Part shown: one piece after another, positions 1 through 64,000 of the stretch
Numbering within the stretch: position 1 is the first letter of the stretch
How the letters are laid out: each line of letters starts with the position of its first letter
Assembly (NCBI GenBank): GCA_943359525.1
Contig: CALRHV010000001.1
Coordinates: 82,195 to 146,194 of the forward strand
Direction of reading: 5' to 3'
Source of the DNA: Candidatus Uhrbacteria bacterium
Lineage (GTDB): Bacteria > Patescibacteriota > Patescibacteriia > UBA9934
Length of the DNA stretch: 64,000 nucleotides
Made by a program: the position numbers and the translations under genes
Notes under the pieces: model-generated
The model's input: the letters and a program-made list of their open reading frames with translations, nothing else
Databases searched by the model: none
What the model was told of the DNA's origin: nothing

Positions 1-254
1 AACTTGTCTTCGCCTTCATCAGCATCGCCTACGAGATGCCCGACGTCGGTGATGTTCATCACCTGCGTCACTGCGAAACCGTTCGCCTCGAACATTCTTC
101 GGAGAACGTCAGCAAAGAGGAATGATCGGAAGTTTCCAACGCTCGCAAAGTCGTACACGGTTGGACCACAACTATAGATCCCTACTTTTCCCGGCACCAA
201 CGGCGCAAAGGCCTGTTTCTTTCGGCCAAGAGTGTTAAAAAGATGGATCGACAT
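1..254 (-). CDS. cysS: cysteine--tRNA ligase-like class I aaRS, N-terminal part (gene runs off the window start)
   Basis: Minus-strand translation from the ATG at 254 gives [67 protein letters not shown]. This matches the CysS N-terminal pattern (CG.TVYD ... NITD), but the HIGH motif is degenerate (SVGN). Confidence 0.55.
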
Positions 255-276
255 AGATGATGCGTAGACTACCATG

Positions 277-747
277 CTACGCCGTGGCGTGCATCATTGC
301 GCGGATCTTTTGTCGTTGATATCTGCCCTCAAGCGTGCCTTGTGCCAAAATGTGCCCCTCCATCGCGTCTTCAATCACTTGGCGTGGCGCGCCGTGGCCG
401 ATGTCCAAAATACAATCGAGTGCATAGCCGATGAAACGATATTCATGTTCACCAACTCCTGGGCATGGACCGCCATAACCAACCTCGCTGAAATCTGTTT
501 CTCCTTCACGTGCTCCTTGCGGGATACTGTTTTCGCGAACAACTCGCGTTGTTGGAGAAATATTCCACACACTCCAATGCAACCAATTTCCAGAAGGCGA
601 CGACGGGTCGTCCACCAACACCGCAATGCTCTGCGTGTCGCCAGGCACATCGTCGAACACAAGTTCTGGATTCACATCCTTCCCATCGCAAGTATATTTT
701 GCGGGGATCATCTCACCACTAAAGAACGCTGGAGACGTGACACGCAT
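277..747 (-). CDS. YbhB/YbcL (PEBP, Raf-kinase-inhibitor-like) family protein
   Basis: 156-aa ORF; the GYGGPCPP...HRY(RF) signature and overall layout are typical of bacterial PEBP proteins. Confidence 0.7.
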
Positions 748-940
748 AGATGTCGAGACTAGTGACGGCGCACAAGATCATCGGCAGCGCATTGATGTGA
801 TGCATTGTACAAACGCATGAAGAAAGCGTGAAGCGGAATCATCCACATGTGTATCACTCACTTGACGAGAAATATTTTTGTTCGGAATCGAAAACGCGGC
901 CCGTGCGTAGGGCCGCGTCTCGTCTGTCGTGTGCATCGAA

Positions 941-1318
941 CTACGCTCGAACGGAATCGCTCTTCCGTTCCCACGTGCCGGTTCCGTCTGGGGAACGAAC
1001 GTTCGTTGCCGCACGCTGAAACGCGATCGCCTTCGGGTTGACCACCCGATCGTTGGACTGATAGATCCCCTCGCGACGAACCGACGCCGGAACGTAGGAG
1101 AGCTCAGCCGAGAACATCGCGCCGGGCGCGAACAGGAGCGCGATCTGTTCACGCGATTTTCCAGCGAAGTGCATTACGCGGAGCGGAAGGCCGCGTTCGG
1201 TGCACAGACGGTAGATCTTGCCGTCGGCGTCCACGAAAATCGTAAACTCCACCAGCGGTTCACCTTTGCCGGAATCGACGACTTCGCATGAACGAACAAC
1301 ACACAGGAACTGGGACAT
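941..1318 (-). CDS. hypothetical protein
   Basis: ORF 941..1366 (-); trimmed to ATG 1318 (MSQFLCVV...), which has an AAGGAG spaced ~5 nt upstream. Confidence 0.45.
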   Translation of the reverse strand: MSQFLCVVRSCEVVDSGKGEPLVEFTIFVDADGKIYRLCTERGLPLRVMHFAGKSREQIALLFAPGAMFSAELSYVPASVRREGIYQSNDRVVNPKAIAFQRAATNVRSPDGTGTWERKSDSVRA

Positions 1319-1394
1319 GGAAGGCTCCTTCTTCTGCAGTGAACTCTCTTCGTCCGAAATGGACACGTCACGCTAACACAATATCAGAAAAAAG

Positions 1395-1712
1395 TTAAGA
1401 GGAGGACGGCTCCACGTGATTCACCCATCCGTCAATTCGACGCATCTCCTTATCGATCATCGGCCCCTCATATTCACCGCTATGTGCGTGATTTGATCCG
1501 TACGACGGCTTCTTCTGATCAAGGTGCAAGCTGAACAGTACTTCGTCGCCTTTATGATCGACGTACAAATGAAATCGAGGATAGAACTCCCCCGTCAAAC
1601 GCAACACAAAACTATTCTCTCCGCTCTGCGGATCCGTAAACGCCGAATACCCCGCCTTCCGCAAAACGGCCAACGGGCTGTGCATCACCTTTTTATCGTA
1701 TGTGACTTTCAT
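1395..1712 (-). CDS. hypothetical small protein
   Basis: ORF 1395..1802 (-) overlaps the tRNA gene, so it was trimmed to the internal start MKVTYDKK at 1712. The product has a plausible globular composition. Confidence 0.4.
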   Translation of the reverse strand: MKVTYDKKVMHSPLAVLRKAGYSAFTDPQSGENSFVLRLTGEFYPRFHLYVDHKGDEVLFSLHLDQKKPSYGSNHAHSGEYEGPMIDKEMRRIDGWVNHVEPSSS

Positions 1713-1755
1713 ACCGCCAGTGTAACAAAAAAGAACCGCGGAGGCGATTCTTTGT

Positions 1756-1843
1756 TGGCGGAAGGGGAGAGATTCGAACTCTCGATACCTTGCGGTATAC
1801 ACGCGTTCCAGGCGTGCGCACTAGGCCACTATGCGACCCTTCC
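1756..1843 (-). tRNA. tRNA-Ser (anticodon GGA)
   Basis: Reverse complement folds as a cloverleaf: acceptor GGAAGGG/CCCTTCC, anticodon stem CACGC/GCGTG with loop CTGGAAC, long variable arm, T-arm GAGAG-TTCGAAT-CTCTC, discriminator G, encoded CCA. Confidence 0.85.
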
Positions 1844-1882
1844 GTATTTGGGTGACGGAAGAATAGCTGATATTATCCTTCC

Positions 1883-3130
1883 ATGCAATTCGACGATTCA
1901 GAACATTTCGACGTCATCGTTATTGGCGGCGGAGCTTCCGGGCTTATGGCTGCGGCGACCGCGGCAAGCCGTGGCAAGCGGGTTTTGATACTCGAAAAAA
2001 ATCCGGAGTGCGGACGAAAGCTGTCGATTTCCGGTGGCGGACGGTGCAATATTACCAACGCCGAGTTCGACACACATCTGTTTTCCGATAACTACGGCGA
2101 TGCAAAGAAGTTCCTGCTTTCTGCATTCTCCCAGTTCGGCGTTCAAGAAACTTTCGATTACTTCAATTCACGAGGGCTAGCATTCATCACCGAAGCTCGT
2201 AAACGCGCGTTTCCGATCACTCACTCGGCTCCCGACGTGACGAATCTCCTCCTCGACGAATGCAAAAAGCACCACGTCAGAATTCAAACCTCCTCCCCTG
2301 TCATCAAAATCGATTTCTTCGAGAATGAAATTCTTTCTGTTTCAACTCGAAACGTTACGTACACTGCGACCTCGTATATCTTCGCCACCGGCGGATCGTC
2401 GCATCCAGAAACCGGATCAACTGGCGACGGATTCCCGTGGCTCTCCAAACTCGGCCACACCGTCGTTACTCCAACACCGTCACTCGTTCCGCTTGCGGTT
2501 CGTGAGCGTTGGGTGACCGATCTCCAAGGGATCACGGTCAAAGACGTGAAGATTTCGTTTACCGTCGACGGCCGTAAAGCATTCAACAAAAAGGGCTCTA
2601 TTCTCTTTACACACTTCGGGATCTCCGGGCCAACCGTGCTGCACTCCGCAAAAGGCGTCGCCGATCTGCTCCCCGAGGGCGAAGTCGTCGCACATCTTGA
2701 TCTCTTCCCTACCCTCGACGAAGGCACACTCAGCCGAAATCTTGTCGAGCTCTTCGACGCGCACAAGAACACGATGATCAAGAACGTATTCGCGGGAATG
2801 CTGCTTACCGGAATCGTGAATCGATCATTGGTGGTCGCTGAAATCGACCCCGATATGCAAGTGAACAGCGTCACCAAGGAACAACGTTCCCGTCTCGTCA
2901 AAGCATTCAAGGATCTTTCCTTCCCTATCGACGGCCTCCTTGGCATGGACAAAGCCATCATCGCCGACGGCGGAGTTCCTCTCTCCGAAGTGTCGATGCA
3001 GACGATGAAAAGCAAAATCGTCTCCAATCTCTTCCTCACCGGTGACCTCTTCCACATCGTCCGCCCCTCCGGTGGCTACTCCCTCCAACTCTGCTGGACG
3101 ACAGGATTTATTGCAGGAAACGCAGCGTAA
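1883..3130 (+). CDS. HI0933/YhiN-family NAD(P)/FAD-dependent flavoprotein (BaiN-like)
   Basis: 415 aa; N-terminal dinucleotide-binding motif VIVIGGGASGLMAA; family-typical GGGRCNITN and C-terminal motifs. Confidence 0.8.
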   Translation: MQFDDSEHFDVIVIGGGASGLMAAATAASRGKRVLILEKNPECGRKLSISGGGRCNITNAEFDTHLFSDNYGDAKKFLLSAFSQFGVQETFDYFNSRGLAFITEARKRAFPITHSAPDVTNLLLDECKKHHVRIQTSSPVIKIDFFENEILSVSTRNVTYTATSYIFATGGSSHPETGSTGDGFPWLSKLGHTVVTPTPSLVPLAVRERWVTDLQGITVKDVKISFTVDGRKAFNKKGSILFTHFGISGPTVLHSAKGVADLLPEGEVVAHLDLFPTLDEGTLSRNLVELFDAHKNTMIKNVFAGMLLTGIVNRSLVVAEIDPDMQVNSVTKEQRSRLVKAFKDLSFPIDGLLGMDKAIIADGGVPLSEVSMQTMKSKIVSNLFLTGDLFHIVRPSGGYSLQLCWTTGFIAGNAA

Positions 3131-3345
3131 ATTGGGCGAATCCTTGCGGAAAACGCGAGAACATGGTACTCTTTCGTTGCTTTGATTCGTCCTCAGTGTC
3201 GAATCTGTCCGTTGTGCCACGTGCACAATACGACCGGATTTCTGTCCGCGATACCGCGAAACGAGAAATCAAGCACTCTATTCAAGAGAACTTGCTGATT
3301 TCATCGTTTCGATTGAATCTTTCACGTTCTCACTGACATTCTTTC

Positions 3346-4803
3346 ATGACACACACAACCACAGCCGCACCAAGCGGCTTTGAAGGACTTGGCATTGCGC
3401 CAACGCTTCTCGAGATCCTTACGAAACACGGGTACACCACACCAACGCCAATTCAGCACCAGTCCATTCCAGTGGCGGTTGCCGGAAACGACGTGATTGG
3501 TATTGCCCAAACCGGTACGGGGAAAACGCTCGCATTCGGCATTCCAATGATCCAACGCCTTGCCCAGTTTAAAGGTCGTGGCTTGGTCATTTTGCCTACG
3601 CGCGAACTTGCACTGCAGGTGGATGAAAACCTCAAAAAGCTCGGCGCAGGTATTGGCATGAAAACTGCAGTGCTTATTGGCGGCGCTTCAATGCACCTCC
3701 AAAAGAAGGCCTTGCAAACAAAGCCACACGTTATCGTTGCGACTCCTGGTCGTCTTATTGATCATCTTGAGCAGAAAACGATTCGTTTGGACGACGTGAA
3801 GGTTCTTGTCCTCGACGAAGCCGACCGCATGTTGGACATGGGTTTTGCTCCGCAGATCGCAAAAATCCTCGCAACCGTGCCAAAGGACCGTCAAACAATG
3901 CTCTTCTCCGCAACCATGCCACTTGAAATTGTTCGCATCGCCAACACCGCAATGCGCACACCGGTTCGCGTGGAAGTTGCCCCACAAGGCACACTTGCAG
4001 AACGCGTCGAGCAAGAACTCATCTTCATCCCAAAACACGACAAGGAACGCATGCTCGAACTTCTCTTGAAGGAAACCGAGGGTACCGTCCTCGTGTTCTC
4101 TCGCACCAAACACGGCGCAAAGAAAATCGCTCGCGCCGTTCAGGCCATGGGAAACACCGTGGACGAGCTGCACTCAAACCGTTCATTGGCACAACGCCGC
4201 GGCGCACTTGAAGGCTTCAAATCCGGAAAGTATCGCGTGCTTGTTGCAACCGACATCGCCGCTCGTGGAATTGACGTGAAGGGCATTGCCCTCGTTATTA
4301 ACTACGATTTGCCAGACAATCCAGACGATTACGTTCACCGCATTGGTCGTACTGGCCGTGCAGGAATGGCTGGTAAGGCGGTTTCATTCGCAACACCAGA
4401 CCAGCGTGGCGATGTGAAGGGTATTGAACGCGTGATTCGTGGACTCATTCCATTGAAGCCTGTACCAAAGAACCTTCCAGCGTATCGCAACCTTCCACCA
4501 ATGGAACGCGATAACGATCCTCATGCTCGTGGGATTCGCGGAGAGAAAAAGTACGGTGCGCCATCAAGCGAGCGAAAGTACGGCGCAGCGCCACAAAAGG
4601 CGTACGAAAAGCAGTACAACGACCGCGGTTCAAAGCCAGTGCCACAAGGCCAGCATCGCGCAAAGCGATACGACACCGGTACGGCATCGGTAGCACCGTC
4701 GATGACGCCTCGTCCAATGACAGCATCAGTGACGACACAATCGTACGTTGCACCATCGGCAAATCAATTTGCACCATCGGCACCACGAAAGTTCCGGAAG
4801 TAA
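3346..4803 (+). CDS. DEAD-box ATP-dependent RNA helicase (DeaD/RhlE-like) with a basic low-complexity C-terminal tail
   Basis: Q-motif PTPIQ, motif I AQTGTGKT, DEAD, SAT, HRIGRTGR; about 215 nt of untranslated leader upstream. Confidence 0.9.
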   Translation: MTHTTTAAPSGFEGLGIAPTLLEILTKHGYTTPTPIQHQSIPVAVAGNDVIGIAQTGTGKTLAFGIPMIQRLAQFKGRGLVILPTRELALQVDENLKKLGAGIGMKTAVLIGGASMHLQKKALQTKPHVIVATPGRLIDHLEQKTIRLDDVKVLVLDEADRMLDMGFAPQIAKILATVPKDRQTMLFSATMPLEIVRIANTAMRTPVRVEVAPQGTLAERVEQELIFIPKHDKERMLELLLKETEGTVLVFSRTKHGAKKIARAVQAMGNTVDELHSNRSLAQRRGALEGFKSGKYRVLVATDIAARGIDVKGIALVINYDLPDNPDDYVHRIGRTGRAGMAGKAVSFATPDQRGDVKGIERVIRGLIPLKPVPKNLPAYRNLPPMERDNDPHARGIRGEKKYGAPSSERKYGAAPQKAYEKQYNDRGSKPVPQGQHRAKRYDTGTASVAPSMTPRPMTASVTTQSYVAPSANQFAPSAPRKFRK

Positions 4804-4811
4804 AATCACAA

Positions 4812-4850
4812 AGAACGCAGCTCAGAAATGAGCTGCGTTCTTTTGCATTG
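4812..4850. terminator. bidirectional rho-independent terminator between convergent helicase and dsbA-like genes
   Basis: AAAGAACGCAGCTCA-gaaa-TGAGCTGCGTTCTTTTGCATT: an 11-bp perfect stem flanked by an A-run and a T-run. Confidence 0.7.
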
Positions 4851-4868
4851 AACCGATCGTGCCATGCG

Positions 4869-5663
4869 CTATTTTGCCTTCGCAATCGCGTCGTCAATCA
4901 TCTTCTTCATACTCGCGTAAGGAACTGCGCCGGAAACAAGCGTGCCGTTCACGAACGTTGCCGGGGTTCCACTTACACCAGCCGTTCTGCCGGATGCTGC
5001 ACCCGCATCAACAACGCTCTGGTACTTCGCGCTGCTCACACAGTCGGCGAATTTCTTTGTATCAAGTTTAAGATCCGAAGCGATTTTGTTCACGAATGTC
5101 GTCGATGTCGCTGCATCGCCAGAAATCTGAGACTGGTCCGCGTACATTGCATCAGAGAACTCCCAGAACTTTCCTTGCTCACTTGCACATTCACTCGCAA
5201 GTGCCACTGGCTCCGCATTTGGATGAAACGACAATGGGAAGTGACGGTATACCCATGCAACATCGTCTCCGTAGTCCTTCACGATCTGCTGCATGGTTGG
5301 ATCATGTTTTGCACAATACGGACACTGGAAATCACTGTACTCCACCAACACCACCTTTGCCTTCTTGATATCCCCGCGAACGTGATCCTTGTCCGTTACG
5401 GGATCGAGTTTCCCTGCTGCTGCAGCGGCCACCGGTGCCGTCGCGGCTACTGGTGCCGCCACAGCTGAATTTGCTGCCGTGTCGATTGCTCCGCTGGAAA
5501 TGAGAGCAAAATTATTCAATAAAAGAATAATTGCCATTCCACTCGTCACACCAAACGTGAACATCGTTCGTGGATTTCCGTCAAGAAACCCAGGAGCTGA
5601 GGACTGGATCGGCGTAGATTCAATTGGTGCAGACCCCGGTACTTGGTTCATTTCATCAGACAT
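4869..5663 (-). CDS. DsbA-family thiol:disulfide oxidoreductase, membrane-anchored
   Basis: CPYC active site (VEYSDFQCPYCAKH) in a thioredoxin fold; N-terminal hydrophobic segment. Confidence 0.8.
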   Translation of the reverse strand: MSDEMNQVPGSAPIESTPIQSSAPGFLDGNPRTMFTFGVTSGMAIILLLNNFALISSGAIDTAANSAVAAPVAATAPVAAAAAGKLDPVTDKDHVRGDIKKAKVVLVEYSDFQCPYCAKHDPTMQQIVKDYGDDVAWVYRHFPLSFHPNAEPVALASECASEQGKFWEFSDAMYADQSQISGDAATSTTFVNKIASDLKLDTKKFADCVSSAKYQSVVDAGAASGRTAGVSGTPATFVNGTLVSGAVPYASMKKMIDDAIAKAK

Positions 5664-5699
5664 ACGTAGATATTACAGTTCGATGGAAGTCTATCAGCT

Positions 5700-6452
5700 T
5701 CAGAGGTTTCTCGCGCCTCTTTTTATCCACATTATGAAGAAGGCGCCGATTCCAAAAAGGACGATTGAGAAATACTGGCCTGGCGTTAAACCAAAATATC
5801 GAACGTCAATCACGCGCAAAAAGTCTAGGCCAAATCGCGTAACGCCATACCAAAGCGCAAATATTGCAAGATATGTTCCGACTGGACGCTCTTTTCGCGA
5901 AAGCCAGAACATCACAATCGCAAGAATACACGCGTTGATCGATAAATACAGCCCGAGATCGTGTCGCACGACGCCGTCGGGATACTGCACGCCGAGGATA
6001 AAATCGGTCGCCGTACCCGGATGATCGTGAATCAGGAAGCAACCGATTCTGCCAATCCATTTTCCGAATGGAAGACCGAATGCAATGACATCGGCGTAAC
6101 GAAAGACATCGACTTTTCGATGACGCAAATACAGAACACCCACGATCGACGCGAGAATAATTCCGCCGTACACCGACAGCCCCCCTTTCCAAATCTCGAA
6201 AATCTCCACAGGATGTGCCCAGTAATACGCGGGATCGTAGAAGAGAACATGACCGAGTCTGCCACCAACCATTCCCGCAATCGCCAACCACATCGTTACG
6301 TCGATAATGACCGCCGGATCGTCGCCTCGTCGCTTCGCTAACCAACACCCGGCCGCCGACCCAGCAACAAAACCAAGCGCGACGAATAGCCCCCAGACGT
6401 GGAGTGTGAGGGGACCGATGGAGAAAATCGTTGTGGAGAAATATGGGATCAT
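5700..6452 (-). CDS. lgt: prolipoprotein diacylglyceryl transferase
   Basis: 250-aa polytopic membrane protein with the Lgt signature region ...GKWIGRIGCFLIHDHPG... Confidence 0.8.
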   Translation of the reverse strand: MIPYFSTTIFSIGPLTLHVWGLFVALGFVAGSAAGCWLAKRRGDDPAVIIDVTMWLAIAGMVGGRLGHVLFYDPAYYWAHPVEIFEIWKGGLSVYGGIILASIVGVLYLRHRKVDVFRYADVIAFGLPFGKWIGRIGCFLIHDHPGTATDFILGVQYPDGVVRHDLGLYLSINACILAIVMFWLSRKERPVGTYLAIFALWYGVTRFGLDFLRVIDVRYFGLTPGQYFSIVLFGIGAFFIMWIKRGARNL

Positions 6453-6907
6453 AGCGCCCCCAACACAATCAACGCTCGTTTAAATTCGACGATTGCTTTT
6501 TGCGCTTGCGAGATTTTCATTTCTGATCCTGCTTCATGCACCAACGTATTTCGGAGTGAACGCGCCCAAAAAGTTCGTTGAAGGTCGTGATATTTTCGGC
6601 TTGCGAATTTTAATCTCTCCCCTGTTGTTGTTCCTGGAAACGATTTTGCCTTCAGCGCAAGATCGAGCACCGCATCGGCCTGTATGATCGCGAGCTTCAA
6701 ACTCATCGCGTCACCTCGATTCGCTAAATCCTCAACCGCCTTCCAATGCTTCGCGACATTATCGCGCTCGCTTCCAAACCTCCACCGCCGCATTGCCCTG
6801 CGAAGCCATACTGTCGCGATCAATAACAATACAAAACCGACGATGCCGATGACGACGTACGGAAGTACGGCTGATGCCATCGATGCAACGTCGGTGTTCA
6901 TACTCAT
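6449..6907 (-). CDS. hypothetical membrane-anchored protein
   Basis: 152 aa; one N-terminal TM helix followed by a helical soluble part; 4-nt overlaps with both neighbours. Confidence 0.5.
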   Translation of the reverse strand: MSMNTDVASMASAVLPYVVIGIVGFVLLLIATVWLRRAMRRWRFGSERDNVAKHWKAVEDLANRGDAMSLKLAIIQADAVLDLALKAKSFPGTTTGERLKFASRKYHDLQRTFWARSLRNTLVHEAGSEMKISQAQKAIVEFKRALIVLGAL

Positions 6908-8331
6908 GATGCATTATGCAACGCTTCAAACGCCGCAGCAACTTGCAATACTCTATTGTCGTCAAAACTCTTTCCAAGAATCTGCAATCCAACCGGCAAA
7001 CCATGTGCAGTGCCGCAAGGAACGGAGATACCTGGGATGCCGAGGATGTTTGCAGAGACGGTGAAGACGTCGGCGAGATACATGGAGACTGGATCATCCA
7101 TCTTTTCGCCAATTCCCCATGCCGCAATCGGCGAGACTGGTCCGACGATGACATCCACTTTCTTGAGCGCAGCGTCGAATTCCATCTTCATTGCTGCACG
7201 AACCGCAATCGCTTTCTTGTAGAACGCATCGTAGTAGCCAGCAGACAAAATGAATGTTCCCAGCATGATGCGACGCTTTGCTTCTGCGCCGAGTCCTGCA
7301 CCCCGAGCGGATCGATAACTTTCCTCGATTGCGCCTTCCCCACGATTGCCGTAGCGCATGCCATCAAAACGCGCCAAGTTGCTGCTCGCTTCTGCCGGCT
7401 GAATAATGTAGAACGCCGGCAACGCGTACGGCGCAAGCGGCAAAGACATGTTCACGATTTCTGCTCCGCCCTTCTTCAGTGTCTCGATCGCTTCGTGAAT
7501 TCGCGCGGCAACGTCCTCATCCATTCCGTCGATGAAATATTCTTTCGGCACGCCGATCCGAACACCTGCGAGGTCGGATGACACGTTTTCCGATGTTAGG
7601 TCGTCAAGAACAACCGATGTTGCATCGTGTGAATCTTTTCCTTCAATAATCGACAACACGATCGCAACGTCTTCAACCGTTGTTGCAATCGGGCCGATCT
7701 GATCGAGACTGGAACCGTCGGCGATCAAGCCGTAGCGCGAAACACGACCATACGTTGGCTTCATTCCCACAACACCACACAGTGATGATGGCTGACGGAT
7801 CGATCCGCCAGTATCGGAACCAAGCGCAGCAGGAATCATTCCTGCGGCCACAGCAGCAGCAGATCCGCCGGACGTTCCACCTGGAACTTTCGAGGTGTCG
7901 CGTGGGTTCTTCGTGACGTGAAATGCCGACGATTCGGTCGATGATCCGAACGCAAACTCGTCCATGTTCGTTCGGCCGATGATGATCGCACCGGCAGCTT
8001 GAAGACGAGTAACAACGGTCGCAGTGTAACTTGCGCGATAATCTGCGAGCATCTTTGAACCGGCACTCGCGATGTGGCCCATCACGAGCATGTTGTCTTT
8101 GAGCGCAATCGGAACTCCGGCCAATGGAAGATCGACCTCTCCTTTTGCGTGACGAGCGTCCACTTCTTTAGCCGCCTTCCGTGCATCGGTAGCGAACACT
8201 TCGAGAAATGCGCCGATCTCACCGTCTTTCTCCTCGATTCTACGTAATGCTTCATCGACTATCGATAGCGCGGTTACCGATCCCCCATTCACGGAATCCC
8301 GAATTGATTTTACGGTCCAATTGGTGTTCAT
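6904..8331 (-). CDS. gatA: Asp-tRNA(Asn)/Glu-tRNA(Gln) amidotransferase subunit A
   Basis: 475 aa; amidase signature GGSSGGSAAAVAAG plus Ser-cisSer-Lys context. Confidence 0.9.
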   Translation of the reverse strand: MNTNWTVKSIRDSVNGGSVTALSIVDEALRRIEEKDGEIGAFLEVFATDARKAAKEVDARHAKGEVDLPLAGVPIALKDNMLVMGHIASAGSKMLADYRASYTATVVTRLQAAGAIIIGRTNMDEFAFGSSTESSAFHVTKNPRDTSKVPGGTSGGSAAAVAAGMIPAALGSDTGGSIRQPSSLCGVVGMKPTYGRVSRYGLIADGSSLDQIGPIATTVEDVAIVLSIIEGKDSHDATSVVLDDLTSENVSSDLAGVRIGVPKEYFIDGMDEDVAARIHEAIETLKKGGAEIVNMSLPLAPYALPAFYIIQPAEASSNLARFDGMRYGNRGEGAIEESYRSARGAGLGAEAKRRIMLGTFILSAGYYDAFYKKAIAVRAAMKMEFDAALKKVDVIVGPVSPIAAWGIGEKMDDPVSMYLADVFTVSANILGIPGISVPCGTAHGLPVGLQILGKSFDDNRVLQVAAAFEALHNAS

Positions 8332-8334
8332 AGA

Positions 8335-8619
8335 TTACGCGGCAAACACACCAGGAACTTCCATTGCACCGCCGACCTGCTTTGGGAACGCGGCAATAAC
8401 CGCGTCGCGCTCTTCGCGAGATGAGGTGATTACGTCTTCGCGAAGCACGTTTACCGCGTCCGTAAGATACGCTTTCGCATCAACACCAGATGTGTCGACC
8501 TCTTGCAGCTTACTGACGTATGCCAAAATGTCGGGCAGCTGACGTGCGAGCATCTCCATTTCTTCGTCGGTAAGCTGTAATTTGGCTAAGGTTGCAAGCC
8601 GTTTGATGTCGATGTCCAT
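8335..8619 (-). CDS. gatC: Asp-tRNA(Asn)/Glu-tRNA(Gln) amidotransferase subunit C
   Basis: 94 aa; MDIDIKRLATLAKLQLTDEEMEML... is typical of GatC; lies directly upstream of gatA. Confidence 0.8.
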   Translation of the reverse strand: MDIDIKRLATLAKLQLTDEEMEMLARQLPDILAYVSKLQEVDTSGVDAKAYLTDAVNVLREDVITSSREERDAVIAAFPKQVGGAMEVPGVFAA

Positions 8620-8622
8620 AGA

Positions 8623-10707
<2,085 letters not shown>

Positions 10708-10787
10708 AATCTGATCTTAGACGGGTTGTGAGATTAGTGTGAAAGGCAGGGAGTGCGGGTGCTGCGACAGAAAACGGTACCCTCTGT

Positions 10788-11080
10788 TTTTGAGGTTTTA
10801 GAACTGGGCAATAGAATACGTTCTGATCCTAAAATCGAGAAATAATGAAATCGATTTCGGATCTTCGCGATCGCCGATCGTAGACGGCATTATCGACAAC
10901 CTCGTCGATCGTAAATATCGACCATCGGTTTCTTAACGCGAAATGTTCGCATTACCAAAGACCCTGTTTGAAATTGAACACCCCCTCACTCTCCTCGCCC
11001 AACTCAGGCTCGTCGAGCGTCGCCGATGATGTCATTATTGCCAACACCTCCGTCACAACCCTCCAAAGATCAGGTTCATT
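10788..11080. repeat. copy 1 of a conserved ~270-nt duplicated non-coding element (candidate structured RNA), abutting the stop codon of the minus-strand ORF 11076..11657
   Basis: Aligns by eye at roughly 75% identity over ~270 nt with 51866..52130. Shared blocks include GGTTTTA.AA..GGC.ATAGAA, GAAATCGATTTC, CGATCG.AGACGGC, GATCGT.AATAT, CTTAACGCGAAA..TTCGCATTA.CAAA..CCCTGTTTGAAAT.GAA..CCCCC, and CC.CCCG.CACA.CC.TCCAA.GATCAG.TTCA ending at a TCA/TGA stop. Confidence 0.7.
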
Positions 11081-11657
11081 CCATTTTAAACGCCAAACGC
11101 TCGAGTCCGAAGACCCGAGCGCTGCGTACTCGCCGACCGTTGCCGACGAGGGTGATGAAGGGGCCTATGAAGTGCTCAGCGAGAAGCTGAGTGATCTCTT
11201 CCTTGGCTCCACGAGCGATGATGTCGAAGGGTACCGTGTGGCCTTCCGCGTTGATGACGGCGAATCGACAGCCTTCGTGACCGTGTTTCACTGCGATGAA
11301 ACGAGTCAGCACGGAGCCAGGCATCACCTGATCTTCACCGAACATCACACGGCGAGCCTCCTGCGGAATCGCGCCGAGATCGATGACGCTGAACTCCTTC
11401 CACACGAACTTCGCGAGGTAGGCGTTCCGGATCATGTTCGCGAGCGCAGGCCAGCCGGGCTTCGCGGTGACAGGCATGAGCGGGTCGCCACGGAGAGCCT
11501 GGGCGAAGCTCATGTCAGGCGCTCCGGAGAAGAGGCGGCTGTGAGAGACGGGAATACCGAGGAGTCGGCAGAGGGACAGGGGAATGAAGTTCACGTTTTC
11601 ACCAGGGAACGGGTTAATCGAACACTTTATAATAGCATATTTCCCAATAAAAAGCAA
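11076..11657 (-). CDS. hypothetical protein; strand assignment uncertain because an exact antisense ORF 10968..11660 (+) also exists
   Basis: The stop codon sits at the same position of the duplicated element as the topIB stop in copy 2. The C-terminal half looks like a globular protein. The listed start overlaps the pilD terminator T-tract, so the true start is probably an internal Met, e.g. MSFAQ near 11513. Confidence 0.35.
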   Translation of the reverse strand: MLFIGKYAIIKCSINPFPGENVNFIPLSLCRLLGIPVSHSRLFSGAPDMSFAQALRGDPLMPVTAKPGWPALANMIRNAYLAKFVWKEFSVIDLGAIPQEARRVMFGEDQVMPGSVLTRFIAVKHGHEGCRFAVINAEGHTVPFDIIARGAKEEITQLLAEHFIGPFITLVGNGRRVRSARVFGLERLAFKME

Positions 11658-11685
11658 TAATACGGCTAGGATTAGCCGTATTATT
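11641..11685 (-). terminator. rho-independent terminator downstream of pilD
   Basis: Perfect 13-bp stem AATAATACGGCTA-GGA-TTAGCCGTATTATT followed on the minus strand by TTTTTATTGGG. Confidence 0.7.
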
Positions 11686-11700
11686 GGAGGGAATCGTCGC

Positions 11701-12504
11701 CTACCCCAAAAGTCCGAAGTACCAGGAAACTACCGAGTTTCCAAAAAAGAGGGCGATGATGGTGCCGATGACCATGAAGGTTCCAAACGGGACGTGGCTG
11801 CGGAGGTCGCGGCGACGGAAGAAGATGAGGTAAATACCGAGAATGGCGCCGATGGCGTAGGCGGTGAGAAGGGCAAAGATGCCGAGCTCGGGGCCGAGGA
11901 GGAAACCCATCACCATCGCCAAGCGAATATCTCCCCCACCAACCCATGTTCCGCGAGAAGCAATATATTGCACTGCAAAAAATGATCCAAGAAGAAATCC
12001 GCCGAGCAGCATCGTCAACGGATCAACACCCATCACTGCGTTCAATGAAAGCGCGATGATCATTGCCGGAACAGAGAGACGATCCGGAATAATGCTCGCG
12101 CGATAATCGAACATGAAAATCGGCAAGAGCAGCATTGCAAGCAAGCCGTTGCGAAGGAACAACCCCATTGCATCTGATGCGTCGCGAGCGAAGTATGGGA
12201 TGTTCGAGTCTTGTGTAACGATTTGATACGCGAATCCCATGAACAAAAGCATCATGGCGATTTCAAGCACGGGATACTGCCAAGGAATCACGGTTTTGCA
12301 CGCACGACACTTTGCCTGAAGCACCAGATAACTCACCAGTGGAAAATGATCCTTGGCATGCATCGGCCTGGCGCACGTCACGCACTTTCGTCGACCAGCG
12401 GTAAATCGCAATCCATCTGGCGTGCGCAACATGAAAATGTTCACGAATGCTCCGCACACTAAGCCGAGAACTCCCGCAACCACGATGATAGGAAACAATG
12501 GCAT
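11701..12504 (-). CDS. pilD: type IV prepilin peptidase (A24 family)
   Basis: 267 aa; N-terminal tetracysteine zinc site CVTC...CRAC followed by polytopic membrane peptidase and methyltransferase regions. Confidence 0.85.
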   Translation of the reverse strand: MPLFPIIVVAGVLGLVCGAFVNIFMLRTPDGLRFTAGRRKCVTCARPMHAKDHFPLVSYLVLQAKCRACKTVIPWQYPVLEIAMMLLFMGFAYQIVTQDSNIPYFARDASDAMGLFLRNGLLAMLLLPIFMFDYRASIIPDRLSVPAMIIALSLNAVMGVDPLTMLLGGFLLGSFFAVQYIASRGTWVGGGDIRLAMVMGFLLGPELGIFALLTAYAIGAILGIYLIFFRRRDLRSHVPFGTFMVIGTIIALFFGNSVVSWYFGLLG

Positions 12505-12507
12505 AGA

Positions 12508-12993
12508 TTAGAGCGCGGCGCAGGTGCCGGTTTTAAATCCGTTTTCGCTTAAACAATCGAGCCCCTTCGCCACACCAAGCAACGAATTCCCCCCTTCAAG
12601 CTCGAACTGAATGCGATACGAATCTGCGGTTCCACTGTAACAATACACATCACTCACCCCACCACAAACTACTAATCCATCAATTCCCGCTGACGGCGGA
12701 GTCGTCACAACGGACAGATACGGCGTTGGGCCGTTGAGCGAACATGGTGCAGCGAATCCTTCTGGTGATAAACATGCAGTGAGCGCTTGTCCAAGCGGAA
12801 TCGCCTCGGCAGCGATTGGATATGCGCTGTGATTTTGGAAATACATCTCCAACGCCATCTGCAATTCGCGCACATTCGCAAGCCGCGTCACGTCGCGAGT
12901 ATGGCTTCGGGCCGACAGCACGGCGTAACCCGACACAAGACCGATCACACCAATAATTGCGGCCATGATAAGGATTTCTGCGGTTCGTGTCAT
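12508..12993 (-). CDS. type IV pilin-like (pseudopilin-like) protein
   Basis: 161 aa; hydrophobic prepilin-type N-terminal helix with Glu (MTRTAEILIMAAIIGVIGLV), but no canonical Gly-Phe cleavage site; lies between pilM and pilD. Confidence 0.5.
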   Translation of the reverse strand: MTRTAEILIMAAIIGVIGLVSGYAVLSARSHTRDVTRLANVRELQMALEMYFQNHSAYPIAAEAIPLGQALTACLSPEGFAAPCSLNGPTPYLSVVTTPPSAGIDGLVVCGGVSDVYCYSGTADSYRIQFELEGGNSLLGVAKGLDCLSENGFKTGTCAAL

Positions 12994-13373
12994 AGGAGAA
13001 TGATGTTATGAAGCCGCTCTGCCACGCTTCGCGGTGTACTATGTGTTGTAAGAATAATATCATCTGCACCGGCCTTGTGCAGCGCCGCAACAAAAACGCT
13101 GCTTGCCTTCTTTGTAAATACAACGAGATGAAGCGACTTCATGGTTGGCTGTTTGTGCAGTGCGCGAACGTGCGCTACCACATCGTCGTCAGTTCCAACG
13201 CTCCCAGCATCAATCACGAGAAGCGCCGCATGAAGACGAAGCGCGCGACGTTCAAACTCCGCTATTTCCGGCACAAGAACCACCTTCGCAAAGCGTTCAA
13301 GATGACGTTCGTATACCGCGCCAAGAGCAGTATGCGTCGTCACCAACACGATAGTTGGCTTTACGTTGACCAT
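12990..13373 (-). CDS. hypothetical protein (weak resemblance to a CheY-like receiver fold)
   Basis: 127 aa; alternating beta/alpha pattern with a conserved Asp in LLVIDAGS and Lys in FTKK; sits in the pil cluster with 4-nt overlaps. Confidence 0.35.
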   Translation of the reverse strand: MVNVKPTIVLVTTHTALGAVYERHLERFAKVVLVPEIAEFERRALRLHAALLVIDAGSVGTDDDVVAHVRALHKQPTMKSLHLVVFTKKASSVFVAALHKAGADDIILTTHSTPRSVAERLHNIILL

Positions 13374-13378
13374 ATCGT

Positions 13379-14491
13379 TTACTTTTCTTTCTCCGCCACC
13401 ACACGCATAGCCAAACCAATCGCCACAGCGAGACGGCTTCCCACTTCATCAAGGACAGCGCGAGACTCTGGTGGCGTTGCAATTCGAGCCCACGGATCGC
13501 CGATGTATACATTCATGTTCAACGTGCTTGTCATCGCCGCATCAATCCCGGCAAGCGCTGCAGAACCACCGGTCAAAATCACCTTATCAACCGGTTTCGG
13601 CTGCTGCGTATTTTCCTGAAGGTTGATGTCGAGCGCGTACCTTACCTCATGCAGCAGCGGCTTGATTGCCGCAAGAATGGCTGGAGGCATCGTTGCTCCA
13701 GTGCCAAGCGCCAAGTCTTTTTTCGTTGCCTCTGCTTCCGGCAAGCCAATGCTCATTGCGCCAGAAAGCGCCTGAGTCACCGCGCCACCACCGGATTTAA
13801 TTCCGCGAGTAAGATATGGCACGCCTCGCTCTGCAATAAGAATATTCGTTCGATCGCCACCAATATCCACAATCATCGTTTTTGCGTTGTCCTTCCCGAT
13901 CAATGATCGCATCAACGCGAACACCTCGGTTTCCAATGAAATCAACTCGATCTTTGCGAGCGCGAACACGGCAAGATACTTTTCAACGAGCGCTTTTGGC
14001 GCCGCCGTCACCTGCACGCGAACGGTCTTTGCTTTTGATTCGGTAGCATCGCCTTCCTTTGGCAAGAAATCCTTGTCGATGATGTACGAATCGATGATCA
14101 TCTCCGCAACCGGCAATGGCAACAACTTCCCCGCCTGTGTCTCCACTAATGGACGGATATCTTCTTTGGCTGACTTTGGCGCGGGAATACTAATAATTGC
14201 GTGAAACACACTTTGTGCCGGCAACGATGCAACAGCCTTCGTCGCCTTCATGCCGCTTGCCTTGATAATGCCGCACAGCACCTGCGCAAGCTTCTTTGGC
14301 TCATCGATCGAAAGCGCCGACGCATCGCCGCCATATGGAATATCCGCGTAGCCGTATGTGATCAATCGAATACGACCAGCGTCTGGCGCAAGCTCGACGA
14401 CCTTTAAACCCGTCGTTCCAAGATCCACGCCAAGTAACGCCTGAGAGACTTCCTCTTTTTTTGTTCCAAACATATAGGGAAAGTATAGCAC
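13379..14491 (-). CDS. pilM: type IV pilus assembly protein PilM (actin-like ATPase)
   Basis: 370 aa; N-terminal GVDLGTTGLKVVEL and a second GGDRTNI phosphate-binding motif. Confidence 0.85.
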   Translation of the reverse strand: MLYFPYMFGTKKEEVSQALLGVDLGTTGLKVVELAPDAGRIRLITYGYADIPYGGDASALSIDEPKKLAQVLCGIIKASGMKATKAVASLPAQSVFHAIISIPAPKSAKEDIRPLVETQAGKLLPLPVAEMIIDSYIIDKDFLPKEGDATESKAKTVRVQVTAAPKALVEKYLAVFALAKIELISLETEVFALMRSLIGKDNAKTMIVDIGGDRTNILIAERGVPYLTRGIKSGGGAVTQALSGAMSIGLPEAEATKKDLALGTGATMPPAILAAIKPLLHEVRYALDINLQENTQQPKPVDKVILTGGSAALAGIDAAMTSTLNMNVYIGDPWARIATPPESRAVLDEVGSRLAVAIGLAMRVVAEKEK

Positions 14492-14509
14492 GCAGCCGCA
14501 ACTCCTCGA

Positions 14510-14938
14510 TTATCGACGCACATTAATGGCATCCAGCGTCTGATTCACCAACGCGTCGGCAGCGGTGTTTTGTTCGCGGAACACATGGGAGAATGTTGCC
14601 TTTATGAATTTCGTGCGGAGATTGTGAACCTCGAGGAACCGTTTAGCGATTTCTGGATTCTTCACGCGATAGATACCGTTGATCTGTTTCACGGCGAGCT
14701 CGGAGTCTAACCGCACATCGATTTCTTCGTATCCAAGATCGAGCGCCTTCTGCAAGCCGACAATGATGCCGGTGTACTCGGCTTGATTGTTCGTATCAAT
14801 GCCGATGTACTTCGCGGCATCACCAACGCGTTCGCCCTGTTCGCCACTCGCCGATAGCGCAAACAACACCGCAGCCCCAGCAGCAGGCCCTGGATTTCCT
14901 CGCGAGCCGCCATCTGCGTACATTCTTACTCTTTTCAT
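14510..14938 (-). CDS. rnhA: ribonuclease HI
   Basis: YADGGSRGNPGPAAGA... with the catalytic DEDD layout; the start ATG overlaps the recJ stop as ATGA. Confidence 0.8.
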   Translation of the reverse strand: MKRVRMYADGGSRGNPGPAAGAAVLFALSASGEQGERVGDAAKYIGIDTNNQAEYTGIIVGLQKALDLGYEEIDVRLDSELAVKQINGIYRVKNPEIAKRFLEVHNLRTKFIKATFSHVFREQNTAADALVNQTLDAINVRR

Positions 14939-16656
14939 AATCGAATATCTACAATGCGACATTGTACATCCTTTCGTCCGTTCCATTCGTTGATTCCCGG
15001 TTCATACGCGATATCAATTTGTCTTCCTCGAGTCAGTGCTTCCGCTTTATCACCCATCCCAAATCCCACCATCTTACAAACCTTCCCAGCGTCATCGAGC
15101 ACGGTGAGTCGCAGATGAGCTCCCGTCGCGCCCATCGTTTCCGCGACCATGACCGTAAGCTTCAACGCGGCGAACACTGGTGAACGGTTTCCCTCTCCAA
15201 ACGGTGCGCAAACATTCAGTTCGCCGATTCCGTCGATCGTGAATGTAGACGGAGTAACGATCGCGTCGATCGGCAGCGTGACCGACGGTCCATTTGGGCC
15301 GAACTTTGATCGCGCAAACGCATTCATCTGTGTTCGAAATTCGTGAACGTCGTCCATCGATCGAACTGATAATCCGCATGCTTGAGGATGCCCGCCTTTC
15401 TTAAGGAAAATATCGCCGCACGCATTCATCGCCTCGACGAGATGCAAACCACCGGCGGTGCGGCCACTTCCCACGTAATGATCACCAACTTTCGTGAGTG
15501 CAAATGCCGACAACGCAAAATCGTTAACGAGACGGCCGGCAATGAGGCCAACAATTCCCGGCAACCACGCGTCACTTGCGACGACGAGGACGTTGCATTG
15601 ATCGTCGATCATGGACTTCGCGATGGCCTCAGCCTCTTTGTACGAATCTTTAAAGATCGACTGGCGTTCTTTATTGAGTGATTCAAGCTTTGTTGCAGCG
15701 ACCTCGGCAGCCTCCGCGGTCTGTGCCGTGAGCGTATCGAATGCGAGCTTCGCGCTCGACAATCGCCCCGCAGCGTTCAAACGAGGTCCGATCCTAAATC
15801 CAATCGCAGTCGTGTCGATGGAACCAAGATCGGTTCCAGACATCGTCAGCATCGCGCGTAATCCAGGTCGGCGAGTCTTGTTCAATACTTGCAATCCAAA
15901 TGTTTCGAGCACGCGGTTTTCACCAAGAATCGGCATCACATCGGTGACGGTTGCGATTGCCACAAAATCGAGAAACCATTTTTCATATCCTTCCGGAATG
16001 TCAGCGCCCCGATTCCGAGCCTCGTGAATCAGCCCCGATGCAAACTTGAACGCAACACCCGTTCCGCACAGCGTTTTATTGGAGTACGTCTCCCCCGGTG
16101 CCAACGGATGGAGCACGATTGCGTGATGAGGAAAATGGGTGCCCATCTGGTGGTGATCGCACACAATCACATCGATTCCCCCTTCGAATGCCCGATCGAG
16201 CTCTAATCCATTCGCGATTCCGCAATCGACGGTGACAAGGAGTTTTTTCTTTTCATCGATCAAGCGCTCGATGGTATGCATCGCGACACCGTATCCGTCT
16301 TTCTCGCGATCGGGAAGAAATACTTCGACGTTAAATGTAAACGACATCTTCTCGGTGATGTACCGCAACGCTTCGAACAACAACGCCGATCCAGAAACAC
16401 CGTCAGCATCGTAATCGCCGTGAATAACAATCGCGTCACCACGCTCCAGTGCGCCGAACATCGCGGCAACCGCCTTTGTCATCTGCGTAAAATCAAACGG
16501 TGAAAACGTATCGCGTGCCCAGTCAGGATTCAAAAAATGATCGCGGTGCTCCATCGCAACCCCACGATTCACCAAAAGCTGCGAAACAAGGTTCTCCTCG
16601 CTCCGCGGCGCAATATTCCAGGCAATCGTCGCCACACTAAAATCCGAACTGGCCAA
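14935..16656 (-). CDS. recJ: single-stranded-DNA-specific exonuclease
   Basis: 573 aa; DHH motifs (HGDYDADGVSG, VCDHHQ) and DHHA1 region. Confidence 0.9.
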   Translation of the reverse strand: MASSDFSVATIAWNIAPRSEENLVSQLLVNRGVAMEHRDHFLNPDWARDTFSPFDFTQMTKAVAAMFGALERGDAIVIHGDYDADGVSGSALLFEALRYITEKMSFTFNVEVFLPDREKDGYGVAMHTIERLIDEKKKLLVTVDCGIANGLELDRAFEGGIDVIVCDHHQMGTHFPHHAIVLHPLAPGETYSNKTLCGTGVAFKFASGLIHEARNRGADIPEGYEKWFLDFVAIATVTDVMPILGENRVLETFGLQVLNKTRRPGLRAMLTMSGTDLGSIDTTAIGFRIGPRLNAAGRLSSAKLAFDTLTAQTAEAAEVAATKLESLNKERQSIFKDSYKEAEAIAKSMIDDQCNVLVVASDAWLPGIVGLIAGRLVNDFALSAFALTKVGDHYVGSGRTAGGLHLVEAMNACGDIFLKKGGHPQACGLSVRSMDDVHEFRTQMNAFARSKFGPNGPSVTLPIDAIVTPSTFTIDGIGELNVCAPFGEGNRSPVFAALKLTVMVAETMGATGAHLRLTVLDDAGKVCKMVGFGMGDKAEALTRGRQIDIAYEPGINEWNGRKDVQCRIVDIRL

Positions 16657-16735
16657 TCGATGCCAACATCGACACCATTACCAACAACGCAACAACCGCC
16701 CAGAACTTTTTTGCTCGTTTTCCATTCTGCATACG

Positions 16736-18550
16736 TTATCGCTTTAAGACTTTCATATACGCCTCGCTTGGGATGTCCACGGATCCCACACCCATCGCAA
16801 GCATTTTCTTTTTTCCTTTTTTCTGTTTCTCGAGCAACTTCAATTTTCGCGTAAAGTCTCCACCATACAATCCCGATGTCACGTCTTTTCGCATTGCGGA
16901 AATTCGTTCACCGGCAACAACTTTTCCACCAATCATCGCCTGCAACTTGATGACGAATTGCTGACGAGGAATACTGTCTTTCAAAATCTCGAGCACACGA
17001 CGACCAACACGCTCTGCTTCGTTGCGATACACCATCATCGCAAACGCATCCACGTTTTCGTCGGCGACTGAAATATCCAGTCGTACCACATCGGCTTCGC
17101 GATAGGTGAACACGTCATAACTCATCGAGGCATATCCACTCGAGGCGCCTTTGAGTTTATCGTTGAAGTCCACAATAATCGCAGACAACGGAATTTCGTA
17201 GTGAATCAATGCGCGACCTTCTGAAAGGTAGTCCGTATTGAGATAGATCCCACGACGGTCTTGTGCGAGACTCATCACGTTTCCGATGGAATCCACTGGA
17301 GTAATAATATCGATCTTTGCCCACGGTTCCTCAATACGATCCAAGAAACTCGGATCCGGGAGATCGAGCGCACTCTTCACGACCTCGAATTGATCAGGTG
17401 CCGCATTCGCTCGAAATACGTGATACGCCACCGACGGAAGCGTAACAACGAGATCGATCGTAAACTCGCGACTCAATCGTTCCTTCAAGATCTCGAGATG
17501 GAGCATGCCTAAAAATCCACAACGGAATCCGTAGCCGAGTGCTGGTGAATGCTCAGGCTCAAACACGAGCGCGGCGTCGTTCAGCTTCAGCCGATCCATC
17601 GCGTCGCGCAGTGCGCCATACTCATCGCCTTGCGCTGGAAATACACCAGCGAACACCATCGGCCGTACCTCGCGATATCCGTGCAACGCTTCAACAGGCG
17701 CAACCACCGGAAGTGTGGTCATGGTGTCCCCAACTCTACAGGCCCGAATATCTTTCAATCCCGTAACGATGTAGCCGATCTGACCAGTTTCGAGCTCGTC
17801 AAGCGGCGAAAACTTTGGCGTTAATGCTCCAAGCTCCAAGATTTCTCCTTCAGCTTCCGTTGCGAGTAATTTCAACTTGTCTTTCTTTTTGAACGTGCCG
17901 TCCATCACGCGAACGTATGCCACAACACCTTTGTAGTCGTCGTAAGCAGAATCAAAAATGACGGCACGCGGCGGCTTTGTTTCCGATCCCTCTGGCGACG
18001 GAATGCGGTCAATAATGACATCGAGCAACTCGCGAACGCCTGCGCCAGTTTTTCCTGACACTTCCAAAATCGAATCTGGATCACATCCAAGAAGCTTCAC
18101 GAGCTCGGCTTTCCGAGTAGGCACATCGGCGGCCGGAAGATCGATCTTATTCAACACCGGGATGATTTCGAGATTTTCTTCGACGGCAAGGTACAGGTTC
18201 GCGATGGTTTGTGCTTGGACGCCTTGCGTGGCATCGACGAGAAGGACGGCACCGTTCACCGACGCCAACGATCGGCTTACCTCGTAGTTAAAGTCGATAT
18301 GGCCTGGGGTATCGATAAGGTTCAGCGTGTAGTCCACATCGTTCTTTTTCCAGACCATTCGAGCTGGGGCAAGCTTGATAGTGATTCCCCGTTCTCGCTC
18401 AATATCCATGGAATCGAGCACCTGGTCCTTCATGACGCGCTTGTCGATAGTGCCAGTTACCTCCAAAAGCCGGTCCGAAAGCGTGGATTTTCCGTGGTCG
18501 ATGTGAGCAATGATGCAGAAATTGCGAATGTTTTTCTGTAGGACGGGCAT
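16736..18550 (-). CDS. lepA: elongation factor 4
   Basis: 604 aa; GTPase G1 AHIDHGKST and the LepA-specific C-terminal domain. Confidence 0.9.
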   Translation of the reverse strand: MPVLQKNIRNFCIIAHIDHGKSTLSDRLLEVTGTIDKRVMKDQVLDSMDIERERGITIKLAPARMVWKKNDVDYTLNLIDTPGHIDFNYEVSRSLASVNGAVLLVDATQGVQAQTIANLYLAVEENLEIIPVLNKIDLPAADVPTRKAELVKLLGCDPDSILEVSGKTGAGVRELLDVIIDRIPSPEGSETKPPRAVIFDSAYDDYKGVVAYVRVMDGTFKKKDKLKLLATEAEGEILELGALTPKFSPLDELETGQIGYIVTGLKDIRACRVGDTMTTLPVVAPVEALHGYREVRPMVFAGVFPAQGDEYGALRDAMDRLKLNDAALVFEPEHSPALGYGFRCGFLGMLHLEILKERLSREFTIDLVVTLPSVAYHVFRANAAPDQFEVVKSALDLPDPSFLDRIEEPWAKIDIITPVDSIGNVMSLAQDRRGIYLNTDYLSEGRALIHYEIPLSAIIVDFNDKLKGASSGYASMSYDVFTYREADVVRLDISVADENVDAFAMMVYRNEAERVGRRVLEILKDSIPRQQFVIKLQAMIGGKVVAGERISAMRKDVTSGLYGGDFTRKLKLLEKQKKGKKKMLAMGVGSVDIPSEAYMKVLKR

Positions 18551-18590
18551 ATTTGGTAAAAATCGTACCGTATTTTACGAAAGCCTGCAA

Positions 18591-18619
18591 TTGACGTATC
18601 CTTCATTTTAGGCTAATAT
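18591..18619 (+). promoter_or_regulatory. sigma70-like promoter
   Basis: TTGACG, a 17-nt spacer, then TAATAT; about 60 nt upstream of the ATG at 18679. Confidence 0.45.
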
Positions 18620-18678
18620 TAGATGTTTCTAAGGCTTCGCCCGAGAAACCACCACCTTCCAAAACCTGCGAGGATCTC

Positions 18679-19215
18679 ATGAACTCCACTTGGCCACGTC
18701 GTCAGCGTCAACCGCCCCTCATGTTCAGCGTGCTCACAACGAGTGGCATGCTGGGCGTCGCCCTCAGCATGAGCGCGGACGAATGCGACAGCAAGCTGTT
18801 GTCCATGGCGGCGCTGAAAGAAAAGGCGCTGAAAGATACAGCGACTCGCTACCGCGAGGCCCGAACGGCCGAAACGCAACGATACCAAACCGTCGAGGAA
18901 CCGGCCATCATCTCCGCATTTCTGAAACTCGAAGCGCCACCGGTCGCTGAACCGTTCCTCGCTGCATGGCGCGGAAAACGCGACGCACTCCTGGAACAGC
19001 TCATGGCATTCGGCTACGTCGTGGCCGTCATGGGAACGCTTGAGAATGCGACTGCAGAAAGCCCTGCCACCGGCACGGTTTTCACGATCGAGGGAGTCAC
19101 GGCTGGAGATTTCTTGCTCGTGGGTCGTCGGTGGCGCATTGGCGCAAACGATTCACGGAGAACAACACCGTACAAAAAAGTACCTCAGCACGTCATGACC
19201 GGAGTGAGTCCCTAG
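18679..19215 (+). CDS. hypothetical protein (GC-rich island)
   Basis: 178-aa ORF downstream of the promoter above; local GC is clearly higher than in the flanks. Confidence 0.4.
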   Translation: MNSTWPRRQRQPPLMFSVLTTSGMLGVALSMSADECDSKLLSMAALKEKALKDTATRYREARTAETQRYQTVEEPAIISAFLKLEAPPVAEPFLAAWRGKRDALLEQLMAFGYVVAVMGTLENATAESPATGTVFTIEGVTAGDFLLVGRRWRIGANDSRRTTPYKKVPQHVMTGVSP

Positions 19216-19228
19216 CGGATTCCTCGAA

Positions 19229-19271
19229 CGCGCTACGGCCCGGCTTCCCACGCGGGAGCCGGGCCGTTCGT
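19229..19271. repeat. 42-bp hairpin direct repeat, copy 1
   Basis: CGCGCTACGGCCCGGCTTCCCACGCGGGAGCCGGGCCGTTCGT; identical to 20095..20137; a 9-bp GC stem with a nested TCCC/GGGA stem. Confidence 0.85.
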
Positions 19272-19280
19272 CGTTTCACG

Positions 19281-19658
19281 TTACGAACAGAATTCCTGAA
19301 GTTGTGCGCGTTCGCCGTCGGTGAGTACCGCGTCGCATTTCGCCAAAATGGCGCGACAGAGACCCAGAAGCTTCCTGCGATCAGCACCCAAGGGCTTCCC
19401 GCACTTCGCGCGCGAGATGTACGTTTGCGACACACCAGCTGCGCTCGCGAACTCCCACTGGCGAACATCAGATCGCTGGAGGATGCTCCGAATCATAGCC
19501 GCAAATACATTGTGCTCCTCATCGCTACCCGGCGCATGGGTATTCTCAGAAACGAATATCGCCGTCACACCGGCCTTCGCGAGGTGCTTCAGAAACTCCT
19601 CAAGACCCTCGCCGTCTGCAAGTGTCACGCGGACCGTTCCGCGGAATTCGATCACCAT
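19281..19658 (-). CDS. XRE-type helix-turn-helix domain protein
   Basis: HTH stretch QWEFASAAGVSQTYISRAKCG; start taken at MVIEFRG (19658) rather than 19811 to avoid an Arg-rich leader. Confidence 0.5.
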   Translation of the reverse strand: MVIEFRGTVRVTLADGEGLEEFLKHLAKAGVTAIFVSENTHAPGSDEEHNVFAAMIRSILQRSDVRQWEFASAAGVSQTYISRAKCGKPLGADRRKLLGLCRAILAKCDAVLTDGERAQLQEFCS

Positions 19659-20041
19659 GGGGCGCCTCCAAAGTCCCAAAGCTCCCGTTCGGTCCTGTGA
19701 CGACAGTACAGGTCGATGGCGCCCCAGGAATGGGAGTGCATGTAGTCGCAGATTTCGTCTTCGGGTGCCAGATTCAAGGCCTCGCCGAAGCTGGTGAATG
19801 CCGCGCACCACTCGTCGTCCTCGGGTTTATATGCCCGATTCCAATGAGCAATAGCGCGTTCCACGGCAGCCAGAGCGACTTCTCCGAGCTTGTTTTTGGC
19901 GATCGTCCGCGATTCAGAGTACCGATGGTGCAGATACAAACCGAGCAGCACCACCAAAGGGATGCCGCACGTAACGGGGAGAAAGATCGTGACGATGAAT
20001 TCGAGGAAACCTGATGGGAACATGGGGAGTCTCCAATGCAA
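19652..20041 (-). CDS. hypothetical small membrane protein
   Basis: 129 aa; N-terminal TM segment; 7-nt overlap with the HTH gene downstream. Confidence 0.4.
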   Translation of the reverse strand: MHWRLPMFPSGFLEFIVTIFLPVTCGIPLVVLLGLYLHHRYSESRTIAKNKLGEVALAAVERAIAHWNRAYKPEDDEWCAAFTSFGEALNLAPEDEICDYMHSHSWGAIDLYCRHRTERELWDFGGAPW

Positions 20042-20094
20042 AAGATACTAAAAACTCTCGATTCCCGCAATATTTTGAGTAAAATCTCCACAAT

Positions 20095-20137
20095 CGCGCT
20101 ACGGCCCGGCTTCCCACGCGGGAGCCGGGCCGTTCGT
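20095..20137. repeat. 42-bp hairpin direct repeat, copy 2
   Basis: Identical to 19229..19271. Confidence 0.85.
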
Positions 20138-20140
20138 TGT

Positions 20141-20848
20141 TCAGTTTACCTGCGCAGCACGACACGCATCTTCCAGCGCCGCGAGCGCCACAAGGACGAG
20201 AAGGATCCGGTCGATCGACTGCAGATTGTGACCATGTGCCTCCCATCCTTCGTTGTTGTCACGCGGACGGTCAATATCTGCAACCCCGAAGCATGCGCAG
20301 TTGATGCCAACCGACATGTGCAGTGTGCCGGAATATTCCTCCACCGACCGCGAACTGATGGCCGCAGAATCTCCACACATCTGACGTTCCGCTCGTATCA
20401 CCGCACTGGTGACATCTCGGAATACGTCGGCTCGTACCGCGCGGATGAACCTCGCGAATCGCCCAGACGCAGCGACGGTGATGTCGGCCACACCGTATCG
20501 CAACACCAAGGCGTCAATCCACAACAGTTGGCCGCTTGTGTCGTCTTGCAGCTCAGAAAGATCCAAACCCCGAAACGCATCGACGGCGACGCGCAAGGTT
20601 GCAAGGGCGAGCGTCGTCTTTTTCCATTCCTGCGAGCCGATGCGTGCCACGGGAATCCGCAACACCACATGACTCTCTCGACGTTCCAGTTCGTTTTCGC
20701 GGAACTCGATTCCGCCACACGTCACCGCATCAATGAGCGCCCACGTGCGCAACGTCCACGTCACCAGAACCGCGTGTCCGTCCGCCACCAACGACAACGT
20801 CGAGGCAAACGGAGGCTTCGCCTCTTTCATGCACGGTTGAAAAACCAC
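20141..20848 (-). CDS. hypothetical protein (GC-rich island)
   Basis: 235-aa ORF; the antisense ORF 20036..20872 (+) is Arg-rich and looks spurious. Confidence 0.4.
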   Translation of the reverse strand: MVFQPCMKEAKPPFASTLSLVADGHAVLVTWTLRTWALIDAVTCGGIEFRENELERRESHVVLRIPVARIGSQEWKKTTLALATLRVAVDAFRGLDLSELQDDTSGQLLWIDALVLRYGVADITVAASGRFARFIRAVRADVFRDVTSAVIRAERQMCGDSAAISSRSVEEYSGTLHMSVGINCACFGVADIDRPRDNNEGWEAHGHNLQSIDRILLVLVALAALEDACRAAQVN

Positions 20849-20868
20849 GGATCACCTCCAAAAAAAGT

Positions 20869-21957
20869 TTAACACGAAATCACCCCACTGCCGATAAGCT
20901 CTTCGCCACGATAAAACGCAATAAACTGGCCGGGGGCAACGGCGCGTTGAGGTGAAGAGAAGTGAACCGCAAGCTCTAGAGATGGGGTCGGGTCTTGCTT
21001 TTGACGATTTTCGATCGTGCACTCCGCCAACGGCTGACGATAACGAATCCTCGCAAAGATCGGCTCACCGACCGCGCTGTCGATCGCACCGGGAATTGTT
21101 TCGCTGATATTCGTTGCGATCAGATCGGACCGGAACAATGCGGGATCGTCGGCGCCGACTGCAACAACAACCTCATTCGTTTCTGGCTTGCGATCAACAA
21201 CGTACAGCGGCGTGCCCCCACCGATGCCGAGGCCACCGCGTTGACCGATGGTATAGAACTCGAACCCGCGATGCTGACCGAGCACCCGTCCATCTGTCGT
21301 CACAATGTTGCCCTCGTGCGGCGTGATGCGCGCCTCGAGGAATTGCTGCATGTCTACTTGGCCGACGAAACAGATGCCTTGGCTGTCTTTCTTCTCGGCG
21401 ACCGAAAGTTTTTGCTCACGAGCGATTTCGCGTACGCGGGATTTCTGAAGATCGCCGATTGGAAAAAGCGATCGCTTCAACTGTTCTTGATTCAACTGAC
21501 ACAAGAAGTATGTTTGATCTTTTTTTTCATCGAGACCGACGAGAAGATGCGCGAGGCCTTCTGCGCCATCGGTTCTCCGCGCGTAATGACCGGTCGCGAT
21601 GAAATCGCAGCCGAGTGTATCGGCTTCTTTCAAAAAGAGATCGAACTTCATGTACTTGTTGCAGAGCACGTCCGGATTCGGTGTTCGTCCGGCTTTGTAT
21701 TCGTCGATCATGTATTCGTACACTTTTGATCGGTACTCTGCTTCAAAATCGAACGTATAAAATTTCAATCCAAGCTGACCAGCCACACGCATCGCATCGC
21801 GTCGCTCTCGTCGCCATTCGCATTCCTCGCCCTCATCATTCGTGCTCCAGTTCTTCATGAACCCGCCGATGACTTCATATCCTTGTTCCAACAACAAAAC
21901 GGCAGCAACACTGCTGTCCACGCCGCCAGACATTCCAAGGAGAACCTTGTTCGACAT
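20869..21957 (-). CDS. mnmA: tRNA-specific 2-thiouridylase
   Basis: PP-loop SGGVDSS, catalytic Cys residues, C-terminal MnmA domain; start taken at MSNKV. Confidence 0.9.
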   Translation of the reverse strand: MSNKVLLGMSGGVDSSVAAVLLLEQGYEVIGGFMKNWSTNDEGEECEWRRERRDAMRVAGQLGLKFYTFDFEAEYRSKVYEYMIDEYKAGRTPNPDVLCNKYMKFDLFLKEADTLGCDFIATGHYARRTDGAEGLAHLLVGLDEKKDQTYFLCQLNQEQLKRSLFPIGDLQKSRVREIAREQKLSVAEKKDSQGICFVGQVDMQQFLEARITPHEGNIVTTDGRVLGQHRGFEFYTIGQRGGLGIGGGTPLYVVDRKPETNEVVVAVGADDPALFRSDLIATNISETIPGAIDSAVGEPIFARIRYRQPLAECTIENRQKQDPTPSLELAVHFSSPQRAVAPGQFIAFYRGEELIGSGVISC

Positions 21958-21964
21958 ATCGTCA

Positions 21965-22690
21965 TTATCGCACAAACACCTCAAGCTCTGGTTCGGCGAT
22001 CGCAGTAATCCTTTCTTTCGTCACCGGCTGATCAAAGCTCAAGGAACGCGCCATGAGCGCAAGCGCAGTTGATCCGTTCGGCAACTGAATCGCCGCCCTC
22101 GCTCCGTATTTCATATCGCCAACAATCGGCGATCCGATGGACTGCATCGCCACGCGGATTTGGTGCGATCGACCAGTCTTTGGTTTCACCTCCATGAGCA
22201 CACGTCCGCCATCGAACTTCTTCATCACCGACCATCCGGTCTCGGCATACTGCGATCCCGCAACTTCGTGATCAAACGCCTTCGTTGTGTTGTTCGTCTC
22301 ATCTTTCACTAGCCACTGCTTTACAATTCCCGAATCGCCAACGGTGCGATCGGATGATTCGACGACCGCCCAATACACCTTCTCAACAGAATGCGTACGG
22401 AATTGATCGCTTAATCGTCCAGCTCCTTTGCTCGTTTTCCCAAACACCACCACTCCCCCAACCGGCCGGTCGAGGCGGTGAATAAGCCCAAGAAACACAT
22501 TCCCCGGCTTATCCTCGCGCTGCTTCAAAAAATACCGCACCTCGTTAATAAGCGTGGAATCCCCCGTATCGTCCGCCTGCACCAACATTCCGTGCGGCTT
22601 TTGCACAGCGATTATGTGATTGTCTTCGTAGAGGATTGGCACCATAGATTGTAAAATGTCACTGAATAGTCTAACATCCTCGAGCCCCAA
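21965..22690 (-). CDS. RluA-family pseudouridine synthase
   Basis: HRLDRPVGG catalytic-Asp motif; the start may instead be the internal MVPILYED at 22645. Confidence 0.75.
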   Translation of the reverse strand: MGLEDVRLFSDILQSMVPILYEDNHIIAVQKPHGMLVQADDTGDSTLINEVRYFLKQREDKPGNVFLGLIHRLDRPVGGVVVFGKTSKGAGRLSDQFRTHSVEKVYWAVVESSDRTVGDSGIVKQWLVKDETNNTTKAFDHEVAGSQYAETGWSVMKKFDGGRVLMEVKPKTGRSHQIRVAMQSIGSPIVGDMKYGARAAIQLPNGSTALALMARSLSFDQPVTKERITAIAEPELEVFVR

Positions 22691-22702
22691 GGAGAAATCT
22701 CA

Positions 22703-23281
22703 GTGCCCAAGATCCTCGCCCGTTCCGTCATCCCCGACCGTTTCATCCCCACCCATTGCGACAGGTGTGGCGCCCAGTGCCGTGATCGCATCGATTCCGA
22801 CGATTGGAACCAGTACGTCTGTAGCGCAAATCCTCGCCACGCGCGGTGGATTCAGTCTCCACCCGTGGCGTACGTCATCCTCATCGACGAATTCAGTAAC
22901 ACGTACATCGTGGAGCGTGGTATTCCCCCGGCAGTCGGTGGATGGTGCTTCCCCGGTGGATACGTGGACTACGGCGAAACGGCAGAGGAGACCATCGTCC
23001 ACGAAACGTTCGGCGAGGCCTGTATCCGCATCGGCGGCAAGAGAGCCATCTACCTAGGCCAATGGTTCGAGACTGGGCCGGGAGTAACGGTCATCGGGTT
23101 CCTTGTGCACATCCGGCGTGCAGACGCGAACTCCTTCGTCCCAAACACGGAAGCAACGAGCCGCATGGCTGTAAATTTTTGGGATATGGACCCAGAAACG
23201 CTCGCGTTCAACGGAAACCGACTCGCGCTAGCCGCCGCACGGAAAATCGTCCAGAGGGAAACCGCGTTCGAACATCCGTGA
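22703..23281 (+). CDS. NUDIX hydrolase with an N-terminal Cys4 zinc-ribbon
   Basis: CDRCGAQC...C.ANPRH ribbon, then a NUDIX box GGWCFPGGYVDYGETAEETIVHETFGEA in which the usual Arg is His. Confidence 0.6.
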   Translation: MPKILARSVIPDRFIPTHCDRCGAQCRDRIDSDDWNQYVCSANPRHARWIQSPPVAYVILIDEFSNTYIVERGIPPAVGGWCFPGGYVDYGETAEETIVHETFGEACIRIGGKRAIYLGQWFETGPGVTVIGFLVHIRRADANSFVPNTEATSRMAVNFWDMDPETLAFNGNRLALAAARKIVQRETAFEHP

Positions 23282-23405
23282 TCCCACATCAACGCACAAC
23301 ACACGCCGCCGCCCATCAGCACGATCTGATGGGCGGCGATGTCGTTTTTAAACGCAAAGCGCGCTGCGTCTCGGGCGTTCCCCGAATCGCAGCGCGCTCG
23401 TGTGG

Positions 23406-23921
23406 TCACTTGTTGTAGTGCAACTCGACCTCTGCCCAATCCTGGCGATGCGCACAAAGGTAGCAGCTCGTGCCGACCTCGTAATGCGCGCCGCAGGAAC
23501 AGGTCTCAAGGCTCTGCGCACGGATCTCGGAAAGGAGCTGTGGATCGACGTGGTGGCGCCCATCGCGGTCGAAGAAAATCGGCGGAGTCGTTTCCATGCC
23601 GAACACCCAGACTGCGGAGGGGGAGAGAACCCCGAACATGCTCGCGATCGGCGGAATACGCATCGCGTTCACAAGCATGAAAATGCCGTACCCCACTTCA
23701 TCAATCGGCTTTCCGTCGCCAATGAGTAGCACCACCTCGCGAAGCATCGGGATCTGCGCTCGTGGGAGCATTGAGCTCACCTTGGCGCTACCGTTACCCA
23801 CATCCATCACCAGACCAGCATGAACGACCAGCATTCCGTCACTCAACATACACACTCCCGTAAAGGCTTCGAGTTCTCTGCGTCCCCGGGATGGGGAACG
23901 AAAAGTATACACGAAAATCAA
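23406..23921 (-). CDS. hypothetical protein with a C-terminal zinc-ribbon
   Basis: 171 aa; C-terminal CSCGAHYEVGTSCYLC. Confidence 0.4.
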   Translation of the reverse strand: MIFVYTFRSPSRGRRELEAFTGVCMLSDGMLVVHAGLVMDVGNGSAKVSSMLPRAQIPMLREVVLLIGDGKPIDEVGYGIFMLVNAMRIPPIASMFGVLSPSAVWVFGMETTPPIFFDRDGRHHVDPQLLSEIRAQSLETCSCGAHYEVGTSCYLCAHRQDWAEVELHYNK

Positions 23922-23960
23922 AAAACCGCAACTATTTGGCTAATACTCGCGGCTTTTCTT

Positions 23961-26618
23961 TTAAAGCTCTGCGGCTTTTTCCACCGTTATCGTCCCGCCC
24001 TTATGGTAAATAACCGTATCGCGGCGGCCGACGTCGCCTTTTAAGATACGCTCGGCGATGAGGTTTTCCACTTTGTCCTGGAGTACACGGCGAAGTGGAC
24101 GCGCGCCGAACTTTGGATCATAGCCTTGGACGGAAAGCTCGTGCACTGCATCATCGTCGATCTGGAAATTGAGGCCCTTCGCCTTCAACCGCTCTTCGAT
24201 CTTGGCAACCATCAAGTACGTAATCGCTGCAACGTCGTCCTGTGTAAGCGGCGAGAACACAATCACGTCGTCAAAGCGGTTCAGGAATTCTGGACGATAC
24301 ACTTGGCGAAGCTGATCCTCCATGAGCTCCGATTTGATCACCGCGAGATCGGTCCCCTTCTGCACCTCGTCTTGAATAAACTGCGTTCCCGCGTTCGACG
24401 TGGCGATGAGAATGACGTTAGTGAAGTCGATTGTTCTGCCAAGGCCGTCGGTAAGTCGCCCGTCGTCCATTACCTGCAAGAAGAGGTTTAAGATATCGGA
24501 GTGTGCCTTTTCAAGCTCGTCGAGGAGCAATAACGTAAACGGTGTTTTGCGAATCGCTTCCGTAAGCAATCCCGCCTGACCGTTGCCGCCGATTAAGCGA
24601 GCGACGGATGCTTGATCCTGGTACTCGCTCATATCAAACCGCACCATCGCATTTTCGCTCCCGAAATATACTTCCGATGTGGTTTTCGCAAGCTCAGTTT
24701 TTCCCACACCTGTTGGTCCGAGGAAAAGGAAGTTCGCAATCGGTCTGCTGCCAGATCGCAGCTCCGTCCGAGCTCGGCGTAATGCAGATGACACAGATGT
24801 GATCGCAGCTTCCTGGCCAATGACGCGTTCGTGCAATCGAGATTCAAGCTGAAGAAGCTTTTGACCTTCATCTTGCGAGATCGATGTCACTGGAACTTTC
24901 GATTGTTCCGATACTCGTGCCGCAATGTCTTCACGCGTCACCCAAACCAATCCTTGCGTTCGCGGTCGTTTTCCCACATCAAGCGCAGCCTCGCGCGCCA
25001 CCGACAATGCCGACGTCGGTAACACGATGTCGTGCAAATATCGAGCAGCAAGATCAACACACGCCGCAACAGCGTGATATGTGAACACGACAGTATTCTG
25101 ATTTTCGATTCCGCCGATATGCGATTCGAGAATGCGAATCGCGAGGTTGCGATCTGGTTCGTCGATAGCGATGCGTTGTAACTTTGGTCCAAGGCTCGAT
25201 CGTTCCAGTTTCTCCGTGTATCCGCCAGGCGTTGCGGTTGCAATCACGAACGTGTAGCCCTTTTCGAGTTCACCAGCGAGAATCGATGAAAGATCGATCG
25301 AGCCGCCGATTCCAACGAGTTCGTGAATGTTTTCGATGACGAGGACGATGTTTCCGGATGCAGCAACCTCGGACAACGCGTACAAGAATCGTTCCTCGGC
25401 GCCGTTGCCACCTTCGGCGCTCACAATGTGCGAAACGTTCATCTTCAGCAATCGCTTATCCTTCAAAATATTCGGCACGCGTTCCTCTACCATAAGTTGA
25501 GCGAGCCCTTCAATAACCGCGCCTTTTCCAACGCCCGGGCTCCCAACAAGCACGACGCTCTGGCTTCCACCTTCAATCGATCGCAAAAGCGCCTTCATCT
25601 CCATGTCGCGATCAACACAAAATTCCGATCGGCCATACACGGCGTTCTTCGTGAGATCATCCGTGACATTGTTGAGGAATGGTGTTGCGACGGCGGTGTA
25701 TGCACGATCCATGTTTCCCGTTGGCTTGAATCCTGCAGCTTTGCGGAAATCTTGATATCGACGGTGCAGCGCATCTTGAATACGTAGCCAAGCGATGGTG
25801 TTCATTGTTGCATCGCGATCTGCACCAACGGCGAACATCACTTCTTGAAGAAAAGGGTCTGCGTCGTACGCGGCAGCGAAACATTCGAGACCGGAAACGT
25901 GTTGGGTACCGAGTGTTGCCGCACTGAAGAATGCGTCGCGTACGATTCCGATCGCCGCAGCTCCGAACGATGTCTCTCCCGTTGGCAGCGGCGCCATTTT
26001 GCGACGAAGCGGATCGATCACCGACGACATGCTGATGCCAAGACGCGCGAAGAGCACGCGAACATCGCGGTCCGCAGTTGATGCGGCAAAAATGTGCATC
26101 GCCGTCACTTCCGTGTGATTCGATTTCTTGGCGAGTGCAAAGGCTTCTTCAAGGAGTGAAACCGATTCTAAGGATAGCGCACAAAAGATTCCGTGCTTCT
26201 GGCTCGCGGCACCGAGTGAAGGAACTGACGTTTTCTCTGGAGCTCCGTTTTGCGCCTTTGGGATAGCGATTGTCGCATCTGCCATCGCTCGCGTTTTGTA
26301 CCAAACGAAACACAAGGAAAGAATGCCAAACCAGAATGCGAAAAGATCGCCATGCGGCGTGAGCCAGAAATCGGAATCAAGAACATCAGATGCGTGCATC
26401 GTCAAAATTCCGATCACGAAAAGCGCAAAAGAAACCACCGCGGCACCAACACCAATCCAACGGAACGTCTTCGCAATGCTGTGCATGCGTTTTCGATACG
26501 CAATCGCATCGTCGTCCATCACGCCGTCCCAATACCAAAATGTTCCATCGATGAGTACACCCGGAATACCAGACGTTTGCACCTCGCCTTCGTGAATGAG
26601 GGAAAGATCAAGGCTCAT
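23961..26618 (-). CDS. Clp/Hsp100-family AAA+ ATPase (ClpC/ClpA-like) with a two-helix transmembrane N-terminal extension
   Basis: Two Walker A sites (GSPGVGKGA, GPTGVGKTE), Clp_N-like repeats and a sensor-2 region; the first ~150 aa hold two hydrophobic helices; start taken at MSLDL (26618). Confidence 0.8.
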   Translation of the reverse strand: MSLDLSLIHEGEVQTSGIPGVLIDGTFWYWDGVMDDDAIAYRKRMHSIAKTFRWIGVGAAVVSFALFVIGILTMHASDVLDSDFWLTPHGDLFAFWFGILSLCFVWYKTRAMADATIAIPKAQNGAPEKTSVPSLGAASQKHGIFCALSLESVSLLEEAFALAKKSNHTEVTAMHIFAASTADRDVRVLFARLGISMSSVIDPLRRKMAPLPTGETSFGAAAIGIVRDAFFSAATLGTQHVSGLECFAAAYDADPFLQEVMFAVGADRDATMNTIAWLRIQDALHRRYQDFRKAAGFKPTGNMDRAYTAVATPFLNNVTDDLTKNAVYGRSEFCVDRDMEMKALLRSIEGGSQSVVLVGSPGVGKGAVIEGLAQLMVEERVPNILKDKRLLKMNVSHIVSAEGGNGAEERFLYALSEVAASGNIVLVIENIHELVGIGGSIDLSSILAGELEKGYTFVIATATPGGYTEKLERSSLGPKLQRIAIDEPDRNLAIRILESHIGGIENQNTVVFTYHAVAACVDLAARYLHDIVLPTSALSVAREAALDVGKRPRTQGLVWVTREDIAARVSEQSKVPVTSISQDEGQKLLQLESRLHERVIGQEAAITSVSSALRRARTELRSGSRPIANFLFLGPTGVGKTELAKTTSEVYFGSENAMVRFDMSEYQDQASVARLIGGNGQAGLLTEAIRKTPFTLLLLDELEKAHSDILNLFLQVMDDGRLTDGLGRTIDFTNVILIATSNAGTQFIQDEVQKGTDLAVIKSELMEDQLRQVYRPEFLNRFDDVIVFSPLTQDDVAAITYLMVAKIEERLKAKGLNFQIDDDAVHELSVQGYDPKFGARPLRRVLQDKVENLIAERILKGDVGRRDTVIYHKGGTITVEKAAEL

Positions 26619-26992
26619 AGCGCAAGAAGTGATGTGGCGTGAAACAGTATGAATGCAATCGTCATTGCCGGGAGCGCCACGTACAGTGCGAACATGCAAA
26701 ACACAATGAACGCAACGATGATCGTCACGAATCCCCGTCCAACCACGTTCACCAAGCGCATGAACACGCTAATAATTCTGCTCTGCCAGTCGTATCTGCC
26801 GAACATCGGAACAAAGATATTCTTCGCCCACGTCATCACGCCAAGGCTTCGTGCGTAGCCTTGAATGAATTCCATGGCGTACGTTGCAGCATGAAGCAAG
26901 CCTTTCCCATACCACCATGCGGGGAAACGCAAAACATCACCGCTCAACTCCCAAAGCAATCCTGCCGCATTTCCTCCTTGTGCGCCTTGCAT
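26615..26992 (-). CDS. hypothetical membrane protein
   Basis: 125 aa; two TM helices; 4-nt overlap with the Clp gene start. Confidence 0.45.
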   Translation of the reverse strand: MQGAQGGNAAGLLWELSGDVLRFPAWWYGKGLLHAATYAMEFIQGYARSLGVMTWAKNIFVPMFGRYDWQSRIISVFMRLVNVVGRGFVTIIVAFIVFCMFALYVALPAMTIAFILFHATSLLAL

Positions 26993-27016
26993 ATTCGCTA
27001 TTGTAACACCTCGTGC

Positions 27017-27385
27017 CTATTTCATCCCGATGTATGCGCTTGCATCCTTGTCGAGAAGAAGAACCAAGGAGATAATTGGCAACAATGAAAGTATTCCGCC
27101 GCCAGCCACAATCTGGACGATGAGCGATACGAATGCTGCTGTTGCCCAATTTTCCTTTCGAACGTTAATCGCATTCAACACAATCCACGGTAAGCCGACT
27201 GTAACCACGACCGCGACAAGAAAAAGAAGAACACCAAGGATGATTGGGATCAATGGAAGCGAGTCCGCCTCTGACATGAGGAAGAAGACGGCGAACAGCG
27301 CTCCGATCGCTAAAAAGAACAACGGAATCACCATCTGAACAATCGTCAGCGTTCGCACGATGCTGATGCGTTTCGCAAGGGTCAT
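27017..27385 (-). CDS. hypothetical polytopic membrane protein
   Basis: 122 aa; 3-4 TM helices. Confidence 0.45.
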   Translation of the reverse strand: MTLAKRISIVRTLTIVQMVIPLFFLAIGALFAVFFLMSEADSLPLIPIILGVLLFLVAVVVTVGLPWIVLNAINVRKENWATAAFVSLIVQIVAGGGILSLLPIISLVLLLDKDASAYIGMK

Positions 27386-27388
27386 ATG

Positions 27389-27796
27389 CTAGTCCTTTTT
27401 AAAACTCACTTTAAATACTGGAGCCCATTTGACGTTCATGTCGTCCACGATCTCAACTGGAAGCTGCTGTACGTACATGTTTAACGCGATGTCTGCTAAC
27501 AAAATTGTATCAGATTGTATATCGATTTTTAATTCCTCGATCTTTCCAGTATCTGCATCTCGTCCACGAGCCTCATTCTCAATACTCTTCTTCTCTGCCT
27601 TCAACGTTTCAATCTTCTCCAAAATCTCCATGTAATGCGCGTTATTCCGCAATTCATCCTGGAACGACCGCACCATTTCCCGCTTTTCCTTCTTCTTCTT
27701 TGTCAGTCGAGCGTGAACGTCCTGGAGCTTTGGCATAGATGGTAGAACTTCCTCCTTTGGTCGATTTTGGGCTTGCACCATCGAAAACTTTTTCAA
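27389..27796 (-). CDS. hypothetical coiled-coil protein
   Basis: 135 aa; Lys/Glu-rich heptad-like sequence. Confidence 0.4.
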   Translation of the reverse strand: MKKFSMVQAQNRPKEEVLPSMPKLQDVHARLTKKKKEKREMVRSFQDELRNNAHYMEILEKIETLKAEKKSIENEARGRDADTGKIEELKIDIQSDTILLADIALNMYVQQLPVEIVDDMNVKWAPVFKVSFKKD

Positions 27797-27907
27797 CGTA
27801 CCATGAAGTACGTCTCAAAAGCTTTTCTCGTTGCGCACCCAAACTCGCCTCAAATGAGAAAGTTCTAATAAATTCTTAATTTCGGTTCCAATATCGTACC
27901 ACGACGG

Positions 27908-28114
27908 CTACTCAATGAAACGGAATCGCGGGATCGATTCACCATTGACCGTCACACTTTCCGCAAACATCGCTGCTGGACGAATCCACAAGCTCGGTTC
28001 GCCGTCGAGATGCTTGTAGACGACGTATTCCTCAAGAGATTCAGAATGTTTTGCAACACCAATCACATCGTACCGCCCGCCCTTGTAGTGAATGTAGATT
28101 CCGGGGGTGATCAT
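27908..28114 (-). CDS. DUF1653-family small protein
   Basis: 68 aa; GIYIHYKGGRYDV...EEYVVYK pattern. Confidence 0.55.
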   Translation of the reverse strand: MITPGIYIHYKGGRYDVIGVAKHSESLEEYVVYKHLDGEPSLWIRPAAMFAESVTVNGESIPRFRFIE

Positions 28115-28130
28115 ATCCTGTTATTTTTCA

Positions 28131-28219
28131 GTCATCCCCGCGGCCTGTCCCCCGGAGGGGGAAGGCGGGGATCCATCATTCCGAACGATCTGGATCCCCG
28201 CCTACGCGGGGATGACCAG
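28131..28219. repeat. composite of two GTCATCCCCGCG...GGGGATCC hairpin repeats (family i)
   Basis: GTCATCCCCGCGGCC-[CCCCCGGAGGGGG]-GGCGGGGATCC, then CTGGATCCCCGCCTACGCGGGGATGACCAG. Confidence 0.8.
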
Positions 28220-28238
28220 ACGGAACAAGAGATCTCGT

Positions 28239-28685
28239 CTACTTCTGAACATTGATCGTAATATCTCGCGTCATTGGCTGGACGATTTTCATGCTCGCAA
28301 TGACGTGATCCCAATATGGCGTTTCGAGATTTTCATAACGATACACGCTAACGGCGTTGCCCTCTAAAACAAAACTCATCTCCGGTGTTGGCTGATCGTT
28401 TTCCGTTGTTGGACAAATAAGACTCATCCACTTTGCGTCGGTTCCTAAGCGACACGTTGACGGAATTTCGAAACTCACAATCCCACCAATCGTCACCGTT
28501 TGCCACGCTGTTACACTCGGAACTTCGGCGCCAATCGGCATTTCAACATCTTCATTCACGCCTACCAAATATTGAGAAGCATAAAACGCAATCGTCCCCG
28601 CAGAAACCGTCAGCACAGCACCGAGGAAGATTCCCACCCATGTCGAAGAGCGCTTTTGCATATATGAATAGAGTAGCACAATCAT
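28239..28685 (-). CDS. hypothetical signal-anchored protein
   Basis: 148 aa; N-terminal TM helix. Confidence 0.4.
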   Translation of the reverse strand: MIVLLYSYMQKRSSTWVGIFLGAVLTVSAGTIAFYASQYLVGVNEDVEMPIGAEVPSVTAWQTVTIGGIVSFEIPSTCRLGTDAKWMSLICPTTENDQPTPEMSFVLEGNAVSVYRYENLETPYWDHVIASMKIVQPMTRDITINVQK

Positions 28686-28688
28686 GGA

Positions 28689-29075
28689 TTATCGAACTCT
28701 TTGTCGGTCGTAGCCAAACCGCGCCTCATCGATCAGTTCGATTCGTGTTGGGCGAAGAACGTACCATTGATGATCTTCGAGGACGACGAAATCTTCGGCG
28801 GGCGCTGGCTTGTTTTGCTTTCGGAAATATCGAAGAGCGACCTCACGCGGCACGGAATCGATCGCCTTAGCCTTTCCACTCATCTGTACGCCAGAATCTG
28901 AGTCGCCAGGACGTTGCGTTGCAGTAATCGCCGCCGCCACATTCGGATTCGCTTCAATTGCCATGGAGTGCCGCCGATCAGCTGTGCTCATCCAATAGAT
29001 ATTGAACTCGTCGTCATGAGCAAAGATAACATCCGCGACCCAAACGCCTTGTTCATCGGAAACGCCCAGGGACAT
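28689..29075 (-). CDS. pyridoxamine 5'-phosphate oxidase-like (FMN-binding split-barrel) family protein
   Basis: Family-like pattern (IYWMS..., RYFRKQN, LRPTRIEL); start trimmed to avoid overlapping secA. Confidence 0.4.
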   Translation of the reverse strand: MSLGVSDEQGVWVADVIFAHDDEFNIYWMSTADRRHSMAIEANPNVAAAITATQRPGDSDSGVQMSGKAKAIDSVPREVALRYFRKQNKPAPAEDFVVLEDHQWYVLRPTRIELIDEARFGYDRQRVR

Positions 29076-29124
29076 GAGGTAGGAGGCGGAGAGAGCTTCG
29101 CGAGTCAAGTCAAGGAGATCCACA

Positions 29125-31953
29125 CTATTTCCCACAACACTTCTTAAACTTCTTTCCACTTCCGCAATGACATGGTTCGTTTGGTCGAGGTTTTTTGGAG
29201 GAATCGCTCTGGATCCCCGCCTGTGCGGGGATGACTGAGCCGGATGGGATGACGGAGTCTAAAGGAGCAACGGCAGGATTTGATTCTGCCTTCTCCGCCG
29301 GCACATCGATCACCGTTGTTCCGCCACTGGATTGCTGCGATAAAAACTGCACCGCGTTGCGCATGAGTTGAGGAGCGGTTTCCATGATGTGCTTTGCGGC
29401 GAGATGTTGGTCGATGATTTTGAAGAGGTTGTACGAAACTTCGCGGCCGAGTTCGGAACGCATCGTGTTGTAGAGGCGATACGATTCGCGCTTGTATTCA
29501 ACAAGAGGATCACGCTGGGCGTAACCTTGCAACCCGATGGTACGGCGCAAGTAGGTCATGTCGTCCAAGTGCTGCATCCACAGCGTGTCGTTGGCGCGCA
29601 ACAAAATATTACGCTCAAGCGCCATAAGGTGTTTTGCATCACCAAACTTTTCAATAGCACCATCGTATGCACGACGAATTGCGCCGTTGACGATCTCGAT
29701 GACGTGGCTGCGTTGATACGCAAGATTTTCTTTGTCGATCGAAAGCGTCGAAAGTTCTTCACGAATCGCAGTCGATTCCCCGTCCTCGAGTTTCACGATC
29801 GTGCTGAGGCTTTCAACAATTTCTTGCGGATCCCAATCTGGCTTGCCCGCCTCGTCTTCTACGAAATCCTTCGGCACGTCGGCTTCCGCCTTGCTCGTGT
29901 GAAAGAACACCACACGTTCGATTTCTTTTTCAACAATTGAGTGCACGAGTTCATGCGCTTTCTCCTCATTCTTCATGACCTCTTTGCGTTCGTTGTACAC
30001 GGCAGTGCGATGCTTATTCAGCACGTCGTCGTATTCCAACACGTGTTTACGTGTGTCGAAGTGATGACCTTCCACACGCTGCTGCGATTTCTCAAGCGCC
30101 TTTGTGACCATCTTGCTTTCGATTGGTGTTGCATCGTCAATACCGAGTTTGTCCATCATACCTTTCACACGATCGCTTCCGAAGATACGCATCAAGTCGT
30201 CGTCGAGTGACACAAAGAACTGCGTGCTACCAGGATCACCTTGGCGACCAGCGCGTCCACGGAGCTGATTGTCGATGCGACGTGATTCGTGGCGTTCGGT
30301 GCCGATCACGTGCAAACCACCGAGCTTCTTTACCTCGTCCGCCATTGCCGCATCCACTGGGTTTCCACCAAGCAAAATGTCCACACCACGCCCAGCCATG
30401 TTTGTGGCAAGTGTTACCGCGCCACGTCGTCCAGCCTGTGCGATAATTTCGCCTTCACGTTCGTGGTTCTTTGCGTTGAGTGTGTTGTGAATAACGCCAG
30501 CCGCAGTAAGAAACTTTGAGAGCGCTTCGTTCTTGTCGATCGACACGGTTCCGATGAGGACTGGCTGACCGATCTCGTTCAAACGCTTCACTTCTTCAAC
30601 AACCGCCATCCACTTTCCCATTTCATTCTTGTAAATGCGATCTGGTAAATCCTTACGACGCGCTTCGTGATTGGTTGGAATAGTGACAACGTCGAGTTTA
30701 TAAATCTTCGCGAATTCCTCGGCTTCCGTGCTCGCCGTTCCGGTCATACCAGAAAGCTTCTCGTACATGCGGAAATAATTCTGGAACGTAATCGTTGCGA
30801 GCGTCTTGCTCTCGCGCTGAATTTTCACACCTTCCTTTGCCTCAATCGCTTGGTGCAAACCCTCCGAATATCGACGGCCTTCCATGATGCGACCAGTGAA
30901 TTCATCAACAATCAATACTTCGCCAGTGCGAACGACGTAGTCACGATCGATCTTAAACAACGAGTGTGCTTTCAATGCCTGCTCGGCGTGATGAACCATC
31001 GCAAGTCCTTCTTCGTAAATATTTTTCACGTTGAGTAAGCGCTCCAACTTTTGCAAGCCGTTTTCCGTGAACGTTGAAACGCGCATCTTCTCGTCGATAT
31101 TAAAATCTTCGCCCTCAACACAATTCCTGATGACGTCGGCGAATCGATAATACAGATCTGTCGATTCTTGCGCCGCAGCAGAAATAATCAACGGTGTACG
31201 TGCTTCGTCGATGAGAATTGAGTCGACCTCGTCCACAATAGCGTAATGCAAACCGCGCTGCACAACGTCCTCGGCACGACTCGCCATGTTGTCGCGTAAG
31301 TAATCGAAACCGAATTCATTGTTCGTACCGTACGTAATGTCGGCAGCATACGCTTGAGATCGGCTCACTGGACGCAACGAATCGGATGCGACGTGGAAAC
31401 CAGCAACAGTCTCCGCGCCTTCTGCTGGTGTCTCCACCTTAAAATCTGCGTCGTAAATATATCCACTTTCGTGCTGAATACACGCGACGGTTAAACCAAG
31501 CGACGCAAACACACGGCCCATCCACACAGAGTCGCGCTTTGCCAAATAGTCGTTCACCGTCACAAGGTGAACACCTTTTCCGGTGAGTGCGTTGAGATAC
31601 GTCGGCGCAGTTGCCGTGAGCGTCTTTCCCTCACCGGTTCGCATTTCCGCGATTGCTCCACGATGCAACGAAAGTCCGCCCATCATTTGCACATCAAAAT
31701 GACGTTGACCGAGTACGCGCTTACTCGCTTCACGAACAACAGCAAACGCCTCGTGCGCCATAGAATCAAGCGTCTCCCCGTTCGCGAGCCTTTCGCGGAA
31801 CGTCTGCGTCTTTGCTTTCAGCTCTTCTGCAGACAACGCTTTCAGTCCTTCCTCGAGTGCTGCAATTTTTTCAGCATCCTTCTTAAGATTCTTAACAACT
31901 TTTGCGTTTGGATCACCGAAAATCGTGGAAAGAGAGAAGGCCATAGATGGCAA
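29125..31953 (-). CDS. secA: preprotein translocase ATPase SecA; its C-terminal linker carries an in-frame insertion of a family (i) repeat
   Basis: 942 aa; DEAD-like motor, PPXD, HSD/HWD domains and a C-terminal zinc motif CHCGSGKKFKKCC; residues SVIPSGSVIPAQAGIQ are encoded by the repeat at 29209..29253. Confidence 0.95.
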   Translation of the reverse strand: MPSMAFSLSTIFGDPNAKVVKNLKKDAEKIAALEEGLKALSAEELKAKTQTFRERLANGETLDSMAHEAFAVVREASKRVLGQRHFDVQMMGGLSLHRGAIAEMRTGEGKTLTATAPTYLNALTGKGVHLVTVNDYLAKRDSVWMGRVFASLGLTVACIQHESGYIYDADFKVETPAEGAETVAGFHVASDSLRPVSRSQAYAADITYGTNNEFGFDYLRDNMASRAEDVVQRGLHYAIVDEVDSILIDEARTPLIISAAAQESTDLYYRFADVIRNCVEGEDFNIDEKMRVSTFTENGLQKLERLLNVKNIYEEGLAMVHHAEQALKAHSLFKIDRDYVVRTGEVLIVDEFTGRIMEGRRYSEGLHQAIEAKEGVKIQRESKTLATITFQNYFRMYEKLSGMTGTASTEAEEFAKIYKLDVVTIPTNHEARRKDLPDRIYKNEMGKWMAVVEEVKRLNEIGQPVLIGTVSIDKNEALSKFLTAAGVIHNTLNAKNHEREGEIIAQAGRRGAVTLATNMAGRGVDILLGGNPVDAAMADEVKKLGGLHVIGTERHESRRIDNQLRGRAGRQGDPGSTQFFVSLDDDLMRIFGSDRVKGMMDKLGIDDATPIESKMVTKALEKSQQRVEGHHFDTRKHVLEYDDVLNKHRTAVYNERKEVMKNEEKAHELVHSIVEKEIERVVFFHTSKAEADVPKDFVEDEAGKPDWDPQEIVESLSTIVKLEDGESTAIREELSTLSIDKENLAYQRSHVIEIVNGAIRRAYDGAIEKFGDAKHLMALERNILLRANDTLWMQHLDDMTYLRRTIGLQGYAQRDPLVEYKRESYRLYNTMRSELGREVSYNLFKIIDQHLAAKHIMETAPQLMRNAVQFLSQQSSGGTTVIDVPAEKAESNPAVAPLDSVIPSGSVIPAQAGIQSDSSKKPRPNEPCHCGSGKKFKKCCGK
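29209..29253. repeat. family (i) hairpin repeat inside the secA coding sequence
   Basis: CTGGATCCCCGCCTGTGCGGGGATGAC plus TGAGCCGGATGGGATGAC; the secA frame reads through it as VIPAQAGIQ. Confidence 0.85.
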
Positions 31954-32232
31954 AATTGTGCCAGAAGTTGGCGGATTTCACAAGGAAAGAATGTTGACGA
32001 AAACCTAAAAAGTGGCTAAGGTTAGTGAGTCAACCAAAGGTTTTCCATGAACGTAGCCCTCGTAATCGGCGTCGTCGGCTTTTTCGCCGTCCTTCTTACT
32101 GTGGCCCTCCTCTTCGGCACCTCCGATCCCCAATCGGGAAGCGGCCCAACCGATCCCTGGTAATACCGAGAACAACTCAACCACGCACTGACCGCCGCCT
32201 CCCGAAAGGTGAGGCGGCGTTGTGATTTATGG

Positions 32233-32637
32233 CTATGGCTTCGCTGATCGACCCCCTCTATCTCCCCCTTGAAAAGGGGGAGGACATGAGGCTGCAATCT
32301 GAAGAAGAACGCCGTCCAAATTTCTCATCACATCATTATTCGTGAATCGAAGGATTCGAAAATCAAGACCGATTAAATATGCAGTGCGTTCTGCATCGTA
32401 AACCAACCCTTCTCGAGTAAAATGAGAATCTCCATCAACCTCAATCACTATACGATGCATCGGCGAACAGAAATCAACAATAAAAGATCCAATTCCAAAT
32501 TGACGGCGAAACTTTATCCCAAGAGTGCCGTTTCGTAATTCTTTCCAAAGTATTCTTTCTGGTATTGTCATGCTTCCGCGAAGATTTCTCCGACGTTCAA
32601 TGCTCCACGCAGGATTAAATAGCTTCGTCATACACAC
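32233..32637 (-). CDS. DUF559 (Vsr-like endonuclease fold) domain protein in an AT-rich insert
   Basis: ERILWKELRN...FRRQ..IG.FIVDF......VIEVDG.SH layout; the body is AT-rich relative to the flanks; the C-terminus runs into a G5 hairpin repeat. Confidence 0.6.
   Translation of the reverse strand: MCMTKLFNPAWSIERRRNLRGSMTIPERILWKELRNGTLGIKFRRQFGIGSFIVDFCSPMHRIVIEVDGDSHFTREGLVYDAERTAYLIGLDFRILRFTNNDVMRNLDGVLLQIAASCPPPFQGGDRGGRSAKP
32252..32283. repeat. G5/C5 hairpin repeat (family iii)
   Basis: CCCCCTCTATCTCCCCCTTGAAAAGGGGGAGG. Confidence 0.8.
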
Positions 32638-32640
32638 CCC

Positions 32641-32738
32641 CTCCTTACTCCCCCTTGAAAAGGGGGAGGGACATAAACTAAACCGAACGTAGCCCCACTT
32701 ATTCCTCTCCCCCTTTTCAAGGGGGAGTCGGAGGGGGT
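32641..32738. repeat. two further family (iii) hairpins in tandem
   Basis: CTCCCCCTTGAAAAGGGGGAGGG ... CTCCCCCTTTTCAAGGGGGAG ... GGAGGGGGTC. Confidence 0.8.
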
Positions 32739-34160
32739 CTAATACACCAGATTCCTCGCCACTCCATCAACGTCCCCCGCACCCATCACAATCACCACAT
32801 CGCTTGGCAGAATAATCTCTCGGAGTTTCGACTCCGCCTCAACAAGGTCCTTCGCGCAATGTCCTTCTTTTGGCGGTGTTGCCGATTGCATTGCCGCATC
32901 GAGAAGTTTTTTACTCGTCACCGATTCATCACGCACTTCCGTTCTGCCAAGCACGCCGTATATTTCGGAAAGGATCAACACATCCGCTCCACCGAACGAA
33001 TCGGCGAAGTCGTCGAAAAGTTCTTTTGTCCGATTATGCTGATGCGGTTCGAAGAGCAACACAATACGACTCGTTGGAAAAAATTCTCTGGCGCCTGCAA
33101 GCGTTCCTTTGATCGCAGACGGATGATGGCCGTAGTCCGAGATGATCTGCGCGCCATTGTACTCGCCGACGCGTTCGAATCGTCGCCAAATTCCAGCGAA
33201 CGAAGCCAGCGATTCGAGAATATTCTGCAGCCCAATACCGTATTCCAGCGCAACCGCTTTTGCCGCGAGCGCATTCATCATATTGAACAAGCCAGGAATA
33301 CTCAGCGTGAGCGTTCCAAGTTTTTTCGCTTTGCGAATCGCGCCGTCCTGCTCAAGAATATCCAGTGATTGCGTGCCGTTCGCAAAATAGCGATCGACGT
33401 ACGGCATCGGTTCGTTCCACGATGTAAATGCGTGTTGCATGAGCTCGTATCCGTAAATTCCAATACGTGCCGAACCGTCGCCACGATACAAACATCGTTG
33501 CTGATCCTTCATGGTAATCCATACGGTCTTCTTTGTCTGACGTCCAAGCTGCGCGAACATCGCCTCAACATCGGCAAGGTCTTTATATACATCAGTGTGA
33601 TCCAGTTCTACGTTCGTGATCACTGTTGTTTCTGGGAAAAGCTTCAACACCTTTCGCAGATACTCGTCACCTTCAATAATCATGATATCGCTCTTTCCAA
33701 CCACAACGTTCCCATATTTCCATCCCGGCACGATCGATCCTACAAACACCGTCGGATCCATTCCGGCATCGATGAAGATCTTTCCCGCCATCGCGGTGGT
33801 CGTCGACTTCCCATTGGTTCCAGTGATACAGATCGTTCGATAGTCTTTCGAGAGTTCGCCAAGAAAATCGAAATGCCCCATTTGTGAAATACCGCGCTCC
33901 GATGCCGCCGCACGTTCAGTATTCTCTTCAGTCGCCGCTTCGGTGTACACGACGAGATCAGTCTCCGATGGGATATTCGACGCGTCATGGCCGATCGATA
34001 CTGGAATTCCGAGATCGATGAGGCCGTCAGTAATCATCGACTGTTTTGCATCGCTTCCCGAAACCGAAACGCCTTTCGCACACAAAAACTTCATCACGCC
34101 ACTGATTCCAATTCCTCCCGCGCCAATACAGTGGACGTGGCGATACGACTCTAGATTCAT
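32739..34160 (-). CDS. murC: UDP-N-acetylmuramate--L-alanine ligase
   Basis: 473 aa; N-terminal GIGGIGISG, Mur ligase central and C-terminal domains. Confidence 0.9.
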   Translation of the reverse strand: MNLESYRHVHCIGAGGIGISGVMKFLCAKGVSVSGSDAKQSMITDGLIDLGIPVSIGHDASNIPSETDLVVYTEAATEENTERAAASERGISQMGHFDFLGELSKDYRTICITGTNGKSTTTAMAGKIFIDAGMDPTVFVGSIVPGWKYGNVVVGKSDIMIIEGDEYLRKVLKLFPETTVITNVELDHTDVYKDLADVEAMFAQLGRQTKKTVWITMKDQQRCLYRGDGSARIGIYGYELMQHAFTSWNEPMPYVDRYFANGTQSLDILEQDGAIRKAKKLGTLTLSIPGLFNMMNALAAKAVALEYGIGLQNILESLASFAGIWRRFERVGEYNGAQIISDYGHHPSAIKGTLAGAREFFPTSRIVLLFEPHQHNRTKELFDDFADSFGGADVLILSEIYGVLGRTEVRDESVTSKKLLDAAMQSATPPKEGHCAKDLVEAESKLREIILPSDVVIVMGAGDVDGVARNLVY

Positions 34161-34163
34161 AAT

Positions 34164-34541
34164 CTATTCTTCTGCCTCGTCGGCAACCATTGCATCTTCT
34201 TCCTCAATTTCGTCGCCGCCTTCAGTACGCGCATCCACCATCTTTTCTTTCTTATCAATCAACTGACGCTTCACGTCGTCCTTCGCTTGATGAATCGCAG
34301 AATATAAATCATCGGCCACTACGTGCGATCGGAGCACCTCGCCAACGACCACAACATTCATCTCGGCAAAAAACACATCACCCTTATTATGATGTTCACT
34401 CGTCTTCCCAACCTCCACCGCGACATCACATGGATCGAAGCGTTTCGCGAAACGCGCAATGCTCTCAACTTTTTCTGTGACATAATTCCGAATGGCGTCC
34501 GTTAGTTCAATATTCGTCCCCTGGATTTCGGTAATGCGCAT
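34164..34541 (-). CDS. hpf: ribosome hibernation-promoting factor (RaiA/HPF, short form)
   Basis: MRITEIQGTNIELTDAIRNYVTEKV... with an acidic tail; an ATG start at 34541 avoids overlapping murB, whereas the longer ORF would need a TTG start. Confidence 0.75.
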   Translation of the reverse strand: MRITEIQGTNIELTDAIRNYVTEKVESIARFAKRFDPCDVAVEVGKTSEHHNKGDVFFAEMNVVVVGEVLRSHVVADDLYSAIHQAKDDVKRQLIDKKEKMVDARTEGGDEIEEEDAMVADEAEE

Positions 34542-34557
34542 AGAAAGGAATAAAGAA

Positions 34558-35538
34558 TTAGAAGCCGATGTGGACAACTTCCTCTTCTAATACTACACCA
34601 ACTTCGGCCGAAACGTGTTTCTTCACTCGCGAAACAAGCCTCACGATGTCTTCGGCAGTGGCATGTCCTTTGTTCAGCAAGAAATTTCCGTGCTGCAATG
34701 ACACTTCCGCGTCGCCAACTGCTGTTCCTTTTAATCCGAGCTTTTCGATAATCCATCCAGCTGGAATGCGCTTGCGGTCGATATACTCTTGTGGAATCTC
34801 GTACGTTTTCTGGAGCTGGGCAATCGTGGCGTGATCCGTCCATTCAAAGTTTTTAAACATGCATCCTGCTGACGACGCGCCGAGTGGCTGTGTTGCCTTG
34901 CGACCAGCGAGGTTCTTTTCAATCTGCGCAAGCGCGTCCTCACGATTCCCAACGTCGAGCTTCAACAGAACGTCGAGAACTACGTCATCATTCCCGATCT
35001 CTTTCAATAGACTGTGACGATACGCAAAGCGTAGATCGTCATTCGACAGCACAAGAACCGTTCCTCGACGGAGCACACGAACGGATTCAATCGATTCTCG
35101 CATCTCGCCTCCGAAGCATCCGGCATTGCCACGAACGCCGCCGCCAATGGTGCCAGGGAGTGAAACAGCCCACTCGAATCCTCGCAATCCAGCTTCTGCG
35201 CTTGCTCGAGCAGCGGCAGAAGAGATCACTCCAGCTTCAGCGAAAATTCGGTTCCCCTCAACACGCATTGCACGGTTCGCAGCTTTGATGACGAGGCCTG
35301 GGAATCCCCCATCGGACACCAACGTATTCGACCCACCGCCGAGAATAAAATATTCCACCGCAAAATCTTGTGCCATGTTTACGGCATCGATGAGATCCTG
35401 GGTACTCCGCGCTTCCACAAACCACTTTGCCGGTCCGCCAATACGGATGTTGAGATGTTTCCCCAGGAGTTCTTGCTCCTTAAACTGCGCACCGAATCGT
35501 TCACGAAATTTATCGGCGAGGGTCATAAAACTATCCAT
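34558..35538 (-). CDS. murB: UDP-N-acetylenolpyruvoylglucosamine reductase
   Basis: FAD-binding PCMH domain (NIRIGGPAKWF..., ILGGGSN) and MurB C-terminal domain. Confidence 0.85.
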   Translation of the reverse strand: MDSFMTLADKFRERFGAQFKEQELLGKHLNIRIGGPAKWFVEARSTQDLIDAVNMAQDFAVEYFILGGGSNTLVSDGGFPGLVIKAANRAMRVEGNRIFAEAGVISSAAARASAEAGLRGFEWAVSLPGTIGGGVRGNAGCFGGEMRESIESVRVLRRGTVLVLSNDDLRFAYRHSLLKEIGNDDVVLDVLLKLDVGNREDALAQIEKNLAGRKATQPLGASSAGCMFKNFEWTDHATIAQLQKTYEIPQEYIDRKRIPAGWIIEKLGLKGTAVGDAEVSLQHGNFLLNKGHATAEDIVRLVSRVKKHVSAEVGVVLEEEVVHIGF

Positions 35539-36061
35539 GTACCGGGAATGGACTCATCGCGAGCATGGAATCTTTTTCCGATGAAGTAATGACGCTCTTT
35601 TGCGCCAACGAAATAACAAGGGCAGTATCTTTCTCATCAACTCGAACAATATGACTCACGATTCCCATCTCCAAACCATCAACCTTTCTATCGAGATGGT
35701 CCTTTGAAGCCAATTCGTTACGTGTTTGACGGAACTCAGCGTCGGTATGTGTCGAAAGCATTTGAATTGCATTCATCACATCGCCTTCGAGTTCAATAGT
35801 TGTTTTTTCTAATCGTTCTACTTTTTCTTCCAAACGCCAGAGACTGCCCCTCGTCGCCGCCGCAAATGCATCTACCTTTATATTATGTATTTTCTGCTTT
35901 GTTGAATCATATTTCAAACTCTCAAGATCTGCCTTTACCGTGGTAACGGTTTGAATCAAACTCACCATCAGCGTTCTGATTTCCTGAGTCTCGATCTGCG
36001 TTTTTTCCACAGCCAATAAAACCTGTGCATTCGTGACTTCTGGATTTTGAGATGATTCCAT
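35531..36061 (-). CDS. hypothetical coiled-coil protein
   Basis: 176 aa; helical heptad pattern. Confidence 0.4.
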   Translation of the reverse strand: MESSQNPEVTNAQVLLAVEKTQIETQEIRTLMVSLIQTVTTVKADLESLKYDSTKQKIHNIKVDAFAAATRGSLWRLEEKVERLEKTTIELEGDVMNAIQMLSTHTDAEFRQTRNELASKDHLDRKVDGLEMGIVSHIVRVDEKDTALVISLAQKSVITSSEKDSMLAMSPFPVHG

Positions 36062-36140
36062 AGTGTTTGAATCCTATCATACCTTTCAAGGAATCTAAAC
36101 CTTCCCAGATGCTCAATAAACCGCTATCCTACTCACATCT

Positions 36141-37385
36141 ATGATGACATTTTCGCACGATACGGAAATTGCACAGGCCATGCAGAACGAACTTGAACGG
36201 CAACGCCACGGATTGGAAATGATTCCGTCCGAAAACTTTGTTTCTGAAGCAGTGCTCGCCGCACTCGGAAGCGTTGCAACGAATAAGTACGCCGAAGGAT
36301 TGCCGGGCAAACGTTACTACGGCGGATGCTTGCACATCGACGTCATCGAGTCGATCGCTATCGAGCGTGCGAAGAAATTGTTCGGCGCAGAACACGTGAA
36401 CGTTCAGCCACACTCTGGGGCACCAGCAAACAACGCCGTGTACGCCGCACTTCTTCAGTCAGGCGACACCGTTCTTGGCATGGATCTTTCGCACGGCGGC
36501 CATCTCACCCACGGTCATCCTGTTACCGATGCGGCGAAGCGATACAACTTCCTTCGGTACAAGACGACGGCTGACGGGACCATCGACTACGAAGAGATCG
36601 AAAGCCTCGCACGCGAGCACAAGCCAAAAATGATTCTCGTTGGATATTCCGCATACACTCGCGAAATTGACTACGCTCGTATCGCAACAATCGCTGCAGA
36701 AGTTGGAGCACTTACCATGGCCGATATCGCCCACATCGCCGGCCTTATTGCCGCAGGAGAAATGAACAATCCGGTTCCCCTGTTCGACGTCGTGACGACC
36801 ACAACGCACAAAACGCTTCGCGGTCCACGCGGCGGAATGATCATGTGTAAGGAAATCCATGCGAAAGCGATCAATAAATCTGTGTTCCCGGGCATGCAAG
36901 GCGGTCCGCACGAGAATACGATTGCCGCAAAGGCGATTGCATTCGGCGAGGCGCTTCAGCCAGAATTCAAGGAATACGCAAAACGCATTCGTGCAAACGC
37001 GAAAACATTAGCCGACGAACTGACGAAGCGTGAATTCACACTGTTGTTCGGTGGAACCGATAATCATCTTCTTCTCATCGACGTCAGCACAAAAGGCGTT
37101 ACCGGCGCACAAGCCGAAGTCGCGCTGGATGCTGCGGGAATTACCGTGAACAAGAATATGATTCCAAACGACCCTCGCGGTCCGATGGATCCTTCCGGAA
37201 TTCGCATGGGCACACCAGCAATCACGACTCGCGGCTTAAACGTAGAGCACATGCCGCTCGTTGCAGAATGGATCGACCGCGCAATTCAACACCACACCGA
37301 TCCTGCCATGCTTCGAAGTATTGCGGACGACGTACGGAAGTTGGTGTCGGAGTTCCCACTGTATCCAGATTTGAAATACGTATGA
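36141..37385 (+). CDS. glyA: serine hydroxymethyltransferase
   Basis: 414 aa; PLP-lysine region TTTHKTLRGPRGG. Confidence 0.95.
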   Translation: MMTFSHDTEIAQAMQNELERQRHGLEMIPSENFVSEAVLAALGSVATNKYAEGLPGKRYYGGCLHIDVIESIAIERAKKLFGAEHVNVQPHSGAPANNAVYAALLQSGDTVLGMDLSHGGHLTHGHPVTDAAKRYNFLRYKTTADGTIDYEEIESLAREHKPKMILVGYSAYTREIDYARIATIAAEVGALTMADIAHIAGLIAAGEMNNPVPLFDVVTTTTHKTLRGPRGGMIMCKEIHAKAINKSVFPGMQGGPHENTIAAKAIAFGEALQPEFKEYAKRIRANAKTLADELTKREFTLLFGGTDNHLLLIDVSTKGVTGAQAEVALDAAGITVNKNMIPNDPRGPMDPSGIRMGTPAITTRGLNVEHMPLVAEWIDRAIQHHTDPAMLRSIADDVRKLVSEFPLYPDLKYV

Positions 37386-38224
37386 CCGAAATTCTCAACG
37401 GAAAAATTCTTGCGAAAACTATTCGTGAAAAGGCAAAGAAACGCGTGGAAGCCATGGAAACTCCTCCAGGTCTTGCCGTGGTTTTGATTGGCGAGAATCC
37501 AGCGTCGCAACTGTATGTTCGTTTGAAAATGGAAGCAGCAAAAGAAGTAGGAATTTATGTTGAGCGACATGAATGCCCAGCAGACGTCAGCACGGCAGAC
37601 GCGGTCGCGAAAGTTCAGGAACTCAATGAACGCAACGACATCAACGGAATTCTCGTACAGCTGCCACTCCCCGGCGATCAGGACACGGATGCAATTATTA
37701 GTGCAATCATGCCGATCAAGGATGTTGACGGCTTCCATACGGAGAATCGCCGTTTGCTCCTTGCAAGCACGCCAAACCTTGTTCCACCAACTGCACTTTC
37801 GCTCATGCGGCTCATTCAAGCAACGCGCATGCCGCTTCGTGGAAAATCCGCCGTCATTCTTGGCAACTCACACATCTTTGCCGAACCCATCATCGAGCTT
37901 CTTCGCGACGCTGGTGTTGCTGCGACTTTTGTTCCCAAAGATACCGAAGGGCTTGCCGCCATCACTCGCGCTGCAGACATCCTCATCGTTGCCGTGGGCA
38001 TCGCAAATTTCATCACCGCCGACATGGTGAAGCCATCCGCCGTCGTCCTCGACGTTGGCGCCAACAAATCCGGCGACAAAACCATCGGCGACGTTTCCGA
38101 AGACGTCATCGGCCACGCCGGCTTCCTCTCCCCCGTCCCCGGTGGTGTCGGCCCACTCACAGTTGCCTACCTTTTACTGAACGTGATCAAGGCGATGGAA
38201 TTGCAGGAGCGATTGAGAGGATGA
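37382..38224 (+). CDS. folD: bifunctional methylenetetrahydrofolate dehydrogenase/cyclohydrolase
   Basis: Starts MTEILNGKILAKTIREK; the ATG overlaps the glyA stop as ATGA; THF_DHG_CYH N- and C-terminal domains (GRS..VG.P motifs). Confidence 0.85.
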   Translation: MTEILNGKILAKTIREKAKKRVEAMETPPGLAVVLIGENPASQLYVRLKMEAAKEVGIYVERHECPADVSTADAVAKVQELNERNDINGILVQLPLPGDQDTDAIISAIMPIKDVDGFHTENRRLLLASTPNLVPPTALSLMRLIQATRMPLRGKSAVILGNSHIFAEPIIELLRDAGVAATFVPKDTEGLAAITRAADILIVAVGIANFITADMVKPSAVVLDVGANKSGDKTIGDVSEDVIGHAGFLSPVPGGVGPLTVAYLLLNVIKAMELQERLRG

Positions 38225-38397
38225 CGCGAGGCGAACGAATCAACGGGTGGCGCCGAGGGAGGCCCCCGCCCCCTCCGGGGACAAGTACGGAGCGCAACGA
38301 GCGCCGCAGTAACATGATGATCAGCGATAAAGTGATGCGCGCGGTGAGCACCGTAACGGGGTCCGAGGTGACAGGACCCGTTGATGAGTGAGTGAAG

Positions 38398-38448
38398 CGT
38401 CTAACCTACGAGAGATGGTTACTGGATCCCCGCCTTCGCGGGGATGAC
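38398..38448. repeat. chimeric family (ii)/(i) hairpin repeat between convergent folD and uvrA
   Basis: CTAACCTACGAGAGAT (a family ii arm fragment) followed by CTGGATCCCCGCCTTCGCGGGGATGACTGA. Confidence 0.8.
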
Positions 38449-38457
38449 TGATAAAAA

Positions 38458-40974
38458 TTACTTCAAATACTTCCGCAAATACCTCCCGGTGTGGCTTTTT
38501 GTCATGCGAGCAATGTCTTCTGGGGTACCGACGCCGACGACAGTGCCGCCCAAGTCGCCACCTTCTGGGCCCATGTCGATGAGCCAGTCGGCGGTTTTAA
38601 TCACGTCGAGGTTGTGCTCAATGACGATCATCGTGTTTCCTTTGCTAACCAAACGATGAAGAACGTCGAGAAGTTGTTTGACGTCGTCGAAGTGTAAGCC
38701 GGTTGTTGGTTCGTCGAGGAGATACAGCGTCTTTCCTGTTTGTCGCTTTGATAATTCCGATGCCAGTTTCACGCGCTGTGCTTCGCCGCCAGATAATGTT
38801 GCGGCGGACTGACCGAGTGTAACGTACGACAATCCGACCTCGTTCAGCGCCTTCAACTTATCGGCAATCTCGGGAATGTCTTTAAAGAACGGCTCAGCTT
38901 CCTCAATAGTCATGTCGAGCACTTGGCTGATATTCTTTTCTTTGTATACGACCTCGAGTGTTTCGCGATTGAATCGCTTTCCCTTACACACATCGCACAT
39001 CACATACACCGTTGGCAAAAAATGCATTTCGATTTCAATCTCGCCGTGGCCTTCACAGTTTTCACATCGTCCACCGGGAACGTTGAAGCTGAAGCGACCA
39101 GGCTTGTAACCACGGAAGCGAGCTTCTTCTGTCGCAGTGAACAGCTCACGAATCGGCGTCCATGCTCCTGTATATGTTGCCGGATTCGATCGTGATGTTC
39201 TACCGATCGCACCTTGGTCGATAAGAATCGCCTTGTCGATGTATTCCACGCCAAGAACAGACTTCGCTGCACCAGGCGTATCTTTTCCGCCATAAAGCTT
39301 CTTCGCAATCGACTTGTACATCACGTCGTATGCGAGCGTTGACTTTCCCGATCCCGAAACGCCAGTGACGCAAATGAATCGTCGCAACGGAAAATCGACG
39401 TCAATGTTCTTCAGATTGTTTTCGGTTGCACCACGAACCTTGATCGCACCGACCGAGCTGTCACGACGTTCATCGGGGACTTCGATCTTTGCATCGCCAC
39501 GAAGATACGCCGCAGTTCGTGACTTCTTGTTCTGAAACACCTCCGGCGTCTTCCCTTCTGCAACAACATATCCGCCGTGCTTTCCGGCTCCAGGACCAAT
39601 CTCGAGCATATAATCCGATCGACGAATTGTATCCTCGTCGTGTTCGACAACGAGAACAGTGTTGCCGATGTCGCGCAAATGCTCGAGGGTCTCGATAAGG
39701 CGTTCGTTGTCGCGTTGGTGTAGTCCGATCGTTGGTTCGTCGAGAACGTACAGCGCGCCGACTAAACTCGATCCGATCTGCGATGCCAAACGAATACGCT
39801 GTGCTTCGCCACCAGACAACGTTCCCGCGGTTCGATTCAACGTAAGGTAATGCAAACCGACATCGAGCATGAAGGACAATCGCGATTCAACTTCCTTCAA
39901 GATCGTACTCGCGATGGTCCGTTCTCGCTCCGATAATCCGAGTTCGAGGAAGAACGTTACCGCCGCATCGATCGACATTGACGTTACATCAACAATCGAT
40001 TTCCCGGCGATAAAAACGGACAACGCTTCTTTACGCAATCGGTCTCCATGACACGTTTCGCAAGGTTCTGACGAAAAGAGATCTACCGTTCCCAAACCAG
40101 AACATGCAGCACACGCGCCGTATGGACTGTTGAAAGAAAATAACCGAGGCTCGATATCTGGAAACGAGAATCCACACTCAACACAGCTAAATTTGGACGA
40201 CAACAATCGTTCCTCCTTATTCGGCATCACCGCAATTGCCAGATCCGATCCTTGCGCAAGCGCTTTCTCGAGCGCCTCGCTTAATCGTTGACGATCATCT
40301 TTCTTTGGCGCCAAAAGCGAGCTCGCCGGCAACGTATCGATGACGACTTCAATAGTGTGCTGCTTGTATCGTGAAAGTTCGATCTTCTCACTCAAGCGAT
40401 GAAGCTTCCCATCTACACGGACCTTCGCAAAACCGCTATTGTAAAGATCGTACAAGAGCTGGTAGTACTCCCCTTTTCGTCCACGGATGATCGGCGCAAG
40501 AATCAATACTTCGTCCCCCGATTTCAACTTCGCGATTCCCTCAACATCGCGAATAACGATATCGGACATTTCATCAACGGTGAGCTTCTCAATCTTCTTA
40601 TGACAATTCGGGCAGAACGGAACACCGATTCTGGCATAGAGCACGCGAAGGTAATCGTAGATCTCCGTAATCGTCGCGATCGTGCTTCGTGGATTTCGTG
40701 AATGTGCCTTCTGGTCGATACTGATCGCTGGCGATAATCCCTCAATCTCATCAACGTCCGGCTTTTGCATCTGCCCCAAGAATTGTCGAGCGTACGCCGA
40801 CAACGATTCCACGTAACGGCGCTGGCCCTCCGCAAAAATCGTATCAAACGCCAAACTCGACTTCCCACTTCCAGAAAGTCCCGTAATACAAATCATCTGG
40901 TTCCGCGGAAGCGACACCGTAATATTCTTGAGGTTGTGCTGACGCGCGCCTTTGACAACAATGTGATTGAGCAT
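38458..40974 (-). CDS. uvrA: excinuclease ABC subunit A (short form)
   Basis: 838 aa; two ABC ATPase modules (GLSGSGKSS, GVSGSGKST), LSGGEAQR signatures and zinc-finger Cys pairs. Confidence 0.9.
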   Translation of the reverse strand: MLNHIVVKGARQHNLKNITVSLPRNQMICITGLSGSGKSSLAFDTIFAEGQRRYVESLSAYARQFLGQMQKPDVDEIEGLSPAISIDQKAHSRNPRSTIATITEIYDYLRVLYARIGVPFCPNCHKKIEKLTVDEMSDIVIRDVEGIAKLKSGDEVLILAPIIRGRKGEYYQLLYDLYNSGFAKVRVDGKLHRLSEKIELSRYKQHTIEVVIDTLPASSLLAPKKDDRQRLSEALEKALAQGSDLAIAVMPNKEERLLSSKFSCVECGFSFPDIEPRLFSFNSPYGACAACSGLGTVDLFSSEPCETCHGDRLRKEALSVFIAGKSIVDVTSMSIDAAVTFFLELGLSERERTIASTILKEVESRLSFMLDVGLHYLTLNRTAGTLSGGEAQRIRLASQIGSSLVGALYVLDEPTIGLHQRDNERLIETLEHLRDIGNTVLVVEHDEDTIRRSDYMLEIGPGAGKHGGYVVAEGKTPEVFQNKKSRTAAYLRGDAKIEVPDERRDSSVGAIKVRGATENNLKNIDVDFPLRRFICVTGVSGSGKSTLAYDVMYKSIAKKLYGGKDTPGAAKSVLGVEYIDKAILIDQGAIGRTSRSNPATYTGAWTPIRELFTATEEARFRGYKPGRFSFNVPGGRCENCEGHGEIEIEMHFLPTVYVMCDVCKGKRFNRETLEVVYKEKNISQVLDMTIEEAEPFFKDIPEIADKLKALNEVGLSYVTLGQSAATLSGGEAQRVKLASELSKRQTGKTLYLLDEPTTGLHFDDVKQLLDVLHRLVSKGNTMIVIEHNLDVIKTADWLIDMGPEGGDLGGTVVGVGTPEDIARMTKSHTGRYLRKYLK

Positions 40975-40983
40975 AGTGGTGTT

Positions 40984-43095
40984 TTACGTTCTCCGAGATC
41001 GTTTTTCCTTCTTTCCCTTCTTCATTCCCAACAGCTCCTTGCTCAACAACGCGATCTCGTCTCGCAGAATCGCCGCAGTCTCGAACAACAGGTTCGCCGA
41101 CGCTTTGTCCATTTCAATCTCCTTCTCACGAATTGCTTCTTCAATCTCAACCGGGGTCGCGCTGATTTCGATGTTCAGAATCTTCGAGGTGTCGGCTTCG
41201 AAGTTTCTGTCGAGTTCTGCGCGAATGTCTTTAATCGTTTTAATGATCGTCTGCGGCGTGATGCTGTGTTTGACGTTGTGTGCAATTTGGATGTTGCGAC
41301 GACGTTCGGTTTCTTTCAGCGCCCTGTCGAGCGATCCCGTCATCTTGTCGGCATACAGAACGACCAAGCCGTTGATGTTTCGCGCAGCACGACCGATGGT
41401 TTGAATGAGCGAGGTTTCCGATCGCAGGAAGCCTTCCTTGTCCGCGTCGAGCACGCCGATGAGTGACACCTCAGGAAGATCGAGCCCCTCACGAAGCAAG
41501 TTCACTCCGACGACAACGTCGTATGTTCCCTTTCGCAACTCAGTGAGAATCGTAATCCGATCGAGCGTTTCGACATCGGAATGGAGATACGCCACTTTCA
41601 TGCCGCCTTCTTTCAGGTACGCTGTTAAATCCTCGGCCATCTTTTTTGTGAGCGTGGTGACGAGTGCGCGTTCGCCTTTGGTGACACGATCTTTGATGCG
41701 TTCGGTGATGTCGGAGACTTGGCCGGGGAAGCCCCCTCCAACTCCCCCATAAATGGGGGAGAGGTTATCACCGAGCGGCCCCCCTCCATTTATGGAGGGG
41801 CTGGGGGAGGCGAGCGTCGCCGTCACCGGCAATACCAATGTCTCTGGGTCGACTAAACCGGTTGGACGAATGATTTGCTCAACAATCTGCTCCGATGTTT
41901 CTTTTTCGACGACTCCCGGTGTTGCAGATACGTACACGGTTTGACCGATCGTTTTATCGAACTCTTGGTACGTAAGCGGTCGATTATCCTTCGCCGATGG
42001 GAGACGGAAACCGAAATCAACGAGCGTTTGTTTTCGCGCCTGATCACCAGCGAACATTCCGCCAATCTGTGGGAGCGTGACGTGTGATTCGTCGATGATG
42101 GTAAGAAAATCTTTCGGAAAGTATGACAGCAACGTGTGTGCCGGTTCACCAACACGACGTCCATCAAAGTGACGTGAATAGTTTTCAATACCACTGCAAT
42201 ACCCAACGTTCCGAATCATCTCGATATCGTATCGCGTTCGTCGCATGAGGCGCTCCGATTCTAAAAGCTTCCCTTCTTTCTCGAACTCCCTCAAACGATC
42301 CGCGAGCTCGTTCTCGATGTCGCGAATTGCCCGTTCACGCTCGGCGCTATCGGACATGAAATGCTTCGCCGGAAAGAACCACGCGTCCTCGTTCTGTGTG
42401 ATGATCTTTCGCGTAACCTTATTCAACGAAAAAATCTCACGCACCGCGTTTCCTTCAATCACAATCCGATACACGATTTCATCACTCGGCGGCATGACTT
42501 CGATAACGTCGCCATTTGCGCGAAAGTGGCCACGAGTAAGATCGGCATTCGTGCGTTCGTACTGCATCGAAACAAGCTGACGAAGAAAGTCTGCACGATC
42601 GATCCGGTCGCCGACTCGCATATGAAGCACCTCGCGTTTGTATGCTTCCGGCGAACCTAATCCATAAATACAGCTCACCGAGGCAACGACGATCACATCG
42701 CGACGGGATAAAAGAGATTGCGTTGCGGCATGGCGAAGGCGATCGATCTCCTCGTTGATCTGCGCGTCCTTCTCAATATACGTGTCTGTTCGCGGCATGT
42801 ACGCCTCTGGCTGGTAGTAGTCGTAATACGAAACGAAGTAGGAAACGGCATTGTCAGGAAAAAACTCGCGGAACTCGGAACAGAGCTGCGCGGCGAGGGT
42901 TTTGTTGTGCGCAATCACCAACGTTGGCTTCTGCACATTTTGAATAACATTCGCCATGGTAAACGTCTTTCCCGAACCCGTCACCCCAAGCAACGTCTGC
43001 CGATGCAAGCCGTCGTTGATGCCGTCCGTCAGATCGGCAATGGCTTTCGGCTGATCACCGGCTGGAGAATATTTTGAGACGAGATTGAAGGGCAT
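40984..43095 (-). CDS. uvrB: excinuclease ABC subunit B with an in-frame insertion of a G5-hairpin repeat
   Basis: Walker A GVTGSGKT, DESH, helicase C domain; the stretch LASPSPSINGGGPLGDNLSPIYGGVGGGFPG after RPTG is encoded by the repeat at 41731..41810; start taken at MPFNL (43095). Confidence 0.9.
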   Translation of the reverse strand: MPFNLVSKYSPAGDQPKAIADLTDGINDGLHRQTLLGVTGSGKTFTMANVIQNVQKPTLVIAHNKTLAAQLCSEFREFFPDNAVSYFVSYYDYYQPEAYMPRTDTYIEKDAQINEEIDRLRHAATQSLLSRRDVIVVASVSCIYGLGSPEAYKREVLHMRVGDRIDRADFLRQLVSMQYERTNADLTRGHFRANGDVIEVMPPSDEIVYRIVIEGNAVREIFSLNKVTRKIITQNEDAWFFPAKHFMSDSAERERAIRDIENELADRLREFEKEGKLLESERLMRRTRYDIEMIRNVGYCSGIENYSRHFDGRRVGEPAHTLLSYFPKDFLTIIDESHVTLPQIGGMFAGDQARKQTLVDFGFRLPSAKDNRPLTYQEFDKTIGQTVYVSATPGVVEKETSEQIVEQIIRPTGLVDPETLVLPVTATLASPSPSINGGGPLGDNLSPIYGGVGGGFPGQVSDITERIKDRVTKGERALVTTLTKKMAEDLTAYLKEGGMKVAYLHSDVETLDRITILTELRKGTYDVVVGVNLLREGLDLPEVSLIGVLDADKEGFLRSETSLIQTIGRAARNINGLVVLYADKMTGSLDRALKETERRRNIQIAHNVKHSITPQTIIKTIKDIRAELDRNFEADTSKILNIEISATPVEIEEAIREKEIEMDKASANLLFETAAILRDEIALLSKELLGMKKGKKEKRSRRT
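41731..41810. repeat. family (iii) G5/C5 hairpin repeat inside the uvrB coding sequence
   Basis: CCCCCTCCAACTCCCCCATAAATGGGGGAGAGG...CCCCTCCATTTATGGAGGGGCTGGGGGAGG: two palindromic hairpins. Confidence 0.85.
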
Positions 43096-43174
43096 ACATC
43101 TGTGGATTATTTCATTGACGAAAAACGGTATCTCTAGTATATTCTTTGTATTCACCAAGAAAGAGACCCTTATA

Positions 43175-43215
43175 CGGATAAGTCCGTATCGGGGGCTCTT
43201 TTATTTTTATCTTGT
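43175..43215. terminator. strong hairpin plus T-tract (terminator-like) in the AT-rich uvrB/NYN spacer
   Basis: GAGACCCTTATACGGATAAGTCCGTATCGGGGGCTC followed by TTTTATTTTTATC on the plus strand. Confidence 0.5.
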
Positions 43216-43342
43216 GAAATCTTGTATTTTACATCCTCAAGATACACGATCGATGCTCCAGTCCTTTTCAATAATAGAGAACATTTATTTTGAGGGGCTG
43301 GTGATAGAATCGTACAATTCACACTCTTTTCCTGCCAAAACT

Positions 43343-43735
43343 TCACAAGAGAACATAATCACCATCGCTCGAAATTAACAAAACACGATCAACTTTTTCC
43401 TCAAAATGATCCCGCACAGCTCGTAATACAAGATCAGCATCACAGTTTCCCTTTGCTTTTCCAGTTCCATCAAAGACAACTTCTTTAAAAACAAGGGTAA
43501 ATTCTGCTTTCCTTAAAAAGAGATATAAATTTGAATATCTCTCAACCATACCAATAAAAATATACGCAATTTGCACGTTATATTTCTGACGGATCCATGC
43601 ACGAAATCGTCGATAATCCAAAACCCAGCCCAAATCGGAGATGCTTTTGTGAAGATTCGCGCCATCAATATAGGCAATCGATCGCGATTGACCCTCTGTT
43701 TTGAGATGAAGTTTTGAGTCGGAATCGATATTCAT
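43343..43735 (-). CDS. NYN/LabA-like PIN-fold domain protein, apparently C-terminally truncated
   Basis: IDGANL ... KGNCDADLVL ... ISSDGDYVLL then a stop; lies in an AT-rich segment. Confidence 0.55.
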   Translation of the reverse strand: MNIDSDSKLHLKTEGQSRSIAYIDGANLHKSISDLGWVLDYRRFRAWIRQKYNVQIAYIFIGMVERYSNLYLFLRKAEFTLVFKEVVFDGTGKAKGNCDADLVLRAVRDHFEEKVDRVLLISSDGDYVLL

Positions 43736-43887
43736 ACAGAAAAGTCGCCCCGGAGTTGGCCTCTAGGGGTACGTGTAAGAGAATGTATTTCTAGCATACC
43801 AAACAAACGCCGAACGTGGAATGGCTTGTCCACACCAACCGTCGATGACCCGCGATAGAATAGTCCTATCTTTAGCCTCTCCTTTTT

Positions 43888-44691
43888 ATGTTCAGCGAAA
43901 CACACGCGAAGCTTTTTAAAAAGATTGTTGAACCCGTGCATGATGACGGCGAGTTCAATTATGAACGATGGGAGGTCACCGCAAGTATGCTGTGTACATT
44001 CCTGGGTATTCTCCGAGGGATCACTGAAGGCGACTTCTCGGCGGAAGGACGAGCTCGTGCGCTTGCCGCATCCGAGCTTGAATTTCGAACGCTTGAGGAT
44101 TGTTTTCCCGATGAAGAGCGTCAGCGTGTTCGCGACGTAATTGCTGGCTTGGGCACATCGAATCCAAAAAGCGAAGATTTTTTGCGCGAGGCTATTGGCG
44201 ACAGAATTCGTTTCGCGAACAATCAGATCGTCGGCACCGCACCGTCAGAAGAGGTTCGCGACGAAAAGGACGCAACACGACAGGCGATAGGAGACAAGCC
44301 CACCCCGGCACACCTTTGGCTCAAAGGCCTTGAGGCAAGGGAGATTTCAGACTGTCTCGGATTCATCCTTGATGATCCAACTACGCCTGCGCGTCCCGCA
44401 GATGTGTTCTCTTCAATCGGAGCCCTGCAGCGTTTGCTCGTTATCGTAGAAAAGCTTCGCGAACGCATTGACGACGGCTCCATTCCTGTTGCAGATCGCG
44501 ATACCGACGAGTGCGTTGCGCAGATTGGCGCCGCTCGCAACTCCGTCATTCGCTCCCTCATCCCGATCAATGAAGACACCGCCACCACCAGCGTTCCCGC
44601 CTTCGATGCTGCGATTTTAGACCTTAGCGCGCTCGACAACGCCTGGGACATTGCCGGCTGGCTTTCGGACGTGAAAATGCGAAGCGTCTAG
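43888..44691 (+). CDS. hypothetical protein (GC-rich block)
   Basis: 267-aa acidic ORF. Confidence 0.4.
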   Translation: MFSETHAKLFKKIVEPVHDDGEFNYERWEVTASMLCTFLGILRGITEGDFSAEGRARALAASELEFRTLEDCFPDEERQRVRDVIAGLGTSNPKSEDFLREAIGDRIRFANNQIVGTAPSEEVRDEKDATRQAIGDKPTPAHLWLKGLEAREISDCLGFILDDPTTPARPADVFSSIGALQRLLVIVEKLRERIDDGSIPVADRDTDECVAQIGAARNSVIRSLIPINEDTATTSVPAFDAAILDLSALDNAWDIAGWLSDVKMRSV

Positions 44692-44764
44692 CCAAAACAG
44701 CAGGATTCTGCTACATTTTCTTGTCCACGCACTCCCGCGTGGCGACACCTTCCTGGGTTCACAC

Positions 44765-45416
44765 ATGACAACCGCCAAAGTCTTTTCAAATGCATCGGCC
44801 ACCACGGCTCATGCCGAAAGCCTTCAGAACGCACTCGCAAGTCACATCGTCGCTCGCGGCGATACTCCGCTCACCGCGGACAGCATCGCGAAAGTGATCG
44901 TCTCCCAGTTCACGGACCACAACAATCCCAACGTCCTCGCGGCGAAGGTGATTTTGTACATGTGGTTCAAAGACGGCACGGCGCTCCACCGCATCGGCCA
45001 GAAGGAGCAGATCATGATCGCCGAAGAACTCCGTTGGAGCTTCCAGCCGGCAGAAGGATCGGGGCACGTTACCGTCGGCGTGGAATGGCTCGAAGGCTTG
45101 CTCCTGGAACGCGAACGTCTCACCAATCTCCTCGTGGAATGCGGGCAGACAGACGCGCTATTCAAGGAGGTGGTGAACGGCCCGAAGAGCGATAACCCCG
45201 CGCTGTTCAAGTCCGTCGAAACGCTGAACCTCCCGGTCCGTGTACAAAATGGGTTGATCAACTGCAGAATCGATCTCATCTGGCAACTCGTGGAAAAGAC
45301 GGAGAGCGAACTTGAGGGGCTTCGGTCCGACTTACGTAGTCCACATCGTCCGCGCACTCGGCGAGGAAGGACTCAAGCTCAGCACAAACCTGGGACCGCT
45401 CTTCCACAGGCGATGA
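44765..45416 (+). pseudogene. protein with a C-terminal RNA-polymerase alpha-CTD-like HhH domain, interrupted by a +1 frameshift in a GGGG run near 45316
   Basis: Frame 1 ends ...LNLPVRVQNGLINCRIDLIWQLVEKTESELEG; the +1 frame continues FGPTYVVHIVRALGEEGLKLSTNLGPLFHRR-stop, matching the end of alpha-CTD. The tail of the original frame is Arg-rich junk running into a family (i) repeat. Confidence 0.45.
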
Positions 45417-45526
45417 CCACAGTCACGATCACCCCACGACGGGCCGCCCACCAGCGGCTCGTTTGCGTTTTGGCGTGTTACAATCGAGGACGAAACTCAT
45501 CTTCTCCGTTTTCCTTAACATTTCCC

Positions 45527-45553
45527 TTGGATCCCCGCTTTCGCGAGGATGAC
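45527..45553. repeat. family (i) hairpin repeat (slightly degenerate)
   Basis: TTGGATCCCCGCTTTCGCGAGGATGAC. Confidence 0.7.
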
Positions 45554-45582
45554 TAAATATATACAATTTCGGCTCTGAATAT

Positions 45583-46467
45583 ATGCGATTTCGGCTTTTC
45601 CAAAATTTGAACAGACTGCGAATGGTGAATGATATTTGCCCGTTGCCGGGGTTCCCAAGCCACGATCCGTTTGCGTGGAAGGGTGCAGCATCGCAGTCAC
45701 GATTTCCGATGATTGAGCATACAAATGGGTATACGGTGACAGATTTTCGAAATCGATTCATCACGTGGCATCGCACGTTCACGAAGGATCACGATGTTCC
45801 AAAACTTTCATCGAAGAGCTGGGTTCACATTCACGAATGGATTCCGCCAACTGAGCCGTCGCGCTCCGTGATCGATCGTCTCAACAGTGAAGGACGATCG
45901 TTTCATGCGTTTTCGATGAATCATTTTGAGGCACTCACCATACTCACACCTGAACCGACCAAGCTGTGGAGTTCGCAGGCACGCCGCCATCTTTCATCGG
46001 CAAGGAAGAATGCTGATCTCGAACTTCGCATTGGCACGATCGACGAGATTGCGAGCATGTTGCCGACCTCGCAAGTTCCGAAATCGCTTCACACCACATT
46101 CCTCGATTTCGCGAAACGCCACATCGCTGCGCACCCGCAAGACGTCGAGGTGCTCATCGCGACACTCAGCGACCAGCCCGTCGCTGGGTTCATCGCCGGA
46201 TATTGCCTCGAGGCAAGCGAGAGCTCATACCTTGTTGGATGTTTTACGGGCGAGGGCGGAAAAGCACACGCAATGGTAGCGCTCGTGGCGTGGTGGTTTG
46301 AACGATGCACAGAACGCGGAATGCTGCACGCAAACTTTGGCGACATCGTCGGCCCATATCCGTTCCCCTTTGACGATATGATCGGCTACTCCAACTTTAA
46401 AACGCATTTCAACATTCACCGCGTCTGGATGCCAGGAAGCCGATGGAAGATTTCGCTATCGATGTAA
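45583..46467 (+). CDS. hypothetical protein, possibly a GNAT-fold (FemAB/BioF2-like) acyltransferase
   Basis: 294 aa; C-terminal VAGFIAGYCLE...YLVGCFTGEGGKAHAM pattern; weak. Confidence 0.35.
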   Translation: MRFRLFQNLNRLRMVNDICPLPGFPSHDPFAWKGAASQSRFPMIEHTNGYTVTDFRNRFITWHRTFTKDHDVPKLSSKSWVHIHEWIPPTEPSRSVIDRLNSEGRSFHAFSMNHFEALTILTPEPTKLWSSQARRHLSSARKNADLELRIGTIDEIASMLPTSQVPKSLHTTFLDFAKRHIAAHPQDVEVLIATLSDQPVAGFIAGYCLEASESSYLVGCFTGEGGKAHAMVALVAWWFERCTERGMLHANFGDIVGPYPFPFDDMIGYSNFKTHFNIHRVWMPGSRWKISLSM

Positions 46468-46899
46468 TCCTTTGACGACGTCCCTTTCAAGATCGGCAAG
46501 ATCGAGACCTTTCTCCATCCGCGACAACTCCGATCCGTTAAGCTCCTTCACCAACAATTTCCGTTCAATGCGTTCGATCATTTTCAGAATTTGTGTAATT
46601 TCCTGCTCGGAAGTGACGTTCACCTGGAAGTCGAGCTCTTCACGAAGATCGGCAATTTTTGCGGCACGATTCTGGCTGATCAGCACAATCACCGAAAGAA
46701 ATATCGCCTCCAGCGACACCACCATCGTCAGCATGCCGTACGGATACGGATCAAACGGCTTGAAGCCAGGAATCGCATTCGAATTTACCGCAATCCACGC
46801 AAGGAACAATGCAATATTCACGATAAGGAACACAATCGTTCCAATCGAATCCGTTAAAAAATCCGCAACGCGCTCGCTCATGCTGCGCCTACGATTCAT
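46456..46899 (-). CDS. DUF1003-family membrane protein
   Basis: FKPFDPYPYGMLTMVVSLEAIFLSVIVLISQNR signature; start taken at MNRRRSMSE. Confidence 0.65.
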   Translation of the reverse strand: MNRRRSMSERVADFLTDSIGTIVFLIVNIALFLAWIAVNSNAIPGFKPFDPYPYGMLTMVVSLEAIFLSVIVLISQNRAAKIADLREELDFQVNVTSEQEITQILKMIERIERKLLVKELNGSELSRMEKGLDLADLERDVVKGLHR

Positions 46900-47072
46900 T
46901 CCTGCAGAAAACACCGGCATGCGCCGTTTTACCCCGCGAACCGTGGTTCGTCCCCTCCTATGCTGTGGCATATACAAAAAGTATATCACGGCACGTCGTT
47001 CGCGAACGACGTGTCACGTGACAAATACTCAATATTCTGCTATTGTTTCGTGGCTCAACCCACAGGAGCTTC

Positions 47073-47807
47073 ATGGTTTTTCCCTCCGAGATCCCACCGC
47101 AACCGCCCACCACGTTCTCTCATCGTGTCGCCGTCGCCAACATCGCAACTCCCTGTTTCCTCATCGGCCATCCAGATCCGTTCGTTCTAAGCATCATGAA
47201 CGACGGTGCCAGGAAGGCTGGCCGTATCGAGTTCGGTGCAATCGGTGGCGGCGCGCTCATCACCCAAGCTGGGTGTGAGGAACTCCGCACCATCGCTCCA
47301 ACCGCATTCGAGGTTCACGATGACGGCGTTCAGCTCGACGCGCGCATGACGTTCCAGGTCCCGAGTGAAGATCAGATCCCCCAGATTCTCAACGCATTCC
47401 TTCGAGCCGTTCTCGAATGGGCGCGGGACAGCGATTCTCGAAAGATCGAGCTCGACATCACTCGCGAATTCATCGAAGAGCTCGTGGACGACGATCCCGC
47501 GATTCTCTCCATGGCGCAGCTCGCGAGCATCCGGACTCGCCTCATCGGCTGGAAGTACGGAACAATCCGACAGTCCAACCGCGGAGGACTGCGTGTCCTC
47601 ACGACGCCGATGTACCTGTGTCATGAAGTCGTTTTCGAAGACGAAGGCGTCCTCAACGCACTTCTACGCGATCCGTTTGGCCGGGTGAAACGCGTCTCCC
47701 TTGAGGAGCTCGCTACCACGAACGGTGGGCGATGTGAAGGACGCACCAAAGACGGACACGTGCTCTTCACGAACTTGTTCGAACCGGGATACATCCGACT
47801 GCTGTAA
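47073..47807 (+). CDS. hypothetical protein
   Basis: ORF trimmed to an ATG preceded by AGGAGC; followed by a strong terminator. Confidence 0.45.
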   Translation: MVFPSEIPPQPPTTFSHRVAVANIATPCFLIGHPDPFVLSIMNDGARKAGRIEFGAIGGGALITQAGCEELRTIAPTAFEVHDDGVQLDARMTFQVPSEDQIPQILNAFLRAVLEWARDSDSRKIELDITREFIEELVDDDPAILSMAQLASIRTRLIGWKYGTIRQSNRGGLRVLTTPMYLCHEVVFEDEGVLNALLRDPFGRVKRVSLEELATTNGGRCEGRTKDGHVLFTNLFEPGYIRLL

Positions 47808-47821
47808 GTCACGACGACGAA

Positions 47822-47870
47822 AGAGGCTCCTGGTCCCACACGGTGGACCAGGAGCCTCTCTGCATTTTTA
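47822..47870. terminator. bidirectional rho-independent terminator
   Basis: AGAGGCTCCTGGTCC-cacacggt-GGACCAGGAGCCTCT then CTGCATTTTT: a 15-bp perfect stem between convergent genes. Confidence 0.8.
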
Positions 47871-48641
47871 GATTTCATTTCGCAAAATTTCCACCGCAAT
47901 CGGTCCGGCCACGTACGGAGCAATGAGATACGGGTTGTAGAAAATTCCGATCGCGTCTGGCGTGGTGTAGAAAATTGCGTCATCGATGTAGCGATTCGTC
48001 TGCTCATCCGCTGGATTCGCAACGTACTCCTGAAACTCGATCAACGATTCCTCGAATAATTGATCCGCTTCATTGTTCACGAGCCACTGTTTTTCCTTTA
48101 CCTCGAACACGGTGAGTTTTGCCGGATCGAGAATGTCCCGCAACGAAAGCTGTTTCCCCGTTTTCACATCGAAGTTTAAAAACAACTGCGTAATGTTCGG
48201 ATGCGCGCCGCCTTGGTTGAGATAATTCGAAAGTCCGATTGAGAGAATGCCGTTTGAGTTTTGCTTGATGTCGTAGCCAACTTCACTCGTCCACGCGCCT
48301 TCCGTAGGGTCTTCTGTACACGTCGTGTGGAATTCCTTCACCGCCGAAATGATCTGAGCATTCATCGACTCGCGAATCTCCAATGGCGTGCTCGACGACT
48401 CCTCGATCTGTGGATACAGCAGACGAACGTCGCATCCACCTGTGACTTGAGCGTCCTCATGCTGAACCTCTGCTATTTCGCGAAACACAAGGTCCTTTCC
48501 TGCGGCAACATTCACGAGGCCACCGGAATCGCTATCGAGTTGCGCTGCATCGTCCATATCCCATCGGTAAAGAAAATATCCACCAGCCGTAAGTACTGCC
48601 ACAATCGCCAAGCTCAACACGATATTGCCGAGGTTCTTCAT
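47868..48641 (-). CDS. DUF3298/DUF4163-like (RsiV/PdaC C-terminal-like) membrane-anchored protein
   Basis: N-terminal TM helix, then the family-like tail FYNPYLIAPYVAGPIAVEI. Confidence 0.45.
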   Translation of the reverse strand: MKNLGNIVLSLAIVAVLTAGGYFLYRWDMDDAAQLDSDSGGLVNVAAGKDLVFREIAEVQHEDAQVTGGCDVRLLYPQIEESSSTPLEIRESMNAQIISAVKEFHTTCTEDPTEGAWTSEVGYDIKQNSNGILSIGLSNYLNQGGAHPNITQLFLNFDVKTGKQLSLRDILDPAKLTVFEVKEKQWLVNNEADQLFEESLIEFQEYVANPADEQTNRYIDDAIFYTTPDAIGIFYNPYLIAPYVAGPIAVEILRNEI

Positions 48642-48675
48642 ATGGAGAGATGGTAACAAGGCTACTGCCAATCGC

Positions 48676-49476
48676 CTACTGAACCATCAACACGTTCGGT
48701 ACGGCTGCAGATTGTACTTCAATATCCCACGGAGTCGATGTGGTGGACATGCCTGTGGACGGGCCACCGTCGAGATTGCCGGCGATTCTGAAATGTTCTG
48801 GCTGTGCCACGAGCCACTGCGCCATTTGGTACAGCGATACCTCGCCAACTTCGCTGACGATGACGTAAATTGTTCCATCGATTTCTTGAGCAAGAACGGT
48901 TCGACGAGCGTGCAATCCGCTGTCCGTTGCGACGAGCGCGTGATCGTTCATGACCAATGTTGGGAATGAAAGGAATGTTGATCCCGGGTACGGACCGAGC
49001 ATCGAGCTTGTGGGAACCCAGTACATGTTCATTCCGCCGTCGGTCGTGATATTCACGGCAAAGGTGTACCCGTTTTCGCTATCTCCGATCTCGGATTCTG
49101 GCCAAACCACCGCCGAGACCGCGCCATCGATGGAATAAAATCCCGTTGGTTGATTCGCGTCGGTAAAATATGATCCGTTGATGACGAATGATGCGCCGAG
49201 TGATTGCCGCCATTCATGAACCGACTTCGGTGACGACGGATCGTTCACCATCGACCACTGCGAATCGGCAGAGAACTTCGAGACGAGAAATGAAACTTCG
49301 TGGCCATCGAACGTTGCAACCCTACGCTCCATGAACGCCGGAAGATCGGCGTAGCCATAGCGGAAGAAGAGCTTCATCGTTGGCAGATACGCAGCAACAA
49401 TACAACCAAGCACAACGCCGCCGCATAGCATCGCCAAACAACCAAATGCCAAAAATCGTTTCAGGGTCATACGGCG
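48676..49476 (-). CDS. phosphodiester glycosidase (NAGPA/DUF2233-like) family protein
   Basis: Signal anchor, then GNLDGGPSTGM typical of the family. Confidence 0.5.
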   Translation of the reverse strand, partial: RRMTLKRFLAFGCLAMLCGGVVLGCIVAAYLPTMKLFFRYGYADLPAFMERRVATFDGHEVSFLVSKFSADSQWSMVNDPSSPKSVHEWRQSLGASFVINGSYFTDANQPTGFYSIDGAVSAVVWPESEIGDSENGYTFAVNITTDGGMNMYWVPTSSMLGPYPGSTFLSFPTLVMNDHALVATDSGLHARRTVLAQEIDGTIYVIVSEVGEVSLYQMAQWLVAQPEHFRIAGNLDGGPSTGMSTTSTPWDIEVQSAAVPNVLMVQ

Positions 49477-50048
49477 CATTTTTCCGCGATTGCTCGCGCT
49501 TCGGATTCTTTCCAAACGATCGCAAGAATGCGCTTCTTCGGTTTTCCCGTTATTCTCTTGGCATTCAAGGTCGCAATAACACGCCATTTGTTGCCAATGT
49601 TATACGTACGCCTCCCGATAAGACCAAAAACGGGAATCATCGCCACATCAATCGAGGCGATATTTGCACGAGTCAACGATTCTTTTTGCCACCGAATAAA
49701 ATTTCCTCGCCATGTGACGAGCATTTTATTGGAAATACTCGTTGATCGATCAACGTTCATCATAAGCACTCCAAGAAAAAGAAACACGAGGCCCGCACAG
49801 AAGAACAGGGTCCACATCACTGCACTGAACGCGAACTCGAACCAGTCACAACGCGATGATGGGCAGATCACCGCACCGATCCAGTCAGAGAACGATCGTA
49901 CAGCCACACCGGAATTTTCAACTGTATGAAAGATTTCTCCCTGCCATTGATACAGCAGCACCGCGCCAATCAGCGCGAAGATTGGGCCGAACACCCACAC
50001 GCTCCATCCCAACGGTTCATAACGAATTACCGTTTCAGCGTTCGCCAT
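49467..50048 (-). CDS. hypothetical polytopic membrane protein
   Basis: 193 aa; four hydrophobic helices. Confidence 0.4.
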   Translation of the reverse strand: MANAETVIRYEPLGWSVWVFGPIFALIGAVLLYQWQGEIFHTVENSGVAVRSFSDWIGAVICPSSRCDWFEFAFSAVMWTLFFCAGLVFLFLGVLMMNVDRSTSISNKMLVTWRGNFIRWQKESLTRANIASIDVAMIPVFGLIGRRTYNIGNKWRVIATLNAKRITGKPKKRILAIVWKESEARAIAEKCAV

Positions 50049-50049
50049 A

Positions 50050-50274
50050 TTACAATTTTCGAAGAATCTTTTTTGCCCTCTGCGCCGCTGTTACAGGAAC
50101 CATGATCGAGAATCTTGCCGGCACGTGCGCGGAAAACGGATTCCAATGAAAGGTAGAATCTCCCACAATCTCCGCCGGAATTCCCGCAATCATCAATTTC
50201 GCACAAGCGATTTCCGCCCGCACTTCGTCGTCCATCGTGGCCGCAACCACCAAAACCTTTCCATGATTCCGCAT
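50050..50274 (-). CDS. hypothetical small protein
   Basis: 74 aa; 2-nt spacing to the upstream gene. Confidence 0.35.
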   Translation of the reverse strand: MRNHGKVLVVAATMDDEVRAEIACAKLMIAGIPAEIVGDSTFHWNPFSAHVPARFSIMVPVTAAQRAKKILRKL

Positions 50275-50419
50275 AGCTACAGTTTACAGAAGAATCAAAA
50301 TTTTGTAGAATACCCTCGCTCAGTACGGTTTCGACTGAACAGAGTAACCGGATAGAACCTTCTCCTTAAAAAGAAGGTTCTCTGTACGGTCCAAACCAAA
50401 TGATTTTGTAGGACTTTCT

Positions 50420-50493
50420 AGGGATATCGTATAATGGTAGTACAACGGTCTCCAAAACCGTTAGCGTGGGTCCGATTCCCCCTATCCCTGCCA
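50420..50493 (+). tRNA. tRNA-Trp (anticodon CCA)
   Basis: Acceptor AGGGATA/TATCCCT, U8, D-arm GTAT/GTAC, anticodon stem ACGGT/ACCGT with loop CTCCAAA, T-loop TCCGATT, discriminator G, encoded CCA. Confidence 0.8.
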
Positions 50494-50532
50494 AAAAATC
50501 CCAGCTCTCGCGAGCTGGGATTTTTTATTGGG
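50494..50532. terminator. rho-independent terminator after tRNA-Trp (bidirectional)
   Basis: AAAAATCCCAGCTC-tcgc-GAGCTGGGATTTTTTATT. Confidence 0.8.
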
Positions 50533-50544
50533 TTTACAATTAAT

Positions 50545-51711
50545 TTACCAACGACCAGGACCGTTCGGGTTGTATCCGTTCGCAATTTCGAGGCCATCGG
50601 GATAGCTGTCGTTGTCGGAGTCGGAGTCGAAACGGTTAGTCCAGTGGATGGTCATTTCAGCGTAGTCGGTGAGACCGTCGTGATCGGAGTCGAGCTTGCC
50701 TACGCCGTTCGGATTGTAGCCGTTGATGACTTCGGTGTAGTCCGGGTATCCATCACCGTCCGTATCGGAACTGAAGGGATTCGAGTGCCAAACTGATTCC
50801 TCGTCGGTATTCGTTAAACCATCGCCATCGTTGTCCATAGCCAACATTGCATCGCCAAGACGTTCAACAGTGGCTTCGTCGGCATTCGACATGTGGTAAT
50901 TCTTGATATCGATTGCATTGGCTGGCACTGCAATATTCACCGGTGCGTTGAAGCTATTGAAGAGCACCGAAACGCCAACCGTGGTGTACGACGTAGCGCT
51001 CTGTTGCACGTTTACGTTGAGCGTGAACATTGCAGGAAGCATACTTACCGTATCAACCCAGAATGAACCGCCAATGGTGACGTGTTCTGCAAGGTATGTA
51101 CGAGCCGCGTCTTCTTCAGACGCTGGAATTAGCTTCTTTTCAACAAGATACTCAACCAAGCGGTCCGTGTTTACCGTGTAGGCATAGCGGACGGTTGGCT
51201 TCGAATTGATGAAGCCGACGGTTTCGAGGCGATAGCTTACGACTCCGCGATTGAACATGTCTTGAAGATACGACTGCATTTGCGCAACGGCTTCTTCAGT
51301 TTCTCCCGCAGTTGGATAGTTGCTCGAACTGGCGAACTTCGTGAAATACCAAATGTTCTCGTCTTGCGAGAAGTATGCGGTGTCCTGTGTGAGGATCACC
51401 GATCCATTCGATGCGTTCGACGCACCGTTTTGATCGGTCACCGAGCCAGCAAAGTTTAACCGGCCATTCTGCGTCGTACTTGAAACACCATCAAGGTCCA
51501 CGTGAACCTTTACTGGCTGATTCATGCTAGACGTGTATGTTTCCACATCAACGTCTACGCTGAAATCCACGGACTTCGCGGTGGCGACGTTTTTGAGAAG
51601 CGTAGAAGTCGAATCGCTACTCAAGACGGTGGCGGCAGACGCAAACTGCGCCGGCAGCAATACCACACTCAAAACAAGGATCGAGACACACTTTTTGATA
51701 AGGTTTTTCAT
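50545..51711 (-). CDS. secreted protein with C-terminal thrombospondin type-3-like calcium-binding Asp repeats
   Basis: Signal peptide MKNLIKKCVSILVLSVVLLPAQFASA; C-terminal DGDGLTNTDEE, DTDGDGYPDYTE, DSDHDGLTDYAE, DSDSDNDSYPDGLE repeats. Confidence 0.7.
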   Translation of the reverse strand: MKNLIKKCVSILVLSVVLLPAQFASAATVLSSDSTSTLLKNVATAKSVDFSVDVDVETYTSSMNQPVKVHVDLDGVSSTTQNGRLNFAGSVTDQNGASNASNGSVILTQDTAYFSQDENIWYFTKFASSSNYPTAGETEEAVAQMQSYLQDMFNRGVVSYRLETVGFINSKPTVRYAYTVNTDRLVEYLVEKKLIPASEEDAARTYLAEHVTIGGSFWVDTVSMLPAMFTLNVNVQQSATSYTTVGVSVLFNSFNAPVNIAVPANAIDIKNYHMSNADEATVERLGDAMLAMDNDGDGLTNTDEESVWHSNPFSSDTDGDGYPDYTEVINGYNPNGVGKLDSDHDGLTDYAEMTIHWTNRFDSDSDNDSYPDGLEIANGYNPNGPGRW

Positions 51712-51865
51712 GGGATTTGGCCAATAAATTAACCGGATAGTATAGCAAAAAAACGGCCAAAAGTCAAGGAATTTGGCTAAAGTAAGCAAAGATGTAAACC
51801 GGTTGTGGCGAACGAACCCCCGAGCCACCAGTCCGAGGTAGTGCGCCAGAAAATGATGCCCTCGT

Positions 51866-52130
51866 ATTTTGGGGTTTTAAAAAGGGGCGATAGAACGTGT
51901 TGTGATGCTGTAATCAATGAAAAGCGAAATCGATTTCAAAATGCGTGACCGGCGATCGGAGACGGCTTCATCGCGAGCCGAACGGATCGTCAATATGAGC
52001 CAGTGCTTCCTTAACGCGAAACTTTCGCATTAGCAAAACACCCTGTTTGAAATCGAATGCCCCCGCTCTCGACAATCGTGTTTGTGATCATCACTCCCGC
52101 CACATCCATCCAAGATCAGTTCAGGCCTTC
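51866..52130. repeat. copy 2 of the conserved ~270-nt duplicated non-coding element, abutting the topIB stop codon
   Basis: See copy 1 (10788..11080). Confidence 0.7.
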
Positions 52131-53120
52131 CAACACCTTCATCAACCCAACTTCATGAACGTGGAGTAATGGATATTTCTTTCGCAATGATTCATTCGGA
52201 GCGTGCCAGGTGAGCTTTCCTTTGGCGTAGAGCGAAAGCACTTTCGGATGAATATAGGATTTTTTGCAGACGACGACGGTGTTGCCGAGGGCATCTGCAG
52301 CGCGTTGAATCGCGGCTTTCACATTCTGTTGTATTTCTCGTTTCGTCTCAACGGCCGGCCGATCCCAAAGATACGACGCGACGATGACGGTGCCGTGCCA
52401 GGTACGAAAATCTTTGGCGGTAATCTCTTCCTTCGAAATCGATTTCAGATACTCGTTGACGTCTTCCGATTGGACATCATGCGGCTTACCCTCGTGATCG
52501 AGATACTCAAAAAGCTTCTGTCCAGGAATATCGTGGCACGTTGCGACGATCTTCCGGATTCGCTCATCCTCGATGGGAAATTCGTGCGCGATCCCATCCT
52601 TCCCATCGAACGCAAGTCCCATGTACTCCCCCGTTCCCTTCACGTGCCGATTCCGCAACGTCGTCAAACCGAATGAGTGATTATCTTTCGCATACTCCTC
52701 ATTGCCGATGCGAATGAATGCCGTATCTAATAGCTCAACGATCGCTGCGAGCACCTTGTCTTTTGGTATCCCTCGAAGGCGCAAGTCGTGATCAACTCGA
52801 CGACGAATGCGGGAGAGCGATACCGCAAACTCGTTCATCCGATGAAACTTCCCCTCATTCTGCTTCGCGATCCAGTCGTGATGATAGATGTATTGTTTTC
52901 TATTTCGCGCGTCGATCGCCGTTGCTTGAATATGGCCGTTTGCAAACGGGCAGATCCACACGCTGGAATACGCCGGAGGAATGCCAAGGGAACGAATGCG
53001 AGCCAAAACGTTTGCGTTTCGGATCTTTCGTCCCTTTTCGTCGCGATATACCACACCAAACCAACCCTTTGTTCGGGTAAAGCCGGGAATCGTATCAATC
53101 ACGTATCGGAGTCGCATCAC
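52116..53120 (-). CDS. DNA topoisomerase IB (poxvirus-like bacterial TopIB)
   Basis: 334 aa; catalytic-domain layout with the active-site Tyr in KKSYIHP near the C-terminus and conserved Arg/Lys/His positions. Confidence 0.75.
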   Translation of the reverse strand: MMRLRYVIDTIPGFTRTKGWFGVVYRDEKGRKIRNANVLARIRSLGIPPAYSSVWICPFANGHIQATAIDARNRKQYIYHHDWIAKQNEGKFHRMNEFAVSLSRIRRRVDHDLRLRGIPKDKVLAAIVELLDTAFIRIGNEEYAKDNHSFGLTTLRNRHVKGTGEYMGLAFDGKDGIAHEFPIEDERIRKIVATCHDIPGQKLFEYLDHEGKPHDVQSEDVNEYLKSISKEEITAKDFRTWHGTVIVASYLWDRPAVETKREIQQNVKAAIQRAADALGNTVVVCKKSYIHPKVLSLYAKGKLTWHAPNESLRKKYPLLHVHEVGLMKVLEGLN

Positions 53121-53458
53121 TGTAGTATATCCTGTTTCGCTACAACGTATGTCGTTTGCGCGTCCTGCCGATGCATTGCAGTTGCTCGCACGCTACGGTA
53201 TTGGCATAACTTTGAGCAATCTCACGTTGGTGCCAATCCACACGACGTCAATTCGCGCAGTGCCCTTCTTTTCACAGGCACCACTTGGGGATTGGTATGA
53301 TCCTCGTCAAAGCGAAGGACGCGACATCATCACGGCTATGTTGTAGTTTTTGTTAATTATCCTTCTGGCGACTACGTACCCGTTACCCCAATGCCAACGG
53401 CAATGATTATTATCAAGCCGGAATAGCATGGTAAAATGCTCATAATCATTCTTGGATT

Positions 53459-56278
53459 ATGGTAAAGCTTCGTAACGCACTTCTTGGCGCAGCAGTCGGT
53501 CTTGGTATTGGTGCAGCAAGCATCGAACACGCAGAGGCAAAAGACTTCGCCACCGCCCAGTCGCCAGACCCAACGTTTCCCTTTGAGCGCCTTGCGATTG
53601 GCGGCACACCGGAAGACATCGATGAGCTCCTCACGCACATCAACGACTGGGCGTACAAAGATAGAGCAGGCGACGTGGCGGTAGAACTTGCAAAAAAATA
53701 TCCGTACGACGTCATAAAACACAATAAGGATTTTCTTGATCTTGGCGTTCCGTGGACAGACGAGGTTTTGCGATCCGCACTACATTCGGCCACCGACGAA
53801 TCTCGGAACTACGACATTTTCCGATATTTTGACGTAGGCGATCCAAGAACCGCTCGCCTTTTTGAGGAATCCATGGACACCGTGTCTAGGCCACTGACTC
53901 ACTATTATTGGAGGACCTCGTTGGGATTATCGCAACAGCAACACGATGCGTATTCTGAACTCATGCGCAAGGCAATTTCCGTAGAGGCCGCTCAGCGTCC
54001 CATGCAAATGTTCCGCACTGCATACAATGACCAAGATCAATTCGCGAAGTTCGTTCCAAACCGTACCAAACGGAAGGCACTCATGGAACAGATGATTGTC
54101 AACATCATTGAATCCGGTGACGACGAAGATCTTAAGGAAATGGCTCGCTACGCACAAGGATCTTCTGATATCCGAATACTCATCGCTCAGCACTATGGTT
54201 GGGAGCGGTTTCTTGAGCAGTGCGCCGAACGCATACCTGGAGCCGTTCTCCGCAGCTTCCGTGATTGGAGAAGTCCGTTCTTTGTGTTTTGGGCTGAAAA
54301 GAAACGCATGGAGGTGTATCGCAATGCCACAGAACGCGATCCGGGCGCGCTCATTTGGGAATGGAGAAATGAATCGAAATATCACGAACTCCAACAACAG
54401 AATCATCGCGACGAAATGAAGCGCCTCGCTGGCGATGCGTATACAAAGGTCATTACAGAACACCTCGATGAGTTTCATGTGCAGCATCTCCTCACGCCAG
54501 AAGTGATGCGAGAAATTCCTGCGATCGATACTGCGCTTCGCTCCTCGGCAGAAAAGAATCCCGCGCAGCTTCTTGACGCTCTGGATGTAGACGTTTTAGA
54601 AATCGATGCAACGCCATACCTTGAAATCGCCGCACGAAGCGCCATCGCGAAGCGTACATGGAAGAACGCTCGCCCTGTTCGTCACGAGGAATCGAAGATC
54701 ACCGCTTATGGCGATGAGCGCAGATCATATTCTCGATATGGCGACGATCTTTACACCGTGAATCAATTCGGCCGCCTTCCAGATCATGAGGAACTCGAGG
54801 TGGCGTGGTTCAAGGCGGCGATGACGGATATTCCAGGCGAAACACTTGGACTGTATTTTCGCGAACCGTGGACCAGCAAGGCGCTCGACGAGAATCTTCC
54901 TGGGAACCTCATGTACGCACAAGAAATGAATCCTGCTGCCATCGATACAACCCTCGACATCCCTACGCTTACCTTCGATGAGCGACATCTTCTCCTTGGT
55001 TCTCGAGCGAAGGATGATTTTGCGGAAGCAACAAGAGACGCAATAACGATTCTGCAACTCGATAAAGGAACCAGTTCAAAGCTCGCGTATCAGCTGTTGT
55101 GGATCCTTGAAGAAGCTCAGCCGTACGAATTTTCCGCGTGGGTGAAGGAACTCGAAAAAACACCGGCGCCGAATTCACTTCTGGACGACTGGAAAAAGGC
55201 TGTCACCAAAGAACAATGGGACGGACTCGTGAAACACGCTGATAGTATTGAGAAGAGCAAAGCATACGAAACGCTCGCAACGTCCACGATTGGCACTGGT
55301 TTTCGATTCAATACCGCAACGCTCGAAGAGCTGCTTGGAATGAATTATCACCATCGGCTGCGCACCACCGTTGCGTCGAGCAATTCCTATGGAGCATATG
55401 AAGGAAAAAACTTTATTACTGTTCCGATGCTTGCGTTTGAAACGATTGCCACATCAAAGGCCTTTGAACGCTACATCGATGCGCACGCAAACGATAAGCT
55501 CTCGTTCGTTACCCTCTGCTCAACCGTGCAAGCAACGTGGCGTAGATTACGCGATTTGCATATGGATCCATCGCCGGCGAATATCGAGCGCGCGCTCAAT
55601 GATGTAGAGCAGCAATGGGAACATGTAAAAAATGTAGAAGTCTTTGGACCGCACACCGACGTCATTACCATTGCGCACGAAGAAGCGCGATTTAGCAACA
55701 CGGAATTTATCGATCAGTTGGTGCTCGGCCATGGCGGGAATGCGAAACAGGTGCTGTTTCAAGGAAAGGGCGCAAAAGACGAATCCGCAATTCTCACGGC
55801 GATCAGCACAAAAAAGACCAAGTCCATCACCATCGCCTTTCATGGTCACGGGCTTGAACAAGGCCTGTATCTCGACGACCGAACTCCGATCGAACCAACG
55901 GAACTCGGCGCCGCGCTCATTGCCTCTGACAACATTCAAAACACTCGTCTCATCCTCCACTCGTGCCACGCATACGACTTCGTGGATCAACTGCTCAGAT
56001 ATTTGCGCGAGAAACATATTGACACTACCGGTTTCGTCGTCGTCACGGGCGCAAACAAAAACGCACTTGGATTCGGCACTGGCAATAACACAAATCCAGT
56101 TTTAGACAGCCGGTATCTTAGCGCTATCCACACGCAAAATGCCGGGAGACCAATTACGGTCGACGCATTCCGCAGAGCCGAAAACATTGATTGGATTCAC
56201 CAAGACCCAAGCATCACCGTCGGCCTGCCACTTGAAAGCGGATGGATGACGGGAATTGAAGTTGCGGAAGCTGAATAA
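53459..56278 (+). CDS. large secreted helical-repeat protein with a C-terminal CHAT/caspase-like domain
   Basis: Signal peptide MVKLRNALLGAAVGLGIGAASIEHAEA; about 700 aa of helical repeats; C-terminal ITIAFHGHG (His-Gly) and LILHSCHA (hydrophobic block then Cys) spaced as in clan-CD peptidases. Confidence 0.5.
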   Translation: MVKLRNALLGAAVGLGIGAASIEHAEAKDFATAQSPDPTFPFERLAIGGTPEDIDELLTHINDWAYKDRAGDVAVELAKKYPYDVIKHNKDFLDLGVPWTDEVLRSALHSATDESRNYDIFRYFDVGDPRTARLFEESMDTVSRPLTHYYWRTSLGLSQQQHDAYSELMRKAISVEAAQRPMQMFRTAYNDQDQFAKFVPNRTKRKALMEQMIVNIIESGDDEDLKEMARYAQGSSDIRILIAQHYGWERFLEQCAERIPGAVLRSFRDWRSPFFVFWAEKKRMEVYRNATERDPGALIWEWRNESKYHELQQQNHRDEMKRLAGDAYTKVITEHLDEFHVQHLLTPEVMREIPAIDTALRSSAEKNPAQLLDALDVDVLEIDATPYLEIAARSAIAKRTWKNARPVRHEESKITAYGDERRSYSRYGDDLYTVNQFGRLPDHEELEVAWFKAAMTDIPGETLGLYFREPWTSKALDENLPGNLMYAQEMNPAAIDTTLDIPTLTFDERHLLLGSRAKDDFAEATRDAITILQLDKGTSSKLAYQLLWILEEAQPYEFSAWVKELEKTPAPNSLLDDWKKAVTKEQWDGLVKHADSIEKSKAYETLATSTIGTGFRFNTATLEELLGMNYHHRLRTTVASSNSYGAYEGKNFITVPMLAFETIATSKAFERYIDAHANDKLSFVTLCSTVQATWRRLRDLHMDPSPANIERALNDVEQQWEHVKNVEVFGPHTDVITIAHEEARFSNTEFIDQLVLGHGGNAKQVLFQGKGAKDESAILTAISTKKTKSITIAFHGHGLEQGLYLDDRTPIEPTELGAALIASDNIQNTRLILHSCHAYDFVDQLLRYLREKHIDTTGFVVVTGANKNALGFGTGNNTNPVLDSRYLSAIHTQNAGRPITVDAFRRAENIDWIHQDPSITVGLPLESGWMTGIEVAEAE

Positions 56279-56337
56279 GCCTGATATCGTACAGCCTCAG
56301 ACATGGCAGCCTGCTTTATGGCTCCAAAATTTCATAT

Positions 56338-56475
56338 ATGGACGACACCAACGTAGTACCAGCAGCAGACGAAACCGCAGCTCCAGTTGCAGCGCCAGAA
56401 GAAACAACAGCTCCTGCTACAGACATGCTAACAGACGACGTCGCTCCAGCAGCAGACGAAGAAGTCACCGCGTAA
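56338..56475 (+). CDS. 46-aa acidic Pro/Ala/Asp/Glu/Thr-rich micro-ORF (below the ORF-track length cutoff)
   Basis: MDDTNVVPAADETAAPVAAPEETTAPATDMLTDDVAPAADEEVTA; starts 60 nt after the CHAT-like gene and is followed by a hairpin/T-tract. Confidence 0.35.
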   Translation: MDDTNVVPAADETAAPVAAPEETTAPATDMLTDDVAPAADEEVTA

Positions 56476-56481
56476 TTTCCG

Positions 56482-56520
56482 CGGTTCGCAAAAACCCTAG
56501 CGAGCAATCGCTGGGGTTTT
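56482..56520 (+). terminator. terminator-like hairpin with T-tract
   Basis: AAAAACCCTAGCGAGCAATCGCTGGGGTTTTTGATTT. Confidence 0.5.
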
Positions 56521-56546
56521 TGATTTCATGCGATACAATACGACAT

Positions 56547-57161
56547 ATGGCATCGTGGACCACCGAAGAACAAAAGATTCTCAAAAAACTCTCAACGCCC
56601 GCCAAGATTCAAGATTTCTTGAACGGCCTTCGATTCCGGATTATCGGCGGGAACGAAACCTGTCATTCCCCGCGACTCGTCCTTCGCCATCGGGAGGCAC
56701 AGTGCATGGAAGGGGCGATGTTCGCGGCGGCTGTGCTTCGATTCCATGGTTACCGACCGCTCATTATCGACCTCACATCGACCGCGCAGGATCAAGATCA
56801 CGTCATCTCTGTGTTTCAGATTGGTGGCTTTTGGGGAGCAATTTCGAAGACGAATCACGGGGTTCTGCGATATCGTGAGCCCGTGTATCGATCAGTTCGT
56901 GAACTCGTCATGAGCTACTTTCACGAATACTTCCTTCAATCGAATCGAAAGAAAACACTACGAGGATTCTCGAAACCGGTCGATCTCTCACGATTCGATC
57001 GGAGAGAATGGGAAACGAGCGAAGAACCGATTTGGTATATTCCCGAATATCTCTTAACAATTCCCCACTCGCCAATTCTGAATCGATCGCAAATTGCCCG
57101 GCTCCGCATCGCCGACCCAATCGAGGCACAGATGACGGAAATCGTGGAATGGCGTACGTAA
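56547..57161 (+). CDS. transglutaminase-like (Cys-His-Asp papain-like) superfamily protein
   Basis: Real start MASWTTEEQ; the upstream 97 codons of the ORF are Arg/Ser-rich antisense-like. Core AQCMEGAMFAAAVLRFHGY ... DHVISVF. Confidence 0.45.
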   Translation: MASWTTEEQKILKKLSTPAKIQDFLNGLRFRIIGGNETCHSPRLVLRHREAQCMEGAMFAAAVLRFHGYRPLIIDLTSTAQDQDHVISVFQIGGFWGAISKTNHGVLRYREPVYRSVRELVMSYFHEYFLQSNRKKTLRGFSKPVDLSRFDRREWETSEEPIWYIPEYLLTIPHSPILNRSQIARLRIADPIEAQMTEIVEWRT

Positions 57162-57439
57162 ATCGTTTCAGTCATGCTGAGCGTTAGCGAAGCATCTCTC
57201 GCAGGGTATCTGGATTACCTACGGGAGATTCTTCACTTCGTTCAGAATGACGAACAGAATTCGAAATGCTATAGTTTTCCCATATGGAATGTCCAAAATG
57301 TCATCGTGCAACAACGGGGATCAAAACCGATACCACAAAAGGAAGGCACGGCGAGGTGTATGTTCGCGAAGCATCGCGATGTCCGCGATGCGATGTGTGG
57401 GTGACGGTCGAGACACCGAAAGAAGCCAAGGAATAACAA

Positions 57440-57472
57440 AAAACTCCGAGCATTGCGCTCGGAGTTTTTCTT
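57440..57472. terminator. rho-independent terminator downstream of rplU
   Basis: AAAAACTCCGAGC-attgc-GCTCGGAGTTTTTCTTT. Confidence 0.75.
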
Positions 57473-57477
57473 TGCGA

Positions 57478-57789
57478 TTACGCGATGGATTCAATGGTGA
57501 TCTTGGTCCAAGGCTGACGATGACCGACGTTACGGCGGTAACGCGTCTTTGGCTTGTACTTGATGACAGAGATCTTGTCGGCACGACCATGCTCGCTAAC
57601 GACAGCCTTCACGACTGCGCCAGTAACGATTGGCGTACCAACCTTCACAGTTGCACCGTCGTCGGACGCCACGAGCAATGCTTCAAAAGTCATTGGAGCG
57701 CCAACCTCGAGTTCGATCTTTTCTACGCTGAGCACCTGGCCCTCGCGGACGATGTGCTGTTTACCACCTGCCGTTATTACTGCAAACAT
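57478..57789 (-). CDS. rplU: 50S ribosomal protein L21
   Basis: MFAVITAGGKQHIVREGQ...GHRQPWTKITIESI; note that no rpmA follows. Confidence 0.9.
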   Translation of the reverse strand: MFAVITAGGKQHIVREGQVLSVEKIELEVGAPMTFEALLVASDDGATVKVGTPIVTGAVVKAVVSEHGRADKISVIKYKPKTRYRRNVGHRQPWTKITIESIA

Positions 57790-57868
57790 AGAGAATTGTG
57801 CTGCTGAGGCGACGAGGAAACCCACGTACTTTTTTGCCTATTGCAAGCCAAAATGTAGCGAAAGAGTA

Positions 57869-58912
57869 TCAGGAAGCCTTGGAATCGTCAAGATATTTCG
57901 CTAACAGGCTAATGCCAATAACGGCAAAAATCCCCAAGATTCCTAGCACAATCGCCTTCTGCCAGCTAACAAAGACGAGGCTCGTCACCCCAAACACCAG
58001 AGCAAGGAGCGAGTAAAGCAAAGTCACCTGCCGTGGTGAAAGTCCAGCGTCACGAAGCATAAAGTGGAAATGTCGGCGATCTGCGGTGGTAAATGGATTT
58101 TGCCCACTGCGCCATCGGCGGACGGCAACGAGAGCAACATCGATCGCTGGGATACCGAGGACGAGAAGTGCCGTTGCCATCTTGCTGCCCGCGATCACCG
58201 AAAGCACGCCAACCGTAAAACCGAGAACCGTACTTCCAGACTCGCCGAGAAAGATCTGCGCCGGATGCCAATTCCAAAGAATAAATCCGAGGATCGATGC
58301 CGAGAAAATCAGGGCGAGTAATGCGACATCGGACTGGAAATACATTGGCGTCAGCGCGAGCGCAGTAATCATCAACGCCCCCACCAACGACACGCTCGAC
58401 GCCAGGCCGTCAACGCCGTCGAGCAGCTTCGTCGTCATCGTCATCGCGAGAATCCACACAAACGCCACAACCGACGCTACGATCGGAGCAAGAACGATCA
58501 CGCCACCAAGTGGGTTCGTTATCTTTGCAACGTTGATCCCACCAAGAACAGCGACGAGTGATGCAGTTACGAAGAGCGTCATCGAATACTTTGCCGAGAT
58601 CGTGAATCGATCATCTACCACGCCGCCAATCGTGAGAATCGCGATACCAAAAAAGAAGCCGATGAAGTGATGGAATCCAATAGCGCCGCTCGTGAGTTCG
58701 GTCGATGAAAGTAAAACGCCGATTGTAACAATCGTAAAACTCGCCACGATCGCCAAACCGCCAAGGAGCGGCGTTGGTTCGTTGTGAAGCTTTCGTCCAC
58801 CATCGGGGGAATCGATAACCCCAAATCGCAGCGCCAACGATCGAACAATTGGCGTAAGCCAAGCCGAGATGAGAAATGCGAGTGCAACGGGAATTGGCCA
58901 CCACAAAGGCAT
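57869..58912 (-). CDS. MraY/WecA-family (GT4) polyprenyl-phosphate N-acetylhexosamine-1-phosphate transferase
   Basis: VIDSPDGGRKLH..PTPLLGG, DDRF, LLDGVDGLA and NWHPAQIFLGESGS motifs; ten TM helices. Confidence 0.75.
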   Translation of the reverse strand: MPLWWPIPVALAFLISAWLTPIVRSLALRFGVIDSPDGGRKLHNEPTPLLGGLAIVASFTIVTIGVLLSSTELTSGAIGFHHFIGFFFGIAILTIGGVVDDRFTISAKYSMTLFVTASLVAVLGGINVAKITNPLGGVIVLAPIVASVVAFVWILAMTMTTKLLDGVDGLASSVSLVGALMITALALTPMYFQSDVALLALIFSASILGFILWNWHPAQIFLGESGSTVLGFTVGVLSVIAGSKMATALLVLGIPAIDVALVAVRRWRSGQNPFTTADRRHFHFMLRDAGLSPRQVTLLYSLLALVFGVTSLVFVSWQKAIVLGILGIFAVIGISLLAKYLDDSKAS

Positions 58913-58929
58913 ATACTAACAGCCTACCC

Positions 58930-59370
58930 TTACTCCCACCACTTGCACAACGGCATTTCGGCAATGCAATACAGCTCCTTCTTCTTGTTTGGGAACTTTT
59001 TCAACAGACGAAGGCTCAACCAGTGATCGATGGAGTGACGGCCCGCACCAGAGGTCAAAAGCAATACCGCGGTGCCGAAGATCAGGATCCGAGCGGAAAA
59101 ATCGACCGCAAGGACATCGGGAATACTGGACGAGAGCAAGGGTAATGCCATTCCGATAATGACCAATGCTCCCGCGAGTCGAGTGAAAAATCCCTCGACC
59201 GAAAGAACACCAGCAATGAACATGACTGCGACTAAAAATGAAATCGACTCAATGTGATTGATGGATTGCGCAATAAGTACGCCGCCGAATGCAATGCGAA
59301 CCGGAATAATTCCCCACGTTGGTCGGGTGCCAAAGAAATATGTCCAAAACTTTGCAGCAGATTGTGTCAT
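58930..59370 (-). CDS. DoxX-family membrane protein
   Basis: 146 aa; four TM helices. Confidence 0.5.
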   Translation of the reverse strand: MTQSAAKFWTYFFGTRPTWGIIPVRIAFGGVLIAQSINHIESISFLVAVMFIAGVLSVEGFFTRLAGALVIIGMALPLLSSSIPDVLAVDFSARILIFGTAVLLLTSGAGRHSIDHWLSLRLLKKFPNKKKELYCIAEMPLCKWWE

Positions 59371-60773
59371 AGTGGAATTAATCCGGGAATCGCTTCACTC
59401 ATCGTGGGGTACGCGTGGATCATCGATTGAACGGTGTCGATGGCAATGCCGGCGTACATCGCCAACGCAAGCTCGTGAATCACCTCCCCCGAATGATCGC
59501 CGAGCATTGAGGCACCAAGGATGAGGCTCGATTTCTTATCGACGAATACCTTGAGCAACCCGATCCGCTCACTCTCGATCACTGCTCGACCGAGGGCTCC
59601 GACGGGAAATTTCCAGACGGAGAACAATTTTTTCTGCATAACAAGTTCATCGGCCATTGCGCCGACCGAAGCGAGTTCTGGAGAGACGAAAACAACGCGT
59701 GGAACAACAGCGAGATCGACATGAGTGAATTTCTTTTTTCCTTGTGCGAACAATGCTGCGTTCTTTCCAGCAATCGTCCCCTCATGATGTGCGGTATGCG
59801 TGTATGCCGGAAGTCCAGTAACATCACCCGCAAAAAAGATCGATCGTCCCTTTACACGCATCATTTGGTCGATGGTGACGCCGTTCGTTGCGTTACGTTT
59901 GATTCCAGCGTTCTCGAGACCGAGCAATTCGATATTCGGCGCACGACCGGATGCGATAAGCAGTTTTTCAACGCGGACTGTTTTTCGAGGATTCGATTTC
60001 GTTTGATACGTGAGACGAATCTGCCGACCAGACTTCGCTACCCCGAGGACGCGAGTGCTGGAGTGAAATGTAACGCCGCGATGCATCAGCGTTTTTGCGG
60101 CAAGCGCAGCGACCTCGGCATCTTCACGTGGAAGCAAACGATCGGCGATATCGAAAATAATAACGGGAACGCCGAGTAAGGAAAAGAACGTCGCAAATTC
60201 GCAACCAATTGGTCCGCTGCCGAGAATAGCGATTGATTCTGGTAACTCTGTGATTGATGTTGCTTCGCGCGGCGTCCAGTAATCGATAGCCTCGATTCCC
60301 GCAATCGGCGGAATTCTTGAAATCGATCCCGTGGCGATGACGAATGATTTTGCGCTGATGATGTGCGTGCCAACGCGGATGGATTCGTCGTCGATAAAAC
60401 TTGCAGCACCACGAAAGACTGTTACCTTTTCGCTCTCTAAAATCTTCTCGAGTCGTCGATTACCCGTCATCGCATTCACGACGGCATTCTTGCGTTCCAT
60501 CATCGTAGAAAGATTGAATGATAGTTGCTTCACATCGATTCCAAATCGCCCACCGTTTCGTCGGATGTCGTCGTACCGAACAGCAGCTGCAAGCATCGAC
60601 TTCGTTGGAACACACGCATAGTTTGGACATTCGCCGCCGAGTTTGTCCGCACTCACCATCGCTACGCTCGCGCCTTCCTGTCGCGCAGCAAACGCCGCGG
60701 AAAGCCCCGCAGAGCCTCCGCCAATGATGACCACATCGAATCCTGTTTTATGAGTAATCTTTTTTGCAGGCAT
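59367..60773 (-). CDS. class I pyridine nucleotide-disulfide oxidoreductase (dihydrolipoyl dehydrogenase/mercuric reductase-like)
   Basis: FAD motif VVIIGGGSAGLSAA; redox-active disulfide GGECPNYACVPTKS; NAD(P) site GSGPIGCEFA; dimerisation domain. Confidence 0.8.
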   Translation of the reverse strand: MPAKKITHKTGFDVVIIGGGSAGLSAAFAARQEGASVAMVSADKLGGECPNYACVPTKSMLAAAVRYDDIRRNGGRFGIDVKQLSFNLSTMMERKNAVVNAMTGNRRLEKILESEKVTVFRGAASFIDDESIRVGTHIISAKSFVIATGSISRIPPIAGIEAIDYWTPREATSITELPESIAILGSGPIGCEFATFFSLLGVPVIIFDIADRLLPREDAEVAALAAKTLMHRGVTFHSSTRVLGVAKSGRQIRLTYQTKSNPRKTVRVEKLLIASGRAPNIELLGLENAGIKRNATNGVTIDQMMRVKGRSIFFAGDVTGLPAYTHTAHHEGTIAGKNAALFAQGKKKFTHVDLAVVPRVVFVSPELASVGAMADELVMQKKLFSVWKFPVGALGRAVIESERIGLLKVFVDKKSSLILGASMLGDHSGEVIHELALAMYAGIAIDTVQSMIHAYPTMSEAIPGLIPL

Positions 60774-60785
60774 AATGCTATTTCC

Positions 60786-60869
60786 GTCATCCTGAACGAA
60801 GTGAAGGATCTCTCGCAGGTGATCCGGACTAACCTACGAGAGATTCTTCGCTACGCTCAGAATGACTGA
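60786..60869. repeat. family (ii) long imperfect inverted-repeat hairpin, copy B
   Basis: GTCATCCTGAACGAAGTGAAGGATCTCTCGCAGG-15 nt-CCTACGAGAGATTCTTCGCTACGCTCAGAATGACTGA. Confidence 0.85.
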
Positions 60870-60894
60870 GTTGAAACTCTGCGTAAAATAATTC

Positions 60895-62241
60895 CTAAAC
60901 CACCAGCGGCAAATTCCGCCATACCTTTTCGTCGCCACGCAATAACGACTCCACTCGGTACGCGCCATGCGTTGGTGCATTCGTAAATCCACTCCACGCC
61001 ATGCGTGCCAATGCGCCACTATCGATCCAATCGAACAGCCACTCATTCATGTACTGCGGCGCAAGGCCATCAGCGCCACCACCAACGTACGTTAACCATG
61101 CGCGATTGAAATCCTCCTGACTTCCAACAGTCGGCGCCATAATAATCGGAATCGCTAAGCCGGTGTAGAACGAAAGCTCCGACGGTTTGGTCCAAAGAAT
61201 ATCTGTCTTGCGCATCAGCGTCGCGAATGCCGAAAAATAATCCGGACGATTGTCTTCGAAAAGGATCGTCACCTTCCCCGCGCGCTTTGCACTCACCAAT
61301 CCGTCCAGCCGAATCTCGCGTTCAAAAAATTCATTCACTTCCGGTCGCGTTCCTGCAACAAGGTTTACGATGATTCGTCCTGCACGGATATCGGAAGCCA
61401 ATGACCGGAGAGCTAAAGCAACAAGCTCGCGCTGCGTTCCCGCACCGCCAACAGCAAACGTGATCGATGGCGTGGTTGGCTTGATTGCACAAAATGGCTT
61501 TCCAAATGTTGCGTCCAGAAGCGCATGCGCTTTTGCAACGAAATTTCCACGCGGATCAAGGTTGCACATGCGACGCTGCAAATCGGCTCGCACATATTCT
61601 GGCGAGTGCGCGCCGCCAATCGTTTCGTACGGTAACGGAAAACCCGTCAGCGTAATATTTTTTTCTTTGACGCCGTACAACTTTAAACGCTCAACAACGC
61701 GACCGGTCGGCGCCAAGTATTTGATTCTGCTTTTCTTTGGATTCAGCGGCACCCAAGCACGAGCAATGTCTGCATCGCAAAGAACAATGTAGATGTCTTC
61801 TGGATAATCGAGTTCCTCCGCGGCAAAGGCTGGGGTAAAGAATGTTGAAACGATTGGAAGTGGATTTTCCTTGAATCGCTTGATCAGGTCATGGCACATC
61901 CCCTGACTATGAATAAGCGCGTATGTTTGTCTAACTTGTAAACTCGGTTTCGATAAATCGCGCTTGGGATAGAACTCCGGAATACGCTGCATCTTATCCA
62001 TTAAACCGAACGTTGCCGATCCCAGAATTGGCACGTTCTTGAACCGCGACACAAATTCGTAGAAGCTTTTTCCCGTTTCCCAAAGTCTCCGTTCATGAGC
62101 CGGAATTCCCGGATAATCATTCGCAACCGTTACCTGTTTACCAGGAGCAAGGTGCCGCAACGCAAAAGCGGCCCGTTCATGGCCATAGCCCATATTGACG
62201 GCAACCACGTGCGCCAATGCTTTCCCCCTTTTTTCCTCCAT
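60895..62241 (-). CDS. GT-B fold glycosyltransferase (MGDG synthase/UgtP/MurG-like, GT28-like)
   Basis: N-terminal HVVAVNMGYGHERAAFAL motif; bracketed by direct copies of the family (ii) hairpin. Confidence 0.45.
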   Translation of the reverse strand: MEEKRGKALAHVVAVNMGYGHERAAFALRHLAPGKQVTVANDYPGIPAHERRLWETGKSFYEFVSRFKNVPILGSATFGLMDKMQRIPEFYPKRDLSKPSLQVRQTYALIHSQGMCHDLIKRFKENPLPIVSTFFTPAFAAEELDYPEDIYIVLCDADIARAWVPLNPKKSRIKYLAPTGRVVERLKLYGVKEKNITLTGFPLPYETIGGAHSPEYVRADLQRRMCNLDPRGNFVAKAHALLDATFGKPFCAIKPTTPSITFAVGGAGTQRELVALALRSLASDIRAGRIIVNLVAGTRPEVNEFFEREIRLDGLVSAKRAGKVTILFEDNRPDYFSAFATLMRKTDILWTKPSELSFYTGLAIPIIMAPTVGSQEDFNRAWLTYVGGGADGLAPQYMNEWLFDWIDSGALARMAWSGFTNAPTHGAYRVESLLRGDEKVWRNLPLVV

Positions 62242-62250
62242 ACTTTTGCA

Positions 62251-62331
62251 GTCATCCTGAACGGAGTGAAGGATCTCTCGCAGGTCATCCGAATACCCTA
62301 CGGAGATTCTTCGCTTCGCTCAGAATGACTG
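62251..62331. repeat. family (ii) inverted-repeat hairpin, copy C, directly 5' of the GT-B gene start
   Basis: GTCATCCTGAACGGAGTGAAGGATCTCTCGCAGG-...-CCTACGGAGATTCTTCGCTTCGCTCAGAATGACTGA. Confidence 0.85.
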
Positions 62332-62402
62332 AACGTGAATTGCGTCAATTCATTTAGGAGAAGTATAGCAAGAAAACTTTTACACGATTCACTTTCCGCA
62401 GC

Positions 62403-62514
62403 GTCATCCCCGCGCAGGCGGGGATCCAGAGTGTTCTGAATGAAGATCGTGTCAGTATTCATCCCAAAAATTCTTCAATGTATTCTGGATCCCCGCCTGC
62501 GCGGGGATGACCAG
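62403..62514. repeat. inverted pair of family (i) repeats with a 55-nt spacer
   Basis: GTCATCCCCGCGCAGGCGGGGATCCAG at 62403..62429 and CTGGATCCCCGCCTGCGCGGGGATGACCAG at 62485..62514. Confidence 0.85.
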
Positions 62515-62771
62515 AGGGGAAGAAATTCCTACTACAAATCGAAGAGGCTGCCCGCGTGGAGCAGCCTCTCGTGGATCCGTGACGGGGATCAGTCGGCCGC
62601 GTTTGCGGCGTACTCGGCGTCGCGAGCTGCGAGCTCGGCTTCGGTCATCGGGAAGGAAAGGACGCGACCGCATATTCACGCTCGTTTTACGCGAAGTCCT
62701 GTCCACCACTGAGATTTGCCAAATTTATGGGGTTCAGGTAGCATTCCCGCATTCGAAACCCCAATACGCTT

Positions 62772-63002
62772 ATGTCCAAAGTCTGCATGATCACTGGCAA
62801 AACGCCTCTTACGGGCAATAATGTCAGCCACAGTAACGTCAAATCCAAGCGTCGCCAGATGCCAAATTTGCAAAAGAAAACGGTTATTAACCCAGCAACC
62901 GGCAAGCCAGTGGTGCTCATGGTTTCTAGCCGTGGTATCCGCACCCTCGCAAAGTGGGTAAAAGCAGGAAGCAAGGTCGACTTGCGCCATTTCATCGGTT
63001 AA
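62772..63002 (+). CDS. rpmB: 50S ribosomal protein L28
   Basis: MSKVCMITGKTPLTGNNVSHSNVKSKRRQMPNLQ... Confidence 0.9.
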   Translation: MSKVCMITGKTPLTGNNVSHSNVKSKRRQMPNLQKKTVINPATGKPVVLMVSSRGIRTLAKWVKAGSKVDLRHFIG

Positions 63003-63015
63003 TCACCGATTGCAA

Positions 63016-63050
63016 AAACTCCCCGATCGTTCGGGGAGTTTTTGTTATGT
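63016..63050 (+). terminator. rho-independent terminator after rpmB
   Basis: AAAAACTCCCCGATCGTTCGGGGAGTTTTTGTT. Confidence 0.8.
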
Positions 63051-63986
63051 CTTTGTGTATCCGCCGTCTTTGAAAACGATCTCGCCGTCGATTGAGACGG
63101 TAGTGATGTCGGCGAAGACATCGACGTGATATTTGCTCGATCGCTTTGGAAATCCTTCCTTGGTGTACACCGAATGTTTTTGACCAAGAGAAAGGTGAAT
63201 GCCGCACATGCGTTCGTAGCTGCCGATGTCCGTAAGCCGGCGATGCTTGGTCATAGCACGGTTCATACCGAACCCGAGCTCGCGAACCCAAAGGAGTTCG
63301 TCGGCGCGAATCTGGTCAAGTACTGCAGTGAATGAATCAGGTGGGTCGATCGCCTCGACGAGAATGCCGTTTTCGATGCGGACGGTTACTGGTTCTGGCG
63401 GAACGATAACGTGAAAGTCTGCATCAGCGTAGGCGAACAATTTCACGAAACCGTTCGCCTTCGAGAAATCAGCAGCCTCGGTAAACACTTCGCCAATTGG
63501 GAACATGCCTCCAGTATTCTTCATCCCCGTATAATCCCCCGTGTTCAACTTCGCTGATTCAAACGGCCCGTCGTATATGAGCTCTGTTCCTTCGCAGGAA
63601 ACGATGATTTGCTTTGCGTTATCGATCTTTTCCTTCAACCAAGGACCAACGGTGTGGTAGTAGTGCTCATCGTATGCGAGTGAATCGAGGTAGATTTCGT
63701 GTTCCTCTTCTGGCATGCGGCCAAGATGTGGATGCTCGATGACGGCAAGATTGCGATTGAAAAGCTCAAGGCGGAATCGGAATTCGTTCAAACGGAAACT
63801 TCCAGATTGGACAAGGACTACGAGGCTTCCTGGCGCCAATGTGTCGATTGCGGCGCGAACGAGTTCTGGCGTTGTTTCGTCAAAGTTGATAACGATCGCG
63901 TTCGTCAAAACCGCACGATACGCCTTTGAAAGTCGCGTTGAAAGCGGCGAATGTTCATCAAACACAATCATCGACGGATGCGACAC
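63045..63986 (-). CDS. hypothetical protein (possibly an aminopeptidase-like fold; unassigned)
   Basis: 313-aa ORF with a balanced composition; no motif I can name with confidence. Confidence 0.35.
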   Translation of the reverse strand: MSHPSMIVFDEHSPLSTRLSKAYRAVLTNAIVINFDETTPELVRAAIDTLAPGSLVVLVQSGSFRLNEFRFRLELFNRNLAVIEHPHLGRMPEEEHEIYLDSLAYDEHYYHTVGPWLKEKIDNAKQIIVSCEGTELIYDGPFESAKLNTGDYTGMKNTGGMFPIGEVFTEAADFSKANGFVKLFAYADADFHVIVPPEPVTVRIENGILVEAIDPPDSFTAVLDQIRADELLWVRELGFGMNRAMTKHRRLTDIGSYERMCGIHLSLGQKHSVYTKEGFPKRSSKYHVDVFADITTVSIDGEIVFKDGGYTKT

Positions 63987-64000
63987 ATCGATCCGGAATG

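Follow-up and report, generated by a model that had tools for sequence, protein, structure and literature searches.

An in-frame inverted pair of triplex-type hairpin motifs in the uvrB gene of a patescibacterium, with motifs of the same class around DUF559 nuclease genes

Short palindromic repeats comparable to the uvrB element

BoxC, PIT and triplex motifs have been known in Escherichia coli since the 1990s and, to our knowledge, no origin, mobility mechanism or partner protein has been reported for them. They consist of a C-rich stem, a loop, a G-rich stem, a short loop and a mirror G-rich block, with stems conserved and loops variable, are often arranged as inverted pairs on opposite strands, and are present in multiple copies in many bacteria, at loci that are unusually variable among close relatives. 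The uvrB element described here, found in a 64-kb window (the whole stretch of DNA analysed), shares these traits. Holder et al. (2015, NAR 43:10126, PMC4666352), whose references include earlier BoxC-type work by Bachellier and Hofnung and by Hoyne and Maher, described the class, with its conserved stems, variable loops and paired inverted configuration. According to these authors, the E. coli K-12 members (TMECO) are always intergenic, no mobility gene is tied to them, and in vivo evidence for the triplex is absent even for TMECO. The uvrB copy differs in being inside a reading frame and translated, in having an Uhrbacteria-like member of the Patescibacteria as host, and in the motifs that flank a DUF559 gene in the same window. 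Its blocks also differ: the TMECO consensus, CCCTCNCCC N3-6 GGGNGAGGG N3 GGGNGAGGG, has 9-nt blocks (CCCTCNCCC/GGGNGAGGG), whereas those of the uvrB element are of 7-8 nt (CTCCCCC/GGGGGAG) and read CTCCCCC/GGGGGAG/GAGGGGG in one unit and CCCCTCC/GGAGGGG/GGGGAGG in the other. Judged by these blocks, the uvrB motifs belong to the class of TMECO but to a different subfamily.

Three other systems bear comparison. Rickettsia palindromic elements, as summarized in PMC10969869 after Ogata et al. (2000, Science 290:347), are AT-rich repeats of ~100-150 bp found only in Rickettsia. Like the uvrB element, they are small palindromic repeats translated in frame within unrelated housekeeping genes at fold-compatible sites, a resemblance that is functional only. 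Size, base composition and host, as given in that summary, set them apart from the uvrB element, which is 81 bp long and of the G/C-run triplex type, in a family spread over many phyla. REP sequences and REPINs, with their RAYT genes (Nunvar et al. 2010, PMC2817692; Bertels and Rainey 2011, PMC3116915), resemble our case in that inverted doublets of short palindromes make up one long hairpin and many dispersed copies coexist with one or a few nuclease-type genes flanked by repeats. However, REPs are usually lineage-specific and extragenic, and the flanked gene here is DUF559, of the PD-(D/E)XK (Vsr-like) type, instead of RAYT; Pfam searches of the 61 ORFs of the window found no Y1 (HUH) transposase domain (Y1_Tnp) and no other transposase, RAYT or integrase. 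The GTAG or CGTC tetranucleotide located at one REP end (Di Nocera et al. 2013) is not present at the ends of the uvrB units (CCTCCCCC... and ...GGAGGGGG). Finally, bacterial MITEs are likewise short and non-coding, have terminal inverted repeats and possess longer gene-carrying counterparts with the same ends. Inverted ends are present here, with no flanking direct repeat at uvrB or around the pair next to DUF559 (32636-32740). Unlike for MITEs, we know of no DDE transposase partner for the uvrB-type element.

The inserted element in uvrB

The uvrB coding sequence (positions 40984-43095, minus strand) has an annotated product of 703 aa, although the ORF reaches 43158. It contains the Pfam domains UvrB_inter, UvrB, Helicase_C, ResIII and UVR, its product matches the UvrB chains of the PDB (phmmer, E=6e-242) and is 100% identical to protein P0001. 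The original prediction was that two perfect palindromes occur in frame within this gene, and we found both the hairpins and their translation as written: CTCCCCCATAAATGGGGGAG at 41742-41761 and CCCCTCCATTTATGGAGGGG at 41781-41800, each with a 9-bp stem and a 2-nt centre, in a stretch translated as ...PVTATLASPSPSINGGGPLGDNLSPIYGGVGGGFPGQV... The two hairpin patterns have 4 and 1 matches in the window, respectively, against 0.00 expected for each from 100 dinucleotide-preserving shuffles. Both are spanned by a larger imperfect inverted repeat (arms 41731-41759 and 41783-41811, 29 nt, 79% complementary), comparable to a REPIN doublet, and the complete inserted element (41731-41811, 81 bp) encodes residues A429-G455 (ASPSPSINGGGPLGDNLSPIYGGVGGG). 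It has a GC content of 65% versus 52% for the uvrB gene and lacks stop codons in three of the six combinations of frame and orientation. The 19-nt spacer separating the two motifs (41762-41780, coding strand GGCCGCTCGGTGATAACCT) has a 10/11-nt inverted match to uvrB positions 41699-41709, which is not significant by itself.

After each of the two hairpins comes a purine run that mirrors its purine arm; the unit is therefore not a plain hairpin but an intrastrand triplex motif of the G/C-rich class II type. We defined the motif as three consecutive blocks with loops of 1-6 nt, and searched strictly for a pyrimidine stem, a complementary purine stem and a mirror purine block of 7 nt with zero mismatches. 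Both uvrB units were retrieved: the first on the minus (coding) strand at 41732-41761 (CTCCCCC ATTTAT GGGGGAG TT G GAGGGGG) and the second on the opposite, plus strand at 41781-41810 (CCCCTCC ATTTAT GGAGGGG CT G GGGGAGG), with a first loop of 6 nt and a second one of 2-3 nt. Going by their sequence, the uvrB insert is thus composed of two putative triplex motifs of the BoxC/PIT/TMECO type in inverted configuration. There are five perfect three-block motifs in the 64-kb window (two in uvrB and three flanking DUF559) versus none in 486,608 nt of control loci, and the motif occurs in at least 120 loci of our genome collection, where we estimate that ~2 would be expected by chance. The uvrB-type motif is therefore multi-copy and over-represented, as is characteristic of the triplex-motif class. 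By contrast, hairpins in general are not in excess in the window, which has 41 perfect ones versus 21-41 in Markov simulations; just two families stand out. A search of positions 28-44 kb against Rfam with E values up to 5 yielded no family, only sub-threshold look-alikes of microRNA hairpins.

Comparison with relatives supports the reality of the insertion. The closest orthologues (P0003 and P0006, 92% identity) lack it and read PVTQTADFPGQ at this place, the window sequence being 78 nt longer, in agreement with what the original prediction anticipated from such an alignment. G- and C-runs and palindromes do trouble short-read assembly, but that the insert is an assembly or sequencing artefact is scarcely credible, since the reading frame is intact, related inserts exist at the same site in assemblies from unrelated samples, and the identical 703-aa UvrB, insert included, is encoded on two further contigs from different records (ENA ERZ27280328 k141_61044 and NCBI GCA_943356565.1 CALRFL010000049.1; these records may share reads). 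The site had been placed directly after the conserved RPTG(L); it is indeed near this motif, but 13 residues beyond it, where Bacillus UvrB has its second 'RPT-KGQ' motif. Solved PDB UvrB chains align with the window protein with an interruption only about query residues 424-457, in domain 3, between its first beta-strand and its first helix. AlphaFold2 models residues 430-454 as coil with pLDDT < 50, flanked by a confident strand (418-422) and a confident helix (459-472), so that the surface loop foreseen for the insert is borne out by the model as a predicted Gly/Pro/Ser-rich disordered segment. Some distant orthologues do have loops that are about as long but unrelated in sequence, which had been proposed as an argument against insertion; the closest ones are empty, and we read the long loops as the mark of a long-lived insertion hot spot, not as evidence against insertion. 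We conclude that a member of a known repeat class has inserted in frame in uvrB, that the insertion is real and tolerated, and that its coding setting is one for which we found no report.

A recurrent insertion site in domain 3 of UvrB

Inserts of at least 5 aa occupy this UvrB loop in 47 of 120 orthologues, far ahead of the next internal sites (8 and 7), making it the main internal indel site of the clade. The DNA of these inserts is diverse: a single triplex motif in locus L003, a nested one in L208, a decayed one in L207 and, in L206, L209 and L215, an unrelated ATCCCCGC...GCGGGGAT hairpin. At least three unrelated hairpin families have entered the same loop, which appears as a clade-wide landing pad. 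More distant UvrB sequences (metagenome-contig relatives at 51-62% identity, a background not meant for close comparison) retain the canonical 44-aa segment in 66 of 80 loci.

The prefix TAT(L/S)AS is common to the window allele and to alleles with the other hairpin family, so that in the window the element may have replaced an earlier occupant of the site rather than colonized it afresh. Judging from this shared prefix, the loop may have been entered once, long ago, and turned over since, instead of receiving many independent insertions, and we dropped the idea that each occupied allele is an independent insertion. The initial description of the uvrB copy as a second independent in-frame colonization is right in that the repeat is in frame in uvrB; the in-frame repeat of SecA (29213-29232) is of another hairpin family (ATCCCCGC-N4-GCGGGGAT) and, given the prefix, the uvrB event may not be an independent one.

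Could the site be selected for function? The transcript of the insert folds, with Watson-Crick and wobble pairs as the only ones modelled, into a single long and stable hairpin (-62.8 kcal/mol, z = -3.1) that might, for example, slow ribosomes at the boundary of UvrB domains 1a and 3, or the encoded loop might modulate contacts with UvrA, UvrC or DNA. The presence of sequence-unrelated hairpins at the same inter-domain loop across many lineages and the conservation of the insert in some subclades (e.g., TPAAALKVDP..LHPNLSPDYP in P0029-P0048) would fit such a role. We nonetheless regard it as improbable because the loop is empty, with 7 residues, in the closest relatives and short and canonical in most of the distant ones, because the insert is predicted to be disordered, and because the same motif occurs at arbitrary loops of many unrelated proteins. 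Most likely, the insert is useless to UvrB.

These other in-frame copies of the triplex motif are found in UvrC, a PEP-utilising enzyme, the CCA-adding enzyme, PheT (twice), MetH, a GH18 protein, a TonB-dependent receptor and the UvrA of L208, the hosts being uvrA, uvrB, uvrC, pheT and the CCA-adding enzyme gene in Patescibacteria and metH in Bacteroidales. A repeat class described as strictly intergenic is thus now found within the reading frames of essential genes; our literature search on intragenic repeats in Patescibacteria/CPR retrieved nothing relevant. In practical terms, such inserts lengthen loops, interrupt metagenome assemblies and give annotated proteins 'low-complexity' segments rich in Gly and Pro. 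Inspection of uvrB, of the 32.6-kb locus and of 16 sites in Patescibacteria revealed neither target-site duplications nor a common target motif. A CCWGG (Vsr-like) site beside the empty uvrB site was considered as a target and rejected, as other insertion sites do not have it.

The lack of target-site duplication, together with the inverted match between the spacer and nearby uvrB, might suggest that the palindromes originated locally, through replication slippage or template switching on the surrounding sequence. This origin is highly improbable: the same stems and mirror blocks recur around DUF559, at a distance of 9 kb, and in at least 120 loci of other genomes, whereas a 10/11 match is about what chance would give in 250 nt. 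A nuclease or recombinase that homes elements to the uvrB sequence or to a resident hairpin has somewhat more in its favour. The uvrB copy is the sole such hairpin in the 6.5-22 kb of L003, L206 and L209, but these loci were picked for having the insert, with the ensuing ascertainment bias; at 28131-28216, a hairpin of the second family has a G-run hairpin nested within its loop, and alleles with different hairpin cores have a common flank. Still, the other insertion sites do not share a target motif and a single sequence-specific target for three unrelated families would be unlikely, so that we consider active targeting doubtful.

Very probably, the insert, an inverted pair of triplex motifs with no gene between them, was copied into the permissive strand-helix loop of UvrB domain 3, or replaced an earlier hairpin insert there, and it is likely to be neutral. 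Its layout, with one unit per strand, is [C-third, C-stem, loop, G-stem] - spacer - [C-stem, loop, G-stem, G-third]. The copying may have proceeded by nuclease nicking or, between hairpin copies, by template switching or gene conversion. Selection would have retained only a version free of stops and with a length multiple of three, resulting in ~27 extra Gly/Pro/Ser-rich residues that are translated and would leave the fold intact. The recurrence at this site would stem from a highly permissive loop combined with resident hairpin/triplex DNA that promotes indels and replacement. The UvrB loop would accordingly offer a natural system in which to follow the turnover of structure-forming DNA in genes and the birth of protein loops.

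DUF559 genes and their flanking hairpins

As originally predicted, hairpins of the uvrB family bracket a DUF559 gene in the window, and we confirmed the CTCCCCC...GGGGGAG hairpins at 32262-32282, 32648-32668 and 32707-32727. The gene (32233-32631, minus strand; product P0121, 132 aa; Pfam E=7.5e-30) encodes a Vsr-like PD-(D/E)XK endonuclease and is missing between MurC and SecA in L001, a related genome. The three-block search places one triplex motif at its 3' end (32252-32282, minus strand, that of the gene) and an inverted pair directly upstream (32637-32737, with units at 32637-32668 on the minus strand and 32707-32737 on the plus strand, separated by a 38-nt spacer). The layout of the uvrB element is thus the same as that bracketing DUF559 genes, including this one only 9 kb away, so that the uvrB copy would stand to the DUF559 cassette as a MITE does to its autonomous element or a REPIN to its partner. 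The loops, however, are ATTTAT in the uvrB units and TTGAAAA in the DUF559 units of the window, implying that the uvrB insert is not a recent copy of the latter; no donor copy was found within the 64-kb window.

Inverted motifs flank DUF559 in six metagenomic loci (the window, L207, L111, L210, L211 and L212). Among 12 isolate DUF559 loci, sampled by protein match only, hairpins adjoin the gene in ten, and the hairpin density in these same loci is 22 per 8.28 kb near DUF559 versus 34 per 112.8 kb elsewhere. In E. coli, TMECO no. 9 lies 168 nt downstream of the DUF559 gene ycjD. DUF559 genes wrapped in such hairpins are hence observed across phyla (E. coli, Deinococcus, cyanobacteria and Patescibacteria) in an association that looks real. 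It holds only when starting from DUF559: among the matches listed in other genomes, just 1 of 120 hairpin loci has a DUF559 gene within 8 kb. We therefore rejected a requirement for DUF559 in cis, and any link must act in trans.

The association with DUF559 is the most novel lead of this analysis; a literature search yielded 25 papers mentioning DUF559, with no link to repeats in the titles and abstracts listed. DUF559 may be a functional partner of BoxC/PIT/triplex repeats, acting in their copying, excision or maintenance, with the gene-less pairs as non-autonomous derivatives; we advance this role only tentatively, judging it somewhat less probable than its absence. If correct, it would define a cross-phylum system similar to REPIN-RAYT, made of a small nuclease gene between two inverted triplex-type hairpins, whose non-autonomous derivatives spread, destabilize the loci that they occupy and settle in frame in essential genes. 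The occurrence of these hairpins around DUF559 from E. coli to Patescibacteria makes the question of a mover or maintainer testable in E. coli K-12, with ycjD and TMECO no. 9. In the window, the hairpin sequence also contributes to the DUF559 protein itself, whose C-terminal tail is translated from it.

An in-frame hairpin pair in a loop of UvrB

The uvrB gene (40984..43158, minus strand, 724 codons), identified as such by both Pfam and solved structures, contains at 41731-41811 a G/C-rich element with the plus-strand sequence GCCCCCTCCAACTCCCCCATAAATGGGGGAGAGGTTATCACCGAGCGGCCCCCCTCCATTTATGGAGGGGCTGGGGGAGGC. It comprises two self-complementary 20-mers (41742-41761 and 41781-41800), each with a 9-bp stem, both within a larger inverted repeat (arms of 29 nt, 79% complementary). 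Pattern searches against dinucleotide-preserving shuffles yielded four window matches to CTCCCCC-N(2-12)-GGGGGAG and one to CCCCTCC-N(2-12)-GGAGGGG, for an expectation of 0.00. The insert region encodes the peptide ...PVTATLASPSPSINGGGPLGDNLSPIYGGVGGGFPGQV.... Names given to the nearest UvrB relatives point to an Uhrbacteria-like member of the Patescibacteria as host. The GC content of the element is 65% vs 52% for the gene, and three of its six combinations of frame and orientation lack stop codons; a length divisible by three, together with one of the three open phases, is enough for UvrB to stay intact. An assembly artefact is unlikely, since two other assembled contigs, from separate records, encode an identical 703-aa product that contains the insert.

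Between the anchors RPTGLVDP and TTLTKK, the nearest orthologues (proteins P0003 and P0006, 92% identity) have 50 residues, with the loop PVTQTADFPGQ and no insert, whereas the window UvrB has 76; the window DNA is 78 nt longer than theirs, with clean flank alignment, as expected for an insertion. The predicted location after RPTG needs a small correction: the insert lies 13 residues past RPTGLVDP, where Bacillus has its "RPT-KGQ" turn. Against PDB UvrB chains only query residues 425-456 are unmatched in an otherwise continuous alignment, query residues 424 and 457 pairing with residues 427 and 428 of chain 9gy7_E. In an AlphaFold2 model (66 input orthologues, mean pLDDT 79.5), residues 430-454 have pLDDT <50 and no secondary structure, and are flanked by a strand (418-422) and a helix (459-472), both modelled with confidence, where helicase domain 3 begins. 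The insert is translated as a loop, predicted to be disordered, at a structurally permissive turn. We found no evidence that it benefits UvrB. Overall, both the original observation and its core interpretation stand.

Relationship to intrastrand triplex motifs

The coding-strand sequence of the element is CCTCCCCC AG CCCCTCC ATAAAT GGAGGGG ... 19 nt ... CTCCCCC ATTTAT GGGGGAG TT GGAGGGGG. Because the block outside each hairpin mirrors the purine arm instead of copying the stem (GGGGGAG then GAGGGGG; on the opposite strand, GGAGGGG then GGGGAGG), both halves qualify, at the sequence level, as class II (C-G-G) purine-motif intrastrand triplex motifs. A strict three-block search (7-nt blocks, zero mismatch) recovered both uvrB units and all three window units around a DUF559 gene; in unrelated loci totalling 486,608 nt it matched nothing. 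The coding strand folds as RNA into a single long hairpin (-62.8 kcal/mol, z = -3.1) and as DNA into two local hairpins; no Rfam family matches the element.

Elements of this class, first named BoxC and later PIT elements, were re-examined by Holder et al. (2015, PMC4666352). The E. coli subfamily, TMECO, is a G/C-rich motif of pattern CCCTCNCCC N3-6 GGGNGAGGG N3 GGGNGAGGG, more conserved in stems than in loops, with 3,610 copies across 262 proteobacterial genomes; at five loci two motifs lie on opposite strands in inverted configuration, and TMECO-holding loci show heightened sequence variability with no transposase or integrase in the neighbourhood (PMC4666352). The blocks of the uvrB insert differ in sequence from TMECO, placing it in the same class but another subfamily, and whereas the 23 copies in E. 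coli K-12 are "always located intergenically" (PMC4666352), the uvrB element lies within a coding sequence.

Scanning a species-representative genome collection for CTCCCCC-N(4-9)-GGGGGAG-NN-GGAGGGG retrieved at least 120 loci, with hosts among the matches listed including Gallionellaceae, Bacteroidales, Omnitrophota, Chloroflexota, Planctomycetota, Myxococcota, and many Patescibacteria. The uvrB element belongs to a cross-phylum, multi-copy family of triplex-type hairpins. About half of the 128 matches listed fall in stop-free spans of at least 250 codons; among these matches the motif is nevertheless depleted in long stop-free spans relative to random positions, since the ORFs that span the matches have a median of 212 codons, vs 446 at control positions.

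In-frame copies, in genes identified by Pfam, occur in those for UvrC (locus L035, 580-608) and the head domain of the CCA-adding enzyme (L091, 3803-3833) in Uhrbacterium, a PEP-utilising enzyme ahead of its mobile domain (L059, 1026-1055; Patescibacteria), PheT, with two copies in the B5 and FDX-ACB domains (L104, 1642-1671 and 2619-2648; Andersenbacteria), a PD-(D/E)XK nuclease (L092, Buchananbacteria), the MetH linker between the pterin-binding and first B12-binding (B12-binding_2) domains (L008, 3433-3461; Prevotella), a GH18 domain (L043, Bacteroidaceae), and a TonB-dependent receptor (L073, Prevotella). The UvrA of L208 has a 22-residue insert containing a CCCCCTTGGAAAGGGGG hairpin (3302-3318). 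Given these unrelated genes, translation inside genes is a general property of the family, recalling Rickettsia palindromic elements. The class (BoxC/PIT/TM) is already known and its behaviour resembles that of known RPE-type in-frame palindromes; the coding location, the Patescibacteria host with a recurrent UvrB landing site, and the DUF559 association were not found in the literature searched. Each of the nucleotide-excision-repair genes uvrA (L208), uvrB (window), and uvrC (L035) has an in-frame G-run hairpin in some Uhrbacteria genome.

The UvrB loop as a clade-wide hot spot

Of the best 120 orthologues, aligned with MAFFT, 47 have inserts of at least five residues after P0006 residue 427, compared with 8 and 7 at the next most variable internal sites. 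Of 80 more distant UvrB loci, 66 keep the canonical 44-residue segment, and large inserts occur in only two. Across the clade the loop is a hot spot, and a neighbour-joining ordering intersperses occupied with empty alleles in the clade to which the window allele belongs.

We compared DNA from relatives chosen for having inserts. The loop holds a single triplex motif, CTCCCCCTTACGAAGGGGGAGTCGGAGGGGG, in L003, a nested version in L208, a long, decayed hairpin in L207, and an unrelated hairpin, ATCCCCGC-N4-GCGGGGAT (family 2), in L206, L209, and L215. A third hairpin family occupies the same site in P0011 (protein only) and L126, from other Patescibacteria, with the peptides SRHCEEGGPDEAI, VIARSGATKQS, and PPVIARSGATKQS and the DNA GTCATTGCGAGGAGCGGAGCGACGAAGCAATC. 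Since window and family-2 alleles have a homologous prefix in common (ACG GCG ACG CTC GCC TCC vs ACA GCT ACT TCG GCC TCC, encoding TAT(L/S)AS), the insertion events are apparently not all independent, and an older insert with a later-swapped core is suggested. Such turnover fits the local instability and partial deletions tied to triplex motifs (Holder et al. 2015, PMC4666352). Few other copies lie around these loci, but because the loci were picked for having inserts this is only suggestive of targeting.

Family 2 (GTCATCCCCGC-N4-GCGGGGATCCAG) has five window copies (28131-28216, 29213-29232, 38426-38445, 62405-62513). At 62.4 kb and at 28.1 kb it forms inverted doublets between genes, and one copy is in frame in the SecA C-terminal region (29213-29232, peptide GSVIPAQAGIQ). 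At 28131-28175 a G-run hairpin, TCCCCCGGAGGGGGA, is nested in the loop of a family-2 hairpin, GTCATCCCCGC[GGCCTGTCCCCCGGAGGGGGAAG]GCGGGGATCC, a hint that hairpins can serve as targets for insertion.

The uvrB-uvrA junction also differs among close relatives: the genes are adjacent in the window (40975-40983), a PemK-family toxin gene separates them in L001 (12022-12450), L002, and L209 (5088-5516), and L206 has an 828-aa ORF there (12140-14626) with no Pfam match on record.

Association with DUF559 nuclease genes

As the original prediction held, the same hairpin family brackets the window gene for a DUF559 (Vsr-like) endonuclease (32233..32631, minus strand), the three-block search finding three units there: a single motif at the 3' end of the gene and two in inverted orientation immediately upstream of it, the bracketed span reaching 32737. 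In the related L001 the gene is absent from the same MurC-SecA interval. Inverted motifs likewise surround DUF559 genes in L207 (orthologous locus, 19842-20272), a gammaproteobacterial MAG (L111, 49-494), the complete genome of Marinomonas sp. GJ51-6 (L210), Patescibacteria (L211), and Desulfuromonadales (L212); none were found flanking that of L213. Read by eye, about half of 57 DUF559 homologues end in hairpin-translated peptides (PPPFQGG, LPLHKGESEGV, LPPPWKGG).

Among 12 isolate replicons from five phyla, chosen by tblastn only (L216-L227), C-run/G-run hairpins adjoin DUF559 in 10, mostly on both sides and with reverse-complementary loops. Within 300 nt of the gene there are 22 hairpins per 8.28 kb, vs 34 per 112.8 kb in the remainder of those loci, 18 of these 34 being arrays that continue downstream of DUF559. 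Bracketed genes occur in Proteobacteria, Deinococcota, Cyanobacteria, and Patescibacteria. Some cassettes sit inside operons (the sufB-sufC gap in Sphingomonas, the hpa cluster in two Deinococcus species). The cassette layout is [C-third, C-stem, loop, G-stem] - DUF559 - [C-stem, loop, G-stem, G-third], and the uvrB insert has this layout with a 19-nt spacer replacing the gene.

In E. coli K-12, TMECO no. 9 in the numbering of Holder et al. (1351239-1351204, ycjD strand) lies 168 nt downstream of the DUF559 gene ycjD (L214; NC_000913.3, 1351407-1351760, minus strand), a proximity with a chance of ~0.002 given 18 TMECO loci in 4.64 Mb. Just past the ycjD stop codon, some 55 nt from the 3' end of the gene are duplicated (L214, 4290-4470; ATGGAGACGGTGCTGGAGAATATTC...CTGAACCG), with a short C-run/G-run segment, CACCCTCTCCCTGAAAGAGCGAGGGGG, between the copies; judging from the sequence, this gene end looks as if remodelled by insertion.

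Only one of 120 hairpin loci has a DUF559 gene within 8 kb among the matches listed, which fits the pattern expected, by analogy with RAYT and REPINs, of a low-copy partner with many dispersed non-autonomous copies. None of the 61 window ORFs matched a transposase, and, going by titles and abstracts, no paper found to mention DUF559 deals with repeats. We infer that the DUF559 nuclease may act on the hairpins. Copies would arrive by a hairpin-dependent copying process, the candidate routes being template switching or gene conversion from one copy to another, which DUF559 nicking might begin; of the arrivals, only those that are in frame, free of stops, and in a tolerant loop would survive, and the structure-prone DNA, once settled, could promote more indels and swaps. 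The window DUF559 protein is 57-58% identical to Marinomonas P0126/P0127, and many homologues lie on contigs <5 kb, consistent with horizontal transfer and assembly-breaking repeats.

Unrelated to the insert, the window also encodes a bacterial type IB topoisomerase (52116-53120, minus strand; Topoisom_I and Top1B_N_bact) and a small RNase H/RVT_3 protein (14510-14986, minus strand).

Follow-up and report, generated by a model that had tools for sequence, protein, structure and literature searches.

The topoisomerase gene and the repeat at its 3' end

The window, by which we mean the whole analysed stretch of 64,000 nucleotides, is placed in an Uhrbacteria-like lineage of the Patescibacteria by homologues of two of its proteins, a type IB DNA topoisomerase (TopIB) and the DNA ligase LigA. 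The TopIB gene lies on the minus strand and runs into a repeat, here called copy 2, which is placed between TopIB and the promoter of a gene for a TSP3-repeat protein. The features of this region are, with the analyses they were drawn from in brackets:

52116..53120, minus strand: type IB DNA topoisomerase gene (TopIB), 334 aa (ORF list, Pfam, alignment with 2F4Q)
51788..52127 (340 nt), minus strand: copy 2 of the repeat, whole, with a type A core (nhmmer envelope 52127-51771)
52065..52127, minus strand: left (5') arm of copy 2, cCTGAACTGATCTTGGATGGATGTGGCGGGAG..., overlapping the TopIB stop (copy alignments, stop-codon frame scan)
51835..52064, minus strand: type A core of copy 2, 230 nt, GGGGGCATTCGATTTCAAACAGGGT ... 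GCGCACTACCTC (core alignment, identity matrix, consensus folds)
51788..51834, minus strand: right (3') arm of copy 2, degenerate (sequence reading, MFE fold)
51739..51767, minus strand: sigma-70-type promoter of the TSP3-repeat protein gene, TTGACT, 17 nt, TG-n-TATACT (promoter scan)

The TopIB product matches the Pfam families Topoisom_I (PF01028, 7.8e-36) and Top1B_N_bact (PF21338, 9.7e-21), both with scores that exceed the curated cut-offs, and aligns with TopIB of Deinococcus radiodurans (2F4Q) at E=1e-49 and gap-free around the active site. The catalytic pentad is complete, with Arg137, Lys174, Arg239, Asn280, and Tyr289 opposite the same residues of 2F4Q, at the positions which we take to be those of the pentad in that protein. 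Tyr289 sits in the motif KKSYIHP, as a preliminary description of this DNA had read it. By its sequence, the window TopIB is an intact, ordinary bacterial (poxvirus-like) type IB topoisomerase. It resembles the D. radiodurans enzyme in length class (334 vs 346 aa), in the two Pfam domains, and in all five catalytic residues, and differs from it in that its last three residues (GLN) and the stop codon are encoded by the inserted repeat; otherwise nothing about it is unusual.

The preliminary description had called poxvirus-like TopIB patchily distributed in bacteria and often horizontally acquired. A recent transfer does not fit the comparison with relatives. The identity to homologues within the Patescibacteria/Uhrbacteria falls in a smooth gradient (85, 84, 83, 79, 73, 69 ... 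54%). The neighbourhood is partly syntenic, with a 939-aa gene common to the window and locus L001 and pyrH shared among L001, L004, L101, and L102, and the GC content of TopIB equals that of its flanks. No compositional island or anomaly was found around TopIB. Based on the identity gradient, the partial synteny, and the GC content, TopIB looks like a gene inherited vertically with local rearrangement. Furthermore, homologues of TopIB and LigA are listed on contigs of identical lengths (746,512; 1,085,513; 394,144; and 586,346 nt), from which we infer that the two genes reside together on the same contigs. For TopIB itself the outcome is deflationary: it appears to be an ordinary, vertically inherited gene.

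The unusual part of the locus is its 3' end. The last codons of TopIB, CTG AAC TGA (52124-52116; TGA 52116-52118), belong to the outer left arm of copy 2, which has the consensus ..TCTGAAcTGATCCTTTGAG.., and the core begins about 50 nt past the stop codon. The statement in the preliminary description that the stop codon is the first triplet of the element is thus essentially right, since the TGA falls in the outer left arm, with the small correction that the two preceding codons fall there as well. At the other end, the right boundary of copy 2 is defined as the point where homology to the upstream region of the TSP3-protein gene in L101 resumes. The right arm pairs with the left arm only via GTGGCG/CGCCAC and GATG/CATC. 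The strong promoter of the TSP3-protein gene is not part of the element but follows just beyond copy 2, and L004, L101, and L102 conserve it as well.

The closest TopIB orthologues that are free of the element (L001, L101, and L102; 83-85% identity) end in ...GLMQLLEK(L/I)-stop, and the element-bearing TopIB of the window and L004 ends in ...LE(G/D)LN-stop, with the new codons inside the arm. This comparison shows that, in the lineage common to the window and L004, the original ...EK(L/I)-stop was replaced by ...E(G/D)LN-stop through the arm. Moreover, L101 and L102 carry five to eleven minus-strand genes (2.3-8 kb) between TopIB and the TSP3-protein gene. These intervening genes are missing from the whole window and from L004, and the element sits exactly at the junction. 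As part of the overall explanation that we favour below, the element probably marks the junction of a deletion.

Anatomy and distribution of the repeat family

The second copy in the window lies upstream of ligA. The features of that locus are:

11076..11657, minus strand: ORF of unknown function, 193 aa, with its TGA inside the left arm of copy 1
10700..11078, minus strand: copy 1 of the repeat, with a type A core, between ORF 11076-11657 and ligA (nhmmer hit 11083-10700)
11019-11078, minus strand: left arm of copy 1
10987-11018, minus strand: boxX of copy 1
10756-10985, minus strand: core of copy 1, followed by the inner right arm to 10711
10632..10710, minus strand: nested REP-like repeat of family D1 (10661-10710), then a second, outer right arm, ..CTCAACCCCTCCAAAGAATCAGTTCAG
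8623..10599, minus strand: ligA, NAD-dependent DNA ligase, downstream of copy 1 (homologues with Pfam domains)

The two window copies share two collinear blocks (10758-10959 vs 51837-52037) with 73% identity in a repeat search, and a family profile matches both with E about 1e-95, which is far beyond chance. Hence, the duplicated, conserved element of the preliminary description is confirmed, as is its position at both loci, where it abuts the stop of an ORF that lies upstream in the same orientation. It is larger than the roughly 270 nt first assigned to it, namely about 340-390 nt, and consists of two inverted-repeat arms of about 45 nt around a core of 230 nt. According to an alignment of all copies, the left arm begins with ..TCTGAAcTGATCCTTTGAG-GGGTTGGG..., the core runs from GGGGGYATTCGATTTCAAACAGGGT to ...GAGGGTATCGTTTTCTG-CGCA-TACCCC, and the right arm, ..CAACCC-TCAAAGGATCAG, is the inverted repeat of the left; the consensus of the arms across the family is ..TCTGAAcTGATCCTTTGAGGGGTTGGGcGGGAGTGAGGGGG. 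In blastn self-comparisons and with an arm profile that matches both ends of the element, the inverted repeats are 20-100 nt long, e.g., 64-88 vs 434-410 in copy 1 and 83-183 vs 560-461 in L087 (9400-10010), both in sub-region coordinates. Some copies carry an optional box of 32 nt, boxX, between left arm and core. Copy 1 may reach to about 10632 if the nested D1 repeat and the outer arm are counted (arm-profile match 10628-10674), and this outer right arm is the counterpart of the right end in the L087 and L092 elements.

The repeat is non-coding: in pairwise alignment the copies differ by 1-nt indels and have no ORF in common, and a small protein-coding ORF within the repeat is excluded by these indels and by frame differences between copies. 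The 193-aa ORF that ends in copy 1 is a real but poorly conserved gene: L094 has in the corresponding place a gene of 197 aa that is 37% identical to it but offers no counterpart to the C-terminal ~35 of its 193 aa.

Additional copies were drawn from TopIB loci of GTDB species representatives, from a pattern scan of metagenome contigs, and from contigs with LigA or TopIB homologues. Five to eight copies with a type A core were found, in the window, L004, L081, L083, L087, L092, and L098, and they occur in four different genomic contexts. L004 has the order TopIB, element, and TSP3-repeat protein gene, as in the window. L081 has it between two genes that diverge (a small minus-strand gene and relA/spoT), so that no co-oriented gene is upstream, and in L083 it follows a penicillin-binding-protein (PBP) gene at a truncated locus. 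Upstream of ligA it is found in L087/L088, L092/L093, and, degraded, in L098. L004 and L092 belong to the same assembly (GCA_943354605.1); this genome therefore has, like the window, a copy at each of the two loci, TopIB and ligA, and two genomes in all carry two copies each.

The arms are not bound to one core. In L089, L096, and L099, a palindromic type B core of about 110 nt lies between the same arms upstream of ligA, and a type C core lies between them in L091, directly after the stop codon of recJ. The region upstream of ligA thus holds type A, type B, or neither across relatives. As the same arms surround unrelated cores, it is the arms that characterize the family, and cores can be exchanged between them. 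Comparison of the loci shows a repeat family that occupies non-homologous intergenic sites and differs in presence, orientation, and core between close relatives.

At the 3' end of TopIB, the site is filled in two of eight orthologues (window and L004) and empty in L001, L002, L003, L005, L101, and L102. The preliminary description had named two observations that would speak against its own reading, vertical conservation of TopIB and absence of the element from all orthologous 3' regions. TopIB appears vertical, and the element is present in one of the seven other orthologues, L004. The comparison of synteny that it had proposed reveals a TopIB neighbourhood partly common to relatives, and an element that differs among related genomes in presence and orientation.

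These distributions bear on the suggestion that the element is a shared 3' regulatory module, which duplicates with the 3' ends of genes and governs how stable the upstream transcript is or where it terminates. Five arm-bearing elements follow a co-oriented ORF with the stop codon in or next to the arm, namely at TopIB (window and L004), the 193-aa ORF, the L083 PBP gene, and L091 recJ, and TopIB has no separate intrinsic terminator. However, the upstream flanks of the copies have nothing in common beyond the arm, so that no shared gene-derived sequence accompanies the element; the element at ligA has the inverse orientation in L087 and L092, and elsewhere it lacks an upstream co-oriented gene (L081) and is missing from six of seven other TopIB orthologues. 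Moreover, it has no terminator-like hairpin with a T-tract, and its folding stability is weak. We consider this module distinctly unlikely. That the element moves together with gene 3' ends, as initially proposed, is contradicted by the unrelated flanking ends, the divergent genes in L081, the inversion in L087 and L092, and the stop codons that the arms bring along. A role of the element as a shared 3' UTR structure is possible.

In a frame scan, most arms have a TGA in each of the three reading frames over a span of about 26 nt, and the remaining arms have it in two. ORFs that enter the element (TopIB, the 193-aa ORF, and L091 recJ) stop at its edge because of these TGAs. Insertions at gene ends may be tolerated because the arms terminate any incoming frame.

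Orientation at the ligA locus varies. The element is in sense orientation in the window and L098; relative to the window, only the core is inverted in L087, where flanks and left arm are unchanged, and the whole element is inverted in L092. L094, L090, L091, and L100 give no profile match, and L094, with a LigA of 91% identity, has two REP-like repeats as a pair at this site instead. Several contigs break at, or just upstream of, the ligA element. The gene itself has its own conserved promoter (TGCTACCAT) past copy 1, according to an alignment of the upstream regions.

Core inversion between inverted repeats raises the possibility of an inverton, in which a recombinase flips the core between the arms and, in the most speculative form, TopIB acts at a (C/T)CCTT-like motif in the arms. 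The repeat shares with invertons a core bounded by inverted repeats (20-100 nt) and the occurrence of both orientations at one locus among relatives, with inversion of the core in L087 and of the whole element in L092. TCCTT, which we take to resemble the cleavage pentamer of poxvirus TopIB, is present in several arms. Unlike in invertons, orientation differs between species, and LigA of L087 and L092 is 93% identical to each other and 90-91% identical to the window LigA, so that a single inversion in their common ancestor suffices to explain the pattern. Furthermore, the core contains no conserved promoter, no invertase is found among 35 window ORFs scanned against Pfam, both window copies have ATCTT instead of TCCTT in their arms, and TopIB adjoins just two of eight type A copies. 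We regard an inverton as highly improbable. Nothing ties the element functionally to TopIB.

Conservation and possible structure of the core

The type A cores are 68-82% identical between copies, the degraded L098 left aside, and copies from one locus do not group together. For comparison, the genes for TopIB, LigA, and the TSP3 protein have 48-58% identity at four-fold degenerate sites between the same genomes. About half of the core positions are near-invariant, and invariant blocks alternate with variable stretches. This suggests that the type A core is under constraint; alternatively, the similarity could result from a spread of the copies later than the split of their hosts. If constrained, the core might be kept by selection for a sequence-specific role, either as a protein-binding site or as an RNA.

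For an RNA, there is modest evidence of predicted structure. Hairpin A (TAATGCGAA...TTCGCGTTA) appears to covary convincingly: its pairing is kept through G-C to A-U and U-G/U-A/C-G changes, and its loop varies freely. The initial consensus structure S1 was transferred to an alignment of seven sequences (A7). It pairs 92.7% of cells vs 90.1 +/- 0.7 in shuffles (0/500), has a covariation score of 0.171 vs 0.135 (0/500), and contains thirteen cells changed on both sides vs 6.9 expected (1/500), all of this with only 6-7 related sequences, for which such results arise without structure in 5-25% of cases. The consensus fold shifts once sequences are added, and the folds of sense and antisense are equal (-39.4 vs -38.2 kcal/mol; G-U counts 53 vs 53). 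An earlier strand call from G-U vs A-C counts (52:11 for sense) is a selection artefact, since the consensus fold of the antisense strand contains just as many G-U pairs. Folding z-scores are weak for copy 2 (-0.58 and -0.10), and those for L004 are -2.08 and -1.47.

No conserved promoter or terminator that brackets the core was found in promoter and terminator scans, nor an intrinsic terminator (hairpin plus T-tract) on either strand of 51600-52300. Rfam 15 gives no match at gathering thresholds and, searched to E 10, only chance snoRNA matches with E above 2. ARAGORN and Rfam reveal no tRNA or tmRNA in the repeat; a tmRNA/tRNA-like reading of the GGGGG...UUCGA 5' end is rejected on these grounds, and other copies do not conserve the T-arm-like stretch seen in copy 2. 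A riboswitch or leader of the downstream gene is likewise rejected: the downstream genes are unrelated (ligA, the TSP3-protein gene, and relA/spoT), the promoters come after the element, and L087 and L092 carry it in inverted orientation.

Taken as a new family of structured non-coding RNA genes, the type A cores would be paralogous rather than mobile, with the arms as a long closing helix. The alternation of near-invariant blocks with variable stretches, a conservation above that of four-fold sites, the compensatory changes in hairpin A, and the performance of S1 against shuffles speak for such a family. Against it stand the small set of 6-7 related sequences with its unstable consensus fold, the equally good folds of both strands and weak MFE z-scores, the missing bracketing signals and Rfam match, and the occurrence of the arms without a type A core (types B and C). 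The case for a structured RNA is weak, and we consider an RNA gene family, the main rival of the explanation favoured below, unlikely. The core also contains three TCGATTTC repeats and numerous GATC/CGATCG sites, which could equally be sites for protein binding.

Known repeat systems and mobility

Small mosaic intergenic repeats and miniature inverted-repeat transposable elements (MITEs) are known from several bacteria, e.g., the Correia/NEMIS elements of Neisseria, ERIC, RUP, and the BIMEs of E. coli. The repeat resembles these in many respects. It is small (100-400 nt), non-coding, and bounded by terminal inverted repeats, and has several intergenic copies at non-homologous sites, often at gene ends; it differs in presence between relatives, also at orthologous sites; it is mosaic, with boxX and D1 nested or adjacent; and its co-transcription with neighbouring genes is likely. 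It differs from them in that neither a target-site duplication nor a parent IS is found, in its low apparent copy number (two in 64 kb), and in its copies, which are old and diverged (68-82%) rather than near-identical. Furthermore, the same arms bracket unrelated cores, the internal core of 230 nt is conserved above neutral level, and the host is a streamlined genome of the candidate phyla radiation.

No direct repeat is evident at the element ends of the TopIB or the ligA locus. That a target-site duplication was not identified follows from the lack of a clean empty site, as the TopIB site is a deletion junction and the ligA site is always occupied or rearranged. Among the 35 window ORFs scanned against Pfam, no transposase or recombinase was found, with TopIB as the sole strand-transferase, and arm scans of the window and 103 fetched loci reveal no autonomous element with the same ends and a transposase. 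Thus, the repeat works like MITE-type elements rather than as a proven transposon, and its membership is incomplete because a target-site duplication and an autonomous partner were not found. The copies of the family are old, with at most 80% identity inside one genome, and show no sign of a recent burst. The persistence of the element at ligA across species fits vertical retention as well as repeated insertion.

Similarities also exist to REP/REPIN systems, which are mobilized by RAYT. The repeat consists of two inverted copies of a short motif plus a spacer and can form a long hairpin, REP-like palindromes (families D1 and I1) are abundant in the same genomes, and L087 carries a gene for a Y1 transposase (Y1_Tnp). 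In contrast to REPINs, the spacer is 110-280 nt long and conserved, and no Y1 transposase is encoded among the scanned window ORFs. The Y1_Tnp gene of L087 is flanked by AAAGCTAAGCTTTAACA, a different repeat, and not by the arms, so that a link of the family to a RAYT/Y1 transposase is rejected. The gap between recJ and pilM, where L087 carries this gene, is too small for one in the window. A phage or plasmid origin is rejected, as blastn gives no match in either collection, and pattern scans of viral sequences yield a single chance match of 22 nt (L103).

The explanation that we favour, and that we consider somewhat better than even, is a new MITE/BIME-like family of mosaic intergenic repeats in a subclade of the Uhrbacteria, one member of which came to the end of TopIB by insertion or recombination, capped the gene with a stop codon of the repeat, and now marks the junction of a deletion. 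Copies may spread or swap cores by recombination or transposition through the arms. If transcription reads through from TopIB, arms and core hairpins might fold into a stem-loop in the 3' UTR, by which the transcript could be ended or protected; a role as terminator or stabilizer has no support from a simple scan, in which no hairpin with T-tract was found for copy 2, and the folding energy is weak. The observation of the preliminary description, a duplicated element at the 3' ends of two genes, is confirmed, and its interpretation is partly supported.

Mobility alone does not explain the conservation of the core. An unlikely extension of the mobile-repeat reading takes the core for a new structured RNA or specific protein-binding module under purifying selection, carried as cargo by an inverted-repeat cassette that can swap its cores. 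If so, what streamlined genomes of the candidate phyla radiation (CPR) maintain would not be junk repeats but non-coding modules that are mobile and functional and form a small family. Should the core prove to be an RNA or binding site, this uncultivated lineage would hold a non-coding module that is functional and new.

The repeat of about 350 bases is previously undescribed, and a full-text search of the literature returned no description of such elements in Patescibacteria. Genomes of the CPR (Patescibacteria) are about 1 Mb in size and are regarded as containing few repeats and little mobile DNA. A repeat family that is diverged and yet conserved would show that mosaic intergenic repeats persist in them. 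Such repeats can cap genes with their own stop codons and cause assembly breaks, and they would shape gene order, because the copy at TopIB marks a deletion junction.

Gene order at the TopIB locus

In all four relatives examined at this locus (L001, L004, L101 and L102), pyrH and a gene encoding 251 amino acids lie upstream of the type IB topoisomerase gene TopIB. Both are missing from the window, where (53121-53458) a 939-aa gene is directly divergent from TopIB. Hence, the TopIB locus is rearranged on both sides in the window.

Small repeat families and a transposase gene

A 32-nt box, boxX (GCTCGACGAGCCTGAGTTGGGCGAGGAGAGTG), adjoins the 5' end of the core in some elements and stands alone at other loci. 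Since both element-linked and solitary copies occur, boxX is another independent small repeat. It is found in the window and at five further loci, L083, L087 (two copies, inverted), L092, L089 and L100.

D1 (motif GTCATCCTGAaCGaAGtGAAGGATCTCTCGCAGG), which occurs five or more times in the window, is a REP-like family separate from the arm-bearing element; element copy 1 has one D1 copy nested in its right end. The site upstream of ligA in L094 is filled by an inverted pair of a D1-related repeat. A second REP-like family, the palindromic I1 (motif GTCATCCCCGCGnAGGCGGGGATCC), has about six copies in the window and also occurs in L089 and L092, there as inverted pairs. Two copies of a GC-rich hairpin (GGCCCGGCTTCCCACGCGGGAGCCGGGCC), 93% identical and spaced 866 nt apart, are terminator-like repeats surrounded by ORFs without a Pfam match.

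Small repeats in the window
10987-11018, minus strand, boxX
10663-10714, 60775-60826 and 62240-62291, plus strand, D1
about 62305 and 57209-57252, minus strand, D1
about 28176-28225, 29211, 38424, 45529, 62394-62443 and 62487, I1
19221-19275 and 20087-20141, GC-rich hairpin

L087 carries an IS200/RAYT-like Y1 transposase gene (4657-5295), an insertion that separates the RNase H gene from pilM and has AAAGCTAAGCTTTAACA on either flank; the corresponding gap in the window is without the Y1 transposase gene. The sole match in a viral contig covers 29 nt (AAAACCCCAAAAAAAGAGGGT; L103, 8470-8498) between two phage promoters; it is due to chance and has no homology to the element.

Different cores, assembly breaks and doubled arms

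The arms of the type A element bracket different cores at other loci. The type B core contains a perfect 13-bp palindrome made of TGTATTACA repeats, the type C core AAATGTTAACTCCAGTTAACATTT palindromes. The arm in L091 contains the recJ stop codon.

Arm-bearing elements with other cores
L089, 9660-9820
L096, 240-410
L099, 8160-8335 and 2188-2356
L091, 5183-5450

Several independent assemblies break off inside the repeat region next to ligA or a short way upstream of it: the L088 contig starts inside the element, and those of L092/L093 and L096/L097 begin upstream of ligA, at a distance of about 0.4-1.2 kb. Such breaks are as expected for multicopy or rearranging sequence. In L004 (3999-4040), the left-arm start occurs twice in tandem past the TopIB stop codon, TGATCTTGGATTGAGGGAGA then CTGATCCTTTGAGTGGG, much as copy 1 in the window has its right arm doubled. 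These tandem arm starts hint that arm sequences were repeatedly the site of insertion or recombination.

Follow-up and report, generated by a model that had tools for sequence, protein, structure and literature searches.

Three genes adjoin on the + strand in a 64,000-nt stretch of DNA from a Candidatus Uhrbacteria (CPR) genome, hereafter the window: a gene for a 939-aa protein, a micro-ORF that starts 59 nt past its stop codon, and a gene for a 204-aa protein. The coordinates of all features are collected in Table 1. All three ORFs were found where a first-pass annotation of the sequence had placed them; the micro-ORF kept its position, but its length was corrected from 46 to 45 aa because the 46 codons include the stop. 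The 204-aa protein is enclosed in a mechanically called ORF (56256-57161), and the start codon assigned here agrees with the N terminus of all its homologues (consensus MxxWT...).

Table 1. Features of the three-gene locus, with positions counted from the first letter of the window
Feature	Coordinates	Strand	Details
Sigma-70-like promoter candidate, 5' of 939-aa gene	53410..53437	+	TTATCA-16-TAAAAT, with TG; consensus match only
939-aa gene: signal-peptide-like N terminus, all-alpha N-terminal region, C-terminal clan CD peptidase domain	53459..56278	+	
Residues 1-27, predicted Sec-type signal peptide	53459..53539	+	K3/R5, hydrophobic 7-22, AEA|KD
All-helical (alpha-solenoid-like) region, residues ~40-724	53576..55630	+	two disordered loops: 405-430, 604-653
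Clan CD (caspase-hemoglobinase fold) domain, residues ~725-925	55631..56233	+	b1-a1-b2-a2-b3-[His797]-a3-b4-[Cys836]-a4-b5-a5-b6
Putative catalytic His797 codon (GHG)	55847..55849	+	within ITIAFHGHG; aligns with GHG of GPI8
Putative catalytic Cys836 codon	55964..55966	+	within LILHSCHA; aligns with IIDTC of GPI8
Residues 931-939 (TGIEVAEAE), short C-terminal motif	56251..56278	+	window copy of family-recurrent [hydrophobic]-E-[IV]
Conserved micro-ORF leader	56275..56337	+	alignment; nhmmer
Extended -10-like TGATATCGT in leader	56282-56290	+	
Upstream ATG in leader	56303-56305	+	
Hairpin in leader	56304-56326	+	conserved, without covariation
Invariant GGCTCCAA in leader	56320-56327	+	
Micro-ORF, 45-aa acidic P/A/T/E/D/V-rich protein	56338..56475	+	net charge ~-12
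Intrinsic terminator hairpin, A-run and U-run at flanks	56489..56522	.	fold energy; minus-strand version also flagged
-10-like box TACAAT, 7 nt 5' of CPR-C4 ATG	56534..56539	+	leaderless-type start; consensus match only
204-aa CPR-C4 family cysteine protease	56547..57161	+	Cys53 at 56703, His85 at 56799, Leu107 at 56865

The 939-aa protein carries a C-terminal clan CD peptidase domain

The C-terminal domain of the 939-aa protein had been read as a clan CD peptidase from a His-Gly motif and a hydrophobic strand ending in Cys, and both alignment and modelling bore this out. Clan CD peptidases have a conserved catalytic dyad in which His precedes Cys in sequence, and the order of secondary-structure elements in their topology has been described (PMC4357240). 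In the domain studied here, His797 lies ahead of Cys836, and both were invariant in 110 of 110 aligned relatives, with Gly798 kept in 109; the dyad was also invariant in two other alignments (A3 and A6). The AF2 model of the domain was confident (pLDDT 90.3, pTM 0.89) and had the caspase-hemoglobinase fold, namely a central six-stranded sheet, five flanking helices, His on loop L3 after b3 and Cys on loop L4 after b4, in an element order matching the published topology (PMC4357240). We infer from sequence that the domain is catalytically active, as a peptidase or transpeptidase; activity with strict P1 specificity is a hallmark of the clan. By the standard clan CD mechanism, His797 would activate Cys836, whose target would be the scissile bond in substrates outside the cell or on its surface.

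An exhaustive HMM search returned 144 representatives of the domain family, taken at 50% identity, in proteins reaching 5549 residues; four were full-length homologues, and the others shared residues ~670-945 only. Members came from CPR bacteria and from one archaeon or more; the family was previously unannotated, carrying neither a Pfam nor an NCBIfam annotation. When 38 members were scanned against Pfam, Peptidase_C13 matched eight, weakly, C25 seven and C14 four. One relative (P0143) exceeded the gathering threshold of C13 (PF01650; 34.8 vs 22.8 bits), over profile positions 89-173 only, and the window protein, which gave no Pfam match at E up to 1, stayed below it; we therefore filed the domain as a C13-like new family inside clan CD rather than as a C13 member.

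The family is most like C13, which includes legumain (asparaginyl endopeptidase) and the GPI-anchor transamidase GPI8 (PIGK). The family profile placed GHG and IIDxC on the catalytic region of human GPI8, at an E of 0.94 that is alone not significant. The window protein differs from C13 in falling below every Pfam threshold, at 10-12% identity, in having a helical N-terminal region of ~600-660 residues instead of the legumain LSAM prodomain, and in ending with a short conserved x-E-[IV] motif, which was modelled at low pLDDT. Furthermore, at the putative S1 positions, assigned by sequence position, the family consensus has acidic residues (E742 after b1 and an Asp at Cys-2, the latter being His834 in the window protein); as they stand in place of the Arg/His/Glu/Asp set of legumain, Asn specificity would not be expected. 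A narrower assignment to the CHAT proteases, also proposed in the first-pass annotation, had to be dropped, for the protein neither matched Pfam PF12770 nor was structurally closest to CHAT proteases. The domain is in one clan with these enzymes (TPR-CHAT/Csx29, SAVED-CHAT) and separase, and the proteins correspond in general layout: extensive helical repeats come first, and the clan CD protease domain lies at the C terminus. For the C14B metacaspases/paracaspases, no significant sequence match was obtained, and the window protein showed neither a p20/p10 linker nor Ca-binding features.

The large helical N-terminal region claimed earlier was reproduced in the full-length AF2 model, in which residues ~40-725 were all-helical with pLDDT mostly >80. 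Residues ~1-660 were common to the four full-length homologues only. As in other solenoid-plus-clan-CD proteins, this region would probably pick substrates or anchor the enzyme. By sequence inspection only, the N terminus (MVKLRNALLGAAVGLGIGAASIEHAEA, then KD) has the n/h/c layout of a Sec signal peptide with an AxA-type cleavage site, and this layout was kept across the four full-length homologues, including P0002, P0123 and P0124; residues 1-32 had pLDDT <50. Just 37 of 143 domain-family proteins carried a hydrophobic N-terminal segment. The 939-aa protein appears to be exported.

The 204-aa protein belongs to the CPR-C4 family

CPR-C4 is a protease of demonstrated activity with solved crystal structures (PDB 7OB6/7OB7/7PJO; Cornish et al. 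2022, PMC9108980). By phmmer, residues 4-202 of the 204-aa protein aligned with residues 23-226 of the 7OB6/7PJO chain (E 4.3e-63, 216 bits), and this full-length similarity places the protein in the family (CP01A subfamily of PMC9108980); it is also like CPR-C4 in length and comes from a CPR genome. Its triad is intact: Cys53 within AQCMEGA, His85 within DHV, and Leu107 correspond to C61, H93 and L115 of PMC9108980. Tyr109, which positions the Leu carbonyl, Ser100 and two of the three Zn-site aspartates (Asp75 and Asp84) likewise correspond to described residues, and Cys53 and His85 were invariant in an alignment of 34 sequences (A2). Nothing essential was found to differ; the protein is an orthologue from a mesophilic Uhrbacteria lineage, presumably cytoplasmic, with a vasohibin-like Cys-His-Leu(carbonyl) triad.

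Because the family has solved structures and the triad is intact, this part of the locus is already known, and the view that the 204-aa protein had no name could not be upheld. The transglutaminase-like fold proposed for it was confirmed through the CPR-C4 match, which makes it a transglutaminase-like/vasohibin-like cysteine protease. This relationship is visible solely through the CPR-C4 and vasohibin structures; the transglutaminase-like Pfam profile DUF553 (PF04473) gave 12 bits (E 0.14) against a threshold of 20.5 bits. The protein had 7896 homologues in the protein database, and, across CPR bacteria and DPANN archaea, CPR-C4 was counted in at least 579 species.

The micro-ORF is probably a small gene

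The micro-protein contains 12 Ala, 7 Asp, 7 Thr, 5 Glu, 5 Pro, 5 Val and zero basic residues. Copies were present in the orthologous loci, in at least 12 related genomes; an MTD[DGE] start and a terminal ...EE-x-A-A/E were conserved among them, with 32-50 codons and a like composition. The preceding leader of ~75 nt was detected by nhmmer once per locus at E values of 1e-13 to 1e-20, with a weaker match (5e-07) in L014. The terminator suspected downstream also held up: its 15-bp stem has a folding energy of -24.8 kcal/mol (z = -5.4), none of 200 shuffles was as stable, and a hairpin with a T-run occupied this position in seven of seven aligned loci. It is probably bidirectional, because an A-run and a U-run flank the hairpin. 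The micro-ORF would have its own conserved promoter, leader and terminator. Since frame, composition, leader and terminator are kept in at least 12 genomes, the micro-ORF is probably a real small gene, encoding an intrinsically disordered and very acidic protein that is restricted to one small clade.

Alternatively, the micro-ORF might be untranslated and 56282-56522 be a small non-coding or mainly RNA-level gene, made up of promoter, 5' hairpin, variable body and terminator. Conservation is indeed best in the untranslated leader and the first ~66 nt of the micro-ORF, across which the window and L094 differ at two positions, their 3' halves being unrelated; the leader hairpin and the GGCTCCAA box are invariant, and there is no Shine-Dalgarno sequence. 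Moreover, the antisense frame is also open, because the composition is T-poor, and dN/dS is uninformative, because few substitutions are available. However, although indels are many and the 3' half has turned over completely, each copy still has an ATG-initiated frame, both ends of the micro-protein are conserved, and stops are usual in the other forward frames. The annotated frame scored best by codon log-likelihood in seven of seven correctly framed copies, and base composition had a strong period of three, with G at 62% of first, C at 48% of second and A at 46% of third positions. A Shine-Dalgarno sequence is lacking for most genes of this genome anyway; the unit had no Rfam match, and the leader hairpin is without covariation. 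We therefore regard the RNA-level reading as unlikely and retain that of a small protein-coding gene as the probable one.

The three genes are probably neighbours by descent

Judged by consensus matches, the three genes look like three separate transcription units, each with its own promoter-like box; sigma-70-like sites were no more numerous in the region than in shuffles. The box upstream of CPR-C4 was also found in L009, and CPR-C4 would be transcribed from its own leaderless-type promoter, with the strong terminator between it and the micro-ORF. The window showed no terminator separating the 939-aa gene from the micro-ORF, so transcription may read through at that point.

The first-pass annotation had suggested that the locus could be a processing, maturation or conflict module; on that reading, the three products would act on one another or within one pathway. 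Besides the possible read-through, the same-strand order clan CD ... micro-ORF ... CPR-C4 was kept in all four genomes with a full-length clan CD homologue, which are close relatives (the window, L008, MAG AAB473 and L001). Up to five or more genes are inserted between the three, and an order conserved despite insertions could reflect selection. Nevertheless, neither co-transcription nor neighbourhood conservation beyond background synteny was supported. Among 80 CPR-C4 loci, species representatives from other species, only L008 had a clan CD gene at a distance of 5 kb or less. At least eight genomes have the micro-ORF but lack the clan CD gene, and in L001 the two are kept apart by five unrelated genes (HSP20, PRPP synthetase, rhodanese and others). 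The predicted compartments also differ, the clan CD protein being a candidate for export and the micro-protein and CPR-C4, which lack an export signal, presumably cytoplasmic. PADLOC anti-phage defence models did not match the 939-aa or the 45-aa protein, and the 204-aa protein gave one insignificant match of 12.8 bits. Finally, the other ~140 domain-bearing proteins have unrelated architectures, and the one neighbourhood examined, that of P0125, had no such partners. A common module of the three genes is therefore most improbable.

We instead favour, as the probable reading, three independent genes that are neighbours by descent in one small Ca. Uhrbacteria clade: the gene for a protease from a new family within a known clan adjoins the already known CPR-C4 gene, with the micro-ORF between them. 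The clan CD orthologues of the window and L008 are 39% identical, vs 85% for CPR-C4, and the 939-aa gene would be an accessory gene, specific to this lineage and evolving fast, that was inserted between topIB and the micro-ORF.

A pairing of micro-protein and CPR-C4 has to be weighed separately. The natural substrate of CPR-C4 is unknown; in the crystal its pocket is positively charged, 'implying a negatively charged substrate' (PMC9108980), and the micro-protein is extremely acidic. By analogy with the acidic tubulin tail and SVBP, it might be a physiological substrate of CPR-C4 (for example through trimming of its ...EEVTA tail), a regulator or a partner. The micro-ORF lies directly 5' of CPR-C4 in five genomes, with one inserted gene between them in four; L014 has two intervening ORFs and L001 two or three genes. 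It is missing from the CPR-C4 neighbourhood in only one of 12 genomes (L090), and in L014 and L018 it stays near CPR-C4 though all other conserved neighbours searched for are gone. On the other hand, the two genes have separate promoter-like boxes and the terminator between them, and insertions, some on the opposite strand, can separate them by as much as 9.4 kb. CPR-C4 is retained with L21 and GT4 in L010 and L011, where the micro-ORF is absent; linkage to CPR-C4 is about as frequent for L21, GT4 and a pyridine-nucleotide oxidoreductase as for the micro-ORF, whose linkage is thus no tighter than the surrounding synteny. CPR-C4 itself spans a far wider range of species, as given above, and ~70 of the 80 loci examined had no comparable acidic ORF within 5 kb. 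The published CPR-C4 gene has unrelated neighbours, ABC transporters, whereas the window copy follows the conserved micro-ORF; activity and homodimer were established for a thermophilic homologue only, with no sign of a partner requirement (PMC9108980). Such a role of the micro-protein is accordingly a long shot. Its fuller version, in which the micro-protein is the natural acidic substrate or regulatory partner of CPR-C4 in this clade and the secreted C13-like protease an unrelated neighbour, is quite improbable.

The likeness to vasohibin with the tubulin tail or SVBP is one of analogy only: here, a vasohibin-fold protease gene adjoins a small, acidic, disordered polypeptide ending in ...EEVTA. 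In contrast to the vasohibin case, the two genes appear to be separate transcription units, the micro-protein is confined to one small clade, and CPR-C4 is reported to be a partner-independent homodimer. If the pairing were true, micro-protein and CPR-C4 would be a bacterial counterpart either of vasohibin and SVBP or of vasohibin and the acidic tail of tubulin on which it acts.

Discussion

Our understanding of known systems is unchanged by these findings. The micro-ORF and its conserved leader exemplify small genes that fall below standard ORF cut-offs. Few CPR proteins have been characterised structurally; CPR-C4 is among them, and its position beside a conserved, extremely acidic micro-protein in one clade offers a cheap, testable substrate or partner hypothesis. 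Furthermore, a clan CD family of ~140 cluster representatives with an invariant His-Gly/Cys dyad and a confident model comes into view. The lineages that carry it are thought to live on other cells, and exported proteases of this type are therefore candidate tools for host interaction or cell-surface remodelling.

Layout of the locus

The locus comprises three forward-strand ORFs, encoding a 939-aa protein with a C-terminal clan CD domain, a small acidic protein (the micro-ORF product), and a 204-aa orthologue of the cysteine protease CPR-C4. All three were found where the first-pass annotation had placed them, and the motifs and codons quoted there also checked out. The position of the micro-ORF stood but its length of 46 aa did not, 46 codons being reached only when the stop is counted. 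Several metagenome assemblies and MAGs carried identical copies of the locus, and the species representatives nearest to the window were named Uhrbacteria.

Coordinates of the three ORFs in the window
Feature	Coordinates	Strand	Basis
939-aa ORF (clan CD gene)	53459-56278	+	ORF scan
Micro-ORF (45 aa; 46 codons including stop)	56338-56475	+	ORF scan
204-aa protein (CPR-C4)	56547-57161 (ATG at 56547, within mechanical ORF 56256-57161)	+	Start agreed on by the N termini of all homologues

Many long ORFs of the window showed a -10-like box (TAnAAT/TATACT, often with TGn before it) 6-12 nt 5′ of the ATG and no Shine-Dalgarno sequence, for example at the starts at 53117(-), 56547(+), 21957(-), 14473(-), 46971(-), and 18550(-). 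Across the whole window, a loose SD-like 4-mer was present in only 14 of 62 ORFs. These start regions suggest that leaderless or short-leader mRNAs may be widespread in this Uhrbacteria genome.

The 939-aa protein carries a C13-like clan CD domain

The 939-aa protein had no match in Pfam, NCBIfam, or PADLOC, and phmmer against PDB sequences returned only a spurious urease match. A word-indexed search found a single relative, P0002 (38% identity), and an exhaustive profile HMM search of 1.84 billion cluster representatives identified 144 proteins. Only four of the 144 are full length, namely the window protein, P0002, P0123, and P0124 (the gene of the related locus L008, or a near-identical copy of it); the others share the C-terminal ~260 residues only, embedded in proteins of 117 to 5549 aa. 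The source-named members, all labelled "hypothetical", came from Patescibacteria, Peregrinibacteria, and one archaeon. All 110 aligned domain sequences had His797 and Cys836, and all but one had Gly798. Individual Pfam scans of 38 members detected Peptidase_C13 in 8, C25 in 7, and C14 in 4, and one member, P0143, passed the curated C13 cutoff. The family profile placed GHG and IIDxC on the catalytic region of human GPI8, with an E value of 0.94 that is not significant alone. The AF2 model of residues 667-939, based on a 38-sequence alignment (pLDDT 90.3, pTM 0.89), showed the element order b1-a1-b2-a2-b3-His-a3-b4-Cys-a4-b5-a5-b6. McLuskey and Mottram (PMC4357240) describe this topology for clan CD and place the dyad on loops L3 and L4. 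Thus, the invariant His and Cys, the C13, C25, and C14 matches, and the confident clan CD-ordered model uphold the earlier placement of this domain in clan CD, but its assignment to CHAT is mistaken or at least unsupported, as the nearest family is C13. The domain is a new C13-like family within clan CD, unannotated so far, with members in CPR bacteria and in one or more archaea; it is filed as a new family because the 939-aa protein reaches none of the family-level thresholds of Pfam. At the sites that by position would line the S1 pocket, the consensus of the family is acidic (E742 after b1 and an Asp at Cys-2), which would resemble Arg/Lys-specific metacaspases and paracaspases and would predict a P1 preference for Arg or Lys; Cys-2 is His834 in the window protein.

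In a full-length model (pLDDT 79.5), residues from about 40 to 725 were all-helical with two disordered loops, and this helical N-terminal region matched generic repeat proteins only. The N terminus looks like a Sec signal peptide in its sequence, and this feature is kept in the four full-length homologues. At the other end, GLPLESG... was weighed as a possible sortase-type signal, since the homologue at the related locus L001 adjoins a sortase and a SpaA-like gene, and was rejected because neither a hydrophobic anchor nor a basic tail follows the motif. At L001 1543-3536, the 917-aa homologue P0002 lies directly 3′ of the sortase gene and an Ice_binding/SpaA_2 (pilin-like) protein, a context that hints at the cell surface. 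No sortase/SpaA-type genes occurred near the window copy, and the gene neighbourhood of P0125, a distant member of the domain family, was uninformative. Nearly all proteins with the clan CD domain end in [hydrophobic]-[ILMV]-E-[IVL]-[AGS] (window 56251-56278, aa 931-939; P0125-P0260), as in YLEIAKK, FLEISS, PPTVIEIAxNEQEMEE, GGMEIM, and TGIEVAEAE of the window protein, and the motif follows a variable, often P/E/K-rich linker of 0-70 aa. This C-terminal x-E-[IV] motif may act as a processing site or sorting signal, or may contribute an extra strand.

The 204-aa protein is a CPR-C4 orthologue

The third gene is already known. Its product matched the crystallized CPR-C4 (7OB6, 7OB7, 7PJO) over essentially the full length (E value 4e-63), had thousands of close homologues in the protein database, and carried C53, H85, L107, Y109, S100, D75, and D84 as counterparts of CPR-C4 residues. 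Because of this match and the presence of the catalytic residues, the transglutaminase/papain-like fold proposed from the sequence was right in kind, in a family that had already been named, solved, and assayed. CPR-C4 is a homodimeric cysteine protease remotely similar in structure to human vasohibins; it has a Cys61-His93-Leu115(carbonyl) triad, a tri-aspartate Zn site, and a pocket whose positive charge "implies a negatively charged substrate" (Cornish et al. 2022, PMC9108980). The identity is not visible from Pfam alone, in which DUF553 was the only match, at 12 bits and below the cutoff; PADLOC gave one insignificant match (12.8 bits).

Archaeal matches of CPR-C4 are mentioned without discussion in PMC9108980. 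Homologues that are 52-59% identical to the bacterial protein were observed in DPANN-labelled MAGs of Woesearchaeota, Pacearchaeota, Nanoarchaeota, and Iainarchaeum (loci L033, L036, L040, L041, L048, L052, L053, L057, L072, L076, L077, L084, and L086). Conservation between bacteria and DPANN archaea is unusually high across domains, some MAG taxon labels (e.g. 'Gammaproteobacteria') looking unreliable. In L001, the gene caller's 522-aa product (11905-13473) includes, at 12844-13449, a homologue of CPR-C4 with 83% identity, and the call itself is probably fused or wrongly started.

The micro-ORF is probably a small acidic gene

Composition scans, an nhmmer leader model, and a profile search detected the micro-ORF in 12 or more separate genomes from the window's clade; the copies in L008 and L018, where the mechanical ORF begins further 5′, were recovered with a sliding-window scan and nhmmer. 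Every copy starts with M-[TDSN]-D-[DGE], spans 32-50 codons, is composed of P/A/T/E/D/V with almost no basic residues, and ends like ...EE-x-A-A or ...EVAE. The annotated frame had the top codon log-likelihood in all seven correctly framed copies, the remaining forward frames usually contained stops, and base composition was strongly three-periodic. Frame and composition being kept in this way, the micro-ORF that ORF annotation had missed is probably a real small gene. Pairs of copies differ at only 2-5 codons within the conserved 5′ third and do not align further 3′, too little for a dN/dS ratio.

Conservation extended to synonymous sites over the leader and the ORF's first ~66 nt, and the 3′ half had turned over completely and appears mosaic or hypervariable. 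Comparison of the window copy with that of L094 (4730-4864) found 2 differences in the first 66 nt and unrelated 3′ halves that retain only frame and composition. Conservation at synonymous sites means that the unit may have an RNA-level or dual role; Rfam gave no match on the unit, and its SNORD66, C0465, and Leu-leader matches elsewhere were all under gathering scores. The codon likelihood and three-base periodicity favour a coding gene.

The element of ~75 nt conserved at the DNA level 5′ of the micro-ORF contains an extended -10-like TGnTATGGT, a small hairpin, and the invariant GGCTCCAA. RNAalifold predicted a conserved 7-bp hairpin with zero compensatory changes or covariation, so that the hairpin is neither supported nor refuted. 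A hairpin and T-run follow every aligned copy 3′, the window hairpin having -24.8 kcal/mol (z = -5.4). Within the leader, a variable uORF (MAACFMAPK..., 13 to >30 codons; window 56303-56356) opens with an ATG located 12-14 nt 3′ of the -10-like box; it occurs at the same position in L008, L009, L012, L013, L014, L001, L088, and L094, and in L009, L088, L013, and L014 its stop and the main start overlap in ATGA. The uORF peptide is unlikely to be what is conserved in the leader, because L018 has no ATG, the L013 frame is shifted by a 2-nt indel, and the length varies over this range.

The three genes are not demonstrably one module

The first-pass annotation had suggested that the three genes could form a processing, maturation, or conflict module. 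Their signals are separate: a promoter-like box of the micro-ORF lies just past the stop of the 939-aa gene, the terminator separates the micro-ORF from CPR-C4, and a TACAAT box lies 7 nt 5′ of the CPR-C4 ATG, a leaderless-type arrangement common in this genome. Among 80 species-representative CPR-C4 loci, sampled from at least 579, a clan CD gene occurred within 5 kb of CPR-C4 only in L008. Five genomes (window, L008, L009, L012, and L018) had the micro-ORF directly 5′ of CPR-C4, and one gene was inserted between them in four (L013, L088, L092, and L094), for example a 3138-aa gene read from the opposite strand in L088 and a SulP transporter in L094. It was 1.2 kb downstream of CPR-C4 in L014 and 3.7 kb apart from it in L001; no CPR-C4 lay within 8 kb of it in L090, and it was absent from L010 and L011 though CPR-C4, L21, GT4, and the pyridine-nucleotide oxidoreductase were kept together. 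This distribution indicates that micro-ORF and CPR-C4 are linked about as tightly as ordinary neighbours. The L088 insert (483-9899, minus strand) has no Pfam match on record, and the same MAG encodes P0123 and P0007.

Each of the four genomes that carry a full-length homologue kept the order clan CD gene, micro-ORF, CPR-C4, in two of them with unrelated genes between its members. Between the window and L008, identity was 39% for the clan CD gene (L008 2035-4752) versus 85% for CPR-C4 (L008 5001-5606). On these sequence comparisons, the clan CD gene shows the pattern of a putative fast-evolving surface or secreted accessory gene. The closeness of micro-ORF and CPR-C4 persists in L014 and L018 despite different flanking genes; such a persistent position of a very acidic, disordered micro-protein beside a protease whose predicted substrate is acidic is suggestive, though a functional pairing of the two is improbable.

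The three genes are thus not, or at least not demonstrably, one module. The simplest account is an ancestral order topIB(-) / micro-ORF(+) / CPR-C4(+) / L21(-) / GT4(-), into which different genes, the clan CD gene among them, would later have been inserted. The small conserved acidic gene in this order is new content.

Follow-up and report, generated by a model that had tools for sequence, protein, structure and literature searches.

A gene for a glycosyltransferase-like protein in the genome of a Candidatus Uhrbacteria bacterium lies between two directly repeated copies, B and C, of a long hairpin. This raises the question of whether the bracketing is a device that serves the gene, through its excision or its control, or whether the repeats have a history of their own. 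The window, by which we mean the whole 64-kb stretch of DNA that was analysed, contains further members of the same repeat, and comparison with related genomes gives an answer: copies B and C are intergenic repeats of a kind that occurs genome-wide, were inserted here recently and are not a gene-specific excision or control device. On the reading preferred below, an apparent gene-specific cassette thereby becomes an example of a repeat and nuclease system that was described only in 2025.

The bracketed gene and the repeats around it

The bracketed gene (60895-62241, minus strand) encodes a protein of 448 aa with DUF6938 as its sole Pfam match, and searches of NCBIfam and the PDB with the protein sequence returned no match. 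Its AlphaFold model (pLDDT 88.2, pTM 0.88) has two Rossmann-like domains like those of solved GT-B enzymes, and Foldseek placed Arabidopsis MGD1 (4wyi, E 5e-9) first, with further matches to MurG, MshA, WaaG and UDP-GlcNAc 2-epimerases. The preliminary description had guessed at a GT-B, MGDG-synthase-like gene, and this holds at the level of the fold, as the model matches GT-B enzymes with MGD1 at their head. Because epimerases share the GT-B fold, the predicted protein is called glycosyltransferase-like here and its transferase activity is regarded as putative.

More than 5000 homologues of the gene are detectable and it is conserved across Patescibacteria, where it comes first in an operon of conserved order (DUF6938, pyr_redox, (DoxX), WecA/MraY-like GT4, L21). 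The next gene downstream (59367-60773, minus strand) encodes a pyridine nucleotide-disulfide oxidoreductase of 468 aa. Relatives have this gene directly adjoining or overlapping the DUF6938 gene, whereas here copy B intervenes. Upstream of the operon an extended -10 box, TGCTATACT (62362-62370, minus strand), is conserved among relatives and is presumably a promoter element; a promoter consensus scan did not call it.

Copies B (60786-60866) and C (62251-62329) are hairpins of about 80 nt which flank the gene in the same orientation. The 34-mer GTCATCCTGAACGAAGTGAAGGATCTCTCGCAGG occurs on the plus strand at 60786-60819 without mismatch and at 62251-62284 with one mismatch, and was found in none of 100 dinucleotide shuffles of the window. 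The second half of each copy is an imperfect reverse complement of this 34-mer, with six substitutions in 34 positions in copy B (60833-60866) and an indel in copy C (62296-62329), so that the initial picture of a gene flanked by copies of an imperfect inverted repeat of about 34 bp was accurate. As RNA, the long hairpins have a dG of -45 to -50 kcal/mol (z -6.9 to -7.8) on either strand. Copy B lies between the DUF6938 stop codon (60895) and the oxidoreductase ATG (60773), 12 nt upstream of the latter. Copy C had been thought to overlap the start of the gene; it is in fact situated in the 5' leader and stops 9 nt upstream of the ATG (62241).

Each copy is a doublet of inverted, SRM-like arms of what is termed family (ii), at 60786-60812 (+) and 60840-60866 (-) in copy B and at 62251-62277 (+) and 62303-62329 (-) in copy C. 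Although both copies do flank the gene, the repeat is not limited to these positions. A third full doublet is present at 57171-57251 (arms 57171-57197 (+) and 57225-57251 (-)), and a solo arm, GTCATCCTGAGCACAGCGAAGGATCTC, at 10674-10700 (+) has no partner and forms no long hairpin. The family (ii) copies in the window diverge from one another by about 12-20%. Seven arms of a sister family, family (i), occupy other intergenic gaps. Two canonical NTS-like arms, GTCATCCCCGCGCAGGCGGGGATCCAGA, form an inverted doublet at 62403-62511 (62403-62430 (+) and 62484-62511 (-), 53 nt apart), and a second doublet at 28131-28216 combines an arm with a loop insertion of about 19 nt (28131-28172 (+)) with an arm at 28194-28216 (-). 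The remaining members are solo arms at 29213-29235 (-) and 38426-38448 (-) and a degenerate arm, GTCATCCTCGCGAAAGCGGGGATCCA, at 45528-45553 (-). The consensus of the Neisseria NTS is CGTCATTCCCGCGMAVGCGGGAATCYRG (PMC11893778), and the sole difference in family (i), CGTCATCCCCGCGCAGGCGGGGATCCAG, is a compensatory T>C / A>G pair.

Altogether the window holds 14 arms at nine sites, every arm lying between long ORFs, and a generic scan for GTCAT plus a hairpin gave 17 hits against a shuffle mean of 4.9 and a shuffle maximum of 10. Four of the nine sites fall within 57.1-62.6 kb (about 5.4 kb) around one envelope operon, a grouping made post hoc. At gathering thresholds Rfam reported two tRNAs in the window and no repeat family, and at permissive E-values the family (ii) doublets gave only chance microRNA hairpins. 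Searching the literature for the arm sequence and its variants as text produced only unrelated primer matches, and a general search of publications on CPR, palindromic and repeat elements brought up nothing relevant to these repeats.

Arm covariation and empty sites in relatives

The family (ii) arm of copies B and C, GTCATYCTGARCGNAGYGAAGRATC, is 27 nt long and consists of 5'-GTC, a small covarying hairpin and then C. The hairpin is made up of the pairs A4-T24, T5-A23, Y6-R22, C7-G21, T8-A20, R11-Y17 and C12-G16, together with a tandem G.A/A.G (9-10 with 18-19) and a G-N-A triloop. In a set of 240 family (ii) arms from many phyla, drawn from the window and other loci, positions 6/22 were TA in 127, CG in 97 and GC in five, against TG in five and CA in three; similarly, positions 11/17 were GC in 187 and AT in 42, against GT in five and AC in two. 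Loop position 14 is free to vary, while G1, T2 and C3 are kept in 237-239 of the 240 arms and C25 in 234. All three Watson-Crick variants (ATCCT/AGGAT, ATTCT/AGAAT and ATGCT/AGCAT) are represented in the window, where pairing at the covarying positions is kept in every family (ii) arm. Immediately before GTCAT, most arms of the window carry A or C, a departure from the arms elsewhere, 186 of 240 of which have T. The arm recurs in well over a dozen bacterial phyla, beside unrelated genes.

The 240 arms include 64 inverted (+ then -) pairs, that is, doublets, and both arms of a doublet have the same 6/22 variant in just 34 of these. The long hairpin is therefore not what is conserved; the conserved unit is the 27-nt arm. 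With nearest-neighbour DNA parameters, the hairpin of a family (ii) arm reaches no more than -1.6 to -1.9 kcal/mol (z about 0), and because standard DNA energies lend it no support, the case for this hairpin is built on covariation and on analogy with the NTS.

The loci of four relatives were compared with the window, namely L126 (94% aa and 82% nt identity), L131, L001 and L004. All four lineages keep the operon and none carries an arm at the locus, which settles whether relatives have the gene without the repeats. The junction between DUF6938 and pyr_redox in these relatives is 2 nt (L126 and L004) or overlapping, the exception being L001 with 75 nt that are likewise free of arms. Relative to the 2-nt spacer of L126 and L004, copy B sits in an inserted segment of 121 nt (about 60774-60894). 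Copy C sits in one of 110 nt (about 62242-62351). At the third doublet, a segment of 114 nt (57153-57266) stands where L001 and L004 have 12-17 nt and provides the stop codon of the ORF at 56256-57161. From TATACT to the ATG there are 10-11 nt in relatives but 120 nt here, and it is the copy C insert that puts the -10 box at this distance.

As four related lineages have compact empty sites, some 110-120 nt was inserted at each of three places, exceeding the doublets by 30-40 nt. When the flanks of the three copies were aligned, they had only loose similarity (GAATT, ACGYA, TTCA), and no target-site duplication was found at the three filled sites. These comparisons of filled and empty sites show recent insertion of motif doublets together with 30-40 nt of flank; since the inserts postdate the split from the relative at 94% aa and 82% nt identity, the activity behind them was fairly recent.

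A probable variant of the motif cut by Ssn nucleases

SsnA is a stand-alone GIY-YIG nuclease of 94 aa which binds the NTS/SRM (Chenal, 2025, Nat Commun, PMC11893778). It belongs to the cd10448 stand-alone GIY-YIG ssDNA endonucleases, and cuts just upstream of the SRM, in single-stranded DNA only and on the GTCAT strand only; strand-specific binding and cleavage of the motif have been demonstrated only for the Neisseria and the Wolbachia pairs (PMC11893778). Critical in the NTS are the GTC that precedes its palindrome and the C that directly follows it (PMC11893778), and these are the near-invariant positions of family (ii). Moreover, exchanging the palindrome sequence while keeping a hairpin abolished the activity of Neisseria SsnA (PMC11893778), which implies that cleavage of family (ii) must depend on a different, putative Ssn.

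Family (ii) has the architecture of an SRM, with a GTC(A/T)Y 5' flank, an imperfect-palindrome hairpin and a C after the palindrome, and the arms in the window are multi-copy, intergenic and clustered, as SRMs are. The published search pattern, HGTCWYN(0-2)YYVSBRHN(0-5)WNVSBRGN(0-2)RNCYNB, matched family (i) arms in the window at 29209 (29209-29236), 38422 (38422-38449) and 62402 (62402-62429, in the doublet at 62403-62511). Family (ii) arms did not match it, either in the window or in 80 GIY-YIG loci. As the pattern was drawn up from 29 genomes as an aid to searching, this failure would argue for a variant rather than against membership of the kind.

A second line of evidence comes from neighbouring genes. 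Among the hits in other genomes were three GIY-YIG ORFs, scoring as Pfam GIY-YIG, that are closely flanked by family (ii) arms. In metagenomic loci encoding relatives of these three ORFs, a family (ii) arm lies within 300 bp in 53 of 80, and arm density is 2.49 per kb near the gene compared to 0.05 per kb farther away (50-fold). The commonest two-sided layout has an upstream arm in the orientation of the gene and an inverted downstream arm. For comparison, a 94-aa GIY-YIG ORF of N. gonorrhoeae (locus L212) is found amid 16 NTS in 3.3 kb, and it is 46% identical to a family (ii)-flanked protein (E 2e-16). Closeness of the motif to single-domain SsnA-family GIY-YIG genes of about 95 aa is thus seen in other genomes and in metagenomes, and on these sequence comparisons family (ii) is a variant in the stem, to which a subclade of SsnA-like nucleases corresponds. 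When the window was translated in six frames and searched with an HMM of 117 Ssn-like proteins, no Ssn-like ORF was detected in the 64 kb (best E 0.76). Among contigs where arms flank a GIY-YIG gene, only one was labelled Patescibacteria (L006, a MAG contig of 10 kb), and the GIY-YIG protein of a Saccharibacteria contig, used as a query, retrieved close relatives from many phyla, with none labelled Patescibacteria in the best 120.

We consider it probable that copies B and C are interspersed repeat doublets of SRM-like arms, family (ii) being a variant with an Ssn subclade of its own. The doublet looks like an ORF-less, MITE- or REPIN-like derivative, because its arms face outwards as they do in units of arm, ssn gene and arm. 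A cognate Ssn, whose gene would lie in another part of the genome or have since been lost, would recognise the arms in single-stranded DNA, during replication or after uptake in transformation. Every doublet would offer a cleavable 5' arm on each strand, so that ssDNA taken up as either strand would be cut to the left and right of the DUF6938 gene, and replacement of this segment by transformation may be lowered, as in Neisseria. Expression could be altered as a side-effect, through a longer, structured DUF6938 5' leader and a hairpin inside the operon mRNA. The bracketing of the gene itself would reflect that only the tiny gaps between genes tolerate insertions.

A less active history has to be weighed against this. 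The elements could be inert relics of a past invasion, with no cognate nuclease left in the reduced genome and incidental effects only. The lack of an ssn gene in the window, the divergence between copies, the presence of arms that are solo, degenerate or interrupted by a loop insertion (one of each), and the small size of Patescibacteria genomes all fit with this account. It is rather unlikely nonetheless, as the inserts are younger than the split from the relative at 94% aa identity and so speak of fairly recent activity, all family (ii) arms of the window keep Watson-Crick pairs of three types at the covarying positions, and four of the nine sites cluster (post hoc) in 5.4 kb around the envelope operon.

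The interpretation of copies B and C as SRM-like doublets can also be extended. It is possible, but doubtful, that SRM doublets are active REPIN-like non-autonomous elements that are moved by Ssn via ssDNA, spread horizontally and guard host-interaction genes; the mobility of SRMs was only hypothesised in the original paper (PMC11893778). If true, a new class of hairpin-targeting mobile DNA would have Ssn as its enzyme, family (ii) would be a horizontally spreading Ssn/SRM pair ranging from Patescibacteria to Acidobacteriota, Chloroflexota, Bacteroidota and Cyanobacteria, and the three filled versus empty operon sites would record transposition directly. At the envelope glycan/lipid operon of a probable episymbiont, the clustering of four elements would then mirror the NTS around Neisseria surface genes, and would shield or diversify host-interaction genes during DNA uptake.

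What is new here is an SRM stem variant that the published pattern misses, yet which is widespread among phyla and comes with an SsnA-like subclade of its own, and also the presence of both motif families in a Patescibacteria genome. For annotation, such hairpins explain why CPR assemblies show contig breaks, spurious small ORFs and gene calls with over-extended N-termini. As to the biology, the recombination of DNA that has been taken up may be restricted by Ssn sites near envelope genes. CPR organisms are thought to be dependent on DNA uptake.

Effects on the gene and likeness to known repeat systems

The two elements might instead be gene-specific RNA regulators, acting as a translational block, an attenuator or terminator, or an mRNA stabiliser, and kept for that role. 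Both would be co-transcribed with the operon, with a dG of -47 to -50 kcal/mol on the mRNA strand, both end close to start codons (9 nt for copy C and 12 nt for copy B), and copy C turns a probably near-leaderless mRNA into one with a leader of about 115 nt. REP-type hairpins stabilise upstream mRNA in enterobacteria. However, this purpose is improbable. Covariation maintains the 27-nt arm hairpin and not the long stem between arms, the same arm stands beside unrelated genes in many phyla, folding is equally good on both strands, and close relatives run the same operon without the elements. The suggestion of a strong hairpin at the translation start is weakened in addition by the AUGs being unpaired in the predicted folds, so that the start codon is not sequestered. 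An intrinsic terminator can be rejected, since no U-tract follows either hairpin and the terminator scan called neither. Side-effects on expression are likely, but as consequences rather than the reason for the elements; copy C, whose insertion moved the -10 box from 10 nt to 120 nt upstream of the ATG, may have a regulatory side-effect on DUF6938.

Excision or phase variation had also been proposed, whereby recombination between B and C would delete, and possibly restore, the gene in part of the population. The two copies are indeed directly oriented at a distance of 1465 bp, with 88% identity across some 93 nt, and a role as recombination substrates has been suggested for NTS-type repeats of Neisseria (discussion in PMC11893778). 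The longest run identical between B and C is only 21 nt, which is short for RecA-type recombination. In four contigs of the same strain from other samples or assemblies (GCA_943356565.1, a MAG, ERZ27280264, ERZ27280328 and ERR3719152), 100% identical to the window over up to 5.7 kb, the gene and both repeats are kept, and no contig with a B-C junction, the deletion form, was found, a comparison of contigs that would miss rare deletions. Furthermore, the same element at other sites brackets nothing in particular, and loss of a gene with more than 5000 homologues and a conserved operon context in Patescibacteria would probably be costly. With shared runs this short and same-strain assemblies unchanged, the proposal is unsupported and very improbable.

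REP, BIME and REPIN elements are structurally close. The REPIN, as defined by Bertels and Rainey (2011, PMC3116915) and in PMC3337134, is a doublet of inverted short palindromes, and the window has three family (ii) and two family (i) doublets of this build. Such a doublet forms a long hairpin, is non-coding and intergenic and has no target-site duplication, and a nuclease specific for ssDNA hairpins, encoded in single copy, presumably mobilises it in trans. REPs carry a GTAG-type 5' tetranucleotide. The window elements could accordingly be classical REPs or REPINs mobilised by a RAYT, an IS200/IS605-like Y1 HUH transposase, rather than by Ssn, given their inverted short palindromes, ~80-nt hairpin, intergenic position, multiple copies and lack of target duplication. 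Yet the arms begin with the GTCAT of the NTS/SRM and not with a GTAG-type tetranucleotide. When ORFs within 1.5 kb of arms were clustered (about 120 loci), GIY-YIG was the only small recurrent neighbour family and no transposase-like cluster was among the top ORF clusters, so that at these loci the association expected of a RAYT was not seen. Of the 80 GIY-YIG loci, 53 have family (ii) arms nearby. Mobilisation by a RAYT is thus extremely improbable. A composite transposon was rejected, as no transposase lies between or beside the copies and relatives have the same gene content in a conserved operon.

MITEs such as Correia/NEMIS, RUP and Nezha are likewise short and non-autonomous, have terminal inverted repeats, lie near gene starts or ends and alter leaders or operon junctions. 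They derive from IS elements with DDE transposases and generate target-site duplications, in contrast to the three filled sites here, where there is no duplication. In the neisserial dRS3 repeats and intergenic mosaic elements (NIMEs), dRS3/NTS hairpins form inverted pairs about 50 nt apart as well as intergenic arrays (as at N. gonorrhoeae locus L212), and the window has look-alikes at 62403-62511 and 28131-28216. NIMEs carry specific RS spacer families and are not known from outside Neisseria, whereas the spacers in the window are 13-53 nt long and unrelated.

Two Rfam families, RF02625 (WsnRNA46, from Wolbachia) and RF02748 (FtrB, from Francisella), have consensus sequences with GTCAT-stem-loop-ATC arms. 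WsnRNA46 is an inverted arm pair with which the family (i) doublet at 62403-62511 aligns end to end. The scores stay below gathering (39 vs 65 bits for WsnRNA46 and 23 vs 66 for FtrB), the family (ii) doublets do not match, and the entries are annotated as sRNAs rather than as DNA repeats. These DNA repeats are probably what at least one Rfam 'sRNA' family, WsnRNA46, describes; for FtrB the case is weaker.

The system to which the window elements compare best, in our reading, is that of the NTS/SRM and SsnA (PMC11893778). The family (ii) stem differs: where the NTS has a GC-rich perfect palindrome, it is rich in AT and includes a tandem G.A and a GNA triloop. The host also belongs to the Patescibacteria (CPR), which are absent from the main text of that paper, and the 64-kb window has no ssn gene. 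Against these differences stands a common plan: an oriented motif of about 27-28 nt built as GTC, AT-stem-loop-stem-AT and C, present in hundreds of intergenic copies, often as inverted pairs and clustered around particular genes, with ssn genes that are themselves flanked by the motif.

Hairpin elements around the DUF6938 gene

The paired inverted-repeat copies of about 34 bp described around the gene at 60895-62241 are real, as judged by sequence match, shuffling and folding. A 34-mer absent from 100 shuffles occurs on the plus strand at 60786-60819 (exact) and 62251-62284 (one mismatch), and at each place its imperfect reverse complement begins about 13 nt further on, giving elements of 81 and 79 nt that form long hairpins on both strands (RNA ΔG −45 to −50 kcal/mol, z about −7). 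Copy B (60786-60866) separates the DUF6938 stop codon from the next start, the ATG at 60773 of a pyridine-nucleotide disulfide oxidoreductase gene. Copy C (62251-62329), read on the minus strand, ends 9 nt 5′ of the DUF6938 ATG and does not, as had been proposed, overlap the start region. The left arms of B and C carry ATCCT/AGGAT with AC/GT and the right arms ATTCT/AGAAT with GC/GC. Family (ii), to which both copies belong, extends beyond this gene, with a third full copy (57171-57251, ATGCT/AGCAT in one arm) and a solo arm (10674-10700) at other sites. The sister family (i), with the hairpin GTCATCCCCGCGCAGGCGGGGATCCAGA, has seven arms within the window; an inverted pair lies at 62403-62511, 74 nt from copy C.

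The bracketed minus-strand ORF (448 aa) has DUF6938 as its sole Pfam match and neither an NCBIfam nor a PDB sequence match. It has more than 5000 detectable homologues, the named ones all Patescibacteria (Uhrbacteria, Parcubacteria, "Patescibacteria group"). An AlphaFold model from 46 homologues shows a two-Rossmann-domain GT-B fold (pLDDT 88, pTM 0.88), and since it matches Arabidopsis MGD1 best (E 5e-9), ahead of MurG, MshA, WaaG and UDP-GlcNAc 2-epimerases, the GT-B/MGDG-synthase assignment holds at fold level, with the corresponding enzymatic activity putative. DUF6938 comes first in a conserved operon order, followed by the oxidoreductase, a WecA/MraY-like Glycos_transf_4 gene and L21, and the divergent gene for ribosomal protein L28 lies upstream. 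A 146-aa DoxX/DoxD-like membrane protein gene (58930-59370, minus strand) stands between the oxidoreductase and WecA-like genes, also in loci L127-L129, and is missing from that position in L001, L004 and L131 of related lineages.

Other repeats were also seen in the window. A non-coding paralogous pair (10718-10991 and 51795-52070, about 240-270 nt, 73-81% identity) contains no ORF of at least 50 aa and gave no Rfam hit at E≤1; its members, read on the minus strand, lie just 5′ of genes 8623-10599 and 50545-51828, the latter encoding a secreted-looking repeat protein, and could represent a common leader or a structured RNA not yet described. Between the first member and its gene falls the solo family (ii) arm. 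A third hairpin family, CTCCCCCTTGAAAAGGGGGAG, occurs at 32252-32283, 32638-32669, 32706-32727 and 41732-41763, and a similar hairpin, TCCCCCGGAGGGGGA, is nested in the loop of a family (i) arm (28131-28172). A 55-nt GC-rich hairpin repeat with a ACGGCCCGGCTTCCCACGCGGGAGCCGGGCCGT core (19221-19275 and 20087-20141, 93% identity, 866 bp apart) looks like a terminator.

Occupied and empty sites in related lineages

The operon is kept in loci of four related lineages, whose DUF6938 proteins are 94% (L126), 89% (L131 and L001/L002) and 87% (L004/L005) identical to that of the window. These loci showed no arm of either family; the gene thus occurs in relatives free of the repeats. At the B site, the spacing between DUF6938 and the oxidoreductase is 121 nt in the window versus 2 nt in L126 and L004; the genes overlap in L131, and L001 has an arm-free spacer of 75 nt. 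For the C site, an extended −10 box (TGnTATACT) is present 10-11 nt 5′ of the ATG in each of the four relatives, a spacing which suggests a near-leaderless DUF6938 mRNA. The window's box, TGCTATACT (62362-62370), is 120 nt from the ATG, and the extra 110 nt consist of copy C with flanks of 22 and 9 nt. At a third site, 114 nt (57153-57266) stand in place of the 12-17 nt of L001 and L004 and bring a new stop codon to the adjacent ORF. These alignments are most parsimoniously read as inserts of about 110-120 nt gained independently three times in the lineage of the window, and their footprints, which appear recent, are clear. No target-site duplication was seen at the three inserts compared, and their flanks are only loosely alike.

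Four further contigs of the strain, assembled separately or from other samples, match the window at 100% identity along as much as 5.7 kb with the repeats present, and two of these contigs break off at the repeats. The short-read same-strain contigs L129 and L130 have their ends within about 50-250 bp of hairpin elements, and the relative's contig L126 ends 47 bp beyond the DUF6938 stop, at the site held by copy B in the window. Gene callers over-extended DUF6938 N-termini (477-499 aa in the retrieved proteins P0002 and P0003) or annotated the strand opposite to L28. Such repeats and compact spacers degrade CPR assembly and annotation. Furthermore, the stretch from the L28 gene to the family (i) doublet includes a GC-rich piece of about 130-170 bp (62530-62700) with a possible 19-codon ORF and, on the minus strand at about 62544-62575, a terminator-like hairpin with a T-run. 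Relatives lack this piece in their L28/DUF6938 spacers (85-130 bp), and the spacer therefore grew from about 90 to 530 bp through several insertions.

Arms and GIY-YIG genes

Searched with the 27-nt arm GTCATYCTGARCGNAGYGAAGRATCTC, a set with one genome for each GTDB species yielded at least 120 stretches. The matches listed come from Saccharibacteria, Chloroflexota, Acidobacteriota, Nitrospirota, Bacteroidota (including Pedobacter isolates), Omnitrophota, Planctomycetota, Verrucomicrobiota, Bacillota, several Pseudomonadota and others. Among 240 arms compared, nearly all positions are more than 95% conserved and position 14 is free to vary; the exceptions 6/22 (TA 127, CG 97, GC 5, versus 8 non-Watson-Crick) and 11/17 (GC 187, AT 42, versus 7) covary. 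This covariation is the basis for a predicted small hairpin, with a stem from A4-T24 to T8-A20, tandem G.A/A.G, R11-Y17, C12-G16 and a GNA triloop; nearest-neighbour DNA parameters give it only about −1.8 kcal/mol. The conserved unit is the 27-nt arm, and the long hairpin is a by-product of two inverted arms, because the 6/22 variant is common to both arms in just 34 of the 64 doublets.

When ORFs close to arms were clustered (about 120 genome loci), the single small recurrent neighbour was a GIY-YIG protein of about 95 aa, with arms tightly either side in three loci. The Neisseria repeat NTS, CGTCATTCCCGCGMAVGCGGGAATCYRG, and Ssn-related motifs (SRMs) are bound by SsnA, a 94-aa single-domain GIY-YIG nuclease that cleaves ssDNA only, just 5′ of the motif and on the motif strand only; cleavage is governed by the GTC before the palindrome and binding by the C after it, and ssn genes typically have the motif on both sides (Chenal 2025, PMC11893778). 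Among 80 metagenomic loci whose GIY-YIG genes encode relatives of the arm-flanked proteins at 56-74% identity, 53 have a family (ii) arm no more than 300 bp from the gene, and the published SRM pattern is matched in only 3; arms number 2.49 per kb inside that distance versus 0.05 per kb beyond it in the same loci. A family (ii)-flanked protein shares 46% identity (E 2e-16) with an ORF of 94 aa in N. gonorrhoeae that lies amid 16 canonical NTS copies in 3.3 kb and by length and context is SsnA. A Planktothrix plasmid homologue (66% identity) has flanking arms with an additional compensated pair, T12-A16.

A defence island on a Planktothrix agardhii plasmid (NZ_LR882964.1, 17350-20622) includes an SsnA-like GIY-YIG gene accompanied by three family (ii)-type arms; its neighbours are an MmeI-type restriction-modification gene on one side and DISARM drmA on the other, and the region downstream also has short tandem TTCTCCTGTGCTGTCATTCTGAG copies. 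Four SsnA-like sequences (P0124, P0197, P0214, P0238) each occur identically on 17-38 contigs and have about 70%-identical relatives in Deltaproteobacteria, Chloroflexota, Nitrospirae and Caldilineales, which suggests genes that are multi-copy, horizontally spread, or both. No Ssn-like ORF lies within the 64-kb window; for Patescibacteria, the evidence of a complete system of arms and GIY-YIG gene is a single Saccharibacteria-labelled 10-kb MAG contig.

Possible consequences for the gene and comparison with Ssn systems

In every doublet, each strand carries a GTCAT arm at its 5′ end; either strand, when single-stranded, would therefore be cut by a cognate Ssn on the two sides of the DUF6938 gene. 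In N. meningitidis, SsnA causes about five-fold less integration of NTS-bearing transforming DNA (PMC11893778), and by this model cutting could lower replacement of the DUF6938 segment by transformation, close to the opposite of the excision envisaged in the preliminary description. Expression effects of both copies are plausible as side-effects: copy C gives a structured mRNA leader of about 115 nt and copy B a hairpin without a U-tract within the operon transcript. The predicted fold leaves the AUG unburied. Recombination between B and C is an unlikely route to excision: identity between them is unbroken for at most 21 nt, none of the four same-strain contigs shows a deletion form, and the gene is widely conserved. 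A mechanism specific to this gene has no support.

Compared with known systems, the elements very probably belong to the Ssn-related repeat class. Family (i) differs from NTS by a single compensatory pair change, matching the published pattern at three arms, and its doublet also aligns with Rfam WsnRNA46 of Wolbachia, a genus named as rich in such repeats (PMC11893778). The consensus sequences of RF02625 (WsnRNA46, an inverted pair) and RF02748 (FtrB) have GTCAT-hairpin-ATC arms when set against 62383-62527, and these "sRNA" families are probably Ssn-related DNA repeats rather than dedicated sRNA genes. Four of the window's nine repeat sites fall inside 5.4 kb around the envelope operon (post hoc binomial, about 0.005), which resembles NTS clustering around surface genes. 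The commonest two-sided layout at GIY-YIG genes, an upstream arm in gene orientation and a downstream arm inverted, is that of a doublet with the ORF placed in its loop. Family (ii) shares the GTCAT...ATC frame with SRMs, and the GTC and C critical in NTS are near-invariant in it, but it does not match the published SRM pattern; it is a stem variant outside the published motif, in a lineage without earlier description of the system.
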